DNA of 64,000 nt from Desulfobacterales bacterium (GCA_963674755.2 CAXXVS010000003.1:2368001-2432000), one strand, 5' to 3'. Counted from the first letter of the stretch, positions 1-64,000 are shown. Translations and numbers: made by a program. The notes: generated by a model not told the origin, from the letters alone.

Positions 1-1122
1 AAGGACACCCTGACCGCCTTCGCACCCGAGGTCATCGGGATTTCCATCCGCAACATCGACGACCAGGACAGCCGCAACCCGAGGTTTCTATTGGAGGAAG
101 CCTGCGCCGTGGTGGCCTGCTGCAAGGCCGACCAACCTGTGCCGGTTGTCCTGGGCGGTGCCGGATACAGCATCTTCCCGGAGGAGGTGCTGGATTACAC
201 CGGTGCGGACATGGGCATCCAGGGGGAAGGGGAGGCGGCCTTCGCTGCGCTGCTGTCATGCCTGGCGGCGGGCCACCCTCTGACCGATGTGCCGGGGCTA
301 TACCTCCGCGGCCAAGGCCTTCAGGCGCCGCGAAGCTTCGTTCCCGAACTGGACCGGATGCCTCTTCCGGATCCCGATCTTTTCGACCGCCGTCTGGCGG
401 ACAATCCCGCTTACGATCTGCCCGTCCAGACCCGGCGGGGCTGCCCGTTGCGCTGCAGCTACTGTTCGACTTCCTCCATCGAGGGCACCCGAATCCGTAA
501 ACGCTCAACGGAGAAGGTCGTGGATGCCCTGACCCGTTGGGGGGCGGCCGGCTTCCGGCGGATTTTCTTTGTGGACAACGTCTTCAACCTGCCGCCCGGC
601 TATGCCCAAGCGCTCTGCGAGCACATCACCACCGCCGGACTCGATTTGAATTGGCGCTGCATTCTCTACCCCGGCCAGGTGAGCGAGGAACTGGTGCGGG
701 CCATGGCACGGGCCGGGTGCCGCGAGGTCTCCCTGGGGTTTGAAAGTGGATACCAGCCTTTGCTGGATGCCATGCACAAGCGCTTTCGCACCGCCGATAT
801 TCGCGACGCCAGCCGGCGGTTGGCCGGCCACGGCATCCGCCGCACGGGATTTCTGCTGCTGGGGGGACCCGGGGAAACCCGTGCCTCGGTCGAGACGAGC
901 CTGGCATTTGCCGATGCATTGGGGCTGGAGACGGGTAAACTCACGGTGGGGGTGCGCATCTACCCCCACACGGAATTGGCCCGCATCGCCGTGCGGGAAG
1001 GCGTCATTGGAGCGGATAACAACTTGCTCCAGCCCCGCTTTTATATCGCCCCGGACCTCGAAGCCTGGCTGCGGGAAACCGTCCGCGCCTGGTTGGCGGA
1101 ACGGCCGCATTGGGTCTTGTAG
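1..1122 (+). CDS. B12-binding radical SAM protein (5' end outside window)
   Basis: Frame is open from base 1. Cobalamin-binding-like segment (GISIRNID...VVLGGAG), then CxxxCxxC (CPLRCSYC), FFVDNVFN and LGFESG motifs. Confidence 0.85.
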   Translation, partial: KDTLTAFAPEVIGISIRNIDDQDSRNPRFLLEEACAVVACCKADQPVPVVLGGAGYSIFPEEVLDYTGADMGIQGEGEAAFAALLSCLAAGHPLTDVPGLYLRGQGLQAPRSFVPELDRMPLPDPDLFDRRLADNPAYDLPVQTRRGCPLRCSYCSTSSIEGTRIRKRSTEKVVDALTRWGAAGFRRIFFVDNVFNLPPGYAQALCEHITTAGLDLNWRCILYPGQVSEELVRAMARAGCREVSLGFESGYQPLLDAMHKRFRTADIRDASRRLAGHGIRRTGFLLLGGPGETRASVETSLAFADALGLETGKLTVGVRIYPHTELARIAVREGVIGADNNLLQPRFYIAPDLEAWLRETVRAWLAERPHWVL

Positions 1123-1126
1123 TTCT

Positions 1127-1497
1127 GATCTAAACCATCGACCCCTGGTGGAAGCACTGGATCGATTCTACTGATCCTGGGCACTTTTTAAAAATGTTTT
1201 CTTCATTTTCTTTCACGTGAAAGAAAACGGAAGCAATCACGCCTCGGCGTGACAGGCTTCAAACGCCCGTGTCCTGCTTCATCCTGCGCGTCGTCGCGGC
1301 GGCCGGAGCACGCGGAAACTCGCCCCGCCTACGCTAACGCTACGGCGGGACTCAGACAGTCCGCGCGCTTTAATCCGTCCGCCCCGCCGATGCTCGGCGC
1401 GGAACAATGGGAAATCTGAAAACAAAAGGCCAAAACTTCATTTTTGAAGCCTCCTTTTAGGAGGCTACCTGATGCCTCTCGCTATGCGGGAGGAGAC
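1127..1497 (+). repeat. Structured intergenic repeat family, copy 1 (~370 bp)
   Basis: Shares blocks (gatctaaacc, ttttctttcacgtgaaagaaaa, aaacgcccgtgtcc, gcggaaactcgc, gctttaatccgtccgccccgccgatgctcggcgcgg, gcctcc..ggagg) with copies near 35.3, 37.4, 41.3 and 62.7 kb. Confidence 0.9.
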
Positions 1498-1536
1498 TCA
1501 CGCGAACCGGTAGGCGGATTGCTGGTAAATACCAAG

Positions 1537-1860
1537 TTATGATTCGGATGAGCTCTCCTCAAGTAAGGTCAGAGCTTCCATAGCCAGTTGTCTCACTTCC
1601 TGCCATTCTTCGGCAGATGACAATGCCTGGGTTTGCCAAAGATGTGATTTATCACCGCCACTCATTGTACTAAGTTTGTTGTCGAGCATTGATAGCACAT
1701 CACCAACTTCTGCTGGCAACTCAGAAGGCAAATTTACTGCATCATCAAACTCCAAACCGAGCTCATCAGCAAGTGGTGCAACTCCAAGATCCTCGATGTA
1801 TTGAATTTGATGTTCTGGATTAGATGCGAGTATCTCTAATATCCGCTTCAATTCATTCAT
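1537..1860 (-). CDS. Putative polymorphic-toxin immunity protein (107 aa)
   Basis: AT-richer than its flanks, acidic and helical; overlaps the stop of an Rhs-core/toxin-tip fragment by ATGA coupling. Confidence 0.6.
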   Translation of the reverse strand: MNELKRILEILASNPEHQIQYIEDLGVAPLADELGLEFDDAVNLPSELPAEVGDVLSMLDNKLSTMSGGDKSHLWQTQALSSAEEWQEVRQLAMEALTLLEESSSES

Positions 1861-2111
1861 CTAATAATTCTTGGCTTCGTGTTATGATTATTTACTTGCC
1901 AATATGGGTCCAATCCATGATGCCCACCTCTTGAATGCCATCTGATCACTCTTCCAGTCGGTTGCCTCCCAGCGGCCGAATCATAGTGCCGGTGGTAGTT
2001 GTAATGCAGCCCGGTTTCCTGGTCATCGTACTGGCCCGCAAACCTGAATTTAACAGCTTCAGAACCTATACTGGCATAGTCCGTCAAAAAGGCTGATCGG
2101 CCATTGGCCAT
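1857..2111 (-). pseudogene. Rhs repeat-associated core remnant fused to a toxin C-terminal fragment
   Basis: FRFAGQYDDQETGLHYNYHRHYD is the Rhs core signature. It is followed directly by IRWHSRGGHHGLDPYWQV, with the usual DPxG cleavage region missing. Confidence 0.75.
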
Positions 2112-2129
2112 AAAGTTAAAGCTTTTCTC

Positions 2130-3122
2130 TTACTCCAGCTTGTGCCGCAGGCGCTCCAGCTCCTCCCGTTTGCCGATCACCACGGCCACATCCCCCCCCA
2201 CCAGCTTCTCCGTCGGCAGGGGGTTGAAGATCATCTTCCCGCTGGCTTTTTTGATGGCCACCATGATGATCCCGAAATCGCGCCGGATGTTGCTTTCCAC
2301 CAGGGTGCGGCCGTCGTATTCCGAATCGGGGCTGATGAGGGCCTCCTCGATGGCCAGGTCCAGGGAGGTGTTCATGAGGGCGGTGTCGATGAAATCGATG
2401 ACCGTGGGGGATTTAAGGACCTGGGCCATGCGGCGTCCCCCGATCTGGTAGGGCGCCACCACCCGGGTGGCCCCGGCCCGCAGGAGTTTTTTTTCGTTGC
2501 CGGTATCCGAGGTGCGGGCGAGGACGAAAATATCCGGGCACAGATCCTTGGCGGTGAGGGTGATGAACACGTTGTGGGCGTCCGAGCGCACGGCTGTCAC
2601 GACCCCCTTGGCCGTCATAATGCCGGCCTTGCGCAGGGCGTCCTCGGTGGTGGCGTCCAGGTTGAGGTAGAGATACCCGTATTTCTCCAGCTCTTCGACT
2701 TTGGCGGTGTCCTGCTCGATGACCACGAAGGGTATGCGGGCCGCGGCCAGTTCTTCACTAACGATCCGTCCGATGCGCCCGAAGCCGCACACGATGTAGT
2801 GATTCCTCAAATCGGATAGCTGTTTGCGCAATTTGCGCCTCCCTAAAAAGAATTGCAGTTCGCCTTCCACGAAGATTCGCACCAGGAGTCCCAGGGTATA
2901 GGTGCCCAGGCTGATGCCCGTCACGATAATGATGATGGTGATGACCCGTCCGGCGGGCGACAGGGGCCGGATTTCGCTGAAGCCCACCGTGCTGATGGTG
3001 ATGATGGTCATGTAGAAGGCGTCGAAGACGGGCATGTGGTCGACGGTGGCATACCCCAGGGTGCCGAAACCGATGATGCCGCAGAACAAGATGAGGGACA
3101 GTTTAAGCTTGGAATAATCCAT
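2130..3122 (-). CDS. Two-TM potassium channel with RCK (TrkA-N/C) domains
   Basis: Pore filter TISTVGF; Rossmann motif IVCGFGRIG; C-terminal TrkA-C region. Confidence 0.9.
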   Translation of the reverse strand: MDYSKLKLSLILFCGIIGFGTLGYATVDHMPVFDAFYMTIITISTVGFSEIRPLSPAGRVITIIIIVTGISLGTYTLGLLVRIFVEGELQFFLGRRKLRKQLSDLRNHYIVCGFGRIGRIVSEELAAARIPFVVIEQDTAKVEELEKYGYLYLNLDATTEDALRKAGIMTAKGVVTAVRSDAHNVFITLTAKDLCPDIFVLARTSDTGNEKKLLRAGATRVVAPYQIGGRRMAQVLKSPTVIDFIDTALMNTSLDLAIEEALISPDSEYDGRTLVESNIRRDFGIIMVAIKKASGKMIFNPLPTEKLVGGDVAVVIGKREELERLRHKLE

Positions 3123-3202
3123 AGGCGATGCCGCCAGTCGCGTTCGATGGGAGGTTCAGTCGGCGGGCCAACATATCGTCCAGGTTACCGTCGGCCGGTT
3201 TT

Positions 3203-3685
3203 TCATACCGATTCAGCTTTGTGCAGACGCACGCTAAGGATCGGGACCGGGCAGAGGCGGAACATCTTTTCCGCTGTGGCGCCGAGCAGGGCGCTGGCCA
3301 AGTTGGTGCGGCCCCGGGTACCCATGATGACCAGGTCCGCCTGTTCCATTTCGACGATATTGATCAGTTCCTGGAACGGCACGCCGGTTCCGATGACCGT
3401 TTTGAGAAACAGCTCCGGGCGTCCACTCTTGTGGATAAGCGCTTTCAGCTGGGTTTCGCGTTCGCCTTTGTGTTCTTGAATGAAGGTTGCAGGCGATGCC
3501 TCCTTCTGAATCAGGAAGGAGCGGTGTACGGCATGTTCGATGGCATCCACATCCCGCTGATTGATGACGTTCGTCAGGATCAGTTTGGCTCCGCTGCATT
3601 CCGCCATGGCGATGGCGTATTTCATGACCTGTTGGGTGTATTGGGACAGGTCGCAGGCCACCAGAATTTTATGGAAAGGTTTCAT
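3203..3685 (-). CDS. Universal stress protein
   Basis: KILVACDLS N-terminus; ADLVIMGTRGR..LLGATAEK..CPVPIL motif. Confidence 0.9.
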   Translation of the reverse strand: MKPFHKILVACDLSQYTQQVMKYAIAMAECSGAKLILTNVINQRDVDAIEHAVHRSFLIQKEASPATFIQEHKGERETQLKALIHKSGRPELFLKTVIGTGVPFQELINIVEMEQADLVIMGTRGRTNLASALLGATAEKMFRLCPVPILSVRLHKAESV

Positions 3686-4003
3686 GGGCGGCTCCCGGAT
3701 GTTAATGTGCCAAGGATGAGATGCCCCTCCATTTAATGGACTTTAGAATAATTTGGCAAGCCTCAAATACAGGCGAGCCAATTGGGATGGGGTGGGGAGG
3801 TGGTTCCTCCCTGCCGCCGGAACTGGGAACTCCAGGGTCCTGTCCTCTGAGAAAGCGGAACACGGATGTCCTTTTAAACGGCCTGGCTTTCAATAAAGCG
3901 GCCGGCTTCGCCCCAAGTATGGGCTGGCCCGCTTCGTGCAGCCTTGATTCGGAGATCCAACGCACGCCCACCGATGTCACCATGCAAAGGACAGGTTTCC
4001 CCA

Positions 4004-4342
4004 TTGAGATTAAATCCATGCTCGGCCTGCGGCGCCTGCTGTGCCTTCTTCAAGGTTTCATTTCTCTCATGCGAGGTGGACGACCACGAAGGCGGCATTG
4101 TTCCGGTCGTTTTTACGGAAGGCATCAATCGGACCCACAGCGCAATGAAAGGCACCAGGGGGTTTTTCAAGCGCTGTGCGGCCCTGAAAGGGGTGATCGG
4201 GCAGCATGTGAGCTGCGCCATTTACCCGGAGCGCCCATCGACCTGTCGCGCGTTTCGCGCAACCTGGGAAAACGCCTGCCGCAACGCCACCTGCGACCGG
4301 GCCCGGTCGAGCTACGGGCTGCAGCCGTTCGATGAGTATTAA
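4004..4342 (+). CDS. YkgJ-family cysteine-cluster (Fe-S/Zn) protein
   Basis: CxxCGACC...RCAALxG...CAIYPERPSTCR...C. Start uncertain: TTG at 4004 after an AGGA, although the ORF is open from 3944. Confidence 0.8.
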   Translation: MRLNPCSACGACCAFFKVSFLSCEVDDHEGGIVPVVFTEGINRTHSAMKGTRGFFKRCAALKGVIGQHVSCAIYPERPSTCRAFRATWENACRNATCDRARSSYGLQPFDEY

Positions 4343-4856
4343 TAGAACCTGATTATCCAAAAAAACCGCCCGGCGAGGAAGAATTGCGGCTTTCTCGAAA
4401 CGGCGCCATCGCCTTCCCGGCTCCGGGCTTTTTCCGGTGCACGTGCTACCGCAAGATTCAGCATTACCTCATAGACTGCTGACCCTCAGAGCTTTCCCAC
4501 CCCCGCACGGTTGCCATTCTGAAAAGACTATCGTCGAAAGCCGCCCTGACAAACGCCGGAGGCGTGCTTATGGTCGGTTATTGTTGAGCGAACACCAGAC
4601 GGCCGCCGAATACGGGAATGGCCAGGATGCAAATACAGGCTGAACCCGATGGACGCCAGGAGCCTTTAGCGGCATGTTAAGGCACGCCGCCTTGGTGAAG
4701 CCATTTCTCTCGCCGGCAGCAGCTCCCGCAAAAGGGGGCTTCCGTATGCCGTGGCATGTAACGTGACATGTGAGGGGAATAGGCACCCTTTACGGCCGCC
4801 CACCTCAGGGGTAGCTGTGATCCCTCTAAAATTTCAACGACAGGAACCCATACGCG

Positions 4857-7541
4857 ATGGCCGACAAGCGATCCGATTCAAATCACCAGACTGACCTCAA
4901 CGACATCGAAAACCGGGAGTGGCGTGAATCCCTGGATTACGTCTATCGCCACCAGGGCCCCCGGCGGGTCGTCGAATTGCTGCGCCACTTGCAGACCCAC
5001 GCCCAGGAAAAGGGCATCCGCTTCCCCTATACGGCCAACACCCCCTATATCAATACCATCCCGGCCGATCGCCAGCCGGTGTTTCCCGGGCGGCGCGACA
5101 TCGAACGGCGCATCAAGAGCATCATCCGCTGGAACGCCATGGCCATGGTGGTGCGGGCCAACAAGCAAAGCGACGGCATCGGCGGGCACATTTCCACCTA
5201 CGCTTCCTGCGCGACCCTGTTCGAAGTGGGCTTCAACCATTTCTTCCACGCCCGCACCCCGGAGCACCCGGGCGATTCGGTCTATTTTCAGGGGCACGCC
5301 GCCCCGGGCGTTTATGCGCGGGCCTTTCTGGAAGGACGTCTGGACGAGCAGCACCTGAAGAACTTCCGGCGGGAGCGCAAGGCCGGGGGAGGACTGTCCT
5401 CCTACCCGCATCCCTACCTGATGCCGGATTTCTGGCAATTTCCCACGGTTTCCATGGGCCTGGGGCCCATCATGGCCATCTACCAGGCCCGCTTCAACCG
5501 CTATCTCGAAGACCGCGGGCTGGTGGACACCTCCCGGCAGCATGTCTGGGCTTTTTTAGGCGACGGCGAACTGGACGAGCCCGAAGCCCTGGGGGCAATC
5601 ACCCTGGCCGCCCGGGAGAAGCTGGACAATCTGACCTTCGTGATCAATTGCAATCTCCAGCGTCTGGACGGTCCGGTGCGGGGCAACGGCAAGATCATCC
5701 AGGAGCTGGAGGCCGCTTTCCGGGGGGCCGGCTGGCATGTGCTGAAGGTCATCTGGGGCGCGGACTGGGACCCGCTGCTCTCCCGGGACACCAGCGGACG
5801 GCTGGTGCAGCGTATGGACGAGGTCCCCGACGGCCAGTACCAAAAATACACCGTGGCCGGGGGCGACTACATTCGCAAGGACTTCTTCGGCAAATATCCC
5901 GAGCTGGCCGAACTGGTGGCCGGCTATACCGACGAGCAACTGGGTAAATTGCGGCGCGGCGGCCACGATCCCGAAAAAGTCTATGCCGCCTATCAAACCG
6001 CGGTGGAGCACGCGGGCGCCCCCACCGTGATTCTGGCCAAAACCATCAAGGGCTACGGCCTGGGGGAGGCTGGCGAGGGGCGCAACGTCACCCACCAGCA
6101 AAAGAAGCTCAACGAGGAGGAATTGCGCCATTTCCGCAGCCGTTTCGGCATCCCCATCCCGGATGACGAGATCGCCGAGATGCCCTTCTACCGGCCGGCC
6201 GAAAACAGCGAGGAGATGCAGTATCTGCGGGAGCGCCGGCGGGCCCTGGGCGGTCTGCTGCCCTCGCGCAGCGTGTCGGTGCCGGTGCACCGCCCGCCGC
6301 GCAAGGACATGTACATTGAGTTCATGCAGGGCTCCGGCCAGCGGGAAGTGGCCACCACCATGGCCATGGTCCACCTGCTGGGCAAGCTGCTCAAAGACCC
6401 GAACCTGGGCCGCTACATCGTGCCCATCGTGCCGGACGAAGCACGCACTTTCGGCATGGAAGCCCTCTTCCGCACGATCGGCATCTACTCTCACGTGGGG
6501 CAGAACTACGAGCCCGTGGATCGGGAAAGCCTGCTCTACTACAAGGAGGCCAAGGACGGCCAGATCCTGGAGGAGGGCATCACCGAAGCCGGCGCCATGT
6601 CGTCCTTCATCGCCGCCGGCACGGCCTACTCCACCTTCGGCATCAACATGATACCGTTCTTCTTCTTCTACTCCATGTTCGGCTTCCAGCGCGTGGGGGA
6701 CCTCATCTGGGCCTCCGGCGACGCCCAGGCCCGTGGCTTCCTGCTGGGAGCCACGGCCGGGCGAACGACCCTGGCGGGTGAGGGCCTGCAGCACCAGGAC
6801 GGCCACAGCCACGTGCTGGCCCTGGCCAACCCTTCGGTGGAGGCCTACGACCCGGCCTTTGCCTACGAGGTGGCCGTCATCGTCCGGGAGGGCCTGCGAC
6901 GGATGCTGGAAGACGGCGAGAGCGTGGTCTACTACCTGACCCTGATGAACGAGTTCTATACGATGCCGCCCGCCCCCAAGGGCGTCGAGGAGGGCATCCT
7001 TAAAGGGCTTTACAAATTCAAGGCCTCGGAGAACACGCGTGCCCGGATCAAGGCCCATCTGCTGGGCAGCGGAACGATCCTGAACGAGGCCCTGGCCGCC
7101 CAGCGCCTGTTGGAAGAAGATTTCGGGGTGGCCGCCGATGTGTGGAGCGTCACCAGCTACAAGAAGCTTTACCGGGATGCCGAGGACGCCGAGCGCTGGA
7201 ATCTGCGGCACCCGGAGGAGGAACCGCGCCGCTCGCACTTGCAGGCGCAGCTCGACGGCGAACAGGGGATCTTCGTGGCGGCCTCCGATTATCTCAAGGC
7301 CCTGCCGTCCACCATTGCCCGTTGGATGCCGGGCCCCATGTTCATTCTGGGAACGGACGGCTACGGGCGCAGTGAATCCCGGCAGGCCCTGCGGGATTTC
7401 TTCGAGGTGGATGCGCGCCACATCGCCTATACGGCCCTGTGCGGCCTGTTGCGCGCAAAACGCGTCAAGGCGGAGCTGGTGGCCGAGGCCCGCCGTAAGC
7501 TGGCGATCGATCCGGACAAACCCAACCCCATGTTCAACTGA
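4857..7541 (+). CDS. aceE: Pyruvate dehydrogenase E1, homodimeric type
   Basis: 894 aa; GGHISTYAS, FPTVSMGLG, GDGE TPP motif, NCNLQRLDGPVRGN, GEGLQHQDGH. Confidence 0.95.
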   Translation: MADKRSDSNHQTDLNDIENREWRESLDYVYRHQGPRRVVELLRHLQTHAQEKGIRFPYTANTPYINTIPADRQPVFPGRRDIERRIKSIIRWNAMAMVVRANKQSDGIGGHISTYASCATLFEVGFNHFFHARTPEHPGDSVYFQGHAAPGVYARAFLEGRLDEQHLKNFRRERKAGGGLSSYPHPYLMPDFWQFPTVSMGLGPIMAIYQARFNRYLEDRGLVDTSRQHVWAFLGDGELDEPEALGAITLAAREKLDNLTFVINCNLQRLDGPVRGNGKIIQELEAAFRGAGWHVLKVIWGADWDPLLSRDTSGRLVQRMDEVPDGQYQKYTVAGGDYIRKDFFGKYPELAELVAGYTDEQLGKLRRGGHDPEKVYAAYQTAVEHAGAPTVILAKTIKGYGLGEAGEGRNVTHQQKKLNEEELRHFRSRFGIPIPDDEIAEMPFYRPAENSEEMQYLRERRRALGGLLPSRSVSVPVHRPPRKDMYIEFMQGSGQREVATTMAMVHLLGKLLKDPNLGRYIVPIVPDEARTFGMEALFRTIGIYSHVGQNYEPVDRESLLYYKEAKDGQILEEGITEAGAMSSFIAAGTAYSTFGINMIPFFFFYSMFGFQRVGDLIWASGDAQARGFLLGATAGRTTLAGEGLQHQDGHSHVLALANPSVEAYDPAFAYEVAVIVREGLRRMLEDGESVVYYLTLMNEFYTMPPAPKGVEEGILKGLYKFKASENTRARIKAHLLGSGTILNEALAAQRLLEEDFGVAADVWSVTSYKKLYRDAEDAERWNLRHPEEEPRRSHLQAQLDGEQGIFVAASDYLKALPSTIARWMPGPMFILGTDGYGRSESRQALRDFFEVDARHIAYTALCGLLRAKRVKAELVAEARRKLAIDPDKPNPMFN

Positions 7542-7581
7542 TGGCCTTTAGCGCCATCCCTTTGCGACCCGAGGACAAATC

Positions 7582-8970
7582 ATGCTCAAAGACGTCAGGA
7601 TTCCGGAAATCAGCGAAAATGTCACCTCCGGCAGCATCGTCGAAGTGCTGGTGGCGGTGGGTGATACCGTGGCCGTGGACGACGTGCTGGTGGAGATGGA
7701 GACCGAAAAGGCGGTGGTCGAGATCCCCTCCCCCTATGCCGGAGAGATCCGCGAGATTCTGGTCAAGGCCGGGGAGGAGAAAAACATCGGCGATGTCATC
7801 GCCCGGATCGAGGTCAGCGACGCCGAAGCTGAAGAAGATCAAAGGGACGAAGCCCCCGGGGAAGAGGATGCCGGTCAAAACGATAAGGCCGCGGAGCCCG
7901 TGGAAGACCGCCGGGTAGCAGCGGAAAATGCGGACAGTGCCCGGCCTTCAGACGAGGAAAGCGGCACGGCCGAATCATCGGTCAAGACGGAATCCCCGGC
8001 ACCCCAAAGGAAAGCGGAAGCCGCAGCGTCCGCGCCCCGGGATGACGACGCCGCGCCTCCTGCTCCGGCGGCGCCCTCCGTGCGGCGCATGGCCCGCGAG
8101 CTGGGAGTCGACATCCATGATGTGCGCGGCAGCGGTCTCGACGGACGGATCAGCCAGGAGGATGTGCATGCCTATGTCAAGCAGCGCCTTGCGGGAGCGC
8201 CCGCCGGAAGGGGTAGCGCCGGGTCAACCGGGTCAGCCTTTGATCAGCCGGCCCTGCCTGATTTCAGCCGTTGGGGCACGGTCCGTAGGGAAAAACTGGC
8301 TACGGTGCGGCGGTTGACGGCGGAGCACACCAGCGCTTCCTGGCGCATGGTACCCCAGGTGACCCAGTTCGACGAGGCCGACATCGGCGAGGTGCAGGCC
8401 TTTCTCGACCGGCACGGCCGGGAGGCGGAGAAGAAAGGCGGCAAGCTGACCCTCACCGCGGTCCTGATGAGGGTCTGTGCCGTCGCGCTGCAGCGCTACC
8501 CGGGCTTCAATGCCAGCATCGATCCGGCCAACGACCAGATGATCTTCAAGGATTACGTGCATATCGGCATGGCCGTGGACACGCCCCGGGGACTGCTGGT
8601 GCCAGTAATCAGGGACGTCCAGGACAAAGGGATCATCGACCTGGCGGTGGAGATCGTGGATACGGCCCAGCGGGCCCGCAGCAAAAAGATCAAACCGGAA
8701 GAATTCGAGGGGGCCAGCTTCACGATTTCCAACCAGGGCGGCATCGGGGGGACGGGTTTTACGCCGGTGGTGGTCTGGCCCCAGGCCGCCATTCTGGGTA
8801 TCAGCCGTGCGCAGAGGAGACTGGTGGAGCGGGACGAGGATATCGTGAGCCGTACGATTCTGCCGTTGTGCGTCTCCTACGATCACCGGATTGTGGATGG
8901 GGCCGATGCGGCGCGGTTTTTGGACTTTATTTGCAGGAGTCTGGAGCAGGGGCTGACGCTATTGCTTTAG
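7582..8970 (+). CDS. aceF: Dihydrolipoamide acetyltransferase E2, single lipoyl domain
   Basis: Lipoyl motif ETEKA; E3-binding PSVRRMARELGVD; catalytic DHRIVDGA. Confidence 0.92.
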   Translation: MLKDVRIPEISENVTSGSIVEVLVAVGDTVAVDDVLVEMETEKAVVEIPSPYAGEIREILVKAGEEKNIGDVIARIEVSDAEAEEDQRDEAPGEEDAGQNDKAAEPVEDRRVAAENADSARPSDEESGTAESSVKTESPAPQRKAEAAASAPRDDDAAPPAPAAPSVRRMARELGVDIHDVRGSGLDGRISQEDVHAYVKQRLAGAPAGRGSAGSTGSAFDQPALPDFSRWGTVRREKLATVRRLTAEHTSASWRMVPQVTQFDEADIGEVQAFLDRHGREAEKKGGKLTLTAVLMRVCAVALQRYPGFNASIDPANDQMIFKDYVHIGMAVDTPRGLLVPVIRDVQDKGIIDLAVEIVDTAQRARSKKIKPEEFEGASFTISNQGGIGGTGFTPVVVWPQAAILGISRAQRRLVERDEDIVSRTILPLCVSYDHRIVDGADAARFLDFICRSLEQGLTLLL

Positions 8971-9136
8971 GGTTTCCTGATAAAGGGCATCTTGCGGCCC
9001 AGCTCGGCGTTCTCGCATTTTAGCAATCCTCGACGTAGTACTACTACGCAAGCTTACGCTTTAACGACTGCGCCGTCGGTTGCTAAAATACTGCGGCCTT
9101 GATCTGAACCACAATATACCCTTTATCAGAAAACCC
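8970..9136. mobile_element. MITE-like element A
   Basis: Terminal inverted repeats gggtttcctgataaagggcat / ataccctttatcagaaaaccc (19/21 match); internal stem ttttagcaa/ttgctaaaa; non-coding. Confidence 0.65.
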
Positions 9137-9236
9137 GCTCCAGGTTCATTTGTGTTTTTGGAACATTACGTTTACCCCTTACAACCAATTGCTAACCATC
9201 TGATGGTGTGGCGGACGGCAAAAGGAGAAAGACTAT

Positions 9237-10667
9237 ATGGGTGACCAATCGACGCAGCTGGCGGTGATCGGGGCCGGGCCGGGAGGGTATGCGGCGGCGT
9301 TTTTGGCGGCGGACCTGGGGCTGCAGGTGACGCTCATCGATCCGGAGGCCAATCCGGGGGGCGTTTGCCTCTACCGGGGCTGCATTCCGTCCAAGACCCT
9401 GCTGCATGCCGCCCAGATGGTGCAGGAGGCCCGTAACGGCGATCAGTGGGGGCTGATGTTCACAGGCCTTTCGGTGGATGTCGATATACTGCGGCGGAAG
9501 AAAGACTCGGTGGTGACCCAGTTTACCGAGGGGCTCGGGCAGCTGGTCAAGCGCCGCAAAATCGAGCATATCCGAGGCCATGCCGTCTTTGCGGACGAGA
9601 AGACGTTGACCGTCGAGGATCTGGACGGCCGGACGCACCGTCTGGCTTTCGAGCAGGCCATCATCGCCACGGGGTCCCGGGCCGTGACCCTGCCCTTGTT
9701 CGCCGATGCCGGCGACCAGGTGCTCGACGCCACGGCGGCCCTGGAACTGGAAGATATTCCCGAGCGGCTCCTGGTGGTGGGCGGGGGCTACATCGGGCTC
9801 GAGCTGGGCAGCGTCTATGCCGGCCTGGGGTCCAGGGTGAGCGTGGTGGAAATGACACCGGAGCTGTTGCCCGGCGTCGACCGGGACCTGGTGCGGTTTC
9901 TCCACAAACGCCTGAAAAATTTGTTCGAGGAAATCCAGCTCGAAACGGCTGTGACGGCCGCCAAGGCACAAAAGAACGGCGTCATGGTCAGCATCAAACA
10001 TAAAGATGGAGAGGCGCAGAACCGCCTGTTCGACAAGGTCCTGGTGGCCGTGGGCCGCCGCCCCCGGAGCGACGGTCTGGGGCTTGAAAAGATCGGGGTC
10101 GCCACGGACGAGCAGGGGTTCATTCGCGTGGACCCCCAACGCCGCACCCATCTTTCGCACATCTTTGCCATCGGGGATGTGGCCGGCCAGCCCATGCTGG
10201 CCCACAAGGCTTCCCACGAGGGGCGCGTGGCCGCAGAGGCGATTGCCGGGCAGAAATCGGCCTTCGATCCCCTGGCCATTCCGGCGGTGGTCTTCACCGA
10301 ACCGGAGATCGCCTGGGCCGGCCTGACCGAAACCCAGGCCAAGACCAAGGGGATCAAATACGAGGTGGCCCGCTTTCCCTGGGGCGCCTCCAGCCGGGCC
10401 GCCACCCTGGGCGCCCCCGACGGCCTCACCAAATTGCTCGTGCACCCGGGAAGCGAGCGCATCCTCGGCGTCGGCCTGGTGGGCAGCGGGGCCGGCGAAC
10501 TCATCGCCGAAGGCACCCTGGCCATCGAAATGGGGGCCAATGTCACCGACCTGGGTTTGACCATCCATCCCCACCCCACCCTCAGCGAAACCCTGATGGA
10601 AGCCGCCCACGTGTTTCACGGCACGGCGGCCCACTATTACAATCCCCGGCGCAAAAAGCGCCGCTAG
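9237..10667 (+). CDS. lpdA: Dihydrolipoamide dehydrogenase E3
   Basis: GAGPGGY; GGVCLYRGCIPSK redox disulfide; HPHPTLSE. Confidence 0.95.
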   Translation: MGDQSTQLAVIGAGPGGYAAAFLAADLGLQVTLIDPEANPGGVCLYRGCIPSKTLLHAAQMVQEARNGDQWGLMFTGLSVDVDILRRKKDSVVTQFTEGLGQLVKRRKIEHIRGHAVFADEKTLTVEDLDGRTHRLAFEQAIIATGSRAVTLPLFADAGDQVLDATAALELEDIPERLLVVGGGYIGLELGSVYAGLGSRVSVVEMTPELLPGVDRDLVRFLHKRLKNLFEEIQLETAVTAAKAQKNGVMVSIKHKDGEAQNRLFDKVLVAVGRRPRSDGLGLEKIGVATDEQGFIRVDPQRRTHLSHIFAIGDVAGQPMLAHKASHEGRVAAEAIAGQKSAFDPLAIPAVVFTEPEIAWAGLTETQAKTKGIKYEVARFPWGASSRAATLGAPDGLTKLLVHPGSERILGVGLVGSGAGELIAEGTLAIEMGANVTDLGLTIHPHPTLSETLMEAAHVFHGTAAHYYNPRRKKRR

Positions 10668-10732
10668 GGATATCCCTGCCGACCGATCTGAAATGCCATG
10701 GCCGCCATCGGCAGCCGGCAGCCGGGTCGGGC

Positions 10733-10773
10733 TTGACATTTTAGAGCATCATTTGATATGCAACAAATGATGC
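10733..10773 (+). promoter_or_regulatory. Sigma70 -35 (TTGACA) with overlapping palindromic operator
   Basis: TTGACA at 10733-10738; perfect inverted repeat GCATCATTTG-N8-CAAATGATGC at 10746-10773, directly upstream of a TetR gene. Confidence 0.7.
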
Positions 10774-10828
10774 ATAACATATGATTTCTATCCGGAAAAC
10801 CGACCACGCCTTTAGCGGAGGAATTTTC

Positions 10829-11407
10829 ATGCCCCCCAAATTCAAATTCACCCGGGAGGAAATTGTTGCAGCGGCGCTCACGATCGTGCGGCAGGGCGGC
10901 TGGCCGGCCCTGACCACCCGATCCCTGGCCGAAGCGCTCAACGCCTCGGCCCGGCCCATTTACTCTTTCTTCGGATCCATGGCCGAGGTCGAAGAAGAGG
11001 TGGTCAAAAAGACCGTCGATCTGCTCTACCGGCGCATGCTCCGGAAAGAAACCGGCGATCCCTGGCACGATCACGGCATCGGCTATGTCCTTTTCGCCAG
11101 GGAAGAAAAGGCCCTCTTCCGGGCCGTCAACGATGAACACCATATTGCCCTTTTCAAAAGGTACGGCGATATGATCTGGGAGACCCTGACGACGGCGCTG
11201 TCCGACTACCCGCTTTTTAAGGAACTGACCCCGGAACAGGTCGACCGGATCCAGCTCCATCGCTGGCTCTTCGCCCATGGGATGGCCTTTTCGGCCAGCA
11301 ACCCTCCCCCGCAAACATGGACCCGCAAAAAGATCGTGACGGCTATGCAGGAGGGCAGCCAGGCCATTTATCATGGGTTGCGGCAGCAATTTCAATCGCC
11401 ACCATAA
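10829..11407 (+). CDS. TetR/AcrR-family regulator
   Basis: MPPKFKFTREEIVAAAL..GWPALTTRSLAEALNASARPIYSFF HTH; GGAGG RBS before ATG at 10829. Confidence 0.9.
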   Translation: MPPKFKFTREEIVAAALTIVRQGGWPALTTRSLAEALNASARPIYSFFGSMAEVEEEVVKKTVDLLYRRMLRKETGDPWHDHGIGYVLFAREEKALFRAVNDEHHIALFKRYGDMIWETLTTALSDYPLFKELTPEQVDRIQLHRWLFAHGMAFSASNPPPQTWTRKKIVTAMQEGSQAIYHGLRQQFQSPP

Positions 11408-11423
11408 CCAGAAGGAGGAGACC

Positions 11424-12296
11424 ATGGCAGCAAGCGATCCCCGAAAAATGGCGTTGCAGATCGCCGGCCTGCGGGCCAATGAAACCCACTTGCCGGAGAA
11501 TGAACGGGTGTTCGAAGATCCCTATGCGGAATGGTTCTTTCCCGAGGATGTCCGGAAAATGTTCCAGGACCCGGATTTGGTCAAAGCCGAACGGGCCAAG
11601 TATGAAAGCGTCATGCCCGGGGTCAACGGGGCCATCGTGGCCCGCATCCGCTACATCGATGAATGCCTTCTCGGATTGTTGGGGGAAGGCCTGCAGCAAT
11701 TGGTCATCATCGGCGCCGGCTACGACACCCGGGCTTATCGTATTCCCGGCGTGGGGGAAGCCCTCAAGGTGTTTGAAGTGGACCATCCCCTGACCCAGGA
11801 AACCAAAATCGAAACCATCCGGAAGATATTCGGGGCGTTGCCGGACCACGTGGTTTTCGTACCGCTGGTCTTCGGGGCGGACCGGCTGGACCACAGGCTG
11901 GTGGCGCATGGTTATGATTCAAGTCGCAAAACGCTCTTCATCATAGAGGGGCTGCTCATGTATATTCCCGAACCGGCCGTGGAGGCGCTCTTGACGTTTG
12001 TTGCCGGCAACTCCGGTTCGGGGAGCGCCCTCGTCGGGGATTATTTCGACCACACCGTCATCGAAGGCGCCAGCCCGCTGCCGGAAGCCCGGGCGCTGAA
12101 AGCGTTTGTCGAGCAGGAAGGGTCGGCCCTGCGGTTTGGCTTCGAGGAAGGGCAGGTCGGGGCTTACCTCAGAGACCGCGGCTTCGCGGAGGTGGTGACC
12201 GTCAATGCCCTGGCGTGCAAAGCCAGATACTTCCCTGCCGCCGGCCCTGAACGACGGGTGTCGTCCATGTTCAATTTTGTCAGGGCGGTGGTCTGA
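11424..12296 (+). CDS. SAM-dependent methyltransferase (leucine carboxyl methyltransferase-like)
   Basis: FEDPYA, QLVIIGAGYDTRAYR, VFEVDHP, EGLLMY; AGGAGG RBS. Confidence 0.88.
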   Translation: MAASDPRKMALQIAGLRANETHLPENERVFEDPYAEWFFPEDVRKMFQDPDLVKAERAKYESVMPGVNGAIVARIRYIDECLLGLLGEGLQQLVIIGAGYDTRAYRIPGVGEALKVFEVDHPLTQETKIETIRKIFGALPDHVVFVPLVFGADRLDHRLVAHGYDSSRKTLFIIEGLLMYIPEPAVEALLTFVAGNSGSGSALVGDYFDHTVIEGASPLPEARALKAFVEQEGSALRFGFEEGQVGAYLRDRGFAEVVTVNALACKARYFPAAGPERRVSSMFNFVRAVV

Positions 12297-12430
12297 GAAA
12301 CACGTGTTTGCGAATGTGATATGCTTTTGTTGCGTGGCCCATGAGGGCTGGGCGGGGCGCCGATGTATGAAAATGGGGCAATAAACGACTTGACAAAAAA
12401 AGAGAAATCGATATGAAAGACGGACATAAT

Positions 12431-12591
12431 GATCAGGCGCTCAAAATGAGCTGAAAAGGGAACCCCGTTAAAATCGGGGACGGGCCCGCCGCTGTGATCG
12501 GGGACGAAATCCGCTCAATGCCACTGCCTGCATGAAGGACGGGAAGGCGCGGAAACTAGGACGAACCGAAAGTCAGAAGACCTGCCTGATC
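12431..12591 (+). ncRNA. Cobalamin riboswitch 1 (upstream of cbiK)
   Basis: AAAGGGAAccccGTtAAAtcgggg..cccGCcgCTGT..GCCACTG..GGGAAGG..AGTCAGAAGACCTGCC; P1 gatcagg/cctgatc; TTGACA at 12390. Confidence 0.93.
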
Positions 12592-12653
12592 TTTGGAGCG
12601 CTGTCATCGCGGACAAAGGTGCGCTCAAGCCGATTCTGTGGAAAAAGGGACTT

Positions 12654-12689
12654 CCCGGGTCGATCATCGATCGAACCGGGATTTTTTTT
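12654..12689 (+). terminator. Riboswitch expression-platform terminator
   Basis: cccgggtcgatc..gatcgaaccggg hairpin followed by a T-tract. Confidence 0.75.
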
Positions 12690-12803
12690 CGATTAGTGCC
12701 GGTCAGGACTGTTACGCAGCACTCCCCACAGGATTGCGACGGTCACAATACGGCCATGATTTTTGCGGTCCACCGCGGGACCTTTTTTTCCGGAGCCTAT
12801 GCC

Positions 12804-13607
12804 ATGACGAATCATACCCCCATTGTGCTGGCCGCCTTCGGCACCTCCAGCTGGGCCATGGATACCTACCGTATGATGGGCGCGGCCGTCAAAGCCGCTT
12901 TTCCGCTTCATCACGTTGTTTGGGCGTATACTTCCCGGATCATCCGCTCGCAGATGCGCAAGCACGGTCATGCCGACCTGAAAAGCCCCGCGCAGGTCCT
13001 GGCCGAACTGGGGCAAACAGGCCATGAATGGGCCGTGGTCCAATCGCTGCACCTTATTTGCGGCCATGAGTTCTACCGGCTGGTGGACGAGGTCAACGAC
13101 AGCGCCATCCGTACCAGTATGGGGCTGCCGTTGTTGACCGCACCGGAGGACTACCGGGATGTCGCCGCGGCAATTCTCGCAACGCATCCGAATGTCGGTG
13201 GCACGGCTGTGGTCCTGGTGGGCCACGGGACGGATCATCCGGCCTGGACCGCCTATCCGGCCCTGGCGCAGATCATCGGGGCCGCCGGCGGCACACATGT
13301 CCACATGGCCACCATCGAGGGGGCGTCGTCAATGGACGAAACCGTCGCTGATGTTCTCCGGTCGGGCGCTCGGCACGTCCTTTTGATTCCCCTGATGCTG
13401 GTGGCCGGCGTGCACCTCCAGGAGGATATCGCCGGGGACGACGGCTCCTGGAAACAGGCCTTTTTAGAAGCCGGCCTGTCCGTAACCGTTGGGAGCAAGG
13501 GGTTGGGCCGGCACCCGGCCGTCATCGACATTTTCATCCGCCATATCCGGGATGCGCTCGCGACGATTCCGGACAGGGCGCCGGCCCGCGATCGAAGAGA
13601 TTGCTGA
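12804..13607 (+). CDS. cbiK: Sirohydrochlorin cobaltochelatase
   Basis: LAAFGTS, VQSLHLICGHEF, VGHGT, PLMLVAGVHLQEDIAG; lies downstream of a B12 riboswitch. Confidence 0.85.
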   Translation: MTNHTPIVLAAFGTSSWAMDTYRMMGAAVKAAFPLHHVVWAYTSRIIRSQMRKHGHADLKSPAQVLAELGQTGHEWAVVQSLHLICGHEFYRLVDEVNDSAIRTSMGLPLLTAPEDYRDVAAAILATHPNVGGTAVVLVGHGTDHPAWTAYPALAQIIGAAGGTHVHMATIEGASSMDETVADVLRSGARHVLLIPLMLVAGVHLQEDIAGDDGSWKQAFLEAGLSVTVGSKGLGRHPAVIDIFIRHIRDALATIPDRAPARDRRDC

Positions 13608-13614
13608 GCCCCTT

Positions 13615-13878
13615 TCATTCATGGGGATGGTCGTGGGGCTCCTTTTCATGACCCGGATGGTCGTGCTCGTGGGGACCGTGCTCGCCGGTATGTTCGTGAT
13701 CGTGCACATGATCGTCGGCCCCATGATGATGTTCATGGCTGTGTTCGTGGTGATGGGGATGGTGGTGGGTGTGGCCGTGCTCATGGCTGTGCGCCTGCCC
13801 GTCGTGGGTGTGTTCGTGTGAGTGGGTGTGCTCGTGTTCATGCTCGTGGTCATGCTGATGGGGGTGTTTGCCTTCCAT
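13615..13878 (-). CDS. His-rich putative metal-binding peptide (87 aa, 38 His)
   Basis: AAGGAG RBS before ATG at 13878; HxHxH repeats; last gene after nikE. Confidence 0.75.
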   Translation of the reverse strand: MEGKHPHQHDHEHEHEHTHSHEHTHDGQAHSHEHGHTHHHPHHHEHSHEHHHGADDHVHDHEHTGEHGPHEHDHPGHEKEPHDHPHE

Positions 13879-14047
13879 TGCGTGGTTCTCCTTTTCGTGT
13901 TCGGGGGGTGTGGTGGCGTTCACCGCTAGTGGTGAATCCTACTGCTGTCCTCATGATGTTCACGTCATGATCTCCACCTCCGGTAGCGAAGGACCCGGAG
14001 CGGTCCTGCCGAACCGGGGTGTATTTCCAAGAAAGGGATGATGTCGG

Positions 14048-14851
14048 TCAGCCTGTCATGCATTGGGCCGGAGGCATGGCAGGGAGCATGGCAGCGGCCA
14101 GTTGTCCCAGAGATCCTGTCATTTGGGCCTGGCGATCGTGCCGGTGGTCAAATGCCACCAGAACGCCATCCTCCATGGCAACGGCATGGTCGCAAAAGCG
14201 TTTCACCAAGCGCAAATCGTGGGTGATGAATAAATAGGCCACACCTTCTTCCGAGCGTAAGTCATCCAGCAGATCGAGAATTTTGGCCTGTACAAGCATG
14301 TCCTGGCTAGATACGGCTTCGTCTAGAATAATGCAGCGTGGCTTGGCGGCAAGGGCTCGCGCAATCGAGATGCGCTGAAGCTGCCCCCCGCTAAACTGCG
14401 ATGGGTGTTTGGTCGCATCGTCTCTACGCAAGCCCACCTTTATCAGCAGATCCGCCACCCGTTCATCGAGGGCCCTGCCGCGCAACCGCTCGAAATTGCG
14501 CAAAGGCTCGGCAATGATGCTTTTCGCCGTGAGCCTTGGGTTTAGAGAGCCCACGGCATCCTGAAATACCACCTGCAAAGCACGCCGCTGATCACGATCA
14601 ATGTGCACACGGTTGCCAACCACCGTGGGTCTGCCTAGGATGCGCACTTCTCCATCCGTGGGAGCTTCGAGGCCCAGCATGATGCGCCCCAGCGTGCTTT
14701 TTCCTGATCCGCTACGGCCCACAAGCCCCACACATTCTCCCTCGGCGACGGAAAGGTTGACGCCCTTGAGGACGGGAACACGTTTAGCCCTGCTGAAAAA
14801 TCCACCGCACCTATAGGTTTTGGTCACCCCGTGCGCCTCGATGATGTTCAT
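14048..14851 (-). CDS. nikE: Nickel ABC transporter ATPase
   Basis: GRSGSGKST, FSGGQLQR, ILDEAVS; AGGAGG RBS; fifth gene of the nik operon. Confidence 0.88.
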   Translation of the reverse strand: MNIIEAHGVTKTYRCGGFFSRAKRVPVLKGVNLSVAEGECVGLVGRSGSGKSTLGRIMLGLEAPTDGEVRILGRPTVVGNRVHIDRDQRRALQVVFQDAVGSLNPRLTAKSIIAEPLRNFERLRGRALDERVADLLIKVGLRRDDATKHPSQFSGGQLQRISIARALAAKPRCIILDEAVSSQDMLVQAKILDLLDDLRSEEGVAYLFITHDLRLVKRFCDHAVAMEDGVLVAFDHRHDRQAQMTGSLGQLAAAMLPAMPPAQCMTG

Positions 14852-14864
14852 ACAGGACCTCCTG

Positions 14865-15695
14865 TCAGTTGCACCTGGCTTCCATGTCGATGCCGTACAG
14901 TCGATAATGGGCTTCCAGTAGAGAGATGGTATAGGGATGGCGCGGCTTATTGAAAACGGCCTGCACATTTCCGCGTTCTAATATCGCTCCTTCGCGCATC
15001 ACCAGCACTTCATCGGCCAGGTGTGCAATCACTGAAAGATCGTGGGTTACGAGAAGCACCCCAAGGTCCCGGTCGCGGACCAACGACGCCATAAGATCCA
15101 GGACACGCCTCTGGGACACCGCATCGAGATCGGTGGTGGCCTCGTCGGCCAGCAGGAAGTCGACATCGAGTGCCAAGGCCAACGCAATCATGACGCGCTG
15201 GAGCATTCCGCCGCTCATCTGAAAAGGATAGAGCGGCAGAATGGCTTCCGGCTCATCAAAGCCTACTTTGGCGAGCGAAGAACACCATTGCGGTTTGGTG
15301 TTGTCAAAACGGGACGCATGATGCGCCGCCAATGTCTCCCGAAAGTGGGTTTTAATGGTGCATACGGGATTAAAACAGCTTATCGGATTCTGGAGGATCA
15401 TGGCGATGCGACTGCCGCGCGATTCACGGGCCAGCGCGGCCTTCCGGGGCGCCAGGGGCATGCTGATCCCGTCCAGCAACACGGTACCCGCAACGAACAG
15501 TCCCCTGGGCGGCAGACCCATAATGGTCTGGCATGTGAGCGACTTCCCGCTGCCGCTTTCCCCCACCAGCCCGGTCACGCATCCCTTTTCCGCCGTAAAA
15601 CTCAACCCATTGACCAACGCCCTGTCGCCGGCATGGATGCTTAGATCGCGAACATTCAGATAGGCCCGGGAGCGGGCAAGCGCCGATGCTGTCAT
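14865..15695 (-). CDS. nikD: Nickel ABC transporter ATPase
   Basis: [28 protein letters not shown] overlap with the nikC stop. Confidence 0.88.
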
Positions 15696-16593
15696 TGATA
15701 GGCCTCCTGAAGACTTTCGGAAGATGCCGCGGCCGCGCGGGGGGCGTTGTCCGCGACTTGCTGTTCCAGAGCCTGTGGGTCCAGCGCATCGCGCAGGGCG
15801 TCGCCAAGCAGGTTGAAGGCCATGACCGTGACGAAAATGGCCAAGCCCGGAACCATAATCAGCTCCGGATGTGTCCAGACATATTGACGCGCGTCCGCGA
15901 TCATGACGCCCCATTCCGGGGTCGGCGGTCTGACGCCCAGCCCAGAAAGGAAAGGCCCGAGACATGCATCATCATATGGCCGATATCAAGGGTGGCCAGG
16001 ATGGCCAACTGGGCGAAAACCGGGGGCAGAACGTGCCGCACCATCGTCATGAACCTTCCCGTGCCCGAAACCCTTGCCGCGAGTACATGCTTCCGATTTT
16101 TCAAGGCCAATACCAGACTGCGGATGATGCGTGCGTACCAGGCCCAATGGGTCAGGGACACGGCCAGAATGACATTGACGATTCCTGTCCCCAGCACCCC
16201 GATCATGAACATGGCCAGGATGAAGGTGGGGAAGGTGAGAAATACATCGCAAATGCGCATTAGGGTCGAATCAAAGGCCCCGCCCGCGTATCCCGCCGTG
16301 GCCCCTACGGCAAACCCAAACAACAGGATAACGCCCGCAATGATCGCCACAGCGCCCAGCGAGGTGCGGGCGCCGTAAAGAAGCCGCGACAGCACGTCCC
16401 GTCCGAGGTGATCGCAGCCCAGCGGATGAGCGCGGCTTGGTTCCGCAAACTTATCCGCCAGAGCGATTTCGGTGGGATCATGCGCTGTCAGAAACGGCGC
16501 GCACAGGGCGGACAAGGTCAGGATGAGCACGGCAACAATGGAAAAGGCCACAAGGCCCCGGCGCAGATACCGTTTTAACCCGTTGGGCGTCAT
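15692..16593 (-). pseudogene. nikC: Nickel ABC permease with a 1-bp deletion frameshift near 15941 (real or sequencing error)
   Basis: Frame ends [10 protein letters not shown]. Restoring one base in CTGGG/CTGGGC gives [26 protein letters not shown]..., which continues into ORF 15692-15904. Confidence 0.85.
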
Positions 16594-17531
16594 TGGCCGC
16601 CTCCTTCATAGCGAATCCGCGGATCGAGCCAGGCGTAGCAGATATCGACAACCAGATTCATGGTGACAAAGATCGTGGTCATGATGAGAATAAAGCATTG
16701 CATGATCGGATAGTCGCGATTGTAAATGGCAGACACCGCATAGCGGCCCACTCCCGGCCAGGCAAAAATCGACTCGGCGATGACCGCCCCGCCGAAAAGC
16801 TCGCCCACATGCATGCCCACGGCCGTAATGACCGGGATGAGCGAGTTGACCAGCACATGTCGTCCCACCACCACGGACTCCGGCAATCCCCGGGCCCTGG
16901 CGTAGAGAACGTACCGCGAGTGCATGTTATCGAGCATATTGGCACGGATCAGCCGGGTGTTGATGCCCAGCGACATGAGGGACATGGTCAGCACGGGCAT
17001 CACCATGTAGGCGGGGCCGCCCTTGCCCATGGGCGGCAGCCAGCCAAGTTTGATCGAAAACAGCCAGACAAGAAGGAAACCGAACCAGAAGTTCGGCATG
17101 GATACACCGAAAAAACTTAGTCCCCGGGTGAGGTGGTCTGGCAGTTGGTCCTTTTTCAGCGCCGCAACCATGCCCAGGGGCACGCTTAGCACCAAGGTGA
17201 GCAGCAATGAAGCCGCGGCCAGGATAAGCGTGTTGGGAAGGTAGTAGAGAATTTCATCTAGCACCGGATTCTTGGTCACGTAGGAGCGGCCGAAGTCCCC
17301 CCGCACAGCCCGGCCAAGCCAATCCAGATATTGCACGTGCAGCGGGCGGTCCAATCCAAGCTCGGCACGCGCAACGGCCAGGGCCTGATCCGTAGGGGGG
17401 ATGTTGGACATCCGCAGATAGGACATGGCCGGATCCCCTTCGCCGAGGCGCAGAATGCCGAAGACTACCAGAGACACCGCCAGGAGGATGAGGGGCAGCA
17501 ACGCCAATCGCTTGAGAATGTATCGTAACAT
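16590..17531 (-). CDS. nikB: Nickel ABC permease
   Basis: GDPAMSYLRMS..LGLDRPL; YARARGL EAA loop; ESIFAWPGVGR. Confidence 0.9.
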   Translation of the reverse strand: MLRYILKRLALLPLILLAVSLVVFGILRLGEGDPAMSYLRMSNIPPTDQALAVARAELGLDRPLHVQYLDWLGRAVRGDFGRSYVTKNPVLDEILYYLPNTLILAAASLLLTLVLSVPLGMVAALKKDQLPDHLTRGLSFFGVSMPNFWFGFLLVWLFSIKLGWLPPMGKGGPAYMVMPVLTMSLMSLGINTRLIRANMLDNMHSRYVLYARARGLPESVVVGRHVLVNSLIPVITAVGMHVGELFGGAVIAESIFAWPGVGRYAVSAIYNRDYPIMQCFILIMTTIFVTMNLVVDICYAWLDPRIRYEGGGQ

Positions 17532-17539
17532 GGCGGCGC

Positions 17540-19171
17540 CTATTGCTTTCGCATGGATTCAAAAGGGATCTCATGTTTGGTGGCGCCGAAACCGGTCCCC
17601 TCAAGATTTTCTCGGTGAACCATGATGGCCGTCATATACGAAAGTGGAAGATAGACGGCCTGCTCATGCAGTGTGGTCAGGATGTCGGCATACAGGCGGC
17701 GGCGTTCATCTTCGTTCACGGTCACAAGAACCTTACCGATTTCGGTATCGATAGCGGCCTTCATGGGCAATCCAAGCTGGGCCTGGTAGTCGGCATGGGA
17801 CGGTATGCGCATGGAACTGCAGAAGGAATGCGGATCGTAGGGCGTGCCCCAGGTGTCGCCAAAAATCAGGCCGAATTCACCGCTTTTTTGGCGGCTGTAA
17901 AAAGAGTCGCTTTCCTCTCCGATGAGATTTGCTTTCACCCCGATCTTCTTCAGGTAGCCCTGGAGCACTTCGGCCACTGATTTTTGCAAGGCGTCGTTGC
18001 CTACGAAACACAGATCTATGGCCAGTTCCTTGCCGTCCTTGGCGCGATAGACAGAACCCTTGGACAGAATCCAGCCCGCCCCGTCAAGTAGTCCGGCGGC
18101 TCCTGCCGGGTCATAGGCGAAAGGCGGAAGATCCAGATTGCAGTAGGGCATCGAAGGGGCGAAAATGGCATCGGCTTTTTCCTCCACGCCCAAGAAAATG
18201 TGATCCACCAACGCCTTTTTATCCACTGCGTGCAGGATCGCTTTGCGCACGGCGATTTCATTCGTGGGAAAACGGTTGGTGTTGAGGGCCAGGGCGCGAG
18301 TGGCCAGCGGCTGGGAGACAGCCGTGACAATGTCCTTCATCTCCCGGTAGCGTTCGAAGGTGTCCAGACCGATCTGTCCCGCACCGTGCCCGCCCGATCC
18401 GTAGATAAGATCGATTTCCCCTGTGTCGAAAGCCACTGCCCTGGCATTGGCATCCGGGATGACCTTGACGACGAGATGCTTCATCTTGGGTTTCTCACCC
18501 CAATAACGGTCATTGCGTTCGAAGACGTCGTACTCGCCCTTCACCATCTCGGTGACCTTCCAGGGGCCGGTGCCAATGGGAGCCTTGATGCCCTTGCTCG
18601 TGTCACCGTCGTCAGGGAAGGCCGCGGGGGCTAGGAAGCGGACCGGACGAACCAACGCGAGTTCTTGCAGAATGGGGTAATACGCATCCTTCAATGTCAA
18701 TTTCACGGTGTATTCATCGATGATGCGCACGGCCTCCCCCCCTGCAGCATCAACCGCATGAAGCTGATTGACAAGCTCCAACCAGTGGTGCCTTTCGTGG
18801 TTCTTGAGAACCGCGTCGAAATTCAACTTTACGGCCTGGGCGTTAAACGGCGTTCCGTCGGAAAAGGTTACACCTTTGCGAAGGTTGAAATTGTACTCCC
18901 GGCCATCCTCGCTGACGGTCCAGGACGCGGCAAGCCAGGGTGCCACTGAGCCGTCGGCCTGGTATTTTACCAGTGGTTCGTAAACCAAGGCTTGGGCGAA
19001 CATCTGGCTCGGGGAATAGAGATGGGGGTTAAGGGGTCCTACATTGCTCGACCAGGAGTAGACGAGAACCTGATCACTCTCAGGCGGCGCCGCAAGCGTA
19101 TTGGAGAGAGACAGAGAAACCGAGCAAAAAACCAGAACAAGGCCCAATATAACAAACCGGATATGCTTCAT
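17540..19171 (-). CDS. nikA: Nickel ABC substrate-binding protein
   Basis: Signal peptide; NVGPLNPHLYSPSQMFAQ..VYEPLVKYQADGSV; PYDPHSF..SMRIPSHADYQAQLGL, closely resembling enterobacterial NikA. Confidence 0.92.
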   Translation of the reverse strand: MKHIRFVILGLVLVFCSVSLSLSNTLAAPPESDQVLVYSWSSNVGPLNPHLYSPSQMFAQALVYEPLVKYQADGSVAPWLAASWTVSEDGREYNFNLRKGVTFSDGTPFNAQAVKLNFDAVLKNHERHHWLELVNQLHAVDAAGGEAVRIIDEYTVKLTLKDAYYPILQELALVRPVRFLAPAAFPDDGDTSKGIKAPIGTGPWKVTEMVKGEYDVFERNDRYWGEKPKMKHLVVKVIPDANARAVAFDTGEIDLIYGSGGHGAGQIGLDTFERYREMKDIVTAVSQPLATRALALNTNRFPTNEIAVRKAILHAVDKKALVDHIFLGVEEKADAIFAPSMPYCNLDLPPFAYDPAGAAGLLDGAGWILSKGSVYRAKDGKELAIDLCFVGNDALQKSVAEVLQGYLKKIGVKANLIGEESDSFYSRQKSGEFGLIFGDTWGTPYDPHSFCSSMRIPSHADYQAQLGLPMKAAIDTEIGKVLVTVNEDERRRLYADILTTLHEQAVYLPLSYMTAIMVHRENLEGTGFGATKHEIPFESMRKQ

Positions 19172-19227
19172 CTTACACCCCTCTTTTGTTAGGACGCATT
19201 CGTGCAAGAAGGATTCGCTTCGCGGGC

Positions 19228-19284
19228 AAAAAAAAAACCACGAAGGTCATCCCCATTTGGGTTTGGTGGACCTTCGTGGCCTTG
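19228..19284 (-). promoter_or_regulatory. Leader attenuator with GCCACGAAGG motif (nikA)
   Basis: Minus strand GGCCACGAAGGTC..GACCTTCGTGG-T10, ending ~55 nt before the nikA start. Confidence 0.75.
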
Positions 19285-19549
19285 GCTGCTATAAATTTTA
19301 CCCGTTGCTAATCGGTAGCAAAGGCAGGTGATCGACAAATCTTGGTTTTAAAACTGAGTGCAAAACCACCGGCTTCAGCCGTATTTAGATCGCTGTTATT
19401 AAACGAAGACCTCATTCGATGTCAATCTTTTTATAGGGATGCCATCCAAGCTGAAGGCCCCCTTATGATGAGGACAATCGCGCCCTCTTTGGGAGGCTAT
19501 CTGATGTTGTCCCCTGTGCGGAAGCGCCGCTCTTACAGCCGGCACGTCA

Positions 19550-20095
19550 TCAAGGACCTTCCAGATCCCGGTGGATTTGCAGGAGCCAGTCCGGGAAGCG
19601 TGGATTCTCCACACCGTGATAGGACTCGACATAGGGCTTGATATCGATCAGGGGACTGCCGTCCACCGCCTCCAGCCCTTTTACTTTGAGGATATGCCCT
19701 TCCCGCGCCAGCAGGGGCACGGTGGACACCAGGACCGGGTTGGGCCGGGCCGGACTGCGGGTGGCGAAGATGCCCTGGAGGGGCAGGTCCTTGCGTCCCA
19801 TGGGATGCACCTGGCGCAGATTCCTGCGTTCAGGGTCGATCAGGTGGGGCCAATAGAGCACCAGGATGTGGGAAAAGGCTTCGATGCCGTCCAGCAATTC
19901 GCGCCAGGGCTCGAAGATCACCAGCTCGCTGGCCGTGTTCTTGACCTGTTGGTGGTGTTCGCGAATCTTGTCCAGGCGTTCCCGAAGTTCGATATCCGAT
20001 TCACCGGCCTGCAACATGGGCGCTTTGATGGGACTGCGCACCTTCCCCACGGGGGTGAGCTGCAGGGGCAATGGCTTGTCTGACATATCGTTCAT
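19550..20095 (-). CDS. TrmO/TsaA (YaeB)-like SAM-binding methyltransferase
   Basis: GIEAFSHILVLYW, GIFATRSPARPNP, GLEAVDGSPLIDIKPY. Confidence 0.85.
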   Translation of the reverse strand: MNDMSDKPLPLQLTPVGKVRSPIKAPMLQAGESDIELRERLDKIREHHQQVKNTASELVIFEPWRELLDGIEAFSHILVLYWPHLIDPERRNLRQVHPMGRKDLPLQGIFATRSPARPNPVLVSTVPLLAREGHILKVKGLEAVDGSPLIDIKPYVESYHGVENPRFPDWLLQIHRDLEGP

Positions 20096-20910
20096 TGGCC
20101 CTGTGCCCCCCTCTCTTTACGCTTCCCGGTCAGCAGCGCATCGGAAATTCCCTCAAGCGCTGCGGATGCCGGTGCGACACTTACCGATCTCCCCTCGAGA
20201 CCGGCCGCCTGGATGGTCTCCTGATACCCGACCGCGCCGATTACCCGGACATCATGGTCGCACAGGCGCTCCACGACCTTTTGCTTCTGCGTGTCCGAAG
20301 TGATTTTGTTGAGGACCGCCCCGGCAAAGGCCGCGCCCGAAGATTGCGTCAGATCCATCACTTTCTCCGCCAGCGTGATGGATTCCAGGGACGGCTCGAC
20401 CACACAGATGACCCCGTCCACACTGGTTTCAACCCCCCGGCCGAAATGCTCGAGACCGGCCTCCATGTCCACGAGCATGACTTCCCCGGCCGCCAGTTCG
20501 AATTTTTTCAGAAATTCGCGCGTCACGGTGCCCATGGGACAGGCGCAGCCCTCCAGGGCCTGATGGATTTTGCCCGTCGAAATCAGTTTCAATCCATCCC
20601 GGACGGCCATGTAGTCGGACGGCATGGAGCGGCTGGTGATTTTTTCGGTTTCCCAGATAGACATGGACGGTTCATCATCCCCCTTGGAGAAGCGGGCGAT
20701 CATTTTCTTCTGGACCGCCTTCTTGCCGCCAATGAAATCCATCAGGGGCTGAGGAGATTCTTCAAAACCGAGCATCCAGGCCAGACTGGTATTCGATTCG
20801 TCGGAATCCAGGACGATGACCTCCCGGCCCCGGTCCTTGAACATTTGTGCAAGCATGCACACAACCGTGCTTTTCCCGCTGCCGCCTTTGCCGCAAACGC
20901 ATAGTTTCAT
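20092..20910 (-). CDS. cooC: CooC/AcsF-type nickel-insertion ATPase
   Basis: GKGGSGKST deviant Walker A; GCAC metal motif; DMEAGLEHFGRG. Confidence 0.85.
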   Translation of the reverse strand: MKLCVCGKGGSGKSTVVCMLAQMFKDRGREVIVLDSDESNTSLAWMLGFEESPQPLMDFIGGKKAVQKKMIARFSKGDDEPSMSIWETEKITSRSMPSDYMAVRDGLKLISTGKIHQALEGCACPMGTVTREFLKKFELAAGEVMLVDMEAGLEHFGRGVETSVDGVICVVEPSLESITLAEKVMDLTQSSGAAFAGAVLNKITSDTQKQKVVERLCDHDVRVIGAVGYQETIQAAGLEGRSVSVAPASAALEGISDALLTGKRKERGAQGQ

Positions 20911-20966
20911 CGTTTCTCCCTTGTTGAAGTTAAATCGTGTCGATAACGCCGCTTGTCAGTAGCATT

Positions 20967-21158
20967 TCAATCGGTTTCGAAGATGATTTTGTGATCTCCC
21001 AGATTCAATGCTTTGATGCGGCCCCTGAGCATTTTCTGGTCGCCGAAGATGCCGACTATCCGCCAATGTTCGTCATCCTGCGGTTCCAGAATATCCACGG
21101 ACGCCATGATGAGTTCTTCCCGCCCATCGTTGATCCGGTATACGTCAGCTTCACACAT
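20967..21158 (-). CDS. cooT: CooT-family nickel-binding protein
   Basis: 63 aa; MCEA N-terminus (Cys2), IM.SVD, IFGDQK, HKI. Confidence 0.85.
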   Translation of the reverse strand: MCEADVYRINDGREELIMASVDILEPQDDEHWRIVGIFGDQKMLRGRIKALNLGDHKIIFETD

Positions 21159-21570
21159 TTTCGATGGCCTCCCTTGTCATTTGGATAGATGTTTCCATCA
21201 TTTGTTGGAAGGATTCGTTTGCCAAACCAAGGATAAAGACGTTTTCCTGGGCCAGCGGAAGAAGGATTTTCCTGGCGGTACTGGCCATGACGGCTTCCGC
21301 CATTTGGGGGGCGATCTCTCCCATCATGGCATTGGCCCAGGTGATGCCAACAGGGCCGATGATGCAATCCGCCTGGGAAACGGTTCGACAGATCGCCTCC
21401 TCACCGGACACTACCTTGTTGGCGCCCGCCTTATGCATCTGGGCCGTGGCAATGGCATTGGCACCCAAACCGATAAGTTCGATGCTTTCGCCGTAAATGG
21501 CTTTCAAACTCTTGATCATGGCCGCACCGATACCGCCGCCCTGGCCGTCGATCACGCAAACACATTTCAA
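21151..21570 (-). CDS. DUF3842-family protein
   Basis: VIDGQGGGIG, GANAIAT..M.KAGA...SGE.A, NAMMGEI.P.MAEAV; TTG start with GGAGG RBS. Confidence 0.8.
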   Translation of the reverse strand: MKCVCVIDGQGGGIGAAMIKSLKAIYGESIELIGLGANAIATAQMHKAGANKVVSGEEAICRTVSQADCIIGPVGITWANAMMGEIAPQMAEAVMASTARKILLPLAQENVFILGLANESFQQMMETSIQMTREAIENV

Positions 21571-21600
21571 GCGTCCGTCCTCCCTCCATTCTCAACTCAG

Positions 21601-21722
21601 AAAATAAAAAAGCCACGCGCTTCTGGGATTCCTATAGGGAACCATCAGCCTTCGTGGCTTAATCTGCCTTTTGCGGCAGTAAATTATACGTCAACTTTAT
21701 CGACTTGGTTTCCTTTTGTCAA
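21601..21722 (-). promoter_or_regulatory. Sigma70 promoter plus leader attenuator with GCCACGAAGG (DUF3842-cooT-cooC operon)
   Basis: TTGACA(21722-21717)-17 bp-TAAAGT; hairpin CTGCC-GCAAAA-GGCAG; then AAGCCACGAAGGCT..AGCGCGTGGC-TTTTTT. Confidence 0.75.
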
Positions 21723-21992
21723 TCCGTCTCCTATCGAGGTTTTCCGTCTGACGGCAACACTTCGTCCCATCGAATGGGATGCATTCCGGTTTTGTTAATG
21801 AGATATCCAAAAAATTGGAAGATTTCGGTTGAACATTGTCCGATAGTGCGTTATCTATCGATCCTAACAGGCGAGGACGAATCTGCCCGCTTTTTTCTGA
21901 CTTTTTCCAGAAGTAAAAACCTCCGTCGGATCGAAATCCGAGATTTTCCGCTTTTTCTAGTTTTACCGCCTGGTATCCATTTTGTTACCATT

Positions 21993-22071
21993 GGTTTGAT
22001 CATAAACCGGCCACGAAGGCTTTGGCGCTTGCCCACAGACGGACAGGCGGTCGAGGCCTTTTTTTATGTGG
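21993..22071 (+). promoter_or_regulatory. Leader attenuator with GCCACGAAGG (DUF4198 operon)
   Basis: GGTTT-GATCAT-AAACC hairpin, motif at 22010-22019, stem AAGGCTTTGGC/GTCGAGGCCTT, T-tract at 22059-22065. Confidence 0.7.
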
Positions 22072-22124
22072 AGTTTCATCTGTTATCTCTTTTTCATAGG
22101 GGAACGTCTGAAAGGAGCAAGATC

Positions 22125-22898
22125 ATGCAGAGAAAAATGATTGTTTTGATGATTGCGGTATTGGCTGTGGGCATGGCGGTGCAGGTGACCTGGGCCCACG
22201 AATTCATCGTCCAACCTGTTCAACTGGCCGCTTCGGTTGGTCACAAGCTTCCATTGAGTGTCGTTTCGGCGCATGTTTTCGTGGTCAGCGAAGAAATGGA
22301 ACCCATAGAGCAGGTCGATTTGGCCCTGGTTAAAGGCGACACCCGGGAGAAGGTTTCCCTGGTGCCCAATGAAATGCTGCTGACCCTTGACGGCGCTGTC
22401 GAATTGAAACAGCAAGGTACCTATGTCCTGGCCGGACATCGCAAGGGCATCCTTTGGACTCATACCACCAAAGGCTGGCAACAGGCCGGGAAAAAGGGGC
22501 TGCAGGGCGTCATCTCGAGCGGGAAGTACGAAAAATTTTGTAAAACCCTGGTCGTCTCGGGTCAAGCCGACGATGGCTACAAGAAGGTGGTGGGAGACCG
22601 CCTGGAAATCGTGCCGATCGATGACCCCCAAAAGGTGGCGGTGGGTCAAGATCTTAACGTTCAGATTTTATTCGATGGCAAGCCGATGCCAACCGAGGTC
22701 TATGCCACCTACGACGGTTTTACCACGGTACCGAACACCTATGCCTATTTCACGGAGACCGATGAAAACGGCCGAGCCCGTATCCGGCTTACCCATGACG
22801 GTACTTGGATGGTGCGTGTCCAACACAAAGTGAACGAAGCGACGGATGACTATGACCAGTATATATTGCGGGCCGTGCTTGTTTTCGGTGTGCGCTGA
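22125..22898 (+). CDS. DUF4198 periplasmic protein (Ni/Co uptake-associated, NikK-like)
   Basis: Signal peptide ending TWA-HEF (mature N-terminal His); YEKFCKTL, LEIVP..P, TDENG.A.I.....G.W; AAGGAG RBS. Confidence 0.8.
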   Translation: MQRKMIVLMIAVLAVGMAVQVTWAHEFIVQPVQLAASVGHKLPLSVVSAHVFVVSEEMEPIEQVDLALVKGDTREKVSLVPNEMLLTLDGAVELKQQGTYVLAGHRKGILWTHTTKGWQQAGKKGLQGVISSGKYEKFCKTLVVSGQADDGYKKVVGDRLEIVPIDDPQKVAVGQDLNVQILFDGKPMPTEVYATYDGFTTVPNTYAYFTETDENGRARIRLTHDGTWMVRVQHKVNEATDDYDQYILRAVLVFGVR

Positions 22899-23383
22899 TG
22901 ACGTTTGACATCCGATTCGCCTGTCTGTCGGCCGTGTTCGGGATTCTTCTTGGCGGATCATCCGCTTGTTGGGGGCACGGTACCGGCTACCGCCTTTTGG
23001 AAAACACGGCCGATGTGGCCATGGAGTTCCGCTATTCTTCGGGGGAACCCATGGCCTATGCCGAGGTGTTAATCTGGCACCCTGAGGACACGAAAATAGA
23101 ATATCAAAACGGACGTACGGACAGGCTCGGGCGATTCGCTTTTTTGCCGAATGCTCCGGGTAACTGGAAAGTAGTCGTCAAGGATGGCATGGGACATCAG
23201 GTCACCGCTAACTGCCCGGTCGATACGGCTTCGCCGGCGGGACCTTCACCGGAATCCCGCGCAACGGGGGCGCCGCCGCCGAGAGTCCCGGGTGCACTTT
23301 TAGGACTCAGCCTATTGGCGAATATGACTTTCTGTATCGCGATCGTGCGCCGTTTCCGGAAACTACGCACCCGCAAAGCGTAA
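22898..23383 (+). CDS. NikL/CbiL-like membrane-anchored periplasmic protein
   Basis: Signal peptide then HG; YSSGEPMAYAEV, QNGRTD..GRFAF.P...G.W.V...DGMGH; C-terminal TM helix. Confidence 0.7.
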   Translation: MTFDIRFACLSAVFGILLGGSSACWGHGTGYRLLENTADVAMEFRYSSGEPMAYAEVLIWHPEDTKIEYQNGRTDRLGRFAFLPNAPGNWKVVVKDGMGHQVTANCPVDTASPAGPSPESRATGAPPPRVPGALLGLSLLANMTFCIAIVRRFRKLRTRKA

Positions 23384-23390
23384 TTCCCCA

Positions 23391-23421
23391 TACCGCCGGT
23401 TGACATGAAAACCGGCGGTAT
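23391..23421. terminator. Hairpin between convergent genes
   Basis: taccgccggtt..aaccggcggta inverted repeat. Confidence 0.55.
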
Positions 23422-23482
23422 CTCTATCTTCAAGACAATCAGGGAAGAGAGTGACCATTGCCCGGGAAGTGGCGCAATGATG

Positions 23483-24262
23483 TCATGCCTCGGTCAATTT
23501 TTCTGCCATAGGACGCAAAACCGTTTCCAAAGTTTGCGAGATGCGTTTGGCCTCGGCCTCCGATCCGGCAAATCCGATCCAGCAGTCCCAAATCTCGTCT
23601 TCGTCTTGCCAGCATTGACCGTTGGGCTTTAAGCGATCCGGGTGCCCGCAGTTTTCCAGCACGCGGTAGAACAGCATGATCTTCCGGACGAGATCGTCTT
23701 CGGTATCCTCGCCGCCCTTTTCTTGGTAGATGGGCAGCATGCCGTCTTCCAAACTCGGTAGCACCGTTCGCCTGAAATCGAACAGCAGGCGGGGCAGAGC
23801 CGCGTTGACCCAGTCGCTGTTGCGGCTTGCCAGATCCCGGCAATAGCTGCTTTGGCATTCCGCGTACACCCGATCGAGCTTGGCGGCCAGTGCTTCCTGT
23901 TCGGTGCCGCTGTTTTCAAGATTCCCCAGGAAGCCGTCGCGCCATTGGCGAAAATCGGCGATGATGGCTTTGGCGGCCGCCGCATCTTTCACTTGGCGGA
24001 CAAAGGCTTTCTCATCCAGATCGAGGGTATACGACAACGCCACCGTTATTTCCTGGCGTTGATACGAAGCGCCGCCGCCCGGTGCCACGAGAAACGCACA
24101 CTGCATCTTTACATGCTGCGCGGCGTTGACAAGCAGCCGGAATCCACCGTTGACGGAGACCAGCGGACGGCTATTAAACCGACCGCGATCGTTCAGATCG
24201 AACACACTGGGTGTTTTGTATTTGGGCTGATGCAACACATAGAATCCTTTCGGTACCTGCAT
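23483..24262 (-). CDS. Hypothetical protein (259 aa)
   Basis: AAGGAG RBS before ATG at 24262; co-directional with the upstream FmdE gene; no motif recognised. Confidence 0.65.
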   Translation of the reverse strand: MQVPKGFYVLHQPKYKTPSVFDLNDRGRFNSRPLVSVNGGFRLLVNAAQHVKMQCAFLVAPGGGASYQRQEITVALSYTLDLDEKAFVRQVKDAAAAKAIIADFRQWRDGFLGNLENSGTEQEALAAKLDRVYAECQSSYCRDLASRNSDWVNAALPRLLFDFRRTVLPSLEDGMLPIYQEKGGEDTEDDLVRKIMLFYRVLENCGHPDRLKPNGQCWQDEDEIWDCWIGFAGSEAEAKRISQTLETVLRPMAEKLTEA

Positions 24263-24330
24263 GGGTTTTTTCTCCTTTTTGCAAACAAGTGATATTTGGC
24301 ATCTGGCCGCCGACCGGTGCCGACCGGCAT

Positions 24331-25296
24331 TCAATGCAAACGATACCGCCGACCGTCGGTTTTGAGCTGTTGAAAACACGGGGTACAATAGGCCTTGCGG
24401 TCATATTCGACGGCATGCGACTGTAACATCTGCTCGCGGCAGGCCGCGCATTGACGGTAGATGCCGGCTGCTTCGGCATGGGGCGGAAACGGAGCAACGG
24501 GTTGCACGGTATAGAGTTCTTCCGGTTTTCGGGAGAGCAAAAAGGCCACGCGATGGTCCAGGAGATGCTGAAATTGCACAACCTCCTCCATCACAGGCCG
24601 CTCTTCCGCAATGCTGACGGCCAGACGGTGGTATTCGTCCGCATCGTCAAAGGTCTGAGGCCGCAGGGAAAACCGTAAAGCAAGGTCGGCGCCTGTGACG
24701 ACCAGCGTATAGACATGCTTGCCATAATCCACGATCCGCAAGCGTTGGTTGCCCATGGTCGCGCCGAGCAGGATCTGAATGGCGTCCAGGGCGGATGTGC
24801 TGTTTTCGGCCACGATCGACAGGCTCCGGTCAAGCGTTCCGGCTTTTGAAAGGAGACGGTGGGCGTACTCGCAAAATTTGCCGCCGATGACCAGATCCGG
24901 ACAGATGTGACCGTGGAAGTCCACCACACGCTTGAATGTCATGTTAACCAGCATTTTCCGGTCCTCCCGATACCATGTCATCAGTTCGTGATCGTGCCAT
25001 ATCCGAAACCCCAACACCCAGAATCCCTTGGGCCGCGGCGGTGAAGGGGGCATCTCGCAAAACTGGAAATACAGGAAATAGAGTTCGCCTTCGGTATCGA
25101 CAATCAGGTACGCATTAAGGGGCTGCTTCCGGCCCGTTCGGAAGCGGCCTACAACGCGCGTCACTCGGTGCGTCGTGTCCTTGAAACGGAAGGAAAGCGG
25201 CTGCTGTCGCAGGATGTCGAAGTGCACCGCTATCTTTTCCTGAATAGGATCGAGCAGCTCGTCGTAGATCGAACGCAATGCTTCCGCAGGTGTCAC
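24331..25296 (-). CDS. FmdE-family protein with extra N-terminal domain and C-terminal zinc finger
   Basis: FHGHICP.L..G, DAIQ..LG.T.GN, CAAC..CTPC; ~110-aa N-terminal extension. Confidence 0.8.
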   Translation of the reverse strand: MTPAEALRSIYDELLDPIQEKIAVHFDILRQQPLSFRFKDTTHRVTRVVGRFRTGRKQPLNAYLIVDTEGELYFLYFQFCEMPPSPPRPKGFWVLGFRIWHDHELMTWYREDRKMLVNMTFKRVVDFHGHICPDLVIGGKFCEYAHRLLSKAGTLDRSLSIVAENSTSALDAIQILLGATMGNQRLRIVDYGKHVYTLVVTGADLALRFSLRPQTFDDADEYHRLAVSIAEERPVMEEVVQFQHLLDHRVAFLLSRKPEELYTVQPVAPFPPHAEAAGIYRQCAACREQMLQSHAVEYDRKAYCTPCFQQLKTDGRRYRLH

Positions 25297-25312
25297 GGAT
25301 GCCGGTCTCCTT

Positions 25313-27448
25313 TCAAAAGACGATTTTCCAGAGACATGCCAATGATCGTCCTGGTTCGCTCAATTCGACCCCCCGTGATGTGGAGAGGAAATTGACATAG
25401 TCTTCATCCAGCAGGTTTTTCGCGGCCAGGGCAATTTCCTGACGGAGACCGGCAATTTCGAAGCGATATCCGGCATACAAATTGACAGTCTGCCAGCTTT
25501 GACCCTCGGTGACATCGTCCGGCACGTCGTGCTGGGCCGCGGCCCAATCCATTGCGAGATCGGCCCAGAAACCGGTATCACCGGCGGCTTGGTAGCGCAG
25601 CCCCAGGCAGCCGTTCAAGGGGGCGATAAAGGGCAGCGGTTCATCGGTGGTGCGATTGCGTCCCTGGGTCCAGGCCACATTGCCATAAAGTTCCCAGGTT
25701 GTTGCCAGGAACCATTGGGCCTCAAGTTCGACGCCATAAATGACAGCGCGGTCCACATTGGCCATTTGGCGCGCGGCCGGACGGAGTTCTTTTTCCGTAA
25801 TGAGGTCTTTGAGAAAATTGGCATAGGCGGCGGCGGAAACATGCAGCGGTGTCGTGTCATAATGCAGGCCGCCTTCGAAAAAGAAAGACCGTTCGGGATC
25901 GAGCTCGGGATTACCGTACAGCTCGATCCCGCCGCCAAGGTTGATGTATTTGAAGCGGTCCATGAGATCCGGCGCGCGATAGCTGGAGGCGGCGATCAGC
26001 GTTGCCGCCCAGGGCGCGGCAACATGCCAGGTCAGCCCCAGATGCGCCTGCCAGCTGACATCGCTCTGGGTCTGCCCTTCACGCTTGAGGATCGGCGTCA
26101 GGGCCGGGTTGGGCGGATCGATCCAGTCGTAGAGGTCGTCGCTGCGGGATTCGATATAATCGATCCGCCCGCCGATATTCAGATTCAGCGTTTCAGTGGC
26201 CTGCCAGTCGTCTTCCATAAAAAGGCCGCCGGTGTCCTGGGAAACGTTCCCCAGGGAACTGTCGATGCCGGTCAGGCCGTTTTTGAAATTCCGGACCCGC
26301 TCGGTGTTGTCAATGCCCCAATAGCCGTAATCAAGACCAACGACGGTGGTGTTGTGTGCCCATTGCAAGCGGTTGGACCATTTCAGGCCCAGGGTCTGGT
26401 GATCGGCCCCCGGCTTCAGCGATTGCAACGGTGACGACGCCGGAAACGCATCCAGCAAAACTTGCCGCTGGATCTCCTGGAAATAGAGTTTGAGCTGGGA
26501 TTCCGTGATCACGGAACCGGTTGGCTCCACGGTATGGGTCAGGGCACACAGGGTGCGGTTGATGCGGGAATAGGTGGCGTCCGGTCCCTCCGGCAGCGAG
26601 AGGCCCTTGCCGGGAATGCCGATATCGTTCCCCTGGGCATACTGGACATCGAGTTCCGTCTGGTGGTGTGCGTTCCACTGATAGGCCCCGCTGAGATGGC
26701 CGTGTTCGTCGCGGTACTGGCTGTTGGGCACTTCCTGGTGGTCGGCCCCTTCCCGATCACCGTAATCACGGTAGCTGCCCGAGCCGAAGATCCAATAGCG
26801 CTCGGATGCCACGGCGGCGTTGGCATAGATGCCGGCCCCCGAGGGATTGTCGCCGTAGTGGGCGATAGCTTCACCCGTGCCTTCCGCCTCTGGAGCGAAA
26901 CGGCCTTTTTTGGTGATCACGTTCACCACCCCACCGATGGAGCCGGACCCGTAAAGGGCGCTGATGGGTCCCTTGAGCACCTCGATGCGCTCGATATCGT
27001 AAGGGTTGACCAGCCCGAACTGGGCGTTGATATCCGTCGCCGTATTGACACGGCAGCCGTCAATCAAAAAGACGACGCTGTTGCGGCCCATCCCCCGGAT
27101 GTTGATACCGGCCCCCCAGGGCGAATCCGAAGCTTTCTCCACCCCGGGGATGCGCCGGGTGATATCCGTGATGGTTTCGGGCTGGACCTCCTCGATTTCT
27201 TCCGCCGTGACCACTCCGATACCGCCCGGTGTAAGGGAAATCGGTATCGCTGTGCCGCGGGCGGTGACCACCATGGGCGCGAGATCGACTTGGGGCTCCG
27301 CCGGCGTCTGCGCATCGGCCTGGCTGTGGCAGGCCGGCCACAGCAGGAGCATTCCCGCCATGCCAAGGCTTCCCAGACGGCGCGCAAGGCCCTTGATTCC
27401 ATACAGAAACTGCGGTCTGCCGTGCCCAAGCCGATAACGCCCGATCAT
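25313..27448 (-). CDS. TonB-dependent outer-membrane receptor
   Basis: MVVTA TonB box; IERIEVLKGPISALYGSGSIGGVVN plug motif; NPELDPERS; C-terminal Phe. Confidence 0.92.
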   Translation of the reverse strand: MIGRYRLGHGRPQFLYGIKGLARRLGSLGMAGMLLLWPACHSQADAQTPAEPQVDLAPMVVTARGTAIPISLTPGGIGVVTAEEIEEVQPETITDITRRIPGVEKASDSPWGAGINIRGMGRNSVVFLIDGCRVNTATDINAQFGLVNPYDIERIEVLKGPISALYGSGSIGGVVNVITKKGRFAPEAEGTGEAIAHYGDNPSGAGIYANAAVASERYWIFGSGSYRDYGDREGADHQEVPNSQYRDEHGHLSGAYQWNAHHQTELDVQYAQGNDIGIPGKGLSLPEGPDATYSRINRTLCALTHTVEPTGSVITESQLKLYFQEIQRQVLLDAFPASSPLQSLKPGADHQTLGLKWSNRLQWAHNTTVVGLDYGYWGIDNTERVRNFKNGLTGIDSSLGNVSQDTGGLFMEDDWQATETLNLNIGGRIDYIESRSDDLYDWIDPPNPALTPILKREGQTQSDVSWQAHLGLTWHVAAPWAATLIAASSYRAPDLMDRFKYINLGGGIELYGNPELDPERSFFFEGGLHYDTTPLHVSAAAYANFLKDLITEKELRPAARQMANVDRAVIYGVELEAQWFLATTWELYGNVAWTQGRNRTTDEPLPFIAPLNGCLGLRYQAAGDTGFWADLAMDWAAAQHDVPDDVTEGQSWQTVNLYAGYRFEIAGLRQEIALAAKNLLDEDYVNFLSTSRGVELSEPGRSLACLWKIVF

Positions 27449-27469
27449 GCGGTCGTTTCCTTTCCCATA

Positions 27470-27712
27470 TTATAACAAGCCGGTTTTAATGCGCACTTCG
27501 GGCAGGGAGCCCAACTGTCCCGCCAGGGCGCCCACCTCGTCGGTGGTGGCCTCGATGGCCAGGGTGATTAGCGTCAGGTTTTGCGCCTGTAAGGGAACGG
27601 CCATGCGCCCGATGATCAAGCGTTCATGGAGCGCTAATGTCTTCTGCAGTTCGGGCAGGTGGCGCATCGGGTGGCGCACCAGGAGACCGATGAAGCCGAT
27701 TCTTTTCTCCAT
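27470..27712 (-). CDS. TM1266-family [FeFe]-hydrogenase-associated small protein (ACT/NikR C-terminal-like)
   Basis: MEKRIGFIG..IIGRM.VP..I.L.IEATTDEVGAL.G.LG.LP.V.IK (80 aa). Confidence 0.8.
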   Translation of the reverse strand: MEKRIGFIGLLVRHPMRHLPELQKTLALHERLIIGRMAVPLQAQNLTLITLAIEATTDEVGALAGQLGSLPEVRIKTGLL

Positions 27713-27912
27713 GGGACGTTCTACTTTCCACAGGGTCGAACGTATCCGCACGTCCGGCTTGCGCTGTCCGCTGGCGCCGGCGGCGGGCATAACAATACGA
27801 ACGCGCCGCATAGGGATGACCGGCGCGTATTGAAAGCTCCGGCCCTGAGGTTCAGAAGAACTCCTTCCCGCAGGCCAGAGGGGGTGATGAAACGATGGAT
27901 GGAGGAAATGAT

Positions 27913-28257
27913 CTATACGGCCAGTTCGACCCCCTTGGATTTCAGGTTCTGAATGCTGGCACTGCGATCGACATAGTGGGTATGGAGCAGGTGGTGCGAC
28001 ATGTGGCCGCAGGGCCCGTCATGCAGGAAGCCGTCCTTATCATCATAGAGTTTCTGGACCATGGGATTGTCCTGGGATTTGCGGATTTTGTAGACATTGG
28101 CGTCGGCCTTATAGACGGACTCCTGGCGCTGTCCCACGAAATCGGGTTCATCGGCCAGAACCGGCCGGGCCAGGGGAAAACCGACCGCCGCATATCCGGC
28201 TGCGATGCCAGCCGCTTTGATGAAGCCGCGGCGTGATAGTAACAATTGTTCGCTCAT
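27913..28257 (-). CDS. hydB: Periplasmic [FeFe]-hydrogenase small subunit (Tat signal)
   Basis: SRRGFIK twin-arginine motif; R...VY..D....IRKSQDNP...KLY...P....SHHLLHT.Y.DR. Confidence 0.92.
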   Translation of the reverse strand: MSEQLLLSRRGFIKAAGIAAGYAAVGFPLARPVLADEPDFVGQRQESVYKADANVYKIRKSQDNPMVQKLYDDKDGFLHDGPCGHMSHHLLHTHYVDRSASIQNLKSKGVELAV

Positions 28258-28271
28258 AAGGTTCCTCCCTT

Positions 28272-29525
28272 TCATCCTGCGTGGCGCATGGTTAGCCGTT
28301 TGTTTATCGCCAGGACCCCGTTGCGGAGCAGTGACGCCGAGCGTACATTGGGATCGAGCGGCTGCCCGCCGCCATTGACGCAGCCCCCCGGGCAGGCCAT
28401 GATTTCAATGAAGTGATAAGGGGATTTGCCTGTGCGCACCTCGTTGCAGAGCTGGGCGGCATTCGCGAGGCCGCTGGCCACCGCCACCTTGACGGTGCCG
28501 AAGCCCGGAACCGGGATGTCGGTGGCGTTGATGCCCTCATGGGTGCGTACCACCTTGATGTCGGGGTCGGACAGTTTTTGCTTGGAGAGAACTTCATAGG
28601 CCAGACGCAGGGCGGCTTCCATAACCCCGCCGCTGTTGCCGAAAATGGTGGCGGCGCCCGTGGACATGCCCAGGGCGGGGTCCGGTTCTCGCTTGGGCAG
28701 GGCCTGGAAGTCGATGCCGGCCGTCTTGATCATGTAAGCCAGTTCGCGGGTATTAATAGTGGCATCGATGTCCTGGAAACCACTGTCCGCCATTTCCGGC
28801 CGCAGCCCTTCGTATTTTTTGGCGATACAGGGCATGATCGAGACGGTGTAGATCTTCTGGGCCGGAATCTCGGTCACTTCGGCACCATAGGTTTTGGCCA
28901 GGGGCCCCAGCATGCCGATGGGCGATTTGCAGGTGGATACATGGGGCAACAGGTCGGGGTAGAAGGATTCCACAAACTTGATCCAGCCCGGACAGCAGGA
29001 TGTGAACTGCGGCAGGGGTTTGGCCTTGTCGGGGTGGCTGATCCGTTCGATCAGTTCGGTGCCTTCCTCCATGATGGTGACATCGGCCGTGAACTCGTTG
29101 TCCCATACATAATCGAACCCCAGCGCTTTCAGGGCGGCATGCATTTGGCCGCCAGCATAGGTGCCGACATCGTATCCGAAGCATTCGGCCAATCCATAGC
29201 GCACGGCCGGGGCTGGCATGGAAACGACGATCGTATTGGGATCCTTCAGTTTGGCGAAGATTTCATCCACATAGCTGACGCCCTCGTAGATCGCTCCATA
29301 GGGGCAGTGGATCAGACATTGGCCGCAGTTCATGCAGGCCGACGGGTTGATCACCTGGCGCGTGCCGTTTTCGTTGATGGGCTGGATAGCGCCGGTGGCA
29401 CAGTGGTTCTCGCATTCCCCGCAGGCTTCACACTTGGTGGCGTCGACCTGGACAAAGAAAATATGATCCGGATCGACTTGCCGCGGCGCATTGGTCGCGT
29501 ACATCACCTTTTCCATTTCTCGCAT
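28272..29525 (-). CDS. hydA: [FeFe]-hydrogenase large subunit, 2[4Fe-4S] plus H-cluster
   Basis: Two CxxCxxCxxxC clusters; TSCCPGW, MPCIAKKYE, EIMACPGGCVNGGGQP; AAGGAGG RBS. Confidence 0.95.
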   Translation of the reverse strand: MREMEKVMYATNAPRQVDPDHIFFVQVDATKCEACGECENHCATGAIQPINENGTRQVINPSACMNCGQCLIHCPYGAIYEGVSYVDEIFAKLKDPNTIVVSMPAPAVRYGLAECFGYDVGTYAGGQMHAALKALGFDYVWDNEFTADVTIMEEGTELIERISHPDKAKPLPQFTSCCPGWIKFVESFYPDLLPHVSTCKSPIGMLGPLAKTYGAEVTEIPAQKIYTVSIMPCIAKKYEGLRPEMADSGFQDIDATINTRELAYMIKTAGIDFQALPKREPDPALGMSTGAATIFGNSGGVMEAALRLAYEVLSKQKLSDPDIKVVRTHEGINATDIPVPGFGTVKVAVASGLANAAQLCNEVRTGKSPYHFIEIMACPGGCVNGGGQPLDPNVRSASLLRNGVLAINKRLTMRHAG

Positions 29526-29597
29526 TCCACATTCCTCCTTTGAGGGGGTTGATGAGTCATCAGGCACAAAGCGTGCCCACATGCTGGCGGTCTCTCT

Positions 29598-30179
29598 TTA
29601 AACCGTCCGGCAACCGTAACGTTTTTCCCAAAGAGTGCTTTCATCCGTCATGATGGGGCGGCAGCTCACGATCCAAAGTGCTTGGCGCAGCAGTCCTTTC
29701 AGGTTGGGGGGGCCGGTAAGCACCTTGCGTGCCGTTTCGAGATGATCCCAAGGATCCAGGACCATCTCGATCTGATCGCACACGCATTTTTTAAGCACGA
29801 CCGCCGCCTCGCCCGGAAGACGGAAGATATTTCCGGCTTCGGTCGCACCGTTGGCGGCATTGACCAACCGGACCTCAATGGGGATCGATTGGTCACCTGC
29901 GCCTAGTTCATCTTGCGGGGCCGGCCTGAGTTCAGGCAGATTGAGCCACCAATTGTAATGGGATGCACTCCATCCGGCGCCGAGGTTGCATAGGAAGAAG
30001 AGAACGCGGTCTTCCACATACACGCCAAACGTCACCCTGCCGTGCCTCAGCGCTGCCACTTCGGCCTCAGCGGGCCGGATGGCCGCTTTGATCAGGGTGT
30101 GCCCCAAGCGCGTATAATTATAATGGGTTCCCGGCTTCAATTCCGTCAGGCCGCTGATGCGGCATTGGCCCTGTGGCAT
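29598..30179 (-). CDS. Hypothetical protein (193 aa), first gene of the hyd unit
   Basis: AGGTGG RBS; fills the gap between the leader and hydA; no motif recognised. Confidence 0.6.
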   Translation of the reverse strand: MPQGQCRISGLTELKPGTHYNYTRLGHTLIKAAIRPAEAEVAALRHGRVTFGVYVEDRVLFFLCNLGAGWSASHYNWWLNLPELRPAPQDELGAGDQSIPIEVRLVNAANGATEAGNIFRLPGEAAVVLKKCVCDQIEMVLDPWDHLETARKVLTGPPNLKGLLRQALWIVSCRPIMTDESTLWEKRYGCRTV

Positions 30180-30246
30180 AAAACCACCTATGCAATGTCA
30201 ACAACGGTTAAAAAGGCGCCTGGAACGCAGGCTTGAGCAGAAATGC

Positions 30247-30298
30247 AAAAGCCACGTCGGCCCGGCACTCAAAAAAACGTGCGGCCTTCGTGGCCTTT
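30247..30298 (-). promoter_or_regulatory. Leader attenuator with GCCACGAAGG (hyd unit)
   Basis: Minus strand AAGGCCACGAAGGCCGCAC..GTGCCGGGCCGACGTGGC-TTTT. Confidence 0.7.
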
Positions 30299-30443
30299 CT
30301 AGATGAAGAGGGAGTAAAACAGGGTTACGAATGAAAGTACCACCATTTCTCTATGGTGGTTGATGTCTTCTACCTGAAAATACTGCTCTTGTAAAGAATT
30401 TCCTTTATAATATTCGCTCTTTTTTGCCGCTGACCGGTGCTCG

Positions 30444-31400
30444 TTATGGTCCGTCGCTGCTGGATGTCCGGTCGAACGGTTCGTCCTCGGGATTGATCTC
30501 GATGGTCAGATGGCTCAAGTGGTGAATCTTACCAAGTCGTTGGCGCAATTGTACGGGGTTTGTGCCGTTCCAGGCGCTTAAGGCCACGATGGCGCTGTAG
30601 GCGCCGGGCCCGACCTGCCAGACATGCAGATCCAGCAGGGCGGCCCCCTCCATGGTAGTCACCACGCGCCGGATTTCTTTCTCGACGTTGCTGGGGCCGC
30701 TGTAATCCAGCAGTATCTTGCCGGTCTCCCGTATGAGGCCGTAGGACCAGCGGCTGATGACGGCGGCCCCCACGATGCCCATGAGCGGGTCCAGAAACGA
30801 CCAGCCCCAGAGCTTGCCGAAGAGCAAAGCCGCGATGGCCAGAATCGACGTCAGGGCGTCGGCCAGGACGTGAATATAGGCGGCCCGCAGGTTGTGGTCG
30901 TGGTGATGATGGTGCTCGTGGCCTTCCGAGGTGTGGCCGTGTCCGTGATCCTCCTTGAGCACCAGGGCGCTGGCCACGTTCACCACCAGGCCGACCACCG
31001 CCACCAGGATGGCTTCGTCGAAGTGGATGGCCACCGGAGCCAGCAGCCGCCGGATAGAGGCGTAGATCATGGAAAGGGCCACCACAGCCAGCAGCAGGGC
31101 GCTGCTGAAGCCGGCCAGCTCCCCGATCTTGCCCGTACCGAAGGAGAAATTGGCGTTGCGGCGGTGCTTGCGGGCCAGGTAATAAGCCAGGGCCGTGATG
31201 CCCAGGGCCGAAGCATGGCTGGCCATGTGCCAGCCGTCGGCCAAAAGGGCCATGGAGCCGAAGATCATCCCGGAGGCGATCTCCACGGTCATGGTGGCCA
31301 GGGTGAGAACGATCACGATCCAGGTGCGCCGTTCGTTGCGGTGCTGGTGTGAGGAAAGGAAATTGTGGTCGTGGGGATAGTTCAGGGGCTCGTTGTGCAT
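30444..31400 (-). CDS. dmeF: CDF-family Co(II)/Ni(II) efflux transporter
   Basis: ERRTWIVI, GSMALLADGWHMASHA, His-rich loop, DHNLRAAYIHVLADALTS. Confidence 0.88.
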   Translation of the reverse strand: MHNEPLNYPHDHNFLSSHQHRNERRTWIVIVLTLATMTVEIASGMIFGSMALLADGWHMASHASALGITALAYYLARKHRRNANFSFGTGKIGELAGFSSALLLAVVALSMIYASIRRLLAPVAIHFDEAILVAVVGLVVNVASALVLKEDHGHGHTSEGHEHHHHHDHNLRAAYIHVLADALTSILAIAALLFGKLWGWSFLDPLMGIVGAAVISRWSYGLIRETGKILLDYSGPSNVEKEIRRVVTTMEGAALLDLHVWQVGPGAYSAIVALSAWNGTNPVQLRQRLGKIHHLSHLTIEINPEDEPFDRTSSSDGP

Positions 31401-31405
31401 TTGTT

Positions 31406-32038
31406 TTATACAACCCCTGTTTCCAACTGCGTTGTCAACTGTTTGGCCAGCAGGGCGCTGGTCATGGCCAGGCTCTCAGGATCCAGGTAATACTCTGCCT
31501 GACGCCAAAACAAAACCGTGCTGTAAGGGGGAAAATCATCATCTCCGTCGTTGAATAAGAGAAGCAAGGCTATGCGGGGCAGCGCCTGGAACTGCATGAC
31601 CAGGTCATAGGACAGCGTTGAATCACCGCAAACGCCGCCTAGGCGGCGTGCGGCCCGGGATAAGGCCTGCAGGTTGCCGGAAAAAGCCTGGGCTATTTTC
31701 TGCTCCGTGTCACTGGCGAAATAATTGACGTTCGTAAAGTGGGATTCGCGCTTGAAATCCTTGAAAGCGGCCCACTGGGGGTCCTGATGCTCTCGTGCGG
31801 GACAGCGGGCCAGATATTTGGCCATGATGACGAAGGTCGTGTAGCTGGGCGGCTGACGATGCTCATCCCAAATACCCTGGTGGGAAATGGTATAGCGGTG
31901 ATCGAAAAGCGACAGGGTATACTCCTCAGCGTGTGATTCCAGACCCAGGATGGGTGCGATCCGTTCGAGATCGAGCACCGCCAGGCTGTTCATATACTCC
32001 CCGTAATGCGTTTCGAATATATCCCCCGAGCGCGTCAT
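31406..32038 (-). CDS. DUF3786-family protein
   Basis: W..FKDF, F.ALPRI.L.L.F.DGDDDFP....VLF...A..YLD.ESL. Confidence 0.8.
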   Translation of the reverse strand: MTRSGDIFETHYGEYMNSLAVLDLERIAPILGLESHAEEYTLSLFDHRYTISHQGIWDEHRQPPSYTTFVIMAKYLARCPAREHQDPQWAAFKDFKRESHFTNVNYFASDTEQKIAQAFSGNLQALSRAARRLGGVCGDSTLSYDLVMQFQALPRIALLLLFNDGDDDFPPYSTVLFWRQAEYYLDPESLAMTSALLAKQLTTQLETGVV

Positions 32039-35000
32039 TTTAAAGTGGCCTTTCCATGGATAGCCGCCTGCTGACGGATTTGTTCCAACGCGTAGCGTTT
32101 TTCATCATTCTCCGGCAAATTTTGCAAGGCTCTCGTCAGGTGACTGTGGGCCTCACGGGGGTGTCCCTGTTGCAAAAATGTGATGCCCAGTTCGCCCTGA
32201 ATTTCAGGGTCGTCAGGTGATAGGGCCAGTGCTGAGGAAAGGGCGGTCACCGCCGCCTCCCAAGCGCCCCGGCGCCGTTCCACCATGCCCAGGTATTTGA
32301 AGCTATCGGTGCTGTGCGGGGAGAGGTTTGCCGCCCGGGCCAGATGGCGGGCCGCCTCGTCCAGGTCGCCGCGGGCCGCCCGCAGGAGGCCCAGGGCCAT
32401 GTGGGCCGAGACATGGCCGGGTTGCAACGCGAGAGCGGCCCGCAGTTGTTCCGCAGCCTCGGTGGTGCGGCCGGCCGCTGTGAGGGCCACGCCGAGGTTG
32501 TAGTAATCCATGGCGCGGGGCTGGCCGGTCCGGAGCCGGCGGCGGATGGCTTCGGCCTGGATGGTCGCGCAGGACGCCTTGAGGGTCGGGTCCGCGAAGA
32601 CCCCATACGCGGGGACCAGGACGCGTCGGCAGTAACCGGCGGCGATCTGCCGGTAGCGTTCCTCCTGCGGTCCGTCGAGAGCTGCCGCGGGCAGGACGTT
32701 GAACATGGGCACGTTGGCGGAAGCGCTGAAGGCTACGAGATCCAGCAGGGTATCCGGGTCCCGGCGGGCATCACGCAGGACCCGCGTGGTCGTGGACAAG
32801 CGCCGGCGGCCGGCGGCGGCCCGGTCGATGTCCAGGGTGCCGCTGTAAAGAGTCCGGGGCGCCGCGAATTCCAGACGGGGTCGGTTGTCCGTGTGCAGGG
32901 GGCCCGGGCCGAAGAGACGGGGAAGATCTTCGGTCAGGACGAGATGGACCAGAAAGTCGGTCGAAGGGAAGACCACGTTGTGGGAGCGTTGGGCAAAGGC
33001 GAGGCGCTCGCGTGCGGCCCGCCAGTCGAAAGCACCGCCGTCCCGCAAGCCCAGCAGCAGATAGTCTACCGGACCGATTTTGATCAGGGCACCGTCCGGG
33101 AAAACGGCCGTGAAGGTGCGGCCCAGGAGGGCGAAAGTGGACCAGTCCATCTCGTAGGACTGAATCCACTGGGCGAAGAGCCCGCCGGAATTCAGGTGCT
33201 GCCGGGCCAAACGGAAGAACTCCAGGGAGAAGAGATTGGCCAGCCCGGCCATCCAGGGGTTGGAGGGTTCCGAAATGATGACGTCATAGGAACGGCGGGT
33301 GAGGGCCAGGTGGTTGCGCCCGTCCTGGACGATGAGCCGTGTGCGGGGGTCCTCAAGACAGTGGTTGTTCCAGGGGCCGAAGAAGCGGCGGCAGGCGGCC
33401 GCCACCTGGGCGTTGATCTCCACGATGTCCAGTCGCCGGACGGGATAATGCAGCACTTCGCCGGAGGTCATGCCGCTGGCCAGGCCCAGCACCATCACAT
33501 CCCGGGCCCCGGGGTGGAAGAGCAGGGGAATGTGGGCGGACAGGGCCTGGGTGGAGCGGTCGCCGTGGGAGGAAGCCTCGGCCCGACCGCTGTTGAAAAG
33601 GGCGTATTCCGTGATGCATAGACTGGTGATTTCCTTTTCCACGGTGGTGAACCCGGCCACCCCTTCGCCCTGGAAGACCACCTCGAGTCCCTGACGCTCT
33701 TCGGCAATCCGGTCGGCCCCATGCCGCAGGGTCGCGATCCAACCGGTCTGCCCCAGGACCTGGGCGAGGGCGCCGAAGTCGCGGTACCAGCCTCGGGAGA
33801 GCAGGTCCGTCTTCCAGGTAGGGTAGGGCAGGAGAAGGAGTCCGGCCGCCAGCAGCGCCGAGGCCGCCCCCCACCGTTTGCCGGCCGCGAACCGGCCGAA
33901 ATGGCCGGCATGCAACAGGGCCAGACCGGCCAGGCTGAATTGCATCAGGGTGACCACACCCAGACCGCCGGCCATGCCCCGCCACGGGATCAGCACGAAG
34001 CCGGCCACAAACGCGCCTAGGATGGCTCCCAGGGTGTTCAAGGCGTAAGCCCTTCCCAGGGAGCGCCCCATGGTGGCCATGGAGCAGATCACCAGACGAT
34101 TCACCAGGGGAAACGTCGCTCCCAGGAGCACCGTCGGGGTTACCAGAACCGCAAAGACGGCCAGGGATTGGACCAGCATCAGGCGGTCGAAATGCCCCTG
34201 GTAGGTGTAGATCAGCTTGGCAAAGAACAGCTGGCTGTTGCCCAGGATCTGGCTGACCGCGAGGGCGGCGGCCGCCGCACCCAGCTGGGTGGCCGCCAGC
34301 CAGGCGAAAACGGCATCGCTCCGGTCGGCCGCCCAGCGGAAGAGCAGACTGCCCAGGGCCAGGCCGACGACAAAGGTGGTGACCACCAGGGTGAAACTGT
34401 AGGTGGTGGGACCGACGATAAGCCCCAGGAGACGGGTCCACAGGACCTCGTAGGCCATGGCGCAGAAACCCGAAACCGCGAAGATTACCAACCCCCAGCG
34501 GGTTTGACGTTGCCGACGCTTCAAGTCTCCGGACTGCGGCGGCGCAGGGGCCGACGGAGCGTTGGGCTTCGATTTGAATTTTTTGGACGGTGTTCCGGTC
34601 GGCAGCCGCCGGGCGATCCATAGGCAGCTGCCACCGATCAGGCCATTCAGTGCGGCGAAGATTCCCAGGGTCGGCCATACGCCCAGATAGCGGATCAGGA
34701 ACAACCCGCAGAGCGCCACCCCGAGGGCCGCCCCGGCCGTGTTCAGCCCATAGAGCCATCCGGTGCGGCGCCCGAGGTGGTCCAGGCGTTGGACGTAAAA
34801 CCGGCACAGCACCGGCAGGGTGGCGCCCATCAAGGCGGTGGGCGGCAGCAGCACCAGGGCGCATCCCGCCAGGGCCGCCGCCTGGTGGCACCAGAAGTGG
34901 TCCATCAGGCGGTCGTAGAGCACCCGGTAGACCGGGCGGGTGGCGGCCATGGCCCAAGGCACAGCTATCGCCAGGAGCCCGATGCCCAGTTCGAGCTTGC

Positions 35001-35283
35001 CATAAAGGGCCAGCAGCGCGGCCCGGGTGGGCTGCCGGTCGATAACCCGGCCCACCCGCCAGCTGCCCAGGGCCAGACCCGCCATGAAAACCGACAATAC
35101 GGCGGCCACGGCAAAGGGGGCGCTGCCGATAACCTTGTCCATGAAGCGCACCCAGATGACCTGGTAGACCAGACCGGCCGCCCCCGAAAGGAAGAAGCAG
35201 GCGGCCACGAATCCGGTCAGCAGGGCGTTGTCGGCGGTCGCGGGATGGAATTCACTATCGGTCATCGGCAGACGCTTCCCCAT
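32035..35283 (-). CDS. Fused membrane (MFS-like) / spermidine synthase-like / TPR protein
   Basis: Two blocks of TM repeats (FFLSGAAGLVYQV.W.R; LYGLNTAGAALG); VLGLASGMT, QDGRNHL, YDVIISEPSNPW; C-terminal TPRs. Confidence 0.88.
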   Translation of the reverse strand: MGKRLPMTDSEFHPATADNALLTGFVAACFFLSGAAGLVYQVIWVRFMDKVIGSAPFAVAAVLSVFMAGLALGSWRVGRVIDRQPTRAALLALYGKLELGIGLLAIAVPWAMAATRPVYRVLYDRLMDHFWCHQAAALAGCALVLLPPTALMGATLPVLCRFYVQRLDHLGRRTGWLYGLNTAGAALGVALCGLFLIRYLGVWPTLGIFAALNGLIGGSCLWIARRLPTGTPSKKFKSKPNAPSAPAPPQSGDLKRRQRQTRWGLVIFAVSGFCAMAYEVLWTRLLGLIVGPTTYSFTLVVTTFVVGLALGSLLFRWAADRSDAVFAWLAATQLGAAAAALAVSQILGNSQLFFAKLIYTYQGHFDRLMLVQSLAVFAVLVTPTVLLGATFPLVNRLVICSMATMGRSLGRAYALNTLGAILGAFVAGFVLIPWRGMAGGLGVVTLMQFSLAGLALLHAGHFGRFAAGKRWGAASALLAAGLLLLPYPTWKTDLLSRGWYRDFGALAQVLGQTGWIATLRHGADRIAEERQGLEVVFQGEGVAGFTTVEKEITSLCITEYALFNSGRAEASSHGDRSTQALSAHIPLLFHPGARDVMVLGLASGMTSGEVLHYPVRRLDIVEINAQVAAACRRFFGPWNNHCLEDPRTRLIVQDGRNHLALTRRSYDVIISEPSNPWMAGLANLFSLEFFRLARQHLNSGGLFAQWIQSYEMDWSTFALLGRTFTAVFPDGALIKIGPVDYLLLGLRDGGAFDWRAARERLAFAQRSHNVVFPSTDFLVHLVLTEDLPRLFGPGPLHTDNRPRLEFAAPRTLYSGTLDIDRAAAGRRRLSTTTRVLRDARRDPDTLLDLVAFSASANVPMFNVLPAAALDGPQEERYRQIAAGYCRRVLVPAYGVFADPTLKASCATIQAEAIRRRLRTGQPRAMDYYNLGVALTAAGRTTEAAEQLRAALALQPGHVSAHMALGLLRAARGDLDEAARHLARAANLSPHSTDSFKYLGMVERRRGAWEAAVTALSSALALSPDDPEIQGELGITFLQQGHPREAHSHLTRALQNLPENDEKRYALEQIRQQAAIHGKATLK

Positions 35284-35324
35284 GAATACGTCCTAGTGGT
35301 AGGCAATGGCATTCTCTCAATTTC

Positions 35325-35585
35325 GATCTAACCCCCCAACCGCTGGTGGAGGATTCGAAGCGGTTCCACCGATCCGGGGTGATGTGTTTAAACCGTTTCT
35401 TCATTTTCTTTCCTGCGGAAGAAAACGAACCAATCACGCCTCGGCGTGACAGGCTTCAGACGCCCGTGTCCCGCGGCCCCTGCGGGGCGGCCCTGCGCAT
35501 CGCCGACACGGCAGGAGGGCGCGGGACAAAGGGAATCCGAAAACCAAACATTTAAAAAGCCGTATTCAAGCCCCCTTGGAGGGCC
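35325..35585 (+). repeat. Structured intergenic repeat, copy 2 (internally deleted)
   Basis: gatcta..cttcattttc..gaagaaaacg..aatcacgcctcggcgtgacaggcttca.acgcccgtgtccc..gcgggacaaaggg. Confidence 0.85.
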
Positions 35586-36584
35586 CTATTTGACTAGGCC
35601 GGCGATTTCGTATGGATTGCTGCCGGCTTCGATCATCCGCTGATAAAGCGGTTCGTCTATATCGAAGGTGGCTGCCGCCGAAACGAAGCGGTCCGGATCG
35701 CCCAGATGCGGCAGGGCGGCCAGGACGCTGGCGACCTTGGGGGTTCCCTCCGGCACCAGGGCCCGCAGCCGGTCGAAGCCGAAGCTCAGGGCCACGCCCC
35801 GGCCGGTTTTCTGCTTGCCGTTCCAGATGAGCAGGATCGCCGCCGGATTCGGGACGGTGACCGCCTCCAACTGCTCCGCCGACAGGGGTTTGACGATGAG
35901 CCCTTTTTTGCCCGGCGTGCAGTCCAGAATCACCTGCAAGGCGTCTTCCTTGCACCACACCGGGCTGGCCAGAACGGCGTAGCGCTCCCCCGGGGCCAGG
36001 GGATAATGGTTTTGGATATAGTGGGCGAGCAGATAGCCCGAGGTCAGACCGGGGCAGATGTGGTTATGCAGCTCGGCGCTTTTCAGAAAATCGTAGGGAC
36101 CGTCCTGGGCCCAGACATTGGCCAGGGCTGCCAGGGTGAAGAGATCCCGTCCGGCCTGGTAGTCGCCGATGCGCTTCCAGAAAGCGGGCCGGGCGATGGT
36201 TTCCGCTCCCAGGTTGAGCATCTGGGCCGACCAGGTTCCCTCCGTGCGACTGATGATGACGGCGTCGCCGGAAACTTTGTGAAAAAGCATGAAGCGCAGG
36301 GGGTGGGACTGGGGCCGCTGGAAGAAGAGCAGGTTTGCCCGGCCCACCATGCAGCCGGTGAGCGCCTGGGCGTTGGCCAGGTAAGGCAGGGCGTTTTGGC
36401 CGTCCAGAGTAACGTAGGGCGCGTCGGTCAGCAGCAGCAGTTGGGGGTCGCCCTTGGTGACGGACAGGGTCTGCATGGCTTTGGTGACGGCCGTTTCAAA
36501 AGGTGATGCGAAGACAGAGGCGACCCAGAAGAAGGCCATCAGGCCGACGATCAGGACAAGGGATGGGCGGATCCGATTTTTCAT
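35586..36584 (-). CDS. Exported FmdE-family protein
   Basis: Signal peptide (..SVFA-S); ELHNHICPGLTSG, WCKEDALQVILDCTPGK. Confidence 0.75.
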   Translation of the reverse strand: MKNRIRPSLVLIVGLMAFFWVASVFASPFETAVTKAMQTLSVTKGDPQLLLLTDAPYVTLDGQNALPYLANAQALTGCMVGRANLLFFQRPQSHPLRFMLFHKVSGDAVIISRTEGTWSAQMLNLGAETIARPAFWKRIGDYQAGRDLFTLAALANVWAQDGPYDFLKSAELHNHICPGLTSGYLLAHYIQNHYPLAPGERYAVLASPVWCKEDALQVILDCTPGKKGLIVKPLSAEQLEAVTVPNPAAILLIWNGKQKTGRGVALSFGFDRLRALVPEGTPKVASVLAALPHLGDPDRFVSAAATFDIDEPLYQRMIEAGSNPYEIAGLVK

Positions 36585-36686
36585 GACAGAAGGCTCCTTT
36601 TAATTTTTTAACCACAATTAACAACCGCTTGGGGGCCATATCGCCGATAACGGCGATTGATTTCGAGCGTTTCCCCTGACGCCTTG

Positions 36687-36728
36687 TTCATTTTCTTCCA
36701 CGTGGAAGAAAATGGGCCAAAAAATGCC
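36687..36728 (+). repeat. Structured repeat fragment, copy 3
   Basis: ttcattttcttccacgtggaagaaaa palindrome homologous to the other copies. Confidence 0.6.
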
Positions 36729-36743
36729 ATCTATGGACGGACA

Positions 36744-37349
36744 CTAAGAGAGGCATCCCCGGCACACCTCCTGGCCGTCCATGCGGACCAATTTGGTGGC
36801 CATGGTGGGTTCCCCGCAGCGGGCGCAGTTGACGGACGGCTCGATGCGGGCCTTTTCCGGCAGGGGCACGTCTACTTCCGTCAGAGTGAAGAGTGCTTCC
36901 GGCGGCTGATCCAGGATGCGCCGGGCGGCGGCCGTATGCCGGTTTTCGAAGGCTTCACGTTCTTCGGGGGTGGCGGTATCCTGTCGAATCTTGTCCAGGA
37001 GGGCGCGGTGTTCAGGACTCAACGAATCCTGCTCTTCAGGGCGTCGGGCGATGCGCACCCCTTTGCCGGTGTCCCGGCTGAAGAAGGTAAAGGCGTGTTT
37101 GCCGTAGTCGCGGTAGATGAAGTTGCCCTTGCCGAAGGTGCAGCCGGTGATGACCTGGATGGCGTCGCAGCCGCAGGCATCGGTTTCCACAATGGCCACG
37201 ATTTCCTCGTCTTCGGCCCGCCGGGCGGCCAGCCATGCCATCCCGGCCGTGGCGGCCTGGTAGCCCATGGCCAGGCCGGGGCAGAAGTGGCCGTGAAAGT
37301 CGAGGCATTTCTTAAAAAGATCACTGGATAAAATCGTTTCAGCGGACAT
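36744..37349 (-). CDS. FmdE-family protein with C-terminal zinc finger
   Basis: FHGHFCPGLAMG, ETDACGCDAIQVITGCTFGKGN, CARCGE..CRGC. Confidence 0.9.
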   Translation of the reverse strand: MSAETILSSDLFKKCLDFHGHFCPGLAMGYQAATAGMAWLAARRAEDEEIVAIVETDACGCDAIQVITGCTFGKGNFIYRDYGKHAFTFFSRDTGKGVRIARRPEEQDSLSPEHRALLDKIRQDTATPEEREAFENRHTAAARRILDQPPEALFTLTEVDVPLPEKARIEPSVNCARCGEPTMATKLVRMDGQEVCRGCLS

Positions 37350-37389
37350 GCAGGTGTTCTCCTTTTAGCGTTGGATGATGGTTCGTTTT

Positions 37390-37728
37390 GATCTAAACCC
37401 TCCACCTCTGATGGAGAACCCGGAGAGGTTCTACCGATCCGGGAAGCGTTTCTATAATTGGAGACTTCATTTTCTTGCACGTGCAAGAAAACAGAAGCAA
37501 AAGAAAACGCCCGTGTCCCGCGGCCCCTTCGGGGCTGCCCTGCGCGTCGTCACAGCGGACGGAGCGCGCGGAAACTCGCTTCGCTCAAACAATCCGCGTG
37601 CTTTAATCCGTCCGCCCCGCCGATGCTCGGCGCGGGACAAAGGGAAATCTGAAAACCAAAGACAAAACTTCATTTTTGAAGCCTCCCTTTAGGAGGTTAC
37701 CTGAGGCCTCCCGCTAGACGGGAGGTGC
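37390..37728 (+). repeat. Structured intergenic repeat, copy 4
   Basis: Full-length homologue that lacks the tcacgcctcggcgtga hairpin. Confidence 0.9.
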
Positions 37729-37729
37729 C

Positions 37730-39427
37730 TCACTCGTTTTCCATGGCGACTCGCGGCAATGGGTGGGTGCGGTTATCGTCGTTGGCCGCCAGGATTTCAA
37801 AGACCGCGCCTTGGGCCGCCAGGCGGCCGCCCTCCAGGACATAGACCCGGTCGGCGGTCTTGCGGGCCAGGTGGATATCGTGGGTGATAAAGAGCATGGA
37901 AAAGCCGCGGGCCTGCTGCTGGGCCTTGAGTTCCCGCAGGATGACGGCCTGGGTGGAAGGATCCAGCATAGCGGTGATCTCGTCGGCCACCAGCAGGGCG
38001 GGGTCCGTGACCAGGGCGCGGGCGATGGCCACCCGCTGGCGCTGGCCGCCGCTCAAGGCATGGCAGGTGCGGCCCAGGAAATCCGGTCCGGTGGGCAAAT
38101 GCATGGCGGCCAGGGCCGCCGCAGCCTTGGCGTCCCGCCGGGAACGGTCCTGCCAGCCCAGGATATCCAAAGGCTCCCGGACGGCTTCCAGGACGCTGAA
38201 GCGGTGGCTGACGGCTTCCGCGGGGTCCTGGAAGACGATCTGGATGCCCCCCATGGCGGCCGTGGCGTCGTGGTTGACGATGGTCCGGCCCCGAAAGCGT
38301 ATTTCGCCGGCATCAGCCGCCAGCACGCTTACCAGGATGTGGGCCAGGGTGGATTTGCCCGAGCCTGAAGGTCCCACCAGGGCGGCGACCTCCCCCCGCC
38401 GCACGGACAGGCTCACGCCGGCCAGGGCCTGAATGGTGCGCCTGCCGCTGCGGTAGGTTTTGGATAGGCCCACGGCCTGCAACACGGTTTCGATGCCGCC
38501 CTTGTGGCAGGCCACCTGGCGTTCCACGCCCACATGGGTCAGGGGGGGCAGGGATTGCCGGCAGCGGTCGTCGGACTGGCAGCAGCGCGGTGCGAAAGCA
38601 CAGCCGGTAGTCCCCCCGGGTCGGGGAGGCGCACCGGGAATGCCCCACAGGTCCTTATAGGGAAAGAAGTCCGGTGCGGCGTTGATCAGTCCGCGGGTAT
38701 AGGGATGCAGGGGGTTGCGCAGGATATCCGCGGTCATCCCCGTCTCCACCACCCGGCCGGCATAGAGCGTCATGAGCCGGGTGGTGAGCTGTTGGACGGC
38801 CGGCAGGTTATGGGAGATCAGGATCAGAGCGAAACCCATCTCCCGTTTGAGCGTTTCGATCAGGTTCAGAATCGCCGTGCGGCTTTCCGGATCCAGGGAA
38901 GTGGTGGGTTCGTCCACGATCAGGAGATCCGGGGAGCAGCCCAGAGCCATGGCGATCAGGGCCCGCTGTCGCATGCCGCCTGAAAGCTGGTGGGCATAGC
39001 TGTCCTGCCAGACGGGATCGAGGCCGGTCAATTCCAGCATTGCGGATACCCGCCTGCGGGCGGCCTGGCGGTCCATCCCCAGGTGGGTGCGCAGGGGTTC
39101 GGCCAGCTGTTCGCCCAGGGAGATCACGGGGTTGAAGACTTCCAGGCTGTTCTGGAAGACCATGGCCATGTGGCGCCACTGGTAGCGACGGCGGCGGGCG
39201 GGGGCTAGGGTATTCAGGTCCCGGCCCTGGAAGCATACCTGCCCCTGTATATCCGCCTCGCGCAGGAGACCCATGAGGCCCAAGGCCAGGGTGGTTTTAC
39301 CGCAGCCCGATTCCCCGATGATACCCAGGCTTTCACCGGGCGCCAGGGAGAGGCTGATATCCATGGCGGCCGGCACGGCCGGGCGCACCCGATCGTAGAC
39401 AATGGAGAGATGTTTGACGCTCAGCAT
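37730..39427 (-). CDS. Opp/Dpp/Nik-type ABC ATPase, two fused NBDs
   Basis: GESGCGKT and GPSGSGKST; two LSGG signatures; HPYT..L and Cys-rich linker. Confidence 0.9.
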   Translation of the reverse strand: MLSVKHLSIVYDRVRPAVPAAMDISLSLAPGESLGIIGESGCGKTTLALGLMGLLREADIQGQVCFQGRDLNTLAPARRRRYQWRHMAMVFQNSLEVFNPVISLGEQLAEPLRTHLGMDRQAARRRVSAMLELTGLDPVWQDSYAHQLSGGMRQRALIAMALGCSPDLLIVDEPTTSLDPESRTAILNLIETLKREMGFALILISHNLPAVQQLTTRLMTLYAGRVVETGMTADILRNPLHPYTRGLINAAPDFFPYKDLWGIPGAPPRPGGTTGCAFAPRCCQSDDRCRQSLPPLTHVGVERQVACHKGGIETVLQAVGLSKTYRSGRRTIQALAGVSLSVRRGEVAALVGPSGSGKSTLAHILVSVLAADAGEIRFRGRTIVNHDATAAMGGIQIVFQDPAEAVSHRFSVLEAVREPLDILGWQDRSRRDAKAAAALAAMHLPTGPDFLGRTCHALSGGQRQRVAIARALVTDPALLVADEITAMLDPSTQAVILRELKAQQQARGFSMLFITHDIHLARKTADRVYVLEGGRLAAQGAVFEILAANDDNRTHPLPRVAMENE

Positions 39428-40302
39428 CAGTGACTCCTCATGCGGGGATCGGCGACTTTTTCGAGATCCTTCCCGATCAGGGCCAGGGCCAGGACCACCA
39501 GGGTCAGGGCCAGCCAGGGGAAGAGCAGCCACCATTTCCAGAAGGCCGTGTAGTAGATGCCCGGAAAGCTCAGGGCATGATGCAGGATAAAGCCCCAGGA
39601 GCGGGAGGTGGGGTCCCCCAATCCCAGAAAAGAGAGGCCGGCTTCGGCCACGATGGCCCGTCCGGCCAGCCGGATCATACTCACCGTGACCAAAGGGAAG
39701 ATTTCGGGCAGAAAATGGCGCCGTATCAGGTAAAAGGTGCCGGCCCCGTAAGTTTCAGCGGCCTGGATGAAGCGCCGTTGTTTCAGGCTCAGCACCCGGG
39801 CGCGCACGATGCGAGCCGTGAACACCCAGGCGAAGGCGGACAGGACGCCGATGATCGTCCATACGCTGGGTCCGAAAAAGGCCGCCAGCACAATCATCAC
39901 CGGCAGGTCCGGCAGGACGAGCAGGATATCGATCAGGCGCATGAGCACCCCATCCACCCATCCTCCGCGGTAGCCCGCCAGTATCCCTGCCAGGGCGCCG
40001 CCCAGCCCGGCCAGCAGGGCGGTTCCCATGCCCACCACCAGACTGACCCGGGCGCCGAAGCACACCTGGGCCCAGACATCCACCCCCAGATCGTCGGTCC
40101 CCATCCAGTGTTCGGCACCGGGAGGGGCCAGGGCCGGGCCCGAGGTTTTCTGGGGGGAGTGCGGACATACCAGCGGGGCGGCAGCCGCCAGAAGAAGGAG
40201 GGTCATCAGAAAAATCAGCCCGATTTGCCCGCCGGTGGACAGGGTGCCGGTCAGGCGGAAACGCCACCGGCGGGATCCGTAAGCGATGCTCAAAGCGGTC
40301 AT
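39427..40302 (-). CDS. Opp/Dpp-type ABC permease (C)
   Basis: HWMGTDDLG.D, GARVSL, EAGLSFLGLGDP..SWG. Confidence 0.9.
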   Translation of the reverse strand: MTALSIAYGSRRWRFRLTGTLSTGGQIGLIFLMTLLLLAAAAPLVCPHSPQKTSGPALAPPGAEHWMGTDDLGVDVWAQVCFGARVSLVVGMGTALLAGLGGALAGILAGYRGGWVDGVLMRLIDILLVLPDLPVMIVLAAFFGPSVWTIIGVLSAFAWVFTARIVRARVLSLKQRRFIQAAETYGAGTFYLIRRHFLPEIFPLVTVSMIRLAGRAIVAEAGLSFLGLGDPTSRSWGFILHHALSFPGIYYTAFWKWWLLFPWLALTLVVLALALIGKDLEKVADPRMRSH

Positions 40303-41297
40303 CGGGCCTCCGCCGGGGTTTCGCGGATGCGGGGATCCAGGCGGCCGTAAACCCGGTCGGCCAGGTAGTTGGCCGTCAGGACGCTCAGGGTCACCAGTAG
40401 GAAAATGCCCTGGATCATGGGGTAGTCATGCACCAGCACGGCCTCGCGCATGAGATGACCCAGGCCGGGGTAGGCGAAGACGTTTTCCACCAGGATGGCC
40501 CCGCCCACCAGCCCCCCCAGGCTCAGGAAGACCCGCGTTACAATGGGCAGCATGGCATTGCGCAGGGTGTGGCGGGTCAGGATGCGCAGGGGGTGCAGCC
40601 CCTTGGCCCGGGCGGTGCGCAGGTAGTCCCGGGTCAGTACCGTGGCTGTGCTGTTGCGGGCCAGGAGATAGAGGCCGCCGGTGCGTACGATGGCCAGGGT
40701 CAGGACGGGCAGGGCGGCATGCCGGGCGATATCGGCCAGGCGGTCCCAGGGGGACGCGTAGACCGCGAAGTGGGTCATGGCGCCCGAGAGGGGAAAGAGC
40801 TGCCAGCCGGCCGCCAGCGTAAACAGGAGCAGCAGCCCCAGCAGGAAAGCGGGGATCTCGGAGACGGCGATCAGGGCCGGGTAGAGCCAGCGGTCCAGGG
40901 CGCGGCCCCGGAAGGCGGTGCTGATGCTGCCCAGCAGGCAGCCGGCCAGGGTACTCAGGACCACGGCGGCCGTCACCAGGAGGAGGGTCCAGGGCAGCCT
41001 GTCCACCAGAACGGCGGTGACGCCCTGATTGTAGTAGATGGAATAGCCCAGGTCGCCCCGGACCAAGGCCGTTATGTAGGCCGCGTACTGCTGCACCAGG
41101 GGCCGATCCAATCCGTACTGACGGCGGTAGTAGTCCTGTTGGGCGGCGCTGAATTGGGCGACTTCCTGGTCCTGGTCCGCGGAGAGATAGAGGAAAGGGC
41201 CCCCGGGCATCACCCGCGGCAGGGCGAAATTCAGGGTCACGATGACCGCGACCGTGAAAAGATATTCCAGAAGACGTTTGCTGCGCGGGTGTGTCAT
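40299..41297 (-). CDS. Opp/Dpp-type ABC permease (B)
   Basis: YGLDRPL, GDLGYS, TARAKGL, ENVFAYPGLG. Confidence 0.9.
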   Translation of the reverse strand: MTHPRSKRLLEYLFTVAVIVTLNFALPRVMPGGPFLYLSADQDQEVAQFSAAQQDYYRRQYGLDRPLVQQYAAYITALVRGDLGYSIYYNQGVTAVLVDRLPWTLLLVTAAVVLSTLAGCLLGSISTAFRGRALDRWLYPALIAVSEIPAFLLGLLLLFTLAAGWQLFPLSGAMTHFAVYASPWDRLADIARHAALPVLTLAIVRTGGLYLLARNSTATVLTRDYLRTARAKGLHPLRILTRHTLRNAMLPIVTRVFLSLGGLVGGAILVENVFAYPGLGHLMREAVLVHDYPMIQGIFLLVTLSVLTANYLADRVYGRLDPRIRETPAEAR

Positions 41298-41335
41298 GGT
41301 GCCGTTATCTGCCTTTCAGGTTTTCTATTATTTTT

Positions 41336-41682
41336 ATCTAAACCCGCCACCTCTGATGGAGGCCCCGGAGAGGTTCTACCGATCCGGGGAGCTTTTCAAT
41401 AATTAGCGCCTTCATTTTTTTTCGCGTGAAAGAAAACGGAAGCAATCACGCCTCGGCGTGACAGGCTTCAAACGCCCGTGTCCCGCTTCATCCTGCGCGT
41501 CGTCGCGGCGGCCGGAGCGCGCGGAAACTCGCTTCGCTCAAACAGTCCGCGCGCTTTAATCCGTCCGCCCCGCCGATGCTCGGCGCGGAACAAAGGGGAA
41601 GCTGAAAACCAAAGACCAAGACCTCTTTTTTAAGCCTCCCTTTAGGAAGCTACCTGATGCCTCCCGATAGGCAGGAGGAGAT
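41336..41682 (+). repeat. Structured intergenic repeat, copy 5
   Basis: Near-identical core to copy 1; sits between the substrate-binding and permease genes. Confidence 0.9.
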
Positions 41683-41724
41683 TTACTTGATTCGTTGCTG
41701 TTTTTGTTGTTCGCGTTCATTTCA

Positions 41725-43353
41725 TCACCTCTTGGCCGCCGGGCCGCTGCGTTCCAGGTACGACAGCTTGCCGTGGGGCAGGCTGTGGTGGTCGAACATG
41801 AACATCCAGCCATCATACTTGGCCGGGCGGTAGGCGGTGGTGCTGGTGGTGCAAAAGAGCGGAATCTCGGGCACCAGCTCGGCCAGCTCCTGCTGGAGGG
41901 CAGCCACCAGGTGGCGCCGCTCTTGCGGGTCGATGGCGGTTTGCTGGCGGTGGAGCAGGTTCATCAGCTGCGGGGCTTCCAGGCCCGGCAGGCCGGCATG
42001 GGAGGGCGCCGCATTGGCACCGCTGGAGGCCGGGGTGAAACGGGCCACCAGGTAGTCGGGGTCGCCGCCCCATCCGCCGTGCCCCAGAATGGCCAGCTGG
42101 TAGTCCGAGCTGCGCACCCGGGAATCGCGTGTTTTAGCGTCCACACTGCGGATCGTCAGCGGCAGGCCGACCTCCCGGAGTCGCTGCCGGATCAGCTCCG
42201 CCAGGCGCACTTCGGTGCTGCTGCACAGAAGCTCCAGGGCCAGGGGTTGCCCATCGGGAGAGAGGCGCCCTTCCGCACCTTCCAGCCGCCGGCAACCGGC
42301 CTGATCCAGGAGTTCCCGGGCCCGAGCCGGATCGAAGGGATAGGTGCGGGTTGCGACAGCCATGACGTGGTCCGGCGGCAGGATGCCGGGACGTCCGGGC
42401 ACGGCGGCCCCCCGGGCGATCTTGTCCACCAGCTCCTGGCGGTCGATGGCGTGCATCAGGGCCTGCCGGACCGCCACTTCCCGAAAGGCGGGCACCTTCG
42501 CCATGTTCAGAAGCAGGCGGTAGCCCCAGAAGGCCGGGCTGCGGACGATGCGATGGTCCGGGTTGTCGGCAAAGCGCGGCCGCACGTCGGGGGTGACGGT
42601 GGTGAGGTCGATTTCCCCCTTTTCGTAGGCCAGAATCGGCTCGCTGACCGGGATGAACTCGATGGTCCGTACCCGCGGGCGGGGACCCCAGAAGTCTTCG
42701 AAGGCTTCGAAACGGTAGGTCCCGTGGGTCTTGCTATAGTGGGTCAGGCGATAGGGACCGCTGCCGATCACCGCCTCCGGGGCGGTGAATTCCCTGGGAC
42801 GTTCGATGCCCTCCCAAATATGGCGGGGAATGATGCGGGTGCGCCCGATATGGTCGAGCATGGCGGCCCGGGGAGCCTTGAGCCGCACGCAGACCGCATG
42901 GTCGTCGTCCACGGCCACGGTCTCGATGGCATCGAAGATATAGGACCAGGTGGCGGCGTGGCGGTTGGCGTAATCCAGGGAGAAGGCCACATCTTCTGGT
43001 GTGAGGGGCTGGCCGTCCTGCCAGCGGACCCCTTGGCGGATGAAAAAGCGATAGGTCCGTCCCCCGTCCTCGACGGCATAGCGCTCGGCCAGCCAGGGAA
43101 TCAGTCCCTTTTCGTCCCGTTCCAGCAGGCTGTCGAAGATCAGGCACATCTTGAACCCTCCCGGTCCCCGGGGGTAGTGGGCAAAGGGGGAGGGATAGCC
43201 CCAGTCGCCGCCTGCCAGGCGGATGACATCCACATCGTAGGCGCCCGGCCGGTTGGCGGCCGCCATCGGTTTTTCCTCGGTTTCCGTCCGGCTGCAGGCG
43301 ACCAAAAGCATTACGAGGAGCATGGCGGTCAGGACGGTTGTGATACGCCTCAC
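41725..43353 (-). CDS. ABC substrate-binding lipoprotein, family 5
   Basis: GTG start; lipobox LVAC; GGDWGYPSPF.HYPRGPG, W.DG.PLT.EDV.FS, IGSGPY. Confidence 0.9.
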   Translation of the reverse strand: MRRITTVLTAMLLVMLLVACSRTETEEKPMAAANRPGAYDVDVIRLAGGDWGYPSPFAHYPRGPGGFKMCLIFDSLLERDEKGLIPWLAERYAVEDGGRTYRFFIRQGVRWQDGQPLTPEDVAFSLDYANRHAATWSYIFDAIETVAVDDDHAVCVRLKAPRAAMLDHIGRTRIIPRHIWEGIERPREFTAPEAVIGSGPYRLTHYSKTHGTYRFEAFEDFWGPRPRVRTIEFIPVSEPILAYEKGEIDLTTVTPDVRPRFADNPDHRIVRSPAFWGYRLLLNMAKVPAFREVAVRQALMHAIDRQELVDKIARGAAVPGRPGILPPDHVMAVATRTYPFDPARARELLDQAGCRRLEGAEGRLSPDGQPLALELLCSSTEVRLAELIRQRLREVGLPLTIRSVDAKTRDSRVRSSDYQLAILGHGGWGGDPDYLVARFTPASSGANAAPSHAGLPGLEAPQLMNLLHRQQTAIDPQERRHLVAALQQELAELVPEIPLFCTTSTTAYRPAKYDGWMFMFDHHSLPHGKLSYLERSGPAAKR

Positions 43354-43382
43354 GGCAATTTCCTTTCTGCTAAGCGATGGGC

Positions 43383-44267
43383 TCAAAGCGGCGCTACCTT
43401 CTGATCCACACGCCAGGCCATGATCCCCTGGCAAGCCTCGTGCTGCTGGTGGAAGACGCCGTCCGTGCAGCGGGCGTCCACGAAAGCGGCCACCGCCTCG
43501 TGGATGGTATCGTTGAGTTCGGTGTAGCCTTCGAGATAGGTGGTGCATTCTTCGATAGCCTCGTCCCGGGGCAGCCGGGTTTCCCGCTGCCAGGTGTGGA
43601 ACTGCAAACTTGGCCGGTGTCCCAGAGCATAGACCAGGTTGAAGGGGTAGATGATGTCGCCGCTGCGCAGGTCGTGGGGTTCACCGAAGACCGCCTGCCA
43701 CAGCTCGCCATAGCGCTGGGGGCCGCCGTTGCCCCCGGAGAACTTGCTGAGGTAGCAGGCTCCCCGGGAGGCGGCCATCATCTTCTTCAGGTTGTCAGGC
43801 CCGTCGATGCCGGGCGTCATGGAGGCGAAGACTAGATCGAAGGCGCCCTCCCACTGTTCCTGCGCCAGGTCGATGTCCTGCCAAGTGCGCCGGTCCACAA
43901 TGATATTGGCAATCCCGGCATCATCGATCCGTTCCCGTAGAATGTCGGCCATGGCCTTGGCCGGTTCCAGGGCGGTGACATGGTCGGCGGTTTGCGCCAA
44001 GAGCAGGGCCCAGTTGCCCGGCCCGGCCCCAATGTCCAGCACGCGGTAGCCGGGCCGGAGGATGCCGTCGGCGATAAGCCCGGCAATGATTTCCCGCCGT
44101 TGTTTGCCCTGTTCCCTCCGTCCGGTACGCTCGGCGAAGTCGGCGGCCATGGCGTTCCAGCGTTTGAGACGGGCACTTGGGGCAACCCGCTCCCGTCGTC
44201 GGGTCGGGGTGCTTGCGACGATTTCACGCCAATGGGTTTCCCAAAAGGCGGCATCCATGGAGGGCAT
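43383..44267 (-). CDS. Class I SAM-dependent methyltransferase
   Basis: VLDIGAGPG, VTALEP, FDLVFASMTP. Confidence 0.88.
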   Translation of the reverse strand: MPSMDAAFWETHWREIVASTPTRRRERVAPSARLKRWNAMAADFAERTGRREQGKQRREIIAGLIADGILRPGYRVLDIGAGPGNWALLLAQTADHVTALEPAKAMADILRERIDDAGIANIIVDRRTWQDIDLAQEQWEGAFDLVFASMTPGIDGPDNLKKMMAASRGACYLSKFSGGNGGPQRYGELWQAVFGEPHDLRSGDIIYPFNLVYALGHRPSLQFHTWQRETRLPRDEAIEECTTYLEGYTELNDTIHEAVAAFVDARCTDGVFHQQHEACQGIMAWRVDQKVAPL

Positions 44268-44425
44268 ACAGTCAACTCCTCGTGTTGCGGGTCAATAAAC
44301 GGCCTCTGAGGCTGAAAGCCGGCAGCGCGGCTTTTGGGGGCGCGCCCACGACCGATCGGTCCTGGTCCTGGTCGCATAATGCCGGATCCTGGTTTTCAGC
44401 CTCAGACGTGTGTCGCCACAGGCCC

Positions 44426-46540
44426 TTAGAATGATAGTGTCAACGAAGTCCCGAAAAACCGGCCTACCGCCGGATAGCCCGAGGCGTCGTAGTATTCCTC
44501 ATCGAAAAGGTTCCGCACGTAGAGGTTCAGCACGGCCTTCTGCAGGGGGCCCTGGTTCTCGCAAAGCACCTGCTCGACACCGAAATCCACCGTGTGGTAG
44601 GCATCGATTTCCACCGATCGAAAATCCCAGACATCCGGGGCGACCTCTTCGGAGACCTCCGTCACTTCGTCACTCTGGTAGTAGTAGTCCAGCAGCAGGG
44701 TCGTCCACGGAAAGAGCTGGTAGCGCAGGCCGGCGCTCACCCGGTGCTCGGCGCGCTGGTCCAGTTCGGTCTCAGCGGCCGGCTCATCGCCCTGGTTGTC
44801 GAAGTCCTGCCAGGAATAGCCGAGGTAGAAGGAGAGGTCGTCAGTCAGGTGGCCGCCCATTTCGATGTCGATGCCGTACTGGTAGACCTCCTCCAGGTTG
44901 ATCTTATAGTCGTAAAACCGTAGGTTTCCGGCACCGCCGCCCGAGTAGTTGGCATAGCCGCTGTTGGTGGCGATGTAGTCCTTGATATCGTAAAACCAGA
45001 AGTCGATCTTGAAGGCGATGTCCCGCCACAGGCGGCGGTCCAGGACGAGGTCGTAGCCCGTGCCGTGCTCGGGTTCCAGGAAGAGCCCGGCCGGGCGTCC
45101 CTGGGGGTTGTAGTCCCCATGGTAGTCCGGCGCACGCCAGATTTTGCTGACCCCTACCGAAAGGGATGTGTCCCGCAGCCAGGGAGCCAGTTCGTCCATC
45201 TTCCAGGTGAGGAATGACTTGGGGATCAACTGGTTCCAGTCCCGGCCCACCATGCTGTCATAGGCGGGGTTCCACAGGGTGCCGTTGCCGCTGAGGTTGC
45301 TGATATGGGATTTGACATACTCGTAACGCAACCCCAGGGTCAGTTCCAGGGAAGGAACGATATTCCAGCGGTGCTGCAGAAAAGCGCTTTTCTTATTGAT
45401 GCGCTGGTTTTTGTCGTCATCGTCAAGGGTATTGCCGTTGTCGTACATATAGGTCAGATCGAACCCCACGATGGTGCTGTGGTTCGGCAGCCATTGGATT
45501 TCGTCCTGGAGTTTAAGGCCTTCCTGCCACCAGGTGGTGTCCAGCTCCGTGGGCAGGAGGTCGCCGAGGTTGGGGTAGTTGGCCCGATTGCGCCGCTCCT
45601 TGCTGCTGTAAGCCCCCAGGTTGATGACGCCGATGGGGGAGGGCTGCTCCAGGTTCAGCCGCCAGGCGTGGGATTCACCGTCCCAGGTGGGATTCTGGAA
45701 TTCATCGTAGGTGGCGTCCTCGATTTTGGGGTAGTCTCCATCATAGTCCCCGTAGGTAAGGCCGGGGTTGTTGACCGGCTCGTCGCGGTCCGTATCGGTG
45801 CCCGAAAGACTCAGGGTCACGAAACCGTCCGCCGGCAGCAGGTAGCCGATACGGCCGTAGAGCGTTTGGATGTCGGTTTTGCTGTGGCGCAGGTAGCCGT
45901 CGGTGCGATAGTCCTGGTAGGCCATATCATAGGTGAAATCCTTGACAGCGCCCTGTACGGTGGCGAGATTGTTCCAGGTTTCGTAGGAGCCGTAGCTGGT
46001 GGTCAGGGTGGCCTCGGGCTTGAGGCTGGCCCGGCGGTGGGGCCGCTCGGAGATCATGTTGATGACCCCGCCGATGCTTTTGCTGTCGTAAAGGGCTGAA
46101 TGGGGCCCCGCCAGGATCTCCACTTCCTGAATGAGAAAGGTGGGCAGCAGGGCATAATCCACGATATTGCTGGATTTGCGTCCCCCGGTTTTCTGGACGG
46201 TGAGCCCGTCGATGGCCGTGACAAAGCGATTGGCACCGAACCCCCGCAGGTAGATCGAATCGATACCCGGATCCAGGGTGTTGCTGCCCCGGAAATCCAC
46301 GATGGCCTGGGTTTTCAGGGTATCCAGGATGCTGGTCTGGGGGCCGATGGTCTTGAACTCCTCCATGTCGATCACGGTGCCCTGGGGAATCTGTTCTAGG
46401 CCGGGCGCTCCGGCTTTGTCTTCCACCACGACGTCCTCGAGTTGTTGCAGATCCTCCGGGGCATCATCGGCGGCCAACGACAGGCCGCCCGCTCCCAAAA
46501 AGAAAAATGCCATTATCCACATCATTCCGAATCTTCGCAT
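44426..46540 (-). CDS. TonB-dependent outer-membrane receptor
   Basis: Signal peptide; LEDVVV; VEILAGPHSALY..IGGVIN; NLFDEEY; terminal Phe. Confidence 0.9.
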   Translation of the reverse strand: MRRFGMMWIMAFFFLGAGGLSLAADDAPEDLQQLEDVVVEDKAGAPGLEQIPQGTVIDMEEFKTIGPQTSILDTLKTQAIVDFRGSNTLDPGIDSIYLRGFGANRFVTAIDGLTVQKTGGRKSSNIVDYALLPTFLIQEVEILAGPHSALYDSKSIGGVINMISERPHRRASLKPEATLTTSYGSYETWNNLATVQGAVKDFTYDMAYQDYRTDGYLRHSKTDIQTLYGRIGYLLPADGFVTLSLSGTDTDRDEPVNNPGLTYGDYDGDYPKIEDATYDEFQNPTWDGESHAWRLNLEQPSPIGVINLGAYSSKERRNRANYPNLGDLLPTELDTTWWQEGLKLQDEIQWLPNHSTIVGFDLTYMYDNGNTLDDDDKNQRINKKSAFLQHRWNIVPSLELTLGLRYEYVKSHISNLSGNGTLWNPAYDSMVGRDWNQLIPKSFLTWKMDELAPWLRDTSLSVGVSKIWRAPDYHGDYNPQGRPAGLFLEPEHGTGYDLVLDRRLWRDIAFKIDFWFYDIKDYIATNSGYANYSGGGAGNLRFYDYKINLEEVYQYGIDIEMGGHLTDDLSFYLGYSWQDFDNQGDEPAAETELDQRAEHRVSAGLRYQLFPWTTLLLDYYYQSDEVTEVSEEVAPDVWDFRSVEIDAYHTVDFGVEQVLCENQGPLQKAVLNLYVRNLFDEEYYDASGYPAVGRFFGTSLTLSF

Positions 46541-46728
46541 GCTGCCGGTCCCTCCTTCGCTTCCGTTGGCATTCAATGGCGCATGATGCGCCGTCCCGGC
46601 GATTGACGCAGGAGGACCTTTCGGTGTAGATTTCCCATCAAGGCTCCCTTTGCCGGGGGCTTTATCTCCGAGGCAGCCGTGGTCTCCTGGTCGGGATGCG
46701 GCTGCCTTTTTTTGATCTTTCGTACCTG

Positions 46729-46926
46729 CTATAGCGCTCGCAGGGCTTTGCGCAGACAGGCGTTGCCCTTTTCCGCGCAGTCTGCCATTTCGCGCACGGC
46801 CTGCCCGGAGGTTGCCAGGCCGGCGGCTTCCAGCTCATCGGCGAAACGCCGGTAGTCCCGGACATGATCTTCATTATGGCTGAGCCAGTGTTGCAGGCGG
46901 ATCTGCGCTTTCTCTTTGACATCCAT
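46729..46926 (-). CDS. Small helical protein with HWxxHNxxH motif (65 aa)
   Basis: AAGGAG RBS before ATG at 46926; MDVKEKAQIRLQHWLSHNEDH... Confidence 0.75.
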   Translation of the reverse strand: MDVKEKAQIRLQHWLSHNEDHVRDYRRFADELEAAGLATSGQAVREMADCAEKGNACLRKALRAL

Positions 46927-46949
46927 GGGGCTTCTCCTTGTTGGTCGGG

Positions 46950-48332
46950 TTAGCGCACCTGTTGGTCGCTGTCGGGCAACCGGCGCATGGCCAGTAGGGC
47001 GGCCTGACGCTGCCCCTTGAAGGTCGCGGCTTTGGCCAGCGCTTCGCGACCGGCGGCCGTATCCTTGATCTGCAGGGCGGCATAGCCCGCCATCAGCCAG
47101 GCCCGTCCGGCCCGTCTTCGGTCGACCCGGGCCGCCTGCCTGAACGCCTGGCCGGCCTCGGCATAGCGCTCCAGGGCGTACAGCAGATCGGCTTTGGTCA
47201 TCAGCAGTTCGCTTTCGTTGGTGTCCGGCGCAAACTGCTGGCAGGCATCCAGGGCCTCTTGGAACCGGCCAAGCTGTTGCAGGGCCTGCACCAGATTTTT
47301 CAAAAGCCGCGGGTCGCGGTCCTGCTTCAGGGCGACCGCGTATAACGGGGCCGCTTTGGCCGGGATGCCCACCTGAAGGTGGAGATCGGCCACCAGGCGG
47401 GTTTCCCGCTCGGATAGGGGCCTCAAAAAACCGACCACCGTCATGGCCATCAGGGCCTGCTCGTAATGGTTTTCGTGCAAAGCTACATGGGCCAGAGCCT
47501 GCCACCATTTGTCCCGCAAAGGGGCTTCGCGGGTAAGCCGCAAGACCAGATCCCGGGCCGCTTTGGTCATCTCGAGTTCAAGATATTGGTGCAGTAGGAT
47601 TTCCTGCCATTGGACCTGCTTTTCGCCGGTGGCGGTGGCGGCCAAGGCGCGGATATGGGGCAGGGCCCGGCGGGGCTGGTTGGCCGACAGCAGGGCGTGG
47701 ACGGCGTTTTCCCGCCAGGCCGGCTGAACCGCCGCCGCATGGCGGGCGAACAATTGGTCGAAAGCCGCGATGGCGGGGGCGTACTGTCGATCCATGAGAA
47801 GGGCTACGGCACTGCTGTAAAGATGGGTGGGGTCCGGCACGGATGCGCGGGCATAGGCCTCGGCAAACCCCCGGGCCGCAGTGGCATAGTCTTGCCGTCC
47901 ATAGGCGGCCTGGGCCAGGTTCAGCCAGGACGGGATGTGATCGGGATCCCGCTGCAGGGCTTTTTCGAAGGCTGTGATCGCCGCTCCGTAAGCGTTTTGC
48001 ATGAGGCGGCAGGTGCCCAAGGCGAAATACACCTGGGGATGATGGGTCCCCCGGGGATCGTCGTCCTCCGGGCCGGGGAAGGGGCCGCCGCCGGCCTGGA
48101 AGATTTCGAGGACCTCGGCGGCCTGGTCATAGGCCTTGTCCTGGATCAGACGGGCCGCCTTGGCCAGGGCCACCCGGGCCGGTCCGGGCAGGTCGGAGGG
48201 GTCCGCCCGGCCCGGCCCGGGTGCCATGACGGCCAAGGCGGCCAGAAGCATGGCCACCCGGAAGGCCGTCGCCAGGCACAGCCGGGTGCAAAGAAGATGA
48301 TATCTTAACTGATGCATGAGGTCGTCCTCCAA
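46950..48332 (-). CDS. Exported TPR protein (TtpD-like partner of the TonB system)
   Basis: Signal-like N-terminus, multiple TPR repeats; follows tonB. Start uncertain. Confidence 0.8.
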   Translation of the reverse strand: MEDDLMHQLRYHLLCTRLCLATAFRVAMLLAALAVMAPGPGRADPSDLPGPARVALAKAARLIQDKAYDQAAEVLEIFQAGGGPFPGPEDDDPRGTHHPQVYFALGTCRLMQNAYGAAITAFEKALQRDPDHIPSWLNLAQAAYGRQDYATAARGFAEAYARASVPDPTHLYSSAVALLMDRQYAPAIAAFDQLFARHAAAVQPAWRENAVHALLSANQPRRALPHIRALAATATGEKQVQWQEILLHQYLELEMTKAARDLVLRLTREAPLRDKWWQALAHVALHENHYEQALMAMTVVGFLRPLSERETRLVADLHLQVGIPAKAAPLYAVALKQDRDPRLLKNLVQALQQLGRFQEALDACQQFAPDTNESELLMTKADLLYALERYAEAGQAFRQAARVDRRRAGRAWLMAGYAALQIKDTAAGREALAKAATFKGQRQAALLAMRRLPDSDQQVR

Positions 48333-48344
48333 GACGGCGGCTGG

Positions 48345-49037
48345 CTATTCCAACTCGAAACGAATCGTGGTTTCCGCCCAGGCTTTGACCGGCGTGCCGT
48401 CAACCGTTCCCGGTCTGAAGCGCCATCCGGCCACACAGCGCAGGACGTTGGCGTCAAAAATGCCGGTGGGCTGACTCTCCTGGATGCTGATGTCGGTGAC
48501 CCGTCCGTCTTCCTGGACCACGAAGCGCACCCGTACCCAGCCCTCGATGCCCCGGTGCTTGGCATGGAGGGGGTAGACCGGCGGGATGCGGGAAACCACT
48601 GTCAGGGGCGCGTCCAGGTCGCCGGCCCCGAAGAGGTCGCCCAAGCCGGTCATGTCCGGCTCGACGGGCGCGACCGCGGGCAGGCTCACGGCTACCGGTC
48701 CGGCCGGCAGATGGGGGTTTAGCTCAAAATTCAGGGCCAGGCGGGGTTGCGACGTCGGAGCGAAACGCGGCTGGGGCAGCGCTTCCGGCGGCGGGGCCGG
48801 CGGTTTTTCGGGTTCGCGCTCCACCGGGCGCTCTTCCCGCTTGAGGCGGATGACATTGATATTGGCCACGGGCTGTTCGAAGACCGGCACTTCGGTAGGC
48901 CGCTCCAGCAGGTGGGGCATGAGGGCGAAGAGCGCAAGGTTGAAGACCAAGGCGGCAACGCCCGCCATAAGCCAGGCCGTGGCCCGGTGGGGCCATTTTC
49001 CGGTTCCGGTCGGCCCCGCTATAACGGTGGCCGTCAT
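48345..49037 (-). CDS. tonB: Energy transducer TonB
   Basis: N-terminal TM, Pro-rich linker, PVYP..A..RGIEGWV.V.F, WRFRP. Confidence 0.92.
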   Translation of the reverse strand: MTATVIAGPTGTGKWPHRATAWLMAGVAALVFNLALFALMPHLLERPTEVPVFEQPVANINVIRLKREERPVEREPEKPPAPPPEALPQPRFAPTSQPRLALNFELNPHLPAGPVAVSLPAVAPVEPDMTGLGDLFGAGDLDAPLTVVSRIPPVYPLHAKHRGIEGWVRVRFVVQEDGRVTDISIQESQPTGIFDANVLRCVAGWRFRPGTVDGTPVKAWAETTIRFELE

Positions 49038-49039
49038 GA

Positions 49040-49459
49040 TCAGGAGCCCTCCGGCAACCGGGCGGCCAGGGATACATTGGCGGCACCGGCCAGACGGCAG
49101 CCGTCCATGACCCGGATGGCCGTGCCGGTGGTGCTGGCCCGGTCGGCGACCACCACCACGACCCCATCCGGGTTCTCGGCCAGGGCCCGCTCCACATTGG
49201 CCCGCACGGCCCGCACATCCACTTCCCGGTGGTCGAAAAAAATCCGGTCGGCGGCATCGATCCCGATCAGAATCGTGGCCTTGGCCTGGCTCACGGCCGT
49301 GGCCGCCGTGGGGCGGTTGATCTCCACCCCGGTCTCCTTGACAAAACTCGTGGTGACCAGAAAGAAGATCAGCAGGATGAACACCATATCGATGAGCGGG
49401 GCGATGTTCAGCTCCACGGTGGAGCGGCTGTTGCGGCGGGCGCGGCTGATGGCGAGCAT
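49040..49459 (-). CDS. exbD: Biopolymer transport protein ExbD
   Basis: LNIAPLIDMVFILLIFFLVTTSF. Confidence 0.92.
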   Translation of the reverse strand: MLAISRARRNSRSTVELNIAPLIDMVFILLIFFLVTTSFVKETGVEINRPTAATAVSQAKATILIGIDAADRIFFDHREVDVRAVRANVERALAENPDGVVVVVADRASTTGTAIRVMDGCRLAGAANVSLAARLPEGS

Positions 49460-49602
49460 GTCGGTCGGGTCCCTTATCTATCTAAAAAATAATTTAATAA
49501 TTCATTGTTCATTTTCTTTAAGTCGGCTGAAGTAGTCATGCCGCCTGGACTAACCTTCTTCATGTCCTTCATGATCTTCATGGTGAATCTTTCCCCTAAA
49601 CC

Positions 49603-50214
49603 TCACAAATGCCGCCGCAGAAACAGGCCGGCGGTGGCGATGCGCTGCTGCAGGTTGCGGGCCCGGCGGTCCAGGAAGCCTTTCATGTAGAGACCGGGAA
49701 TGGCTACCAGAAGGCCGGTCTGGGTGGTGATGAGGGCTTCCGATATGCCGCCGGCCATGGCCTTGGCATTGCCCGTGCCGAAGACCGACATGATGTCGAA
49801 GGTGGCGATCATGCCGGTCACGGTGCCCAGCAGACCCAACAGGGGCGCCACGGCCGCCAGCACCCCGATCACCTGCAGGTAGTCGGTCAGGGACCGGTTG
49901 AGGCGTTGTACGGTCTCTTCCAGGATAAAACGGTCCAGGAGGCGGTTGCCGCTGCGGGCCTGCAGGAAATGCGTTACCAGCAAGGCGATGGCCCCGCTAT
50001 ACTCACGGCGGTCGGGCAGACGATTTTGCTGCACGTACTCCCGGGCGGTCCGGAAGGGCATGTTGCGGCGGTGCAGGCGCCGGAAAAACAAGGCCCGGTT
50101 CATGATGAGCAGCCACATGACCAGGCTGACCCCGGCCAGCGGGGGCATTACCGGGCCGCCGGCCTGCAGGTAGTCCAGGGTTTGGTGGTAAGCGGTTTGC
50201 CAGAGCTCAGTCAT
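49603..50214 (-). CDS. exbB: MotA/TolQ/ExbB proton channel
   Basis: APLLGLLGTVTGMI..F; GISEALITT..GL.VAIP. Confidence 0.9.
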   Translation of the reverse strand: MTELWQTAYHQTLDYLQAGGPVMPPLAGVSLVMWLLIMNRALFFRRLHRRNMPFRTAREYVQQNRLPDRREYSGAIALLVTHFLQARSGNRLLDRFILEETVQRLNRSLTDYLQVIGVLAAVAPLLGLLGTVTGMIATFDIMSVFGTGNAKAMAGGISEALITTQTGLLVAIPGLYMKGFLDRRARNLQQRIATAGLFLRRHL

Positions 50215-51646
50215 GGATCGTGCGACGCTTGTCGATGCTGTTGACCAGGGCCAGGGCTTTTTCTTCCATCTGGCCGATGCGCCGGTCCACCGCCCGGTTC
50301 AAGAGGGTATGGGCCAGCATGATGGGAATAGCCACGGACAACCCCAGCATGGTGGTGACCAGGGCTTCCGAGATGCCGCCGGACATCATGCGCGGGTCGC
50401 CGGTGCCGAAGCGGGTGATCACATGAAAGGTGTCGATCATGCCGGTGACCGTGCCCAGGAGCCCCAGCAAAGGGGCGATGGCGGCCAGCATGCCCAGGGT
50501 CGACAGGAAGCGTTCCATGGGCGGGACTTCGCGCAGGATGGCTTCCTGTAAGACGTTTTCCATTTCCTCCCGGGGCAGCTGGCAGCATTCCAGACCGGCG
50601 GCCAGCACCCGGGCCACGGGTTTGCCACCCAACGCGAGACAGGTCTCGCGGCATTCCGGCCAGCGTTGTTCCTTGATCAGGGCGGCGATACGCCGCATCA
50701 GTTTTTCGGCATTACAGTTTTTGCGCAGCAGAAAGACCACGCGCTCGATCACGATGAGCACCCCGACGGCCAGGATGGCCAGAATCGGCCATACGATGGG
50801 ACCCCCTTTGGGGATTTGTTCCCAGAGACTCAGTTCGTGGGTCAGCTGCCGCAGGGCCGCCCCCCGGGAGATGTCGATGGGCACGGCCTCGGCCCGTCCG
50901 TCCATATAGGCGGCAATCTGTTTCTGAATCCGCGCTTGGGGAAGGCGGGAGAGGGCATAGAGCTTTTGGCCGGCCTCGGAATAGGTCAGAAATCCAATTT
51001 CGTCGTCCCGGCGGTAGGCGGCGCTGAAGCATCCCAGGGACAGGATCTCGGCTTCGGCTTCCAGACCGGCCCGGTCGGTGATCGTGCCCCGGCCGAGGGC
51101 CACTTCCCCTGTGCGCTGGATATAGTGTTCCAGGGCGGCCACCATGCGGCGGATGTCGTCCATCCCGGGAAAGCGGGACTGCTCGGCGATGGCCTGGAGA
51201 AAGGCCAGATCCTGGTCGTCCAGGGCGCTTTGCAGGTTTTCGCGCCAGAGGGCAGCCGTGTCCTTGGCCGCCACACGGATCAATCCCACCAGCTCGCGAA
51301 TGACGCCGTCGGTTTCGGCCAGTTGAGCGGAGAGGGCGGTTTCTTTCTCTTCCAGGGACTGGATTTCGGTCGCAAGCCCCTCGACGGATGATTGCAGCCG
51401 GGCATTCTTGGCTTCGAGGGCTGCGATTGCCTTGTCCAGGGCGTCCCGGTCTTGGGCAATGCGGGCGCGGGCCGCGGCGGCATCCGCTTCGGCCGCCTGC
51501 CGTTCTTCGGCCGCTTTCTGCATCAAAGCCTGGCGGGTCTGGCGGGCTTCGGTCTGCCGCAGGCGCATGTCCTGGCCGTATCCCGGACCGGTGTTTGTCA
51601 GAACAACCAGGCCGACGATCAACAACAACCAACGCTGAAGGTTCAT
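50207..51646 (-). CDS. Long ExbB-family protein with periplasmic coiled coil (TtpC-like)
   Basis: Signal peptide, coiled coil, C-terminal ExbB domain (APLLGLLGTVTGMI, FGTGDPRMMSGGISEAL). Confidence 0.85.
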   Translation of the reverse strand: MNLQRWLLLIVGLVVLTNTGPGYGQDMRLRQTEARQTRQALMQKAAEERQAAEADAAAARARIAQDRDALDKAIAALEAKNARLQSSVEGLATEIQSLEEKETALSAQLAETDGVIRELVGLIRVAAKDTAALWRENLQSALDDQDLAFLQAIAEQSRFPGMDDIRRMVAALEHYIQRTGEVALGRGTITDRAGLEAEAEILSLGCFSAAYRRDDEIGFLTYSEAGQKLYALSRLPQARIQKQIAAYMDGRAEAVPIDISRGAALRQLTHELSLWEQIPKGGPIVWPILAILAVGVLIVIERVVFLLRKNCNAEKLMRRIAALIKEQRWPECRETCLALGGKPVARVLAAGLECCQLPREEMENVLQEAILREVPPMERFLSTLGMLAAIAPLLGLLGTVTGMIDTFHVITRFGTGDPRMMSGGISEALVTTMLGLSVAIPIMLAHTLLNRAVDRRIGQMEEKALALVNSIDKRRTIHD

Positions 51647-52425
51647 GGGGCGGCCATCCTTCCCAACGGCAGGGACAGCAATTCCACCGGTTGCCGTTTG
51701 GCCCCGATGTCGATGGCCGTTTGCAGGGCGTTGTCAAAGGACGGGGGCAGGGAGATCCAGGACCGGGAGGCCACATCGAACAGGCCGCTGCGGCTGTGGT
51801 CCAGGGTCTGGAAGAAGATGCCGATGCGTCCCAGGCGAAAGACCGTGGCCAGCAGGGGCTGTCCGTCCACCGTGATGGTGTCCTGGTAGACTTCGATGGT
51901 TCGTCCGTATTCGGCTTCCACCATCAGGGCTTCCATGGTTTTGCGGAATTTTTCGCTGACTGTCAGGCCCGGGTCGGCCAGCAGGGTGCCCAGGTTGTCC
52001 ACCCGTCTTTGGCGTTCGTCCCGCAGAAAGGGCTGGTCCGCATCAATGCGGGCCCGCAGCGCGGCCAGTACGTCTTCCAGGTAGGGGGCCAGCTGGTGGC
52101 CGATTTCCTCGCCGGCGGCCAGTTGGTGCGTTTTGGCGGCGATCCGTTCCTGGCGGGCGGCCTGGTCCTGCTGCAGGTGCGCCTCTTCTTTTGTAAGCCG
52201 GGCCTGCTCCTGCTGCAGCGAGGCCAGCAGGGCCATGCGTTTTTCACGTTCCTGGCGCCAAGTCTCCTCGGCCTTCTGGGTGGCCTGCTGGGTGTCGATG
52301 GCCTGTCGGACCGGCTTTTCGATTTTTTCACGGACGGCGTCTCCCGCCGGCCAAGCCGACCCCGGTGCCAGGACCGCGCTCAGCACGAGCACCGGCACAA
52401 TGCGTTTCCACAACATCGACTTCAA
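51643..52425 (-). CDS. DUF3450 protein (TtpB-like)
   Basis: Signal peptide, coiled coil, D.PFL.DER..R, SEKFR..MEAL.VEAEYGRTIE, RLGRI; TTG start with GGAGG RBS. Confidence 0.85.
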   Translation of the reverse strand: MKSMLWKRIVPVLVLSAVLAPGSAWPAGDAVREKIEKPVRQAIDTQQATQKAEETWRQEREKRMALLASLQQEQARLTKEEAHLQQDQAARQERIAAKTHQLAAGEEIGHQLAPYLEDVLAALRARIDADQPFLRDERQRRVDNLGTLLADPGLTVSEKFRKTMEALMVEAEYGRTIEVYQDTITVDGQPLLATVFRLGRIGIFFQTLDHSRSGLFDVASRSWISLPPSFDNALQTAIDIGAKRQPVELLSLPLGRMAAP

Positions 52426-52474
52426 CGGTCACCTCCTCCAATCGGCTACCCGTCCCTCCGCTCGCCGGCGCCCC

Positions 52475-52538
52475 AATAAAAAAGGCCGAGGAGGGTCTAT
52501 GACGGGATGCGTTCCGTACAGAGACCTTCTCGGCCTTG
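52475..52538 (-). promoter_or_regulatory. Leader terminator with variant motif GCCGAGAAGG
   Basis: Minus strand AAGGCCGAGAAGGTCT..AGACCCTCCTCGGCC-TTTTTT, ~50 nt before the DUF3450 start. Confidence 0.65.
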
Positions 52539-53222
52539 TTGATCTATTTCCAGAGTGCGTTAGGCTAGGGACGTTAGAATTCCCGCCCACCGCTTTTTTT
52601 TAACCGGCGAGGCCCGATTCAAGACTTCGCGTGCTTTAATGCAAGCTCCATTCGTTGAGAAGTACCTGCCTAGTACATTGCTTGCATGAAGATATGCTCA
52701 TTAGCTCAGAATCCGATTCGATGTCAAGAGCGATTTTGGTCGGACACGGCGGCCCGCGGGGTGACTCAGTGCCCATCCATAAATGGCATCTTCTGGCCCC
52801 TGGCCCGCCGCCGGTAAACCAATCCACCTTTGGCGGACAAGCCGGGGTTCTCGCCTTTTGCCGGTCCTCGGCGTAGCCGGGCTGCGCCTGTGGGCACCCA
52901 CCGTTGAAGGATCAATCAGATGGGAAGTCCCGCTCGGCGGGACGCCAATCGGCCGCACTTTGTTGAAAACCGATGTGTTCAAAGAATCAGACGTGAAATC
53001 CCGTCTAGCGGGATAATATCCCGCGCTGTGCGGCGGGACCGGGAACCAAGATCTGCCACCTCTGGATGGGCACTACTTATCTTCGCATGCCTGCTGAACA
53101 ATTCGCGGCCTCTGTGGTTGCAGGGCGAGCGTTTGGGGCATGCCTGAGAATGCCGGCGGCGCGCGCCCATTTTTTTACTTGACGGCTGGAAGGAAGCCTG
53201 AATAAACATACGGCGCAAATCG

Positions 53223-53388
53223 TGCTCAGAAGAGGGAACCCCGTGAGAATCGGGGACGGGCCCGCCGCTGTAACCCTGCCTGTTATCACCACAGGATCTT
53301 CTCCCGCACGGATAAGCCACTGTTCCGATGGGTATCGGGACGGGAAGGCGGCCGGAGAAGTCGGGAAGTCAGAAAACCTGCCTGAGCA
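53223..53388 (+). ncRNA. Cobalamin riboswitch 2 (upstream of btuFCD)
   Basis: AGAGGGAAccccGTgAgAAtcgggg..cccGCcgCTGTAA..GCCACTG..GGGAAGG..AGTCAGAAAACCTGCC; P1 tgctcag/ctgagca; terminator at ~53450-53481. Confidence 0.9.
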
Positions 53389-53481
53389 AAGGTACCGTTC
53401 CCGAGGATTTTAAGCGGTGCGCTGTTCCTGCGGATAAATAGGGACATCCCCAGGTCGACATCTGATCGGACCTGTTTTTTT

Positions 53482-54384
53482 ATGCGCTTTGTCGTGTTCG
53501 CCCGCTATGTCTTCCCGGTGTTGTTGCTGTTGTTCCATTTGGAACGATCCCATGCCGCGATGGTCGACCAACTGGGACGCCAGGTCGCGATTCCCTCCCA
53601 TCCCCAACGAGTGGTGGCCCTGGCCCCCAGCATAACGGAAGTCATTTTCGCCCTCGATCGCGGTGCGCGGCTGGTGGGCGTCACCCGTTACAGTGATTAC
53701 CCCCCGGCGGCCCAATCCCTTCCGCAAGTCGGCTCCTACATCCACCTGGACCTGGAACGCATCGTAGCCCTGGCCCCGGATCTTTGCATCGCCGTCAAGG
53801 ACGGCAATCCCAAGGCGGTCGTCGACCGGCTGGACGCCTTCGGGATTCCGGTGTATGCCGTCAATCCCATGGGCTTGGAAAGCGTTGTGGACACCATCAC
53901 CGAAATTGCCGTCCTGTTGAATGCGCAACCCGAGGCCGGGGTTCTGGTGGCAGACCTCAGGCGGCGCATCCAGGCGGTGCGTGACAAGGTGGCCGCCAGG
54001 CCCCAGCGCCCCAAGGTTTTTTTTCAGATCGGGATTGCCCCCATCGTCGCCGTGGGCGCCCATACGCTCATCGACGAGCTGATCGTGACGGCCGGCGGCA
54101 TCAATGCCACTGCCGGACCGGTTCCCTATCCCCGCTTCAGCCGCGAACAGGTGATTGCCCTGGCCCCGGACATCATCATCATCACCTCCATGGCCCGGGG
54201 GGCGGCCTTCGAATCCGTCAAAAAGGAATGGGAACAATGGCCCGATATCCCGGCGGTGCGCCACAACCGTATCTACCTGGTGGATTCCGATATCTTCGAC
54301 CGGGCTTCGCCGCGGCTGGTGGAAGCCCTTGAAAGGCTGGCCGGCCTGATCCATCCCCAGCGCCCGGGGGATAACCCGCCATGA
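53482..54384 (+). CDS. btuF: Cobalamin ABC substrate-binding protein
   Basis: D.LGR.V....PQRVVALAPSITE; ERIVALAPDL; lies under a B12 riboswitch. Confidence 0.85.
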   Translation: MRFVVFARYVFPVLLLLFHLERSHAAMVDQLGRQVAIPSHPQRVVALAPSITEVIFALDRGARLVGVTRYSDYPPAAQSLPQVGSYIHLDLERIVALAPDLCIAVKDGNPKAVVDRLDAFGIPVYAVNPMGLESVVDTITEIAVLLNAQPEAGVLVADLRRRIQAVRDKVAARPQRPKVFFQIGIAPIVAVGAHTLIDELIVTAGGINATAGPVPYPRFSREQVIALAPDIIIITSMARGAAFESVKKEWEQWPDIPAVRHNRIYLVDSDIFDRASPRLVEALERLAGLIHPQRPGDNPP

Positions 54385-55388
54385 TCGCCGACCGCCCGAT
54401 CACCCATAAAATTGGACTGATCTGTCTGCTGTTGCTGGGGGGCCTGATCATCGCCCTTTTCATGGCCGTCGCCTGGGGGGCCACCGGCGGCAGCCTGCGG
54501 GCCATATGGGAAACGCTGCAAAACGGCCCTGGTGCCGGAGGGGCCCAGCAGACGATTCTATGGCGCATCCGCCTGCCCCGGGCGCTGCTGGCCGCCGAGC
54601 TGGGCGCGACCCTGTCATTGGGGGGGCTTGTCTTTCAGGCCCTGTTGCGCAACGCGCTGGCGGAACCTTATATCCTCGGCATATCCGGCGGGGCCGCCGT
54701 GGGCGCCATCTTAGGGATCATGCTCGGGCTGGCCCGCTATCCGGGTGTCGCCGGACTGGCGTTTGCCGGAAGCCTGACCATCATGGGGCTCGTTCTCTAC
54801 CTGGCTTCGGGCCGGCAGCTCCTGCGGAAGGATTCCCTGCTGTTGGCCGGGGTCATGGTGAATGCTTTCTGCTCCGCCGTTATCCTGTTCCTGATTTCTC
54901 TCTCCCAGGATTTCCGCCTGCACCAAATCATGTTCTGGTTGATGGGCGATTTATCCCTGGCCGATATGGGCCAGGTCGGCCGTCTGGCCCTTATCCTGGC
55001 GCCGTGCTTTTTCGCACTCTTCCTGCTGTCCCACGCCATGAATCTCCTGACCATGGGGACCGAAACCGCCCAGGCCCTGGGCCTCCGCGTGAAGACGATC
55101 ATGGTGCTCCTCCTGATGGTCACTTCGCTGATGATCAGCGCCTCGGTGGCCCACTGCGGTCTCGTGGGGTTCGTCGGGCTGGTCATGCCGCACGTGCTGC
55201 GCCTCGTCCTGGGGCCGGACCATCGCGTCCTGGTGCCGGCTTGCCTGTTCGGCGGCGGCGCCTATCTGGTGCTCTGCGACCTGACGGCCCGTGTCATTTC
55301 CCGGCAGGGCGAAATGCCCGTGGGAGTGGTGACCGCTATGATCGGGGCTCCGGTGTTTATCTATCTTCTGCGGAGAACCCGGAATTGA
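54381..55388 (+). CDS. btuC: FecCD-family cobalamin ABC permease
   Basis: IRLPR, QALLRNALAEPYILGISGGA, GFVGLVMPH. Confidence 0.85.
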   Translation: MIADRPITHKIGLICLLLLGGLIIALFMAVAWGATGGSLRAIWETLQNGPGAGGAQQTILWRIRLPRALLAAELGATLSLGGLVFQALLRNALAEPYILGISGGAAVGAILGIMLGLARYPGVAGLAFAGSLTIMGLVLYLASGRQLLRKDSLLLAGVMVNAFCSAVILFLISLSQDFRLHQIMFWLMGDLSLADMGQVGRLALILAPCFFALFLLSHAMNLLTMGTETAQALGLRVKTIMVLLLMVTSLMISASVAHCGLVGFVGLVMPHVLRLVLGPDHRVLVPACLFGGGAYLVLCDLTARVISRQGEMPVGVVTAMIGAPVFIYLLRRTRN

Positions 55389-56206
55389 GACGGGCTTTCG
55401 ACATCCAGGAGGTCGCTTATGGCTATCGCAACCGGACCATCCTGCGTGATCTCTCCTTTGGGATCAAACGCGGCGCATTTTTTACCATCATCGGTCCCAA
55501 CGGGGCCGGCAAGACGACCCTGCTGCGACTTCTGGCCGGTATCGACAAACCCGCCTCCGGGACGATTGAGATCCTGGGAAAGTCGGTCGGGGACTACCGG
55601 CGCAAAACGCTGGCCCGGCGCATGGCCCTGGTTCCGCAACTTTCCCAGGTGGATTTTCCGTTCACGGTGCGCGAGGTGGTGCAAATGGGTCGGACGCCGC
55701 ATTTGGGCCTCCTCGGTCTTCCATCGGCCCAAGACCGGCATATCGTAGCGCAAGCCATGCGATTTACGGGCATCGATCACCTGCCCGAACGGCATTTGTC
55801 CCAATTGAGCGGTGGGGAGTGTCAGCGCGTTTTTCTGGCCCGGGCGATTTGCCAGGCGCCGGATATCATCCTGCTGGACGAACCTACCGCGGCTTTGGAC
55901 CTGGCCCATCAGATCCGCATCATGGATCTGATGGAGCAACTCCGCAAGGAGCGCCGGATGACCGTGGTCATGGTGTCCCATGATATCAATCTGGCCGCGC
56001 TTTATGCGGACACCATGCTTTTATTGCAGGAGGGGCAAACGGTGGCCATCGGACCGCCGGCTGAAATTCTCACGAATACTTCCATCAAAGCCGCCTATGG
56101 CTGTGATGTGGTTATCGACGTAAATCCTTTGGGAGAAGACATCCCGCGCGTCACGCCGATTCCGGGGAAGTACTTGTCTGCTAAAAAGCCGTTGACAAAT
56201 CCATGA
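55385..56206 (+). CDS. btuD: Cobalamin ABC ATPase
   Basis: GPNGAGKTT, LSGGECQR, LLDEPT; TTG start overlapping the btuC stop. Confidence 0.85.
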   Translation: MRRAFDIQEVAYGYRNRTILRDLSFGIKRGAFFTIIGPNGAGKTTLLRLLAGIDKPASGTIEILGKSVGDYRRKTLARRMALVPQLSQVDFPFTVREVVQMGRTPHLGLLGLPSAQDRHIVAQAMRFTGIDHLPERHLSQLSGGECQRVFLARAICQAPDIILLDEPTAALDLAHQIRIMDLMEQLRKERRMTVVMVSHDINLAALYADTMLLLQEGQTVAIGPPAEILTNTSIKAAYGCDVVIDVNPLGEDIPRVTPIPGKYLSAKKPLTNP

Positions 56207-56230
56207 ACGCAGGGTAGTCAAACGGCAACA

Positions 56231-56544
56231 TAGGTTTCAGGTGCCAGTTAACAGACTGTGGATAAACGGCGCCTAAGGCCGAAATGCGGCGTTGCAGCCC
56301 TCGCGAAAATGCTCACAACCTTTGAGGTTGCTGCGCTTTTCGCTTCGGTCTGCGCCTTGCCTTTCCGCCTGATGCTTGTTTATCCATAGCTGTTAGGGCT
56401 CAACAGGGAACCCCGTGCAAATCGGGGACGGACCCGCCGCTGTAACCGGGGACGAAATCTGCCGATACCACTTTCTCACGATGCGCGAGAGGGGAAGGGG
56501 CAGAAAGTAGGATGATCCGGAAGTCAGAAGACCTGCCTGCAACC
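56231..56544 (+). ncRNA. Cobalamin riboswitch 3 with ~150-nt insertion in P2
   Basis: caGGTGCC-[insert]-GGCtcAAcAGGGAAccccGTgcAAAtcgggg..GCcgCTGTAA..CCACT..GGGAAGG..AGTCAGAAGACCTGCC; terminator at 56604-56640. Confidence 0.9.
56249..56395. mobile_element. MITE-like element B inside riboswitch 3
   Basis: Ends taacagactgtggataaac / gtttatccatagctgtta are imperfect inverted repeats; internal gcgtt..stem..gccttg layout shared with elements A and C. Confidence 0.65.
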
Positions 56545-56650
56545 CGGAGCACAACCTCCGAGGAAAGAGGAGCTCCCTAGTATCTGTGGATTAAAACGGG
56601 AAGTCCCGGATCGATCGTCGTATCGATTCGGGATTTTTTTATGGGCTTGG

Positions 56651-58780
56651 GTGGAGCGCGGTATGTTTTCCAATCCTGACAGGCGAAGATCCCAGCGAAG
56701 AGCGGTGCCATCAGATGTTCTCCTGGCGGCGCTGGCCATTCCCTTCCTATTGATGGCCGGCTTGAGCCATGCCGGTCCCGTCACCATCACGGACGATGCC
56801 GGCCGCGCCGTTCATCTAAACGCGCCCCCCCAGCGCGTCGTTTCCCTGGTACCTTCCGTAACAGAAATGATCGCCGCCATTGGCGCTGACGATGCCCTGG
56901 TGGGCATCACCTATCACGATACGCGGCCGGCGGCGCTATCCCGGAAAACCATCGTGGGCGGTTTTGCGGCCCCGTCCATCGCCATCATCGAAGCCCTTCG
57001 GCCCGACGTCATCTTCTATACGGGCTTGCACCACCCGGTCGTCGAATACTTCCAGGAGCGACCGGTAACCATGATCCGCTGGGACACGCGGTCGGTCGAC
57101 CACGGTTTTGAAACCCTGCGCCAAATAGGCCGCATCTTCAATCGTTCCCAGGAGGCGGGAGCCATCATCAGCCGCAACCGGGAAGAACTGGACCTCATTC
57201 GCCGCAAGGTCGCAACCTTGTCGGCAGAACAGCGCAAACGTGTCATGCGCATCATGGGCCGTGAGAAGGTGATGACCCCGGGTGCGGATTCATTTCAGAA
57301 TGAGATCATTCGCCTGGCCGGTGGCATCCCGCCGGACGTTGCGTCTCCAGGGCCTGTCGTCCCGGTTGAGAGTACGGATTGGACAGCCTTTAATCCCCAA
57401 GCGGTTTACGGGTGCGGCGGCGACCGCCAGTTGCGGGATGGCCCCCTTGCTTCGCTTCCGTGGCAAAACGTCGAAGCGCTGCAGACGCAAAGCGTCTTTT
57501 TCTTCCCCTGTGAGCTGACCTGCCGTGCTGCTACGCGGTCGGGCTATTTCGTCTCCTGGCTGGCGGCCCGCGTTTATGCGGAGGCCTTTTCCGATCCCGC
57601 CCACCAGGTTTTGCCCGATGCGGTAATGACCACTAAACCCATCACCCTCCAACTGGCCAATGTCCGCACGGCCTGCATCGTCCATAGCCGCATCCGCGAT
57701 TTCACCCATAAAACATTGCAGCTCGACCTTGAAACGCCGATGCCCGTTATCTCTTCCCTGGAAGGCCCTTTGGAAGACATCGCCGTGGTCGGCAACCACT
57801 ATCTGCCCCCGCCGTCCTGGTACCTTGATCACAGCGCCGGCGTTAAGGCGCTCAAAGCTCAGGTCTGCCGGGTCCTTAACACCCCTGATGCCAAGACCGC
57901 TCTGCTATTCACCGGCGCCGACATGGATCATTTGGCCATCGCCCAGGTCCGCCATCGCCAGATGCAGGTGACGGCCCTGGTGACCGCCGGCGTCGAATCC
58001 AATGCGGTCTGCATGTCCAAGGACAGCGGCGCCTATTACGAGCCCGGAACCATCAATATTCTGCTCCACGTCAACATGGACCTGAGTCCGAGGGCCATGA
58101 CCCGCGCCATCATCTCGGCCACTGAAGCCAAATCATGTGCCCTGGCCGACCTGGATATTCGAAGCGCCTATCAACCCCTGCACTATACCGCCACCGGAAC
58201 CGGCACGGACAACATCATCGTCGTCCCGTCGCCGGGCACCTTCATCGACAATGCGGGCGGGCACACCAAGATGGGCGAGCTGATCGCCAGGGCTGTTTAC
58301 CAGGCTGTCCGCGAGGCCATTGCCAAACAAAACAGCCTGACCGCCGAGCGCAGCGTCTTCAGACGGTTGCAGGAGCGGGGCATCGATCTTGACGATGTCT
58401 GGCCGCCGAAGGGGGGCGACTGTGGGGTCGCGGAAGGAACCACGCGAAGAACGCTGGACCATTTGCTGCTGGATTCCCGCTACGCCGGTTTTCTGGAAAC
58501 CGCCTTCGCCCTGAGTGATGCCTGCCAAAAGGGGCTTGTCAAGGATTGGGCGGATTTTGACGATTCCGGCCGGGCCGTTGCCGAACGCATTGCGGGCGGG
58601 ACGATTCCGGATTGGCGTGCCTGGCATCCTGAGGGGCAAGCGCTGCCGGAACCGCTGCGTCTGGCCCTGGAAGCCTTCATCAACGGTTTGATCCGGCGAC
58701 AAGCCATCTCCGAACTGCCGCCAGATCCGGTCCCACCTGATAATTCTGCCGTTCCTTCAGCGTTCGGTTCACCCCTATGA
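56651..58780 (+). CDS. cbiZ: BtuF-like binding domain fused to adenosylcobinamide amidohydrolase
   Basis: N half: DDAGR.V...PQRVVSLVPSVTE. C half: VGNH, FTGADM, VTAGV.SNA, GTINI, TEAK, TGTGTDN. Start uncertain. Confidence 0.82.
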   Translation: MERGMFSNPDRRRSQRRAVPSDVLLAALAIPFLLMAGLSHAGPVTITDDAGRAVHLNAPPQRVVSLVPSVTEMIAAIGADDALVGITYHDTRPAALSRKTIVGGFAAPSIAIIEALRPDVIFYTGLHHPVVEYFQERPVTMIRWDTRSVDHGFETLRQIGRIFNRSQEAGAIISRNREELDLIRRKVATLSAEQRKRVMRIMGREKVMTPGADSFQNEIIRLAGGIPPDVASPGPVVPVESTDWTAFNPQAVYGCGGDRQLRDGPLASLPWQNVEALQTQSVFFFPCELTCRAATRSGYFVSWLAARVYAEAFSDPAHQVLPDAVMTTKPITLQLANVRTACIVHSRIRDFTHKTLQLDLETPMPVISSLEGPLEDIAVVGNHYLPPPSWYLDHSAGVKALKAQVCRVLNTPDAKTALLFTGADMDHLAIAQVRHRQMQVTALVTAGVESNAVCMSKDSGAYYEPGTINILLHVNMDLSPRAMTRAIISATEAKSCALADLDIRSAYQPLHYTATGTGTDNIIVVPSPGTFIDNAGGHTKMGELIARAVYQAVREAIAKQNSLTAERSVFRRLQERGIDLDDVWPPKGGDCGVAEGTTRRTLDHLLLDSRYAGFLETAFALSDACQKGLVKDWADFDDSGRAVAERIAGGTIPDWRAWHPEGQALPEPLRLALEAFINGLIRRQAISELPPDPVPPDNSAVPSAFGSPL

Positions 58781-58794
58781 AAAGGAGAGTTCAC

Positions 58795-60774
58795 ATGCCG
58801 CGGAAAAGGATCATCTGGTTGGTTGGGCTGGCCCTCGCGGGCCTGCTCCCCACCGGGCTTTGGGCCCAGGAGAGCGATACCACCATGGAAGAAGTCGTGG
58901 TCACGGCCACACGCACCCGGACCGCCCTGGACAAGGTCGGCGGCAGTTCCGTGACGGTTGTCACGGCCGCCGATATCGAGGCCAAGAAACAGACGACCGT
59001 CGAGGAAGTCATCAAAGGCGTTCCCGGTCTGGATGTCGTTTCAACCGGCGGCCCCGGCAGTTCGACATCGGTTTTCATTCGCGGGGCGGATTCCAAGAAC
59101 ACCCTGGTGTTGATCGACGGCATCATGGTCAATGACCCTTCTTCGACCAACCGCGCGGCAGATCTTGCCAATCTTACGACAGACAACATCGAGCGTATCG
59201 AAGTCGTACGGGGTCCTTTAAGCGCTTTATACGGCAGCAATGCCACGGCCGGGGTCATCAACATCATCACCAAAAAAGGCCGCGGCAAACCCTCGCTTTA
59301 TGTCGGCAGTGAATACGGTGCCTATAACACCTGGAAAACCTATGGCGGTGCCTCCGGGCAATGGGAAATGCTCAATTTTTCCTTTTCCGCCGCCCAAACG
59401 GAGACCGACGGGTTTTCAGCGGCCGACGACCGCAACAACGCTATCGCCGGCGGCCCGAACACCGCCGAAGACGACGGCTGGAAGAATACGACCCTTTCGG
59501 GCAAGTTCGGCGTCGATATCACGGACAATTTCGACATCAATGCCACGGTCCGTAATATCAGCGCCGAGGTGGACATCGACGACAGCAACGGCTATGCGGC
59601 CGACCAATGGGATTACAACACCTACCCGTATACCCTTGTTCCATATGGCACCAAGAAGCAAAAAACGGAAAACGATCAGCTGTTTTACACCTTTGACATC
59701 CATAACCGCTTTGGGGAGGGGATGTTCGATTCCCGTTTTTTCTATAAGGGCGCTGAACAGGAACGCTATATTTATGATGCCGCCGGCGATGAAACGAATT
59801 GGTACAAAGGCGACAGCATGGAAGCGGGCTGGCAGGGAGGCGTGACCTTTCCGGACTGGAACACGCTTTCCTTCGGATACACCTACTTCGAAGAGACCCT
59901 GGATCAAACGGACAGCCAGCGGGAAGATGCCCACATCAACAGTTTGTGGGCCAGCGATCAGCTTTTTCTCCTGGACGAGGCGCTGATCGTAGTGGCGAGT
60001 GCACGGGTCGACGACCATGATCGTTTCGGCACTGAAACCACCTGGCATCTGGCCCCTTCCTACTTCATTGAACAGACGGGCACGACATTCAAGGCAAGTT
60101 ACGGAACAGGCTTCCGGGCGCCGTCGCTTTACGAAATGTTTGCCGCGCCCATTCTGGCTTACGGCTTTCTGGGGGGAAATGAAGACCTGGATCCCGAGAA
60201 AAGCAAAGGCTGGGACGCGGGAATCGAGCAGGCCCTTTTCGGCGACCGCCTGACCGTTGGCGCGACCTATTTTCACACCAAATATGAAGATAAAATCGAG
60301 TTTGTCTACGATGCCGCAACGTTTACCTCGACCTATGAAAATCTGGATGGCACCACCACCACCAAAGGCGTCGAAGCGTTCATCCAATGGGTGCCCATGA
60401 CCGATCTGTCCTTCCTGCTCAACTATACTTACACCGATACAGAGGATCCGGATGGTGAGGAGCTCGTCCGTCGCCCCAAGAACAAAATTTACGTCAATAG
60501 CCGCTACCGTCTTTTCGACCGGGCGACCCTCAACCTGGATGTCTTCTGGGTGGACGAGCGCAAAGCCATAGCCTCGGCGGTCGATCGCTACGGAAACCAG
60601 GTCGAGGAACTCGACGCCTATTTCCTGGTCAACCTGGCGGCTTCCTATGACATTACCCGCCATGTGCAGGTCTATGGGCGCATCGACAACCTGTTCGATG
60701 AATACTATGAGGACGCCTGGAGCTACGCCACGCCGGGATTTTCCCTGTATGGCGGTGTGAAATTGACCTTTTAG
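58795..60774 (+). CDS. btuB: TonB-dependent cobalamin receptor
   Basis: EEVVVTATR, S.FIRGA.S..TLVLIDG, YGTGFRAPSLYE, terminal Phe; lies in a B12-riboswitch operon. Confidence 0.82.
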   Translation: MPRKRIIWLVGLALAGLLPTGLWAQESDTTMEEVVVTATRTRTALDKVGGSSVTVVTAADIEAKKQTTVEEVIKGVPGLDVVSTGGPGSSTSVFIRGADSKNTLVLIDGIMVNDPSSTNRAADLANLTTDNIERIEVVRGPLSALYGSNATAGVINIITKKGRGKPSLYVGSEYGAYNTWKTYGGASGQWEMLNFSFSAAQTETDGFSAADDRNNAIAGGPNTAEDDGWKNTTLSGKFGVDITDNFDINATVRNISAEVDIDDSNGYAADQWDYNTYPYTLVPYGTKKQKTENDQLFYTFDIHNRFGEGMFDSRFFYKGAEQERYIYDAAGDETNWYKGDSMEAGWQGGVTFPDWNTLSFGYTYFEETLDQTDSQREDAHINSLWASDQLFLLDEALIVVASARVDDHDRFGTETTWHLAPSYFIEQTGTTFKASYGTGFRAPSLYEMFAAPILAYGFLGGNEDLDPEKSKGWDAGIEQALFGDRLTVGATYFHTKYEDKIEFVYDAATFTSTYENLDGTTTTKGVEAFIQWVPMTDLSFLLNYTYTDTEDPDGEELVRRPKNKIYVNSRYRLFDRATLNLDVFWVDERKAIASAVDRYGNQVEELDAYFLVNLAASYDITRHVQVYGRIDNLFDEYYEDAWSYATPGFSLYGGVKLTF

Positions 60775-61583
60775 ACGTCCTTTTCAGACGCCGCTGCTTC
60801 CCAAAGGATCAGCTGGTGCGCCCGGGTGAAGAACTGGCGGTAGGCCAGGAACGCGGTTGTCAGGCCGCTCACGGCCGCCGCCCCGATGAGCATATACATG
60901 ACGATGATCTGCACCTGGACCGCTTCCAGGGCCGGCGCCCCGGCCAGGATCATGCCCGTCATGGCGCCCGGCAGGGAAATCAGGCCGACGGTTTTGGTGT
61001 TGTCCACGATGGGGGTCATCCCGGCCGCCATGGCCCGCTTCAACTGGCCCCTGACGGCCTGCCGCTGGGTGGCCCCCAGGGCCAGGGCCGCCTCGACCTG
61101 GGCCTTCTGAAGTTTGAGGTCGTCCCGCAGGCGGCTCATGACCAGGCCGCAGACCACCATGGCATTGCCCACGATCATGCCGGCAACGGGGATGATGTAG
61201 CGCGGCTGGTACGGAAATACTTTCAGCAGGAGCAGGGTGCCGATGGTGAAAAACGCGCTGCAACTGACCGCCGCCGTCGCCACCGGGGTACTGCGCGGCA
61301 CCCCCTTGCCGCGCCGGCCGGCGGTGTAGCCTGCGATGACGACCATGACGGCGACGATCAGTAAAATCCAGTAGGGCCCCTGGGCTGCGAAAATGAATTT
61401 AAGAACGTAGCCGATGGCGATCAGTTGCACAAAGGCCCGGATGACGGCTGTCAGCATATCCTTGCCCAGACCCATCTGTTGCCGCCAGGAGACCAGGACG
61501 GCTGCCCCCACCAGGGCCAGGGCGCCCAGAATGCGGGTCAGCCAGGGGAGAGATTCGATCAGCCAAGAGAGAGATTCGAACAC
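60771..61583 (-). CDS. fetB: YbbM/FetB (UPF0014) ABC permease
   Basis: RAFVQL.AIGYVL, IIPVAGMIVGNAM, GLISLPGAMTG.ILAG..A...QI. Confidence 0.8.
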   Translation of the reverse strand: MFESLSWLIESLPWLTRILGALALVGAAVLVSWRQQMGLGKDMLTAVIRAFVQLIAIGYVLKFIFAAQGPYWILLIVAVMVVIAGYTAGRRGKGVPRSTPVATAAVSCSAFFTIGTLLLLKVFPYQPRYIIPVAGMIVGNAMVVCGLVMSRLRDDLKLQKAQVEAALALGATQRQAVRGQLKRAMAAGMTPIVDNTKTVGLISLPGAMTGMILAGAPALEAVQVQIIVMYMLIGAAAVSGLTTAFLAYRQFFTRAHQLILWEAAASEKDV

Positions 61584-61598
61584 CGCGGCACCTCCGGT

Positions 61599-61737
61599 AC
61601 GGTTTCGTAAAAGGCTTGATCCACCGGCGGCGGACGATTATCCGCGTTAGGTGGATCCCTCATTACGCCGGCGTACCGGCGTAGGCGTCGCTCTGCGGTA
61701 TCCACAAGCCTTGATCGCGAACATTTTACGAAATCGT
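61599..61737. mobile_element. MITE-like element C
   Basis: acggtttcgtaaaa / ttttacgaaatcgt (13/14 inverted match); internal stems gtggat/atccac; lies between the ATPase and permease genes. Confidence 0.6.
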
Positions 61738-61802
61738 CTGGAATGTTATTATTATGGATTGATCCCCCAAACTTTTGCCTTCCATGCTTCCTGCCCCTTT
61801 CT

Positions 61803-62540
61803 TCAGAGCCGCCCGGCGGCAAAGTCGTCGATCAGGTGGTGGCGGTCGCGGAGGAGCAATTGCTTGGCATCACCGGCCTCGGCCACCCGCCCCGCCACCA
61901 GGAGTACGATGCGGTCGGCGGTGCGCTCCACCTGCTCGAAGGCGTGGGACACCCACACGACGGTAAGGTTCAATGTGTCGCGCAGTTTCAGGATGGTGTG
62001 CTCGATCTTGCGGGTGGCGGCCGGATCCAATGCGCTGCTGGGCTCGTCCAGCAGCAGCACCTCGGGCCGGTTGGCCAGGGTGCGTGCCAGGGCCACCCGC
62101 TGGGCTTGACCGCCGGAGAGCTGATCGGCCGGTTTGGCGGCCATGTCGGGCGTCAGTCCGGCCATTTGCAGCAGTTCTGCGATTTCATCCGCTCCCAGCC
62201 GCTTGCCCCGCAGGCCCGGGCCGTAGCCGATATTGGCGGCGACGCTCCCCTCGAAGAGGGCCGCGGACTGGAAGAGCATCCCCACCTGACGGCGCAGGCG
62301 CAGCACGTCCACAGTGGTGATGTCGCGCCCATCCAGGAAGATGCTGGCGGGCGGCGGCTCCCACAGGCGGTTCAGGCAGCGCAGCAGGGAAGACTTGCCG
62401 CTGCCGCTGGGGCCGATGATCGCGGTGACGCTGCCGGCCGGCATCTCGAGGGAAATGTCGTGGAGAAGGGCGGCGCCGTTGGGCAGGCTGAGGTTGAGAT
62501 GCTGAAGGACAAATTTAGCCGTCACGTGAAGACCTTTCAC
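61803..62540 (-). CDS. ABC ATPase partner of FetB (YbbL/FetA-like)
   Basis: GPSGSGKS, LNRL, LSGGQAQR, LLLDEP; upstream of fetB. Start may be the GTG at 62525. Confidence 0.85.
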   Translation of the reverse strand: MKGLHVTAKFVLQHLNLSLPNGAALLHDISLEMPAGSVTAIIGPSGSGKSSLLRCLNRLWEPPPASIFLDGRDITTVDVLRLRRQVGMLFQSAALFEGSVAANIGYGPGLRGKRLGADEIAELLQMAGLTPDMAAKPADQLSGGQAQRVALARTLANRPEVLLLDEPSSALDPAATRKIEHTILKLRDTLNLTVVWVSHAFEQVERTADRIVLLVAGRVAEAGDAKQLLLRDRHHLIDDFAAGRL

Positions 62541-62720
62541 CGGACGACGGGTGGAGGCCGCCGGCGTGATGGGAGGAGCGCCATTGCTGTGTCCAAGGCA
62601 TAACCGTTGGCCGTGTTTGCCAATAACGCCTGGTTAGGATCGCTTCACTTCAGGCGGCCAGCCACGTCTTTAGGGTGGGGACGGTGTCCTTGGGGCTGAC
62701 CTTGTAAGCGGCTCCGGCGA

Positions 62721-62880
62721 TCCTGCCCTGCGCGTCGCCGACACGGCCGGAGCGTGCGGAAACTCGCTTCGCTCAGACCCGCCTCCGATAAACTTTGGCG
62801 GACAAGCAGGTCCGCGCGCTTTTATCCGGCCGCATCGCCGATGTTCGGCGCGGGACAAGGGGAACTCCAAACCCAAAAAC
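62721..62880 (+). repeat. Structured intergenic repeat, copy 6 (3' part)
   Basis: ccctgcgcgtcg..gcggaaactcgcttcgctcaga..tccgcgcgctt..ccgatgttcggcgcgggacaagggg. Confidence 0.8.
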
Positions 62881-62960
62881 CCCCGACAACTAGTCGTAAT
62901 GCCTGTAAGGTGTAATTGGTGTTCATTAGCCCCCTCGAATCCTCGACCCCCTGAATCCTT

Positions 62961-63482
62961 CTAAAAATCCATGTTGGCCGGTTCGTAGAACTCTTTGGGC
63001 TTCTTGCAGGAGGGGCACTTGGGCGGCGGTTCGGTGCCCTCGACGATGTACCCGCAGACGCTGCACTTCCACTTGATGGGCTGCTCGCGTTTGAAGACGG
63101 TCCCGGCTTCGACCATGGCAATGAGCTTCTGGTAGCGCGCCCGGTGGTGGGCCTCGATCTTGGCCACCTGCTCGAAGGCAATCTTGGCCAGGGTCTGGCC
63201 CTCGGCATCGGCTTCTTTGGCAAACTGGGGATACATGCTTTCCACTTCGTAATCCTCGCCGCCCATGGCCTCCTTCAGGTTGGTGAGGGTGTCACCGATG
63301 CCGCCCAGCAGCTTGAGATGGTCCTTGGCGTGCTGCATCTCGTTCATGGCCGTTTCCTCGAAGAGCTTGGCGATGTAGTGATAGCCCTCCTCCCGGGCCA
63401 CTTCGGCAAAAAAGGTGTACTTGTTGCGGGCCTGGGATTCACCGGCAAAGGCTGCCTTAAGGTTGTCGGTGGTTTTGCTCAT
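62961..63482 (-). CDS. rbr: Rubrerythrin
   Basis: NLKAAFAGESQARNKY; ExxH diiron ligands; WKCSVCGY..CPSC rubredoxin domain. Confidence 0.95.
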   Translation of the reverse strand: MSKTTDNLKAAFAGESQARNKYTFFAEVAREEGYHYIAKLFEETAMNEMQHAKDHLKLLGGIGDTLTNLKEAMGGEDYEVESMYPQFAKEADAEGQTLAKIAFEQVAKIEAHHRARYQKLIAMVEAGTVFKREQPIKWKCSVCGYIVEGTEPPPKCPSCKKPKEFYEPANMDF

Positions 63483-63618
63483 GATGCCTCCTTTGGGGTT
63501 GTCGTGTGGGAAGGTATGGTTTGTCGAAACACCGGAACACCGCGGCCTCTGCGGAAACGGTGTTCGGGTTGGTCAAGCCCCAGCTCGTGTCCGTTCAGCG
63601 GTGACCGAAAGATGCCGT

Positions 63619-63999
63619 TTATGGACGGACACGGGTACACTTGTCGCACAGGCCTTTCAATACGACCCGTTTGCTGATCACCCTGAATTTCGAAGCGATC
63701 GCATCCGGCACATCGAGGCGGTTGTAAGCCTCGTGGGTAAAATCGATAATTCGGCCGCAGGCCACGCAGTGCAGGTGGTGGTGATGGCCCCTGTCCGGGT
63801 CGAAGCGTTTGGGCCCGCCGAACACCTCCACCACATCCACCAGACCGATCTCGGCAAAGGTCAGGAGGGTGCGGTTGACCGTGTCAAACGAGATGTGCGG
63901 ATAGGTTTTTTGCACTGCTTGGAACATGGCATCCGCTGTCGGGTGCTGGTCCGATTCAAGGAGTGCCTGGTAGACGGCCACCCGCTGGGGCGTGATTTT
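63619..63999 (-). CDS. Fur-family regulator, probably PerR-like (5' end outside window)
   Basis: KITPQRVAV..HPTAD..TV.RTL..HHHLHCVACG..C.KC; sits upstream of rubrerythrin. Confidence 0.88.
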   Translation of the reverse strand, partial: KITPQRVAVYQALLESDQHPTADAMFQAVQKTYPHISFDTVNRTLLTFAEIGLVDVVEVFGGPKRFDPDRGHHHHLHCVACGRIIDFTHEAYNRLDVPDAIASKFRVISKRVVLKGLCDKCTRVRP

Positions 64000-64000
64000 A

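Follow-up and report, generated by a model that had tools for sequence, protein, structure and literature searches.

To our knowledge, Ni/Co homeostasis has a single described RNA element, the NiCo (czcD) riboswitch, which controls exporters; its aptamer, a four-way junction of about 90 nt, switches them on with metal. No match to it was found in the whole stretch of DNA analysed here (a window of 64,000 nucleotides from a Desulfobacterales bacterium) at the Rfam gathering threshold, or in positions 19100-22200 at E <= 10, and these covariance-model scans agree with the earlier note on this DNA, which had not recognised the riboswitch in the recurrent motif discussed below. For delta-proteobacteria, the available part of the published work on NikR describes regulons that include nikKMLQO and the Fe-only hydrogenase genes hydAB (Rodionov 2004, PMC545781), and titles in a reference list place TonB/ExbBD and outer-membrane receptors of Helicobacter in a NikR context. 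The gene classes found behind the present leaders are those of the NikR regulons as far as that part of the source describes them (PMC545781), and the presumed logic, off when nickel is sufficient, is common to both; however, NikR binds a DNA inverted repeat of fixed spacing at the promoter, and NikR_C is absent from 93 of the 104 genomes bearing our motif. A NikR operator was rejected for this element, in which the arm spacing is variable (total 35-50 nt) and the orientation follows the gene, in a genome without NikR_C.

Two RNA-level systems come closer in architecture. In the ANTAR leaders, targets of EutV, NasR and AmiR, a dimeric protein holds the hairpins and prevents termination, and, as in our leaders, a small upstream hairpin is followed by a second one of the same loop type inside the terminator 5' arm (PMC8934654, in the part available). 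ANTAR targets nevertheless require hexaloops with A1 and G4, according to the same part of that source (PMC8934654), and a short fixed linker, whereas the loops here are (N)NGAA of 4-5 nt closed by C-G and the hairpins lie mostly 30-50 nt apart; moreover, no ANTAR protein is implicated here and the presumed signal is a metal. The loops being tetra- and pentaloops with a 3' GAA, the motif is not the ANTAR hexaloop, and the earlier note had not recognised it as such. The HMP-PP (thiS motif) riboswitch adopts an alternative fold that keeps P2, the terminator tip, and forms a separate P1 blocking the base of the stem; like our leaders, it carries conserved nucleotides within a classic terminator and is easily taken for a plain one (PMC6478431, in the part available). 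It differs in that it binds a metabolite directly, has its genes on with ligand, lacks an upstream hairpin, is linked to thiamin genes and is an Rfam-type family, while the logic needed here is on without metal. Membership in this class was rejected, since an Rfam scan of 19100-22200 at E <= 10 gave no match to it and the genes downstream are nickel-related.

The leaders of the window and of the genome

A window search located the 10-mer GCCACGAAGG exactly where it had been reported, in four sense copies within 5' leaders, at 19271-19280, 21649-21658 and 30285-30294 on the minus strand and at 22010-22019 on the plus strand. Every one supplies the 5' arm of a hairpin with a T-tract behind it; the four hairpins have minimum free energies of -23.1 to -28.3 kcal/mol (z -3.2 to -4.9 against dinucleotide shuffles), and the T-tract ends, by manual count, 58 nt before the start codon of nikA, 36 nt before that of the cooT unit, 61 nt before DUF4198 and 68 nt before the hyd unit, close to the 40-70 nt given earlier. 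The 3' arms, thought until now to be unrelated, are in fact alike: YCGUGGC is common to three of the four copies, and the family consensus is Y-U-C-G-U-G-G-C-U5-9.

The nikA leader (19228-19280, minus; -26.5 kcal/mol, z -4.4; 48.8 bits with our covariance model) comprises the motif, a terminator hairpin at 19238-19280 and a T10 tract at 19228-19237, and its 5' hairpin, the GAA-loop hairpin P0, reads CGGC-UGAA-GCCG (19370-19381, minus). It precedes nikA (SBP_bac_5; 17540-19171, minus), with nikB (16590-17531) and further ABC genes downstream on the same strand, as assigned by Pfam and translation. In the leader of the cooT unit (21606-21658, minus; -23.1 kcal/mol, z -3.7; 42.9 bits), the terminator hairpin occupies 21612-21658 and a T6 tract 21606-21611, and the sequence reads as a small 5' hairpin with an atypical loop, CUGCC-GCAAAA-GGCAG (21664-21679, minus), below a promoter-like TTGACA-17-TAAAGT (21694-21722, minus; 10/12 matches). 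The leader of about 30 nt that had been deduced from this promoter holds for the cooT copy but not for the others, the median distance from -10 box to motif being 64.5 nt among the 52 leaders of the family with a promoter-like match. The unit (19550-21570, minus; Pfam) encodes DUF3842 (21151-21570), its translationally coupled neighbour CooT (20967-21158; PDB 6fan match, E 5e-9), a CooC-like P-loop NTPase (20092-20910) and a TrmO_N-like protein (19550-20095). CooT is a nickel-binding protein.

On the plus strand, the DUF4198 leader (22010-22065; -26.2 kcal/mol, z -3.2; 43.4 bits) has a 5' hairpin that reads UCGGA-UCGAAA-UCCGA (21926-21941) and a T7 tract at 22059-22065; its terminator hairpin begins within the motif, GCCAC being unpaired in this copy. 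Behind it lie a DUF4198/NikK-like gene (22125-22898, plus) and a 161-aa CarboxypepD_reg-like, NikL-like gene (22898-23383, plus), both by Pfam. The hyd-unit leader (30247-30294, minus; -28.3 kcal/mol, z -4.9; 35.2 bits) consists of the motif, a terminator hairpin at 30251-30294 and a T4 tract at 30247-30250, with a 5' hairpin ACCACCAU-AGAGAA-AUGGUGGU at 30339-30360 (minus). The genes at 23483-30179 (minus; Pfam), namely an unknown 193-aa gene, HydA and HydB of a [FeFe] hydrogenase, a TM1266-like gene, a TonB-dependent receptor, an FmdE-like gene and an unknown 301-aa gene, would form one operon, judging from their shared strand and spacing. This hydrogenase is of a nickel-free type. Pfam agrees with the names given earlier to the genes of all leader-bearing units.

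The 10-mer alone is not distinctive: the 6.7-Mb genome contains it 43 times in exact form, where base composition predicts about 21, and the window has 13 copies with at most one mismatch against 6.8 expected. The combination of 10-mer, hairpin and T-tract is found in 6 of the 43 genomic copies, all six in 5' leaders, and the covariance model returns exactly these six at 35-49 bits (150 of the 3148 first-look candidates having been scored). They precede NikA, two DUF4198/NikK units, two DUF3842-CooT units and the Fe-only hydrogenase/TonB-receptor unit. The remaining exact copies or complements are apparently coding or lie in an unrelated 9-nt tandem repeat; the genome holds a family of tandem CACGAAG repeats, unrelated to the leaders. 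The absence of NikR, noticed earlier for the window, extends to the whole genome, in which no NikR_C was found. A search for RNA sequencing runs that cover this stretch returned none.

Conservation of the leader and its gene context

Across the family, a promoter is followed by a 5' hairpin whose loop is C-(N)NGAA-G, and about 35 nt of linker separate this hairpin from the terminator. The terminator is of the intrinsic kind, a G+C-rich hairpin (35-50 nt) directly before a U-tract, where each of the four positions next to the stem is U in 88-100% of elements, and it is the minimum free energy structure in 91 of 94 whole leaders. Its 7-bp stem keeps its sequence in both arms, and compensatory changes are almost absent. 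Since the 94 elements of the family sample were picked by the exact 10-mer, conservation within it was judged by a search with positions 7-10 left free, in which AAGG recurred in 35 of 52 matches; A8 is paired in only 45/95 elements, so AAGG is kept where pairing makes no demand, and pairing does not account for the conservation, as had been suggested. The terminator 5' arm can alternatively fold as a mini-hairpin, GCC[ACGAA]GGY, with the loop type of the 5' hairpin. This competing fold, proposed in the earlier note, is supported by a pyrimidine at position 11 in 91/94 elements and by the covariation of positions -1 and +12, which pair in 60/94 against 43.8 in shuffles (none of 2000 shuffles reaching 60); as in ANTAR targets, then, a second hairpin overlaps the terminator 5' arm. 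It has 3-4 base pairs only.

An upstream GAA-loop hairpin, a feature absent from the earlier note, is present in 68/94 leaders, whereas shuffles give 23 and the reverse complement 25; in 47 of these 68 leaders a C-G pair closes the loop. The loops of the leaders (UGAA, AGAA, CGAA, AAGAA, AUGAA, AGGAA and ACGAA) are 4-5 nt long and all end in GAA. This hairpin starts at a median of 13 nt after the promoter-like -10 box, and from its end to the motif there are mostly 30-50 nt (range 9-118 nt) of unconserved linker. Upstream complementarity to either terminator arm equals that of shuffles in the 94 leaders, which gives no cis antiterminator; a trans-acting factor is therefore what we infer, in keeping with the layout of protein-dependent antitermination proposed at the outset.

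Of 41 close genomes, 35 carry the strict pattern, as do 104 of 401 from the phylum, where a reversed-pattern control matches 5/401. The composite element, whose inner sequence varies, recurs in over 25 families and in several phyla, the motif being found also in Nitrospirota, NC10 and Firmicutes. Among near relatives, 47 of 50 hairpin-type elements precede Ni/Co importers, TonB/ExbBD systems or DUF3842-CooT (45 by Pfam, plus two "other" cases shown to be DUF3842 genes). In this and related genomes the element stands almost only before nickel-acquisition genes, unlike a generic repeat. By Pfam, the 50 elements are followed by about 15 DUF4198(+CbiM) units, about 10 DUF3842-CooT units, about 12 TonB receptor/ExbBD/DUF3450 units, six Peripla_BP_2-FecCD, two NikA and one CbiM-CbiQ; in genomes outside the phylum, the genes behind the motif encode CbiM, PDGLE, TonB Plug domain, SBP_bac_5, BPD_transp_1, FecCD and ExbB. 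The cargo of the TonB and FecCD-type importers could be other metals or chelates. An ORF on the same strand lies within 200 nt after the T-tract in 47/50 elements, against 9/50 on the opposite side, a strand-specific and gene-proximal arrangement which supports action as RNA rather than as a DNA palindrome.

Rfam 15 at gathering threshold gave only three cobalamin riboswitches in the whole window, all outside the leaders, and the scan of 19100-22200 at E <= 10 gave no more than an echo of Pseudomon-1 (E 9.7) confined to the terminator, the hyd leader (30247-30360) being covered by the gathering-threshold scan. No description of the element was found in the literature searched. By sequence comparison, the leader is a widespread conserved RNA family, uncatalogued so far.

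DUF3842 is encoded in 96/104 motif genomes against 57/297 without the motif, and NikR_C shows the opposite trend, in 11/104 against 179/297, and in 15/153 genomes with DUF3842 against 175/248 without it; the Fisher tests on these counts ignore phylogeny and overstate their significance. In other phyla, DUF3842 is found in 7/10 motif-bearing genomes and 0/14 control genomes, and the hairpin-type motif is absent from the three near-complete relatives without DUF3842. Exceptions occur among draft genomes, with DUF3842 missing beside the motif and CooT in G103 (95% complete) and G279 (90%), and CooT missing beside the motif and DUF3842 in G382 (97%). Upstream of 40 DUF3842 genes from genomes without the exact motif, there is mostly no leader, with a few diverged forms. 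Because DUF3842-CooT units carry the leader themselves, co-distribution does not separate a reader from a faithful regulon member. The fold of the DUF3842 model is simply Rossmann-like, and in the PDB it comes closest to UbiX-like flavoproteins, dehydrogenases and a universal stress protein, with no RNA-binding precedent among them.

A proposed nickel switch and its rivals

The leader is probably a new RNA-level nickel switch, and the core of the earlier reading, antitermination of a nickel regulon, is supported as far as computation reaches. The transcript would start a few bases before the hairpin with the C-(N)NGAA-G loop and continue through an A/U-rich linker into A-R-GCCACGAAGG-Y. In the off state, this segment would pair with Y-U-C-G-U-G-G-C into the intrinsic terminator, predicted to be the default and thermodynamically favoured; in the on state, the GCCACGAAGG region would fold on itself into R-GCC[ACGAA]GGY-Y, with the same GAA loop, leaving the 3' arm free and allowing read-through. 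A trans-acting factor may bind the GAA-loop hairpins and hold the mini-hairpin only when nickel is scarce, and its release under nickel sufficiency would stop transcription in the leader. The best candidate would be the Rossmann-like DUF3842, possibly with CooT. On balance we favour, by a modest measure, that the leader gates the nickel-acquisition regulon at transcription elongation by factor-dependent antitermination in place of NikR, with DUF3842, perhaps with CooT, as the reader. The bolder proposal, that DUF3842, alone or with the nickel-binding CooT dimer, is a nickel-sensing RNA-binding antiterminator that reads C-(N)NGAA-G loops and replaces NikR in many anaerobes (Desulfobacterota, Nitrospirota, NC10 and Clostridia), is tentative and less likely than not.

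A terminator-embedded riboswitch, in which the RNA itself would sense Ni2+ or a small molecule reporting nickel status and the ligand would shift the balance of mini-hairpin and terminator free of protein, seems to us rather unlikely. It would share the layout of the HMP-PP class, with conserved nucleotides in a classic terminator, an alternative P1 and P2 as terminator tip (PMC6478431, in the part available), and it would suit an element that occurs in several phyla and in genomes of which not every one has DUF3842, or CooT. However, uptake genes need to be on without metal, yet the ligand-free state is a strong terminator, and no antiterminator beyond 3-4 bp is present. The few conserved positions, set as same-type loops on separate hairpins around an unconserved linker, fit a multivalent binder better than a single pocket, and a riboswitch does not require the negative association with NikR or the positive one with a single protein family.

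Pairing of the leader with a trans-acting RNA, either an sRNA or a tRNA meeting the GAA loops or GCCA/UGGC, which would open the terminator or be titrated by the leader, is improbable. The 3' arm UGGC and the 5' GCCA may resemble T-box/tRNA acceptor-end pairing, and a single partner carrying CUUC could pair with all of the three or more GAAG copies in a leader, but no candidate emerged, the other genomic copies and complements of the 10-mer apparently being coding or repetitive and Rfam matching none, and the links to DUF3842 and NikR would be left unexplained. Still less credible is a DNA operator, an inverted repeat GCCACGA...TCGTGGC bound by some nickel-responsive repressor, with the hairpin incidental. 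The conserved arms, almost without compensatory change, would suit it, as would the inverted repeats of NikR-type sites; the arm spacing, however, varies by about 15 nt against the fixed N13/14 spacer of those sites (PMC545781, in the part available). In every case the T-tract faces the gene, 47/50 elements share the gene's orientation, and the element comes about 65 nt after the promoter-like site rather than over it; the asymmetric AAGG and the upstream GAA-loop hairpins are out of place in a palindromic operator, and the DUF4198 copy of the window, lacking the 3' half-site, still scores 43 bits. That the elements are ordinary terminators, insulators or a generic repeat, alike by descent and without regulatory role, is very improbable, for although terminators are common and the genome has unrelated tandem CACGAAG repeats, the composite recurs in more than 25 families and several phyla almost only before nickel-acquisition genes, the reversed-pattern control is near zero, and the divergent cooT and DUF4198 leaders cannot terminate an upstream gene.

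If the bolder proposal is true, DUF3842, with or without CooT, would be the first metalloregulator to control metal uptake via the nascent RNA, and CooT, with its putative part in CO-dehydrogenase maturation, would gain a regulatory job.

Motif-headed terminators in the window and genome

All four copies of the 10-mer GCCACGAAGG that the earlier note had placed in 5' leaders were located as exact matches, ahead of nikA (19271-19280, minus strand), the DUF3842-CooT-CooC unit (21649-21658, minus), the NikK-like DUF4198 gene (22010-22019, plus) and the hyd unit (30285-30294, minus), and each of the four heads a hairpin followed by a T-tract, as had been claimed. These hairpins have energies of -23.1 to -28.3 kcal/mol and z scores of -3.2 to -4.9 against dinucleotide shuffles. 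The bare 10-mer is unremarkable, with 43 exact copies in the 6.7-Mb genome against about 21 expected from base composition; it is combined with a hairpin and a T-tract in 6/43 copies, and all six lie in 5' leaders. The fifth and sixth precede a DUF4198-CbiM unit (C1:65735, contig and position) and a second DUF3842-CooT unit (C1:782030). A covariance model made from 95 members of the leader family recovered the same six leaders on the sense strand of the genome, at 35-49 bits, and no further sense-strand match, with 150 of 3148 first-look candidates scored. A simple terminator scan passes over these leader hairpins because their loops exceed its limit.

Three more copies of the 10-mer or its one-mismatch form are part of an unrelated tandem 9-nt CACGAAG repeat. 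About 35 genomic sites, none of them in the window, carry two to three tandem units of NCACGAAGRN (for example C1:250440(+)/250507(-), C1:816310/816420, C3:1474222/1474339 and C3:1587348), often in inverted pairs 60-110 nt apart that resemble the ends of miniature transposable elements; the repeat has the CACGAAG core in common with the leader motif, yet it is a different element. Within the window, a terminator-like hairpin at about 52470-52534 (minus) is headed by GCCGAGAAGG, which has two mismatches to the motif, and continues with a compensated 3' arm (CTCGGCC) and T6; it was not reported by the covariance model. A second small hairpin, GCCUGCGUUCCAGGC followed by the T-tract GCCUUUUU, lies between the hyd-leader terminator and the first start codon (30216-30232, minus). 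Doubled motifs were seen in the individual leaders L020 (G022:C49), L101 (G084:C5), L186 and L146, the last with two CCACGAAGG copies inside one hairpin; in some leaders two complete motif-terminator units follow one another at a distance of about 200-450 nt.

The gene names previously assigned downstream of the window leaders were borne out by Pfam. NikA (SBP_bac_5) and NikB follow the nikA leader; DUF3842, CooT, a CooC-like P-loop NTPase and a TrmO_N-like protein follow that of the cooT unit; DUF4198 (NikK-like) and a small CarboxypepD_reg-like protein follow the DUF4198 leader; and the hyd leader precedes an unknown 193-aa protein, HydA/HydB ([FeFe] hydrogenase), a TM1266-like protein, a TonB-dependent receptor and an FmdE-like protein. 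The TrmO_N-like gene (19550-20095, minus) is the last of its unit, and the FmdE-like protein (24331-25296, minus), which has a C-terminal Cys motif, comes next after the TonB receptor, a pair also found behind the motif at locus L033 of another genome; both proteins may be nickel-related. The TM1266-like gene (27470-27811, minus) carries the annotation 'putative iron-only hydrogenase system regulator'. The hyd-unit leader is immediately preceded, on its own strand, by a CDF-type cation-efflux gene that encodes a His-rich loop (30444-31400, minus) and by a DUF3786 gene (31406-32038, minus), so that exporter and uptake genes stand back to back.

Distribution of the leader family and its genes

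When related genomes were scanned for the motif followed by a hairpin and a T-tract, enrichment ahead of nickel-acquisition genes was seen. The pattern GCCACGAAGG-N15-55-TTTTT is present in 35/41 close genomes (our own and 40 relatives, spread over 25 families within the order), far above the reversed control, and a stricter pattern that also requires GTGG-N0-3-TTTT is present in 104/401 genomes across the phylum, compared with 5/401 for its reversed control. Among the matches listed from 185,579 species genomes, a sample to be read against an estimated thousand or so chance matches in 596 Gb, are, by record title, Desulfobacterales, Syntrophaceae, Desulfarculaceae and Desulfobacca, together with Nitrospirota, NC10, Clostridia/Oscillospiraceae, Gemmiger and Eubacterium. 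Of 82 matches inspected, 14 failed to form the hairpin.

Gene association was assessed on 50 hairpin-type elements from our genome and its relatives, two non-folding ones having been left out. By Pfam, a nickel-type gene is among the first three downstream ORFs of 45/50, the classes counted being DUF4198 with or without CbiM/CbiQ, DUF3842-CooT, TonB-dependent receptors, ExbB/ExbD or DUF3450, Peripla_BP_2-FecCD-ABC systems and NikA-type SBP_bac_5. Two of the five exceptions are DUF3842 genes missed by ORF picking, which raises the count to 47/50, and the last three elements are on truncated contigs. In other phyla, the ORF that comes next after the motif encodes CbiM (loci L133 and L120), PDGLE (L146), a TonB Plug domain (L151), ExbB (L145), SBP_bac_5 (L171 and L141), BPD_transp_1 (L170) or FecCD (L174), with two methyltransferases, an Fe-ADH and a CMD-family protein as less obvious cases. 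The gene set behind the leaders is the same as that in the passages of Rodionov et al. (PMC545781) on the NikR regulon of delta-proteobacteria, which place nikKMLQO and the periplasmic Fe-only hydrogenase hydAB under NikR and predict that the nickel-independent isoenzyme is repressed by excess nickel.

The upstream regions of 40 DUF3842 genes from genomes without the exact motif mostly have no leader, so DUF3842 is not always self-regulated; 4/40 of these genes come directly after a stretch that by eye resembles the terminal part of an aminoacyl-tRNA synthetase gene. In a few regions there is a diverged leader, such as GGCCUCGGAAG with a compensated 3' arm, and counts by exact pattern thus understate the family. 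The same was found in other phyla (four genomes; 4 of 7 loci).

Leader anatomy and a putative factor-dependent attenuator

The consensus of 94 distinct elements is A-R-GCCACGAAGG-Y, a variable inner hairpin, Y-U-C-G-U-G-G-C and U5-9, with a whole terminator hairpin of 35-50 nt. Numbering from the first base of the 10-mer, outer-stem pairs 1-7 are present in 81-100% of 95 sequences, and within the motif A8 is paired in 45/95, G9 in 72/95 and G10 in 68/95. Since the 94 elements had been picked by the 10-mer itself, the search was repeated with GCCACG...CGTGGYTTTT, which leaves positions 7-10 free; AAGG occupied them in 35 of the 52 matches listed, which indicates conservation beyond the needs of pairing. 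The proposal that the motif can also fold alone, as a GCC-ACGAA-GGY mini-hairpin, gained backing from three features: position 11 is C or U in 91/94 elements; positions -1 and +12 can pair in 60/94, compared with 43.8 in shuffles (0/2000 shuffles reach this value, kinship uncorrected), with no pairing excess at neighbouring register shifts in the same 94; and the C-G-closed ACGAA loop is of the type found in the upstream and inner hairpins. An NGAA-type loop closed by C-G caps the inner hairpin in 33/94 elements, and GAAG occurs within the inner part of 48/94. An upstream hairpin whose loop ends in GAA is present in 68/94 leaders (about 23 in shuffled and 25 in reverse-complement sequences), is closed by C-G in 47/68 and ends mostly 30-50 nt 5' of the motif. 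A promoter-like match was present in 52 leaders. These have the -10 box a median of 64.5 nt ahead of the motif start and, in 36 of the 52, a median of 13 nt ahead of the start of the upstream hairpin, which puts that hairpin right at the beginning of the transcript. In the diverged leader L259, the 5' arm of a terminator with compensated arms is overlapped by a different hairpin, GGCCC-AGAA-GGGCC, so that the logic of overlapping hairpins has outlasted the sequence itself.

In 91/94 whole leaders the minimum-energy fold is the terminator. A cis-acting antiterminator was considered and rejected, as upstream sequences can pair with the two arms no better than shuffled ones can (mean duplex energies: 5' arm, -8.9 vs -8.6 kcal/mol; 3' arm, -9.3 vs -9.0 kcal/mol). 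With the terminator favoured and no upstream antiterminator, termination should be the default and read-through should need an outside factor. Comparison of sequences and predicted folds supports the Ni-responsive antitermination put forward in the earlier note. We propose that the leader is a factor-dependent attenuator that terminates when left alone; when nickel is scarce, a multivalent factor would bind the GAA-loop hairpins (the 5' hairpin, the mini-hairpin and often the inner hairpin) and keep the mini-hairpin folded, so that the base of the terminator could not close and the polymerase would read on, and a factor that had bound nickel would let the RNA go. The main rival, a protein-free riboswitch embedded in the terminator, has in its favour an architecture similar to that of the HMP-PP riboswitch as portrayed in passages of PMC6478431. 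We rate it lower, because uptake must be on without metal, whereas the RNA without a ligand has a strong preference for the terminator, and because repeated loops on an unconserved linker suit a multivalent binder. A palindromic DNA operator is argued against by orientation, an ORF of at least 100 aa on the same strand starting at most 200 nt past the T-tract in 47/50 elements and one facing away on the opposite side in only 9/50. The spacing of the arms is variable and the T-tract invariably lies toward the gene; moreover, about 65 nt separate the element from the promoter-like site upstream of it, and the DUF4198 copy in the window keeps motif and terminator without a canonical 3' arm.

Comparison with Rfam 15 gave no relevant match to the leaders: at gathering thresholds the whole window yielded only three cobalamin riboswitches, all outside the leaders (12418-12603, 53199-53399 and 56359-56554, all plus), and at E <= 10 nothing relevant was found in 19100-22200. 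With these riboswitches in the same 64 kb, corrinoid/cobalt and nickel traffic are apparently under separate RNA controls. In full-text literature searches the 10-mer and its complement matched primers only, DUF3842 returned nothing related, and no description of a nickel riboswitch, nickel antitermination or an RNA motif of DUF4198, nikK or cbiM was found. Resemblances to K-turn, CsrA (GGA), TRAP and boxB/N sites were considered and set aside, as the leader motif does not appear to match their consensus sequences. A T-box-like reading by tRNA, with GAA as a Glu codon and UGGC against GCCA, is improbable given the several GAA loops per leader. Nickel, cbiM and TonB go unmentioned in the main text of two genome surveys from the Breaker laboratory, and about half of the text of a 2024 metallostasis review mentions no riboswitch candidate, nickel transport or CooT, its riboswitch passage there concerning Mn- and Ni/Co-sensing riboswitches. 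Against Rfam and the papers searched, the family, its regulon and its presumed sensor appear to be new; leader terminators in competition with another hairpin are, as a kind of element, already known. The logic resembles ANTAR antitermination, in which, according to sections of PMC8934654, a second hairpin is embedded in the terminator and the binder is dimeric; however, ANTAR targets have A1/G4 hexaloops, which the leader loops are not, in agreement with the earlier note, and the linker here is long, so that the leaders fall outside that class. Like the HMP-PP class, the leader resembles a plain terminator, which may be why motif surveys passed over it.

Candidate sensors and implications for nickel homeostasis

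In co-occurrence counts that ignore phylogeny, CooT was found in 244/401 genomes (102/104 with the motif and 142/297 without, as read from lists), DUF3842 in 153/401 (96/104 and 57/297) and NikR_C in 190/401 (11/104, two of them with doubtful motif matches, and 179/297). Of the 153 genomes with DUF3842, 15 also have NikR_C, compared with 175 of the 248 without DUF3842, and family-level tallies give the same split. The window had been reported to lack a NikR gene, and a search of the whole genome did not find NikR_C either. DUF3842 is present in 35/41 close genomes; three near-complete genomes without it (G019, G028 and G030) have no hairpin-type motif. In other phyla, it was found in 7/10 motif-bearing genomes vs 0/14 control genomes. 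The exceptions are drafts, two with motif and CooT and without DUF3842 (G103 and G279) and one with motif and DUF3842 and without CooT (G382). The TM1266/NikR_C-like gene of the hyd unit was discarded as a reader of the motif, being present in only 2/41 relatives.

The CooT of the window matches the solved CooT 6fan, and the fold of CooT is reportedly Sm-like. In the portion of PMC6006190 that deals with it, CooT of R. rubrum is described as dimeric, with a single Ni bound to each dimer via Cys2 at a Kd of 9 nM, and its function is called unclear. DUF3842 has > 7000 homologues, the names of which include Desulfococcus multivorans, with an invariant D-G-Q-G-G-G-I-G, two cysteines and one histidine conserved. 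An alignment-based model (pLDDT 80), from which the fold was taken as the single-sequence AF2 model was unusable (pLDDT 37), gives a five-stranded Rossmann-like fold whose nearest solved folds are generic, and a sequence search of the PDB with DUF3842 gave no match.

To our knowledge, control of bacterial nickel uptake is known only via DNA-binding proteins such as NikR and its analogues, and the sole Ni/Co RNA element that we know to be described controls exporters. If the proposed mechanism is true, an attenuator that precedes genes for importers, chaperones and a nickel-free isoenzyme would add a new level to metal homeostasis, and would explain nickel regulation in many anaerobes without NikR, among them some gut Firmicutes as well as sulfate reducers that rely on [NiFe] hydrogenase and CO dehydrogenase. 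DUF3842, and perhaps CooT, would gain a testable function, and the leader could be used as an annotation marker of nickel regulons, by which TonB receptors, FecCD-type ABC systems and FmdE-like and TrmO-like proteins would be flagged as nickel-related.
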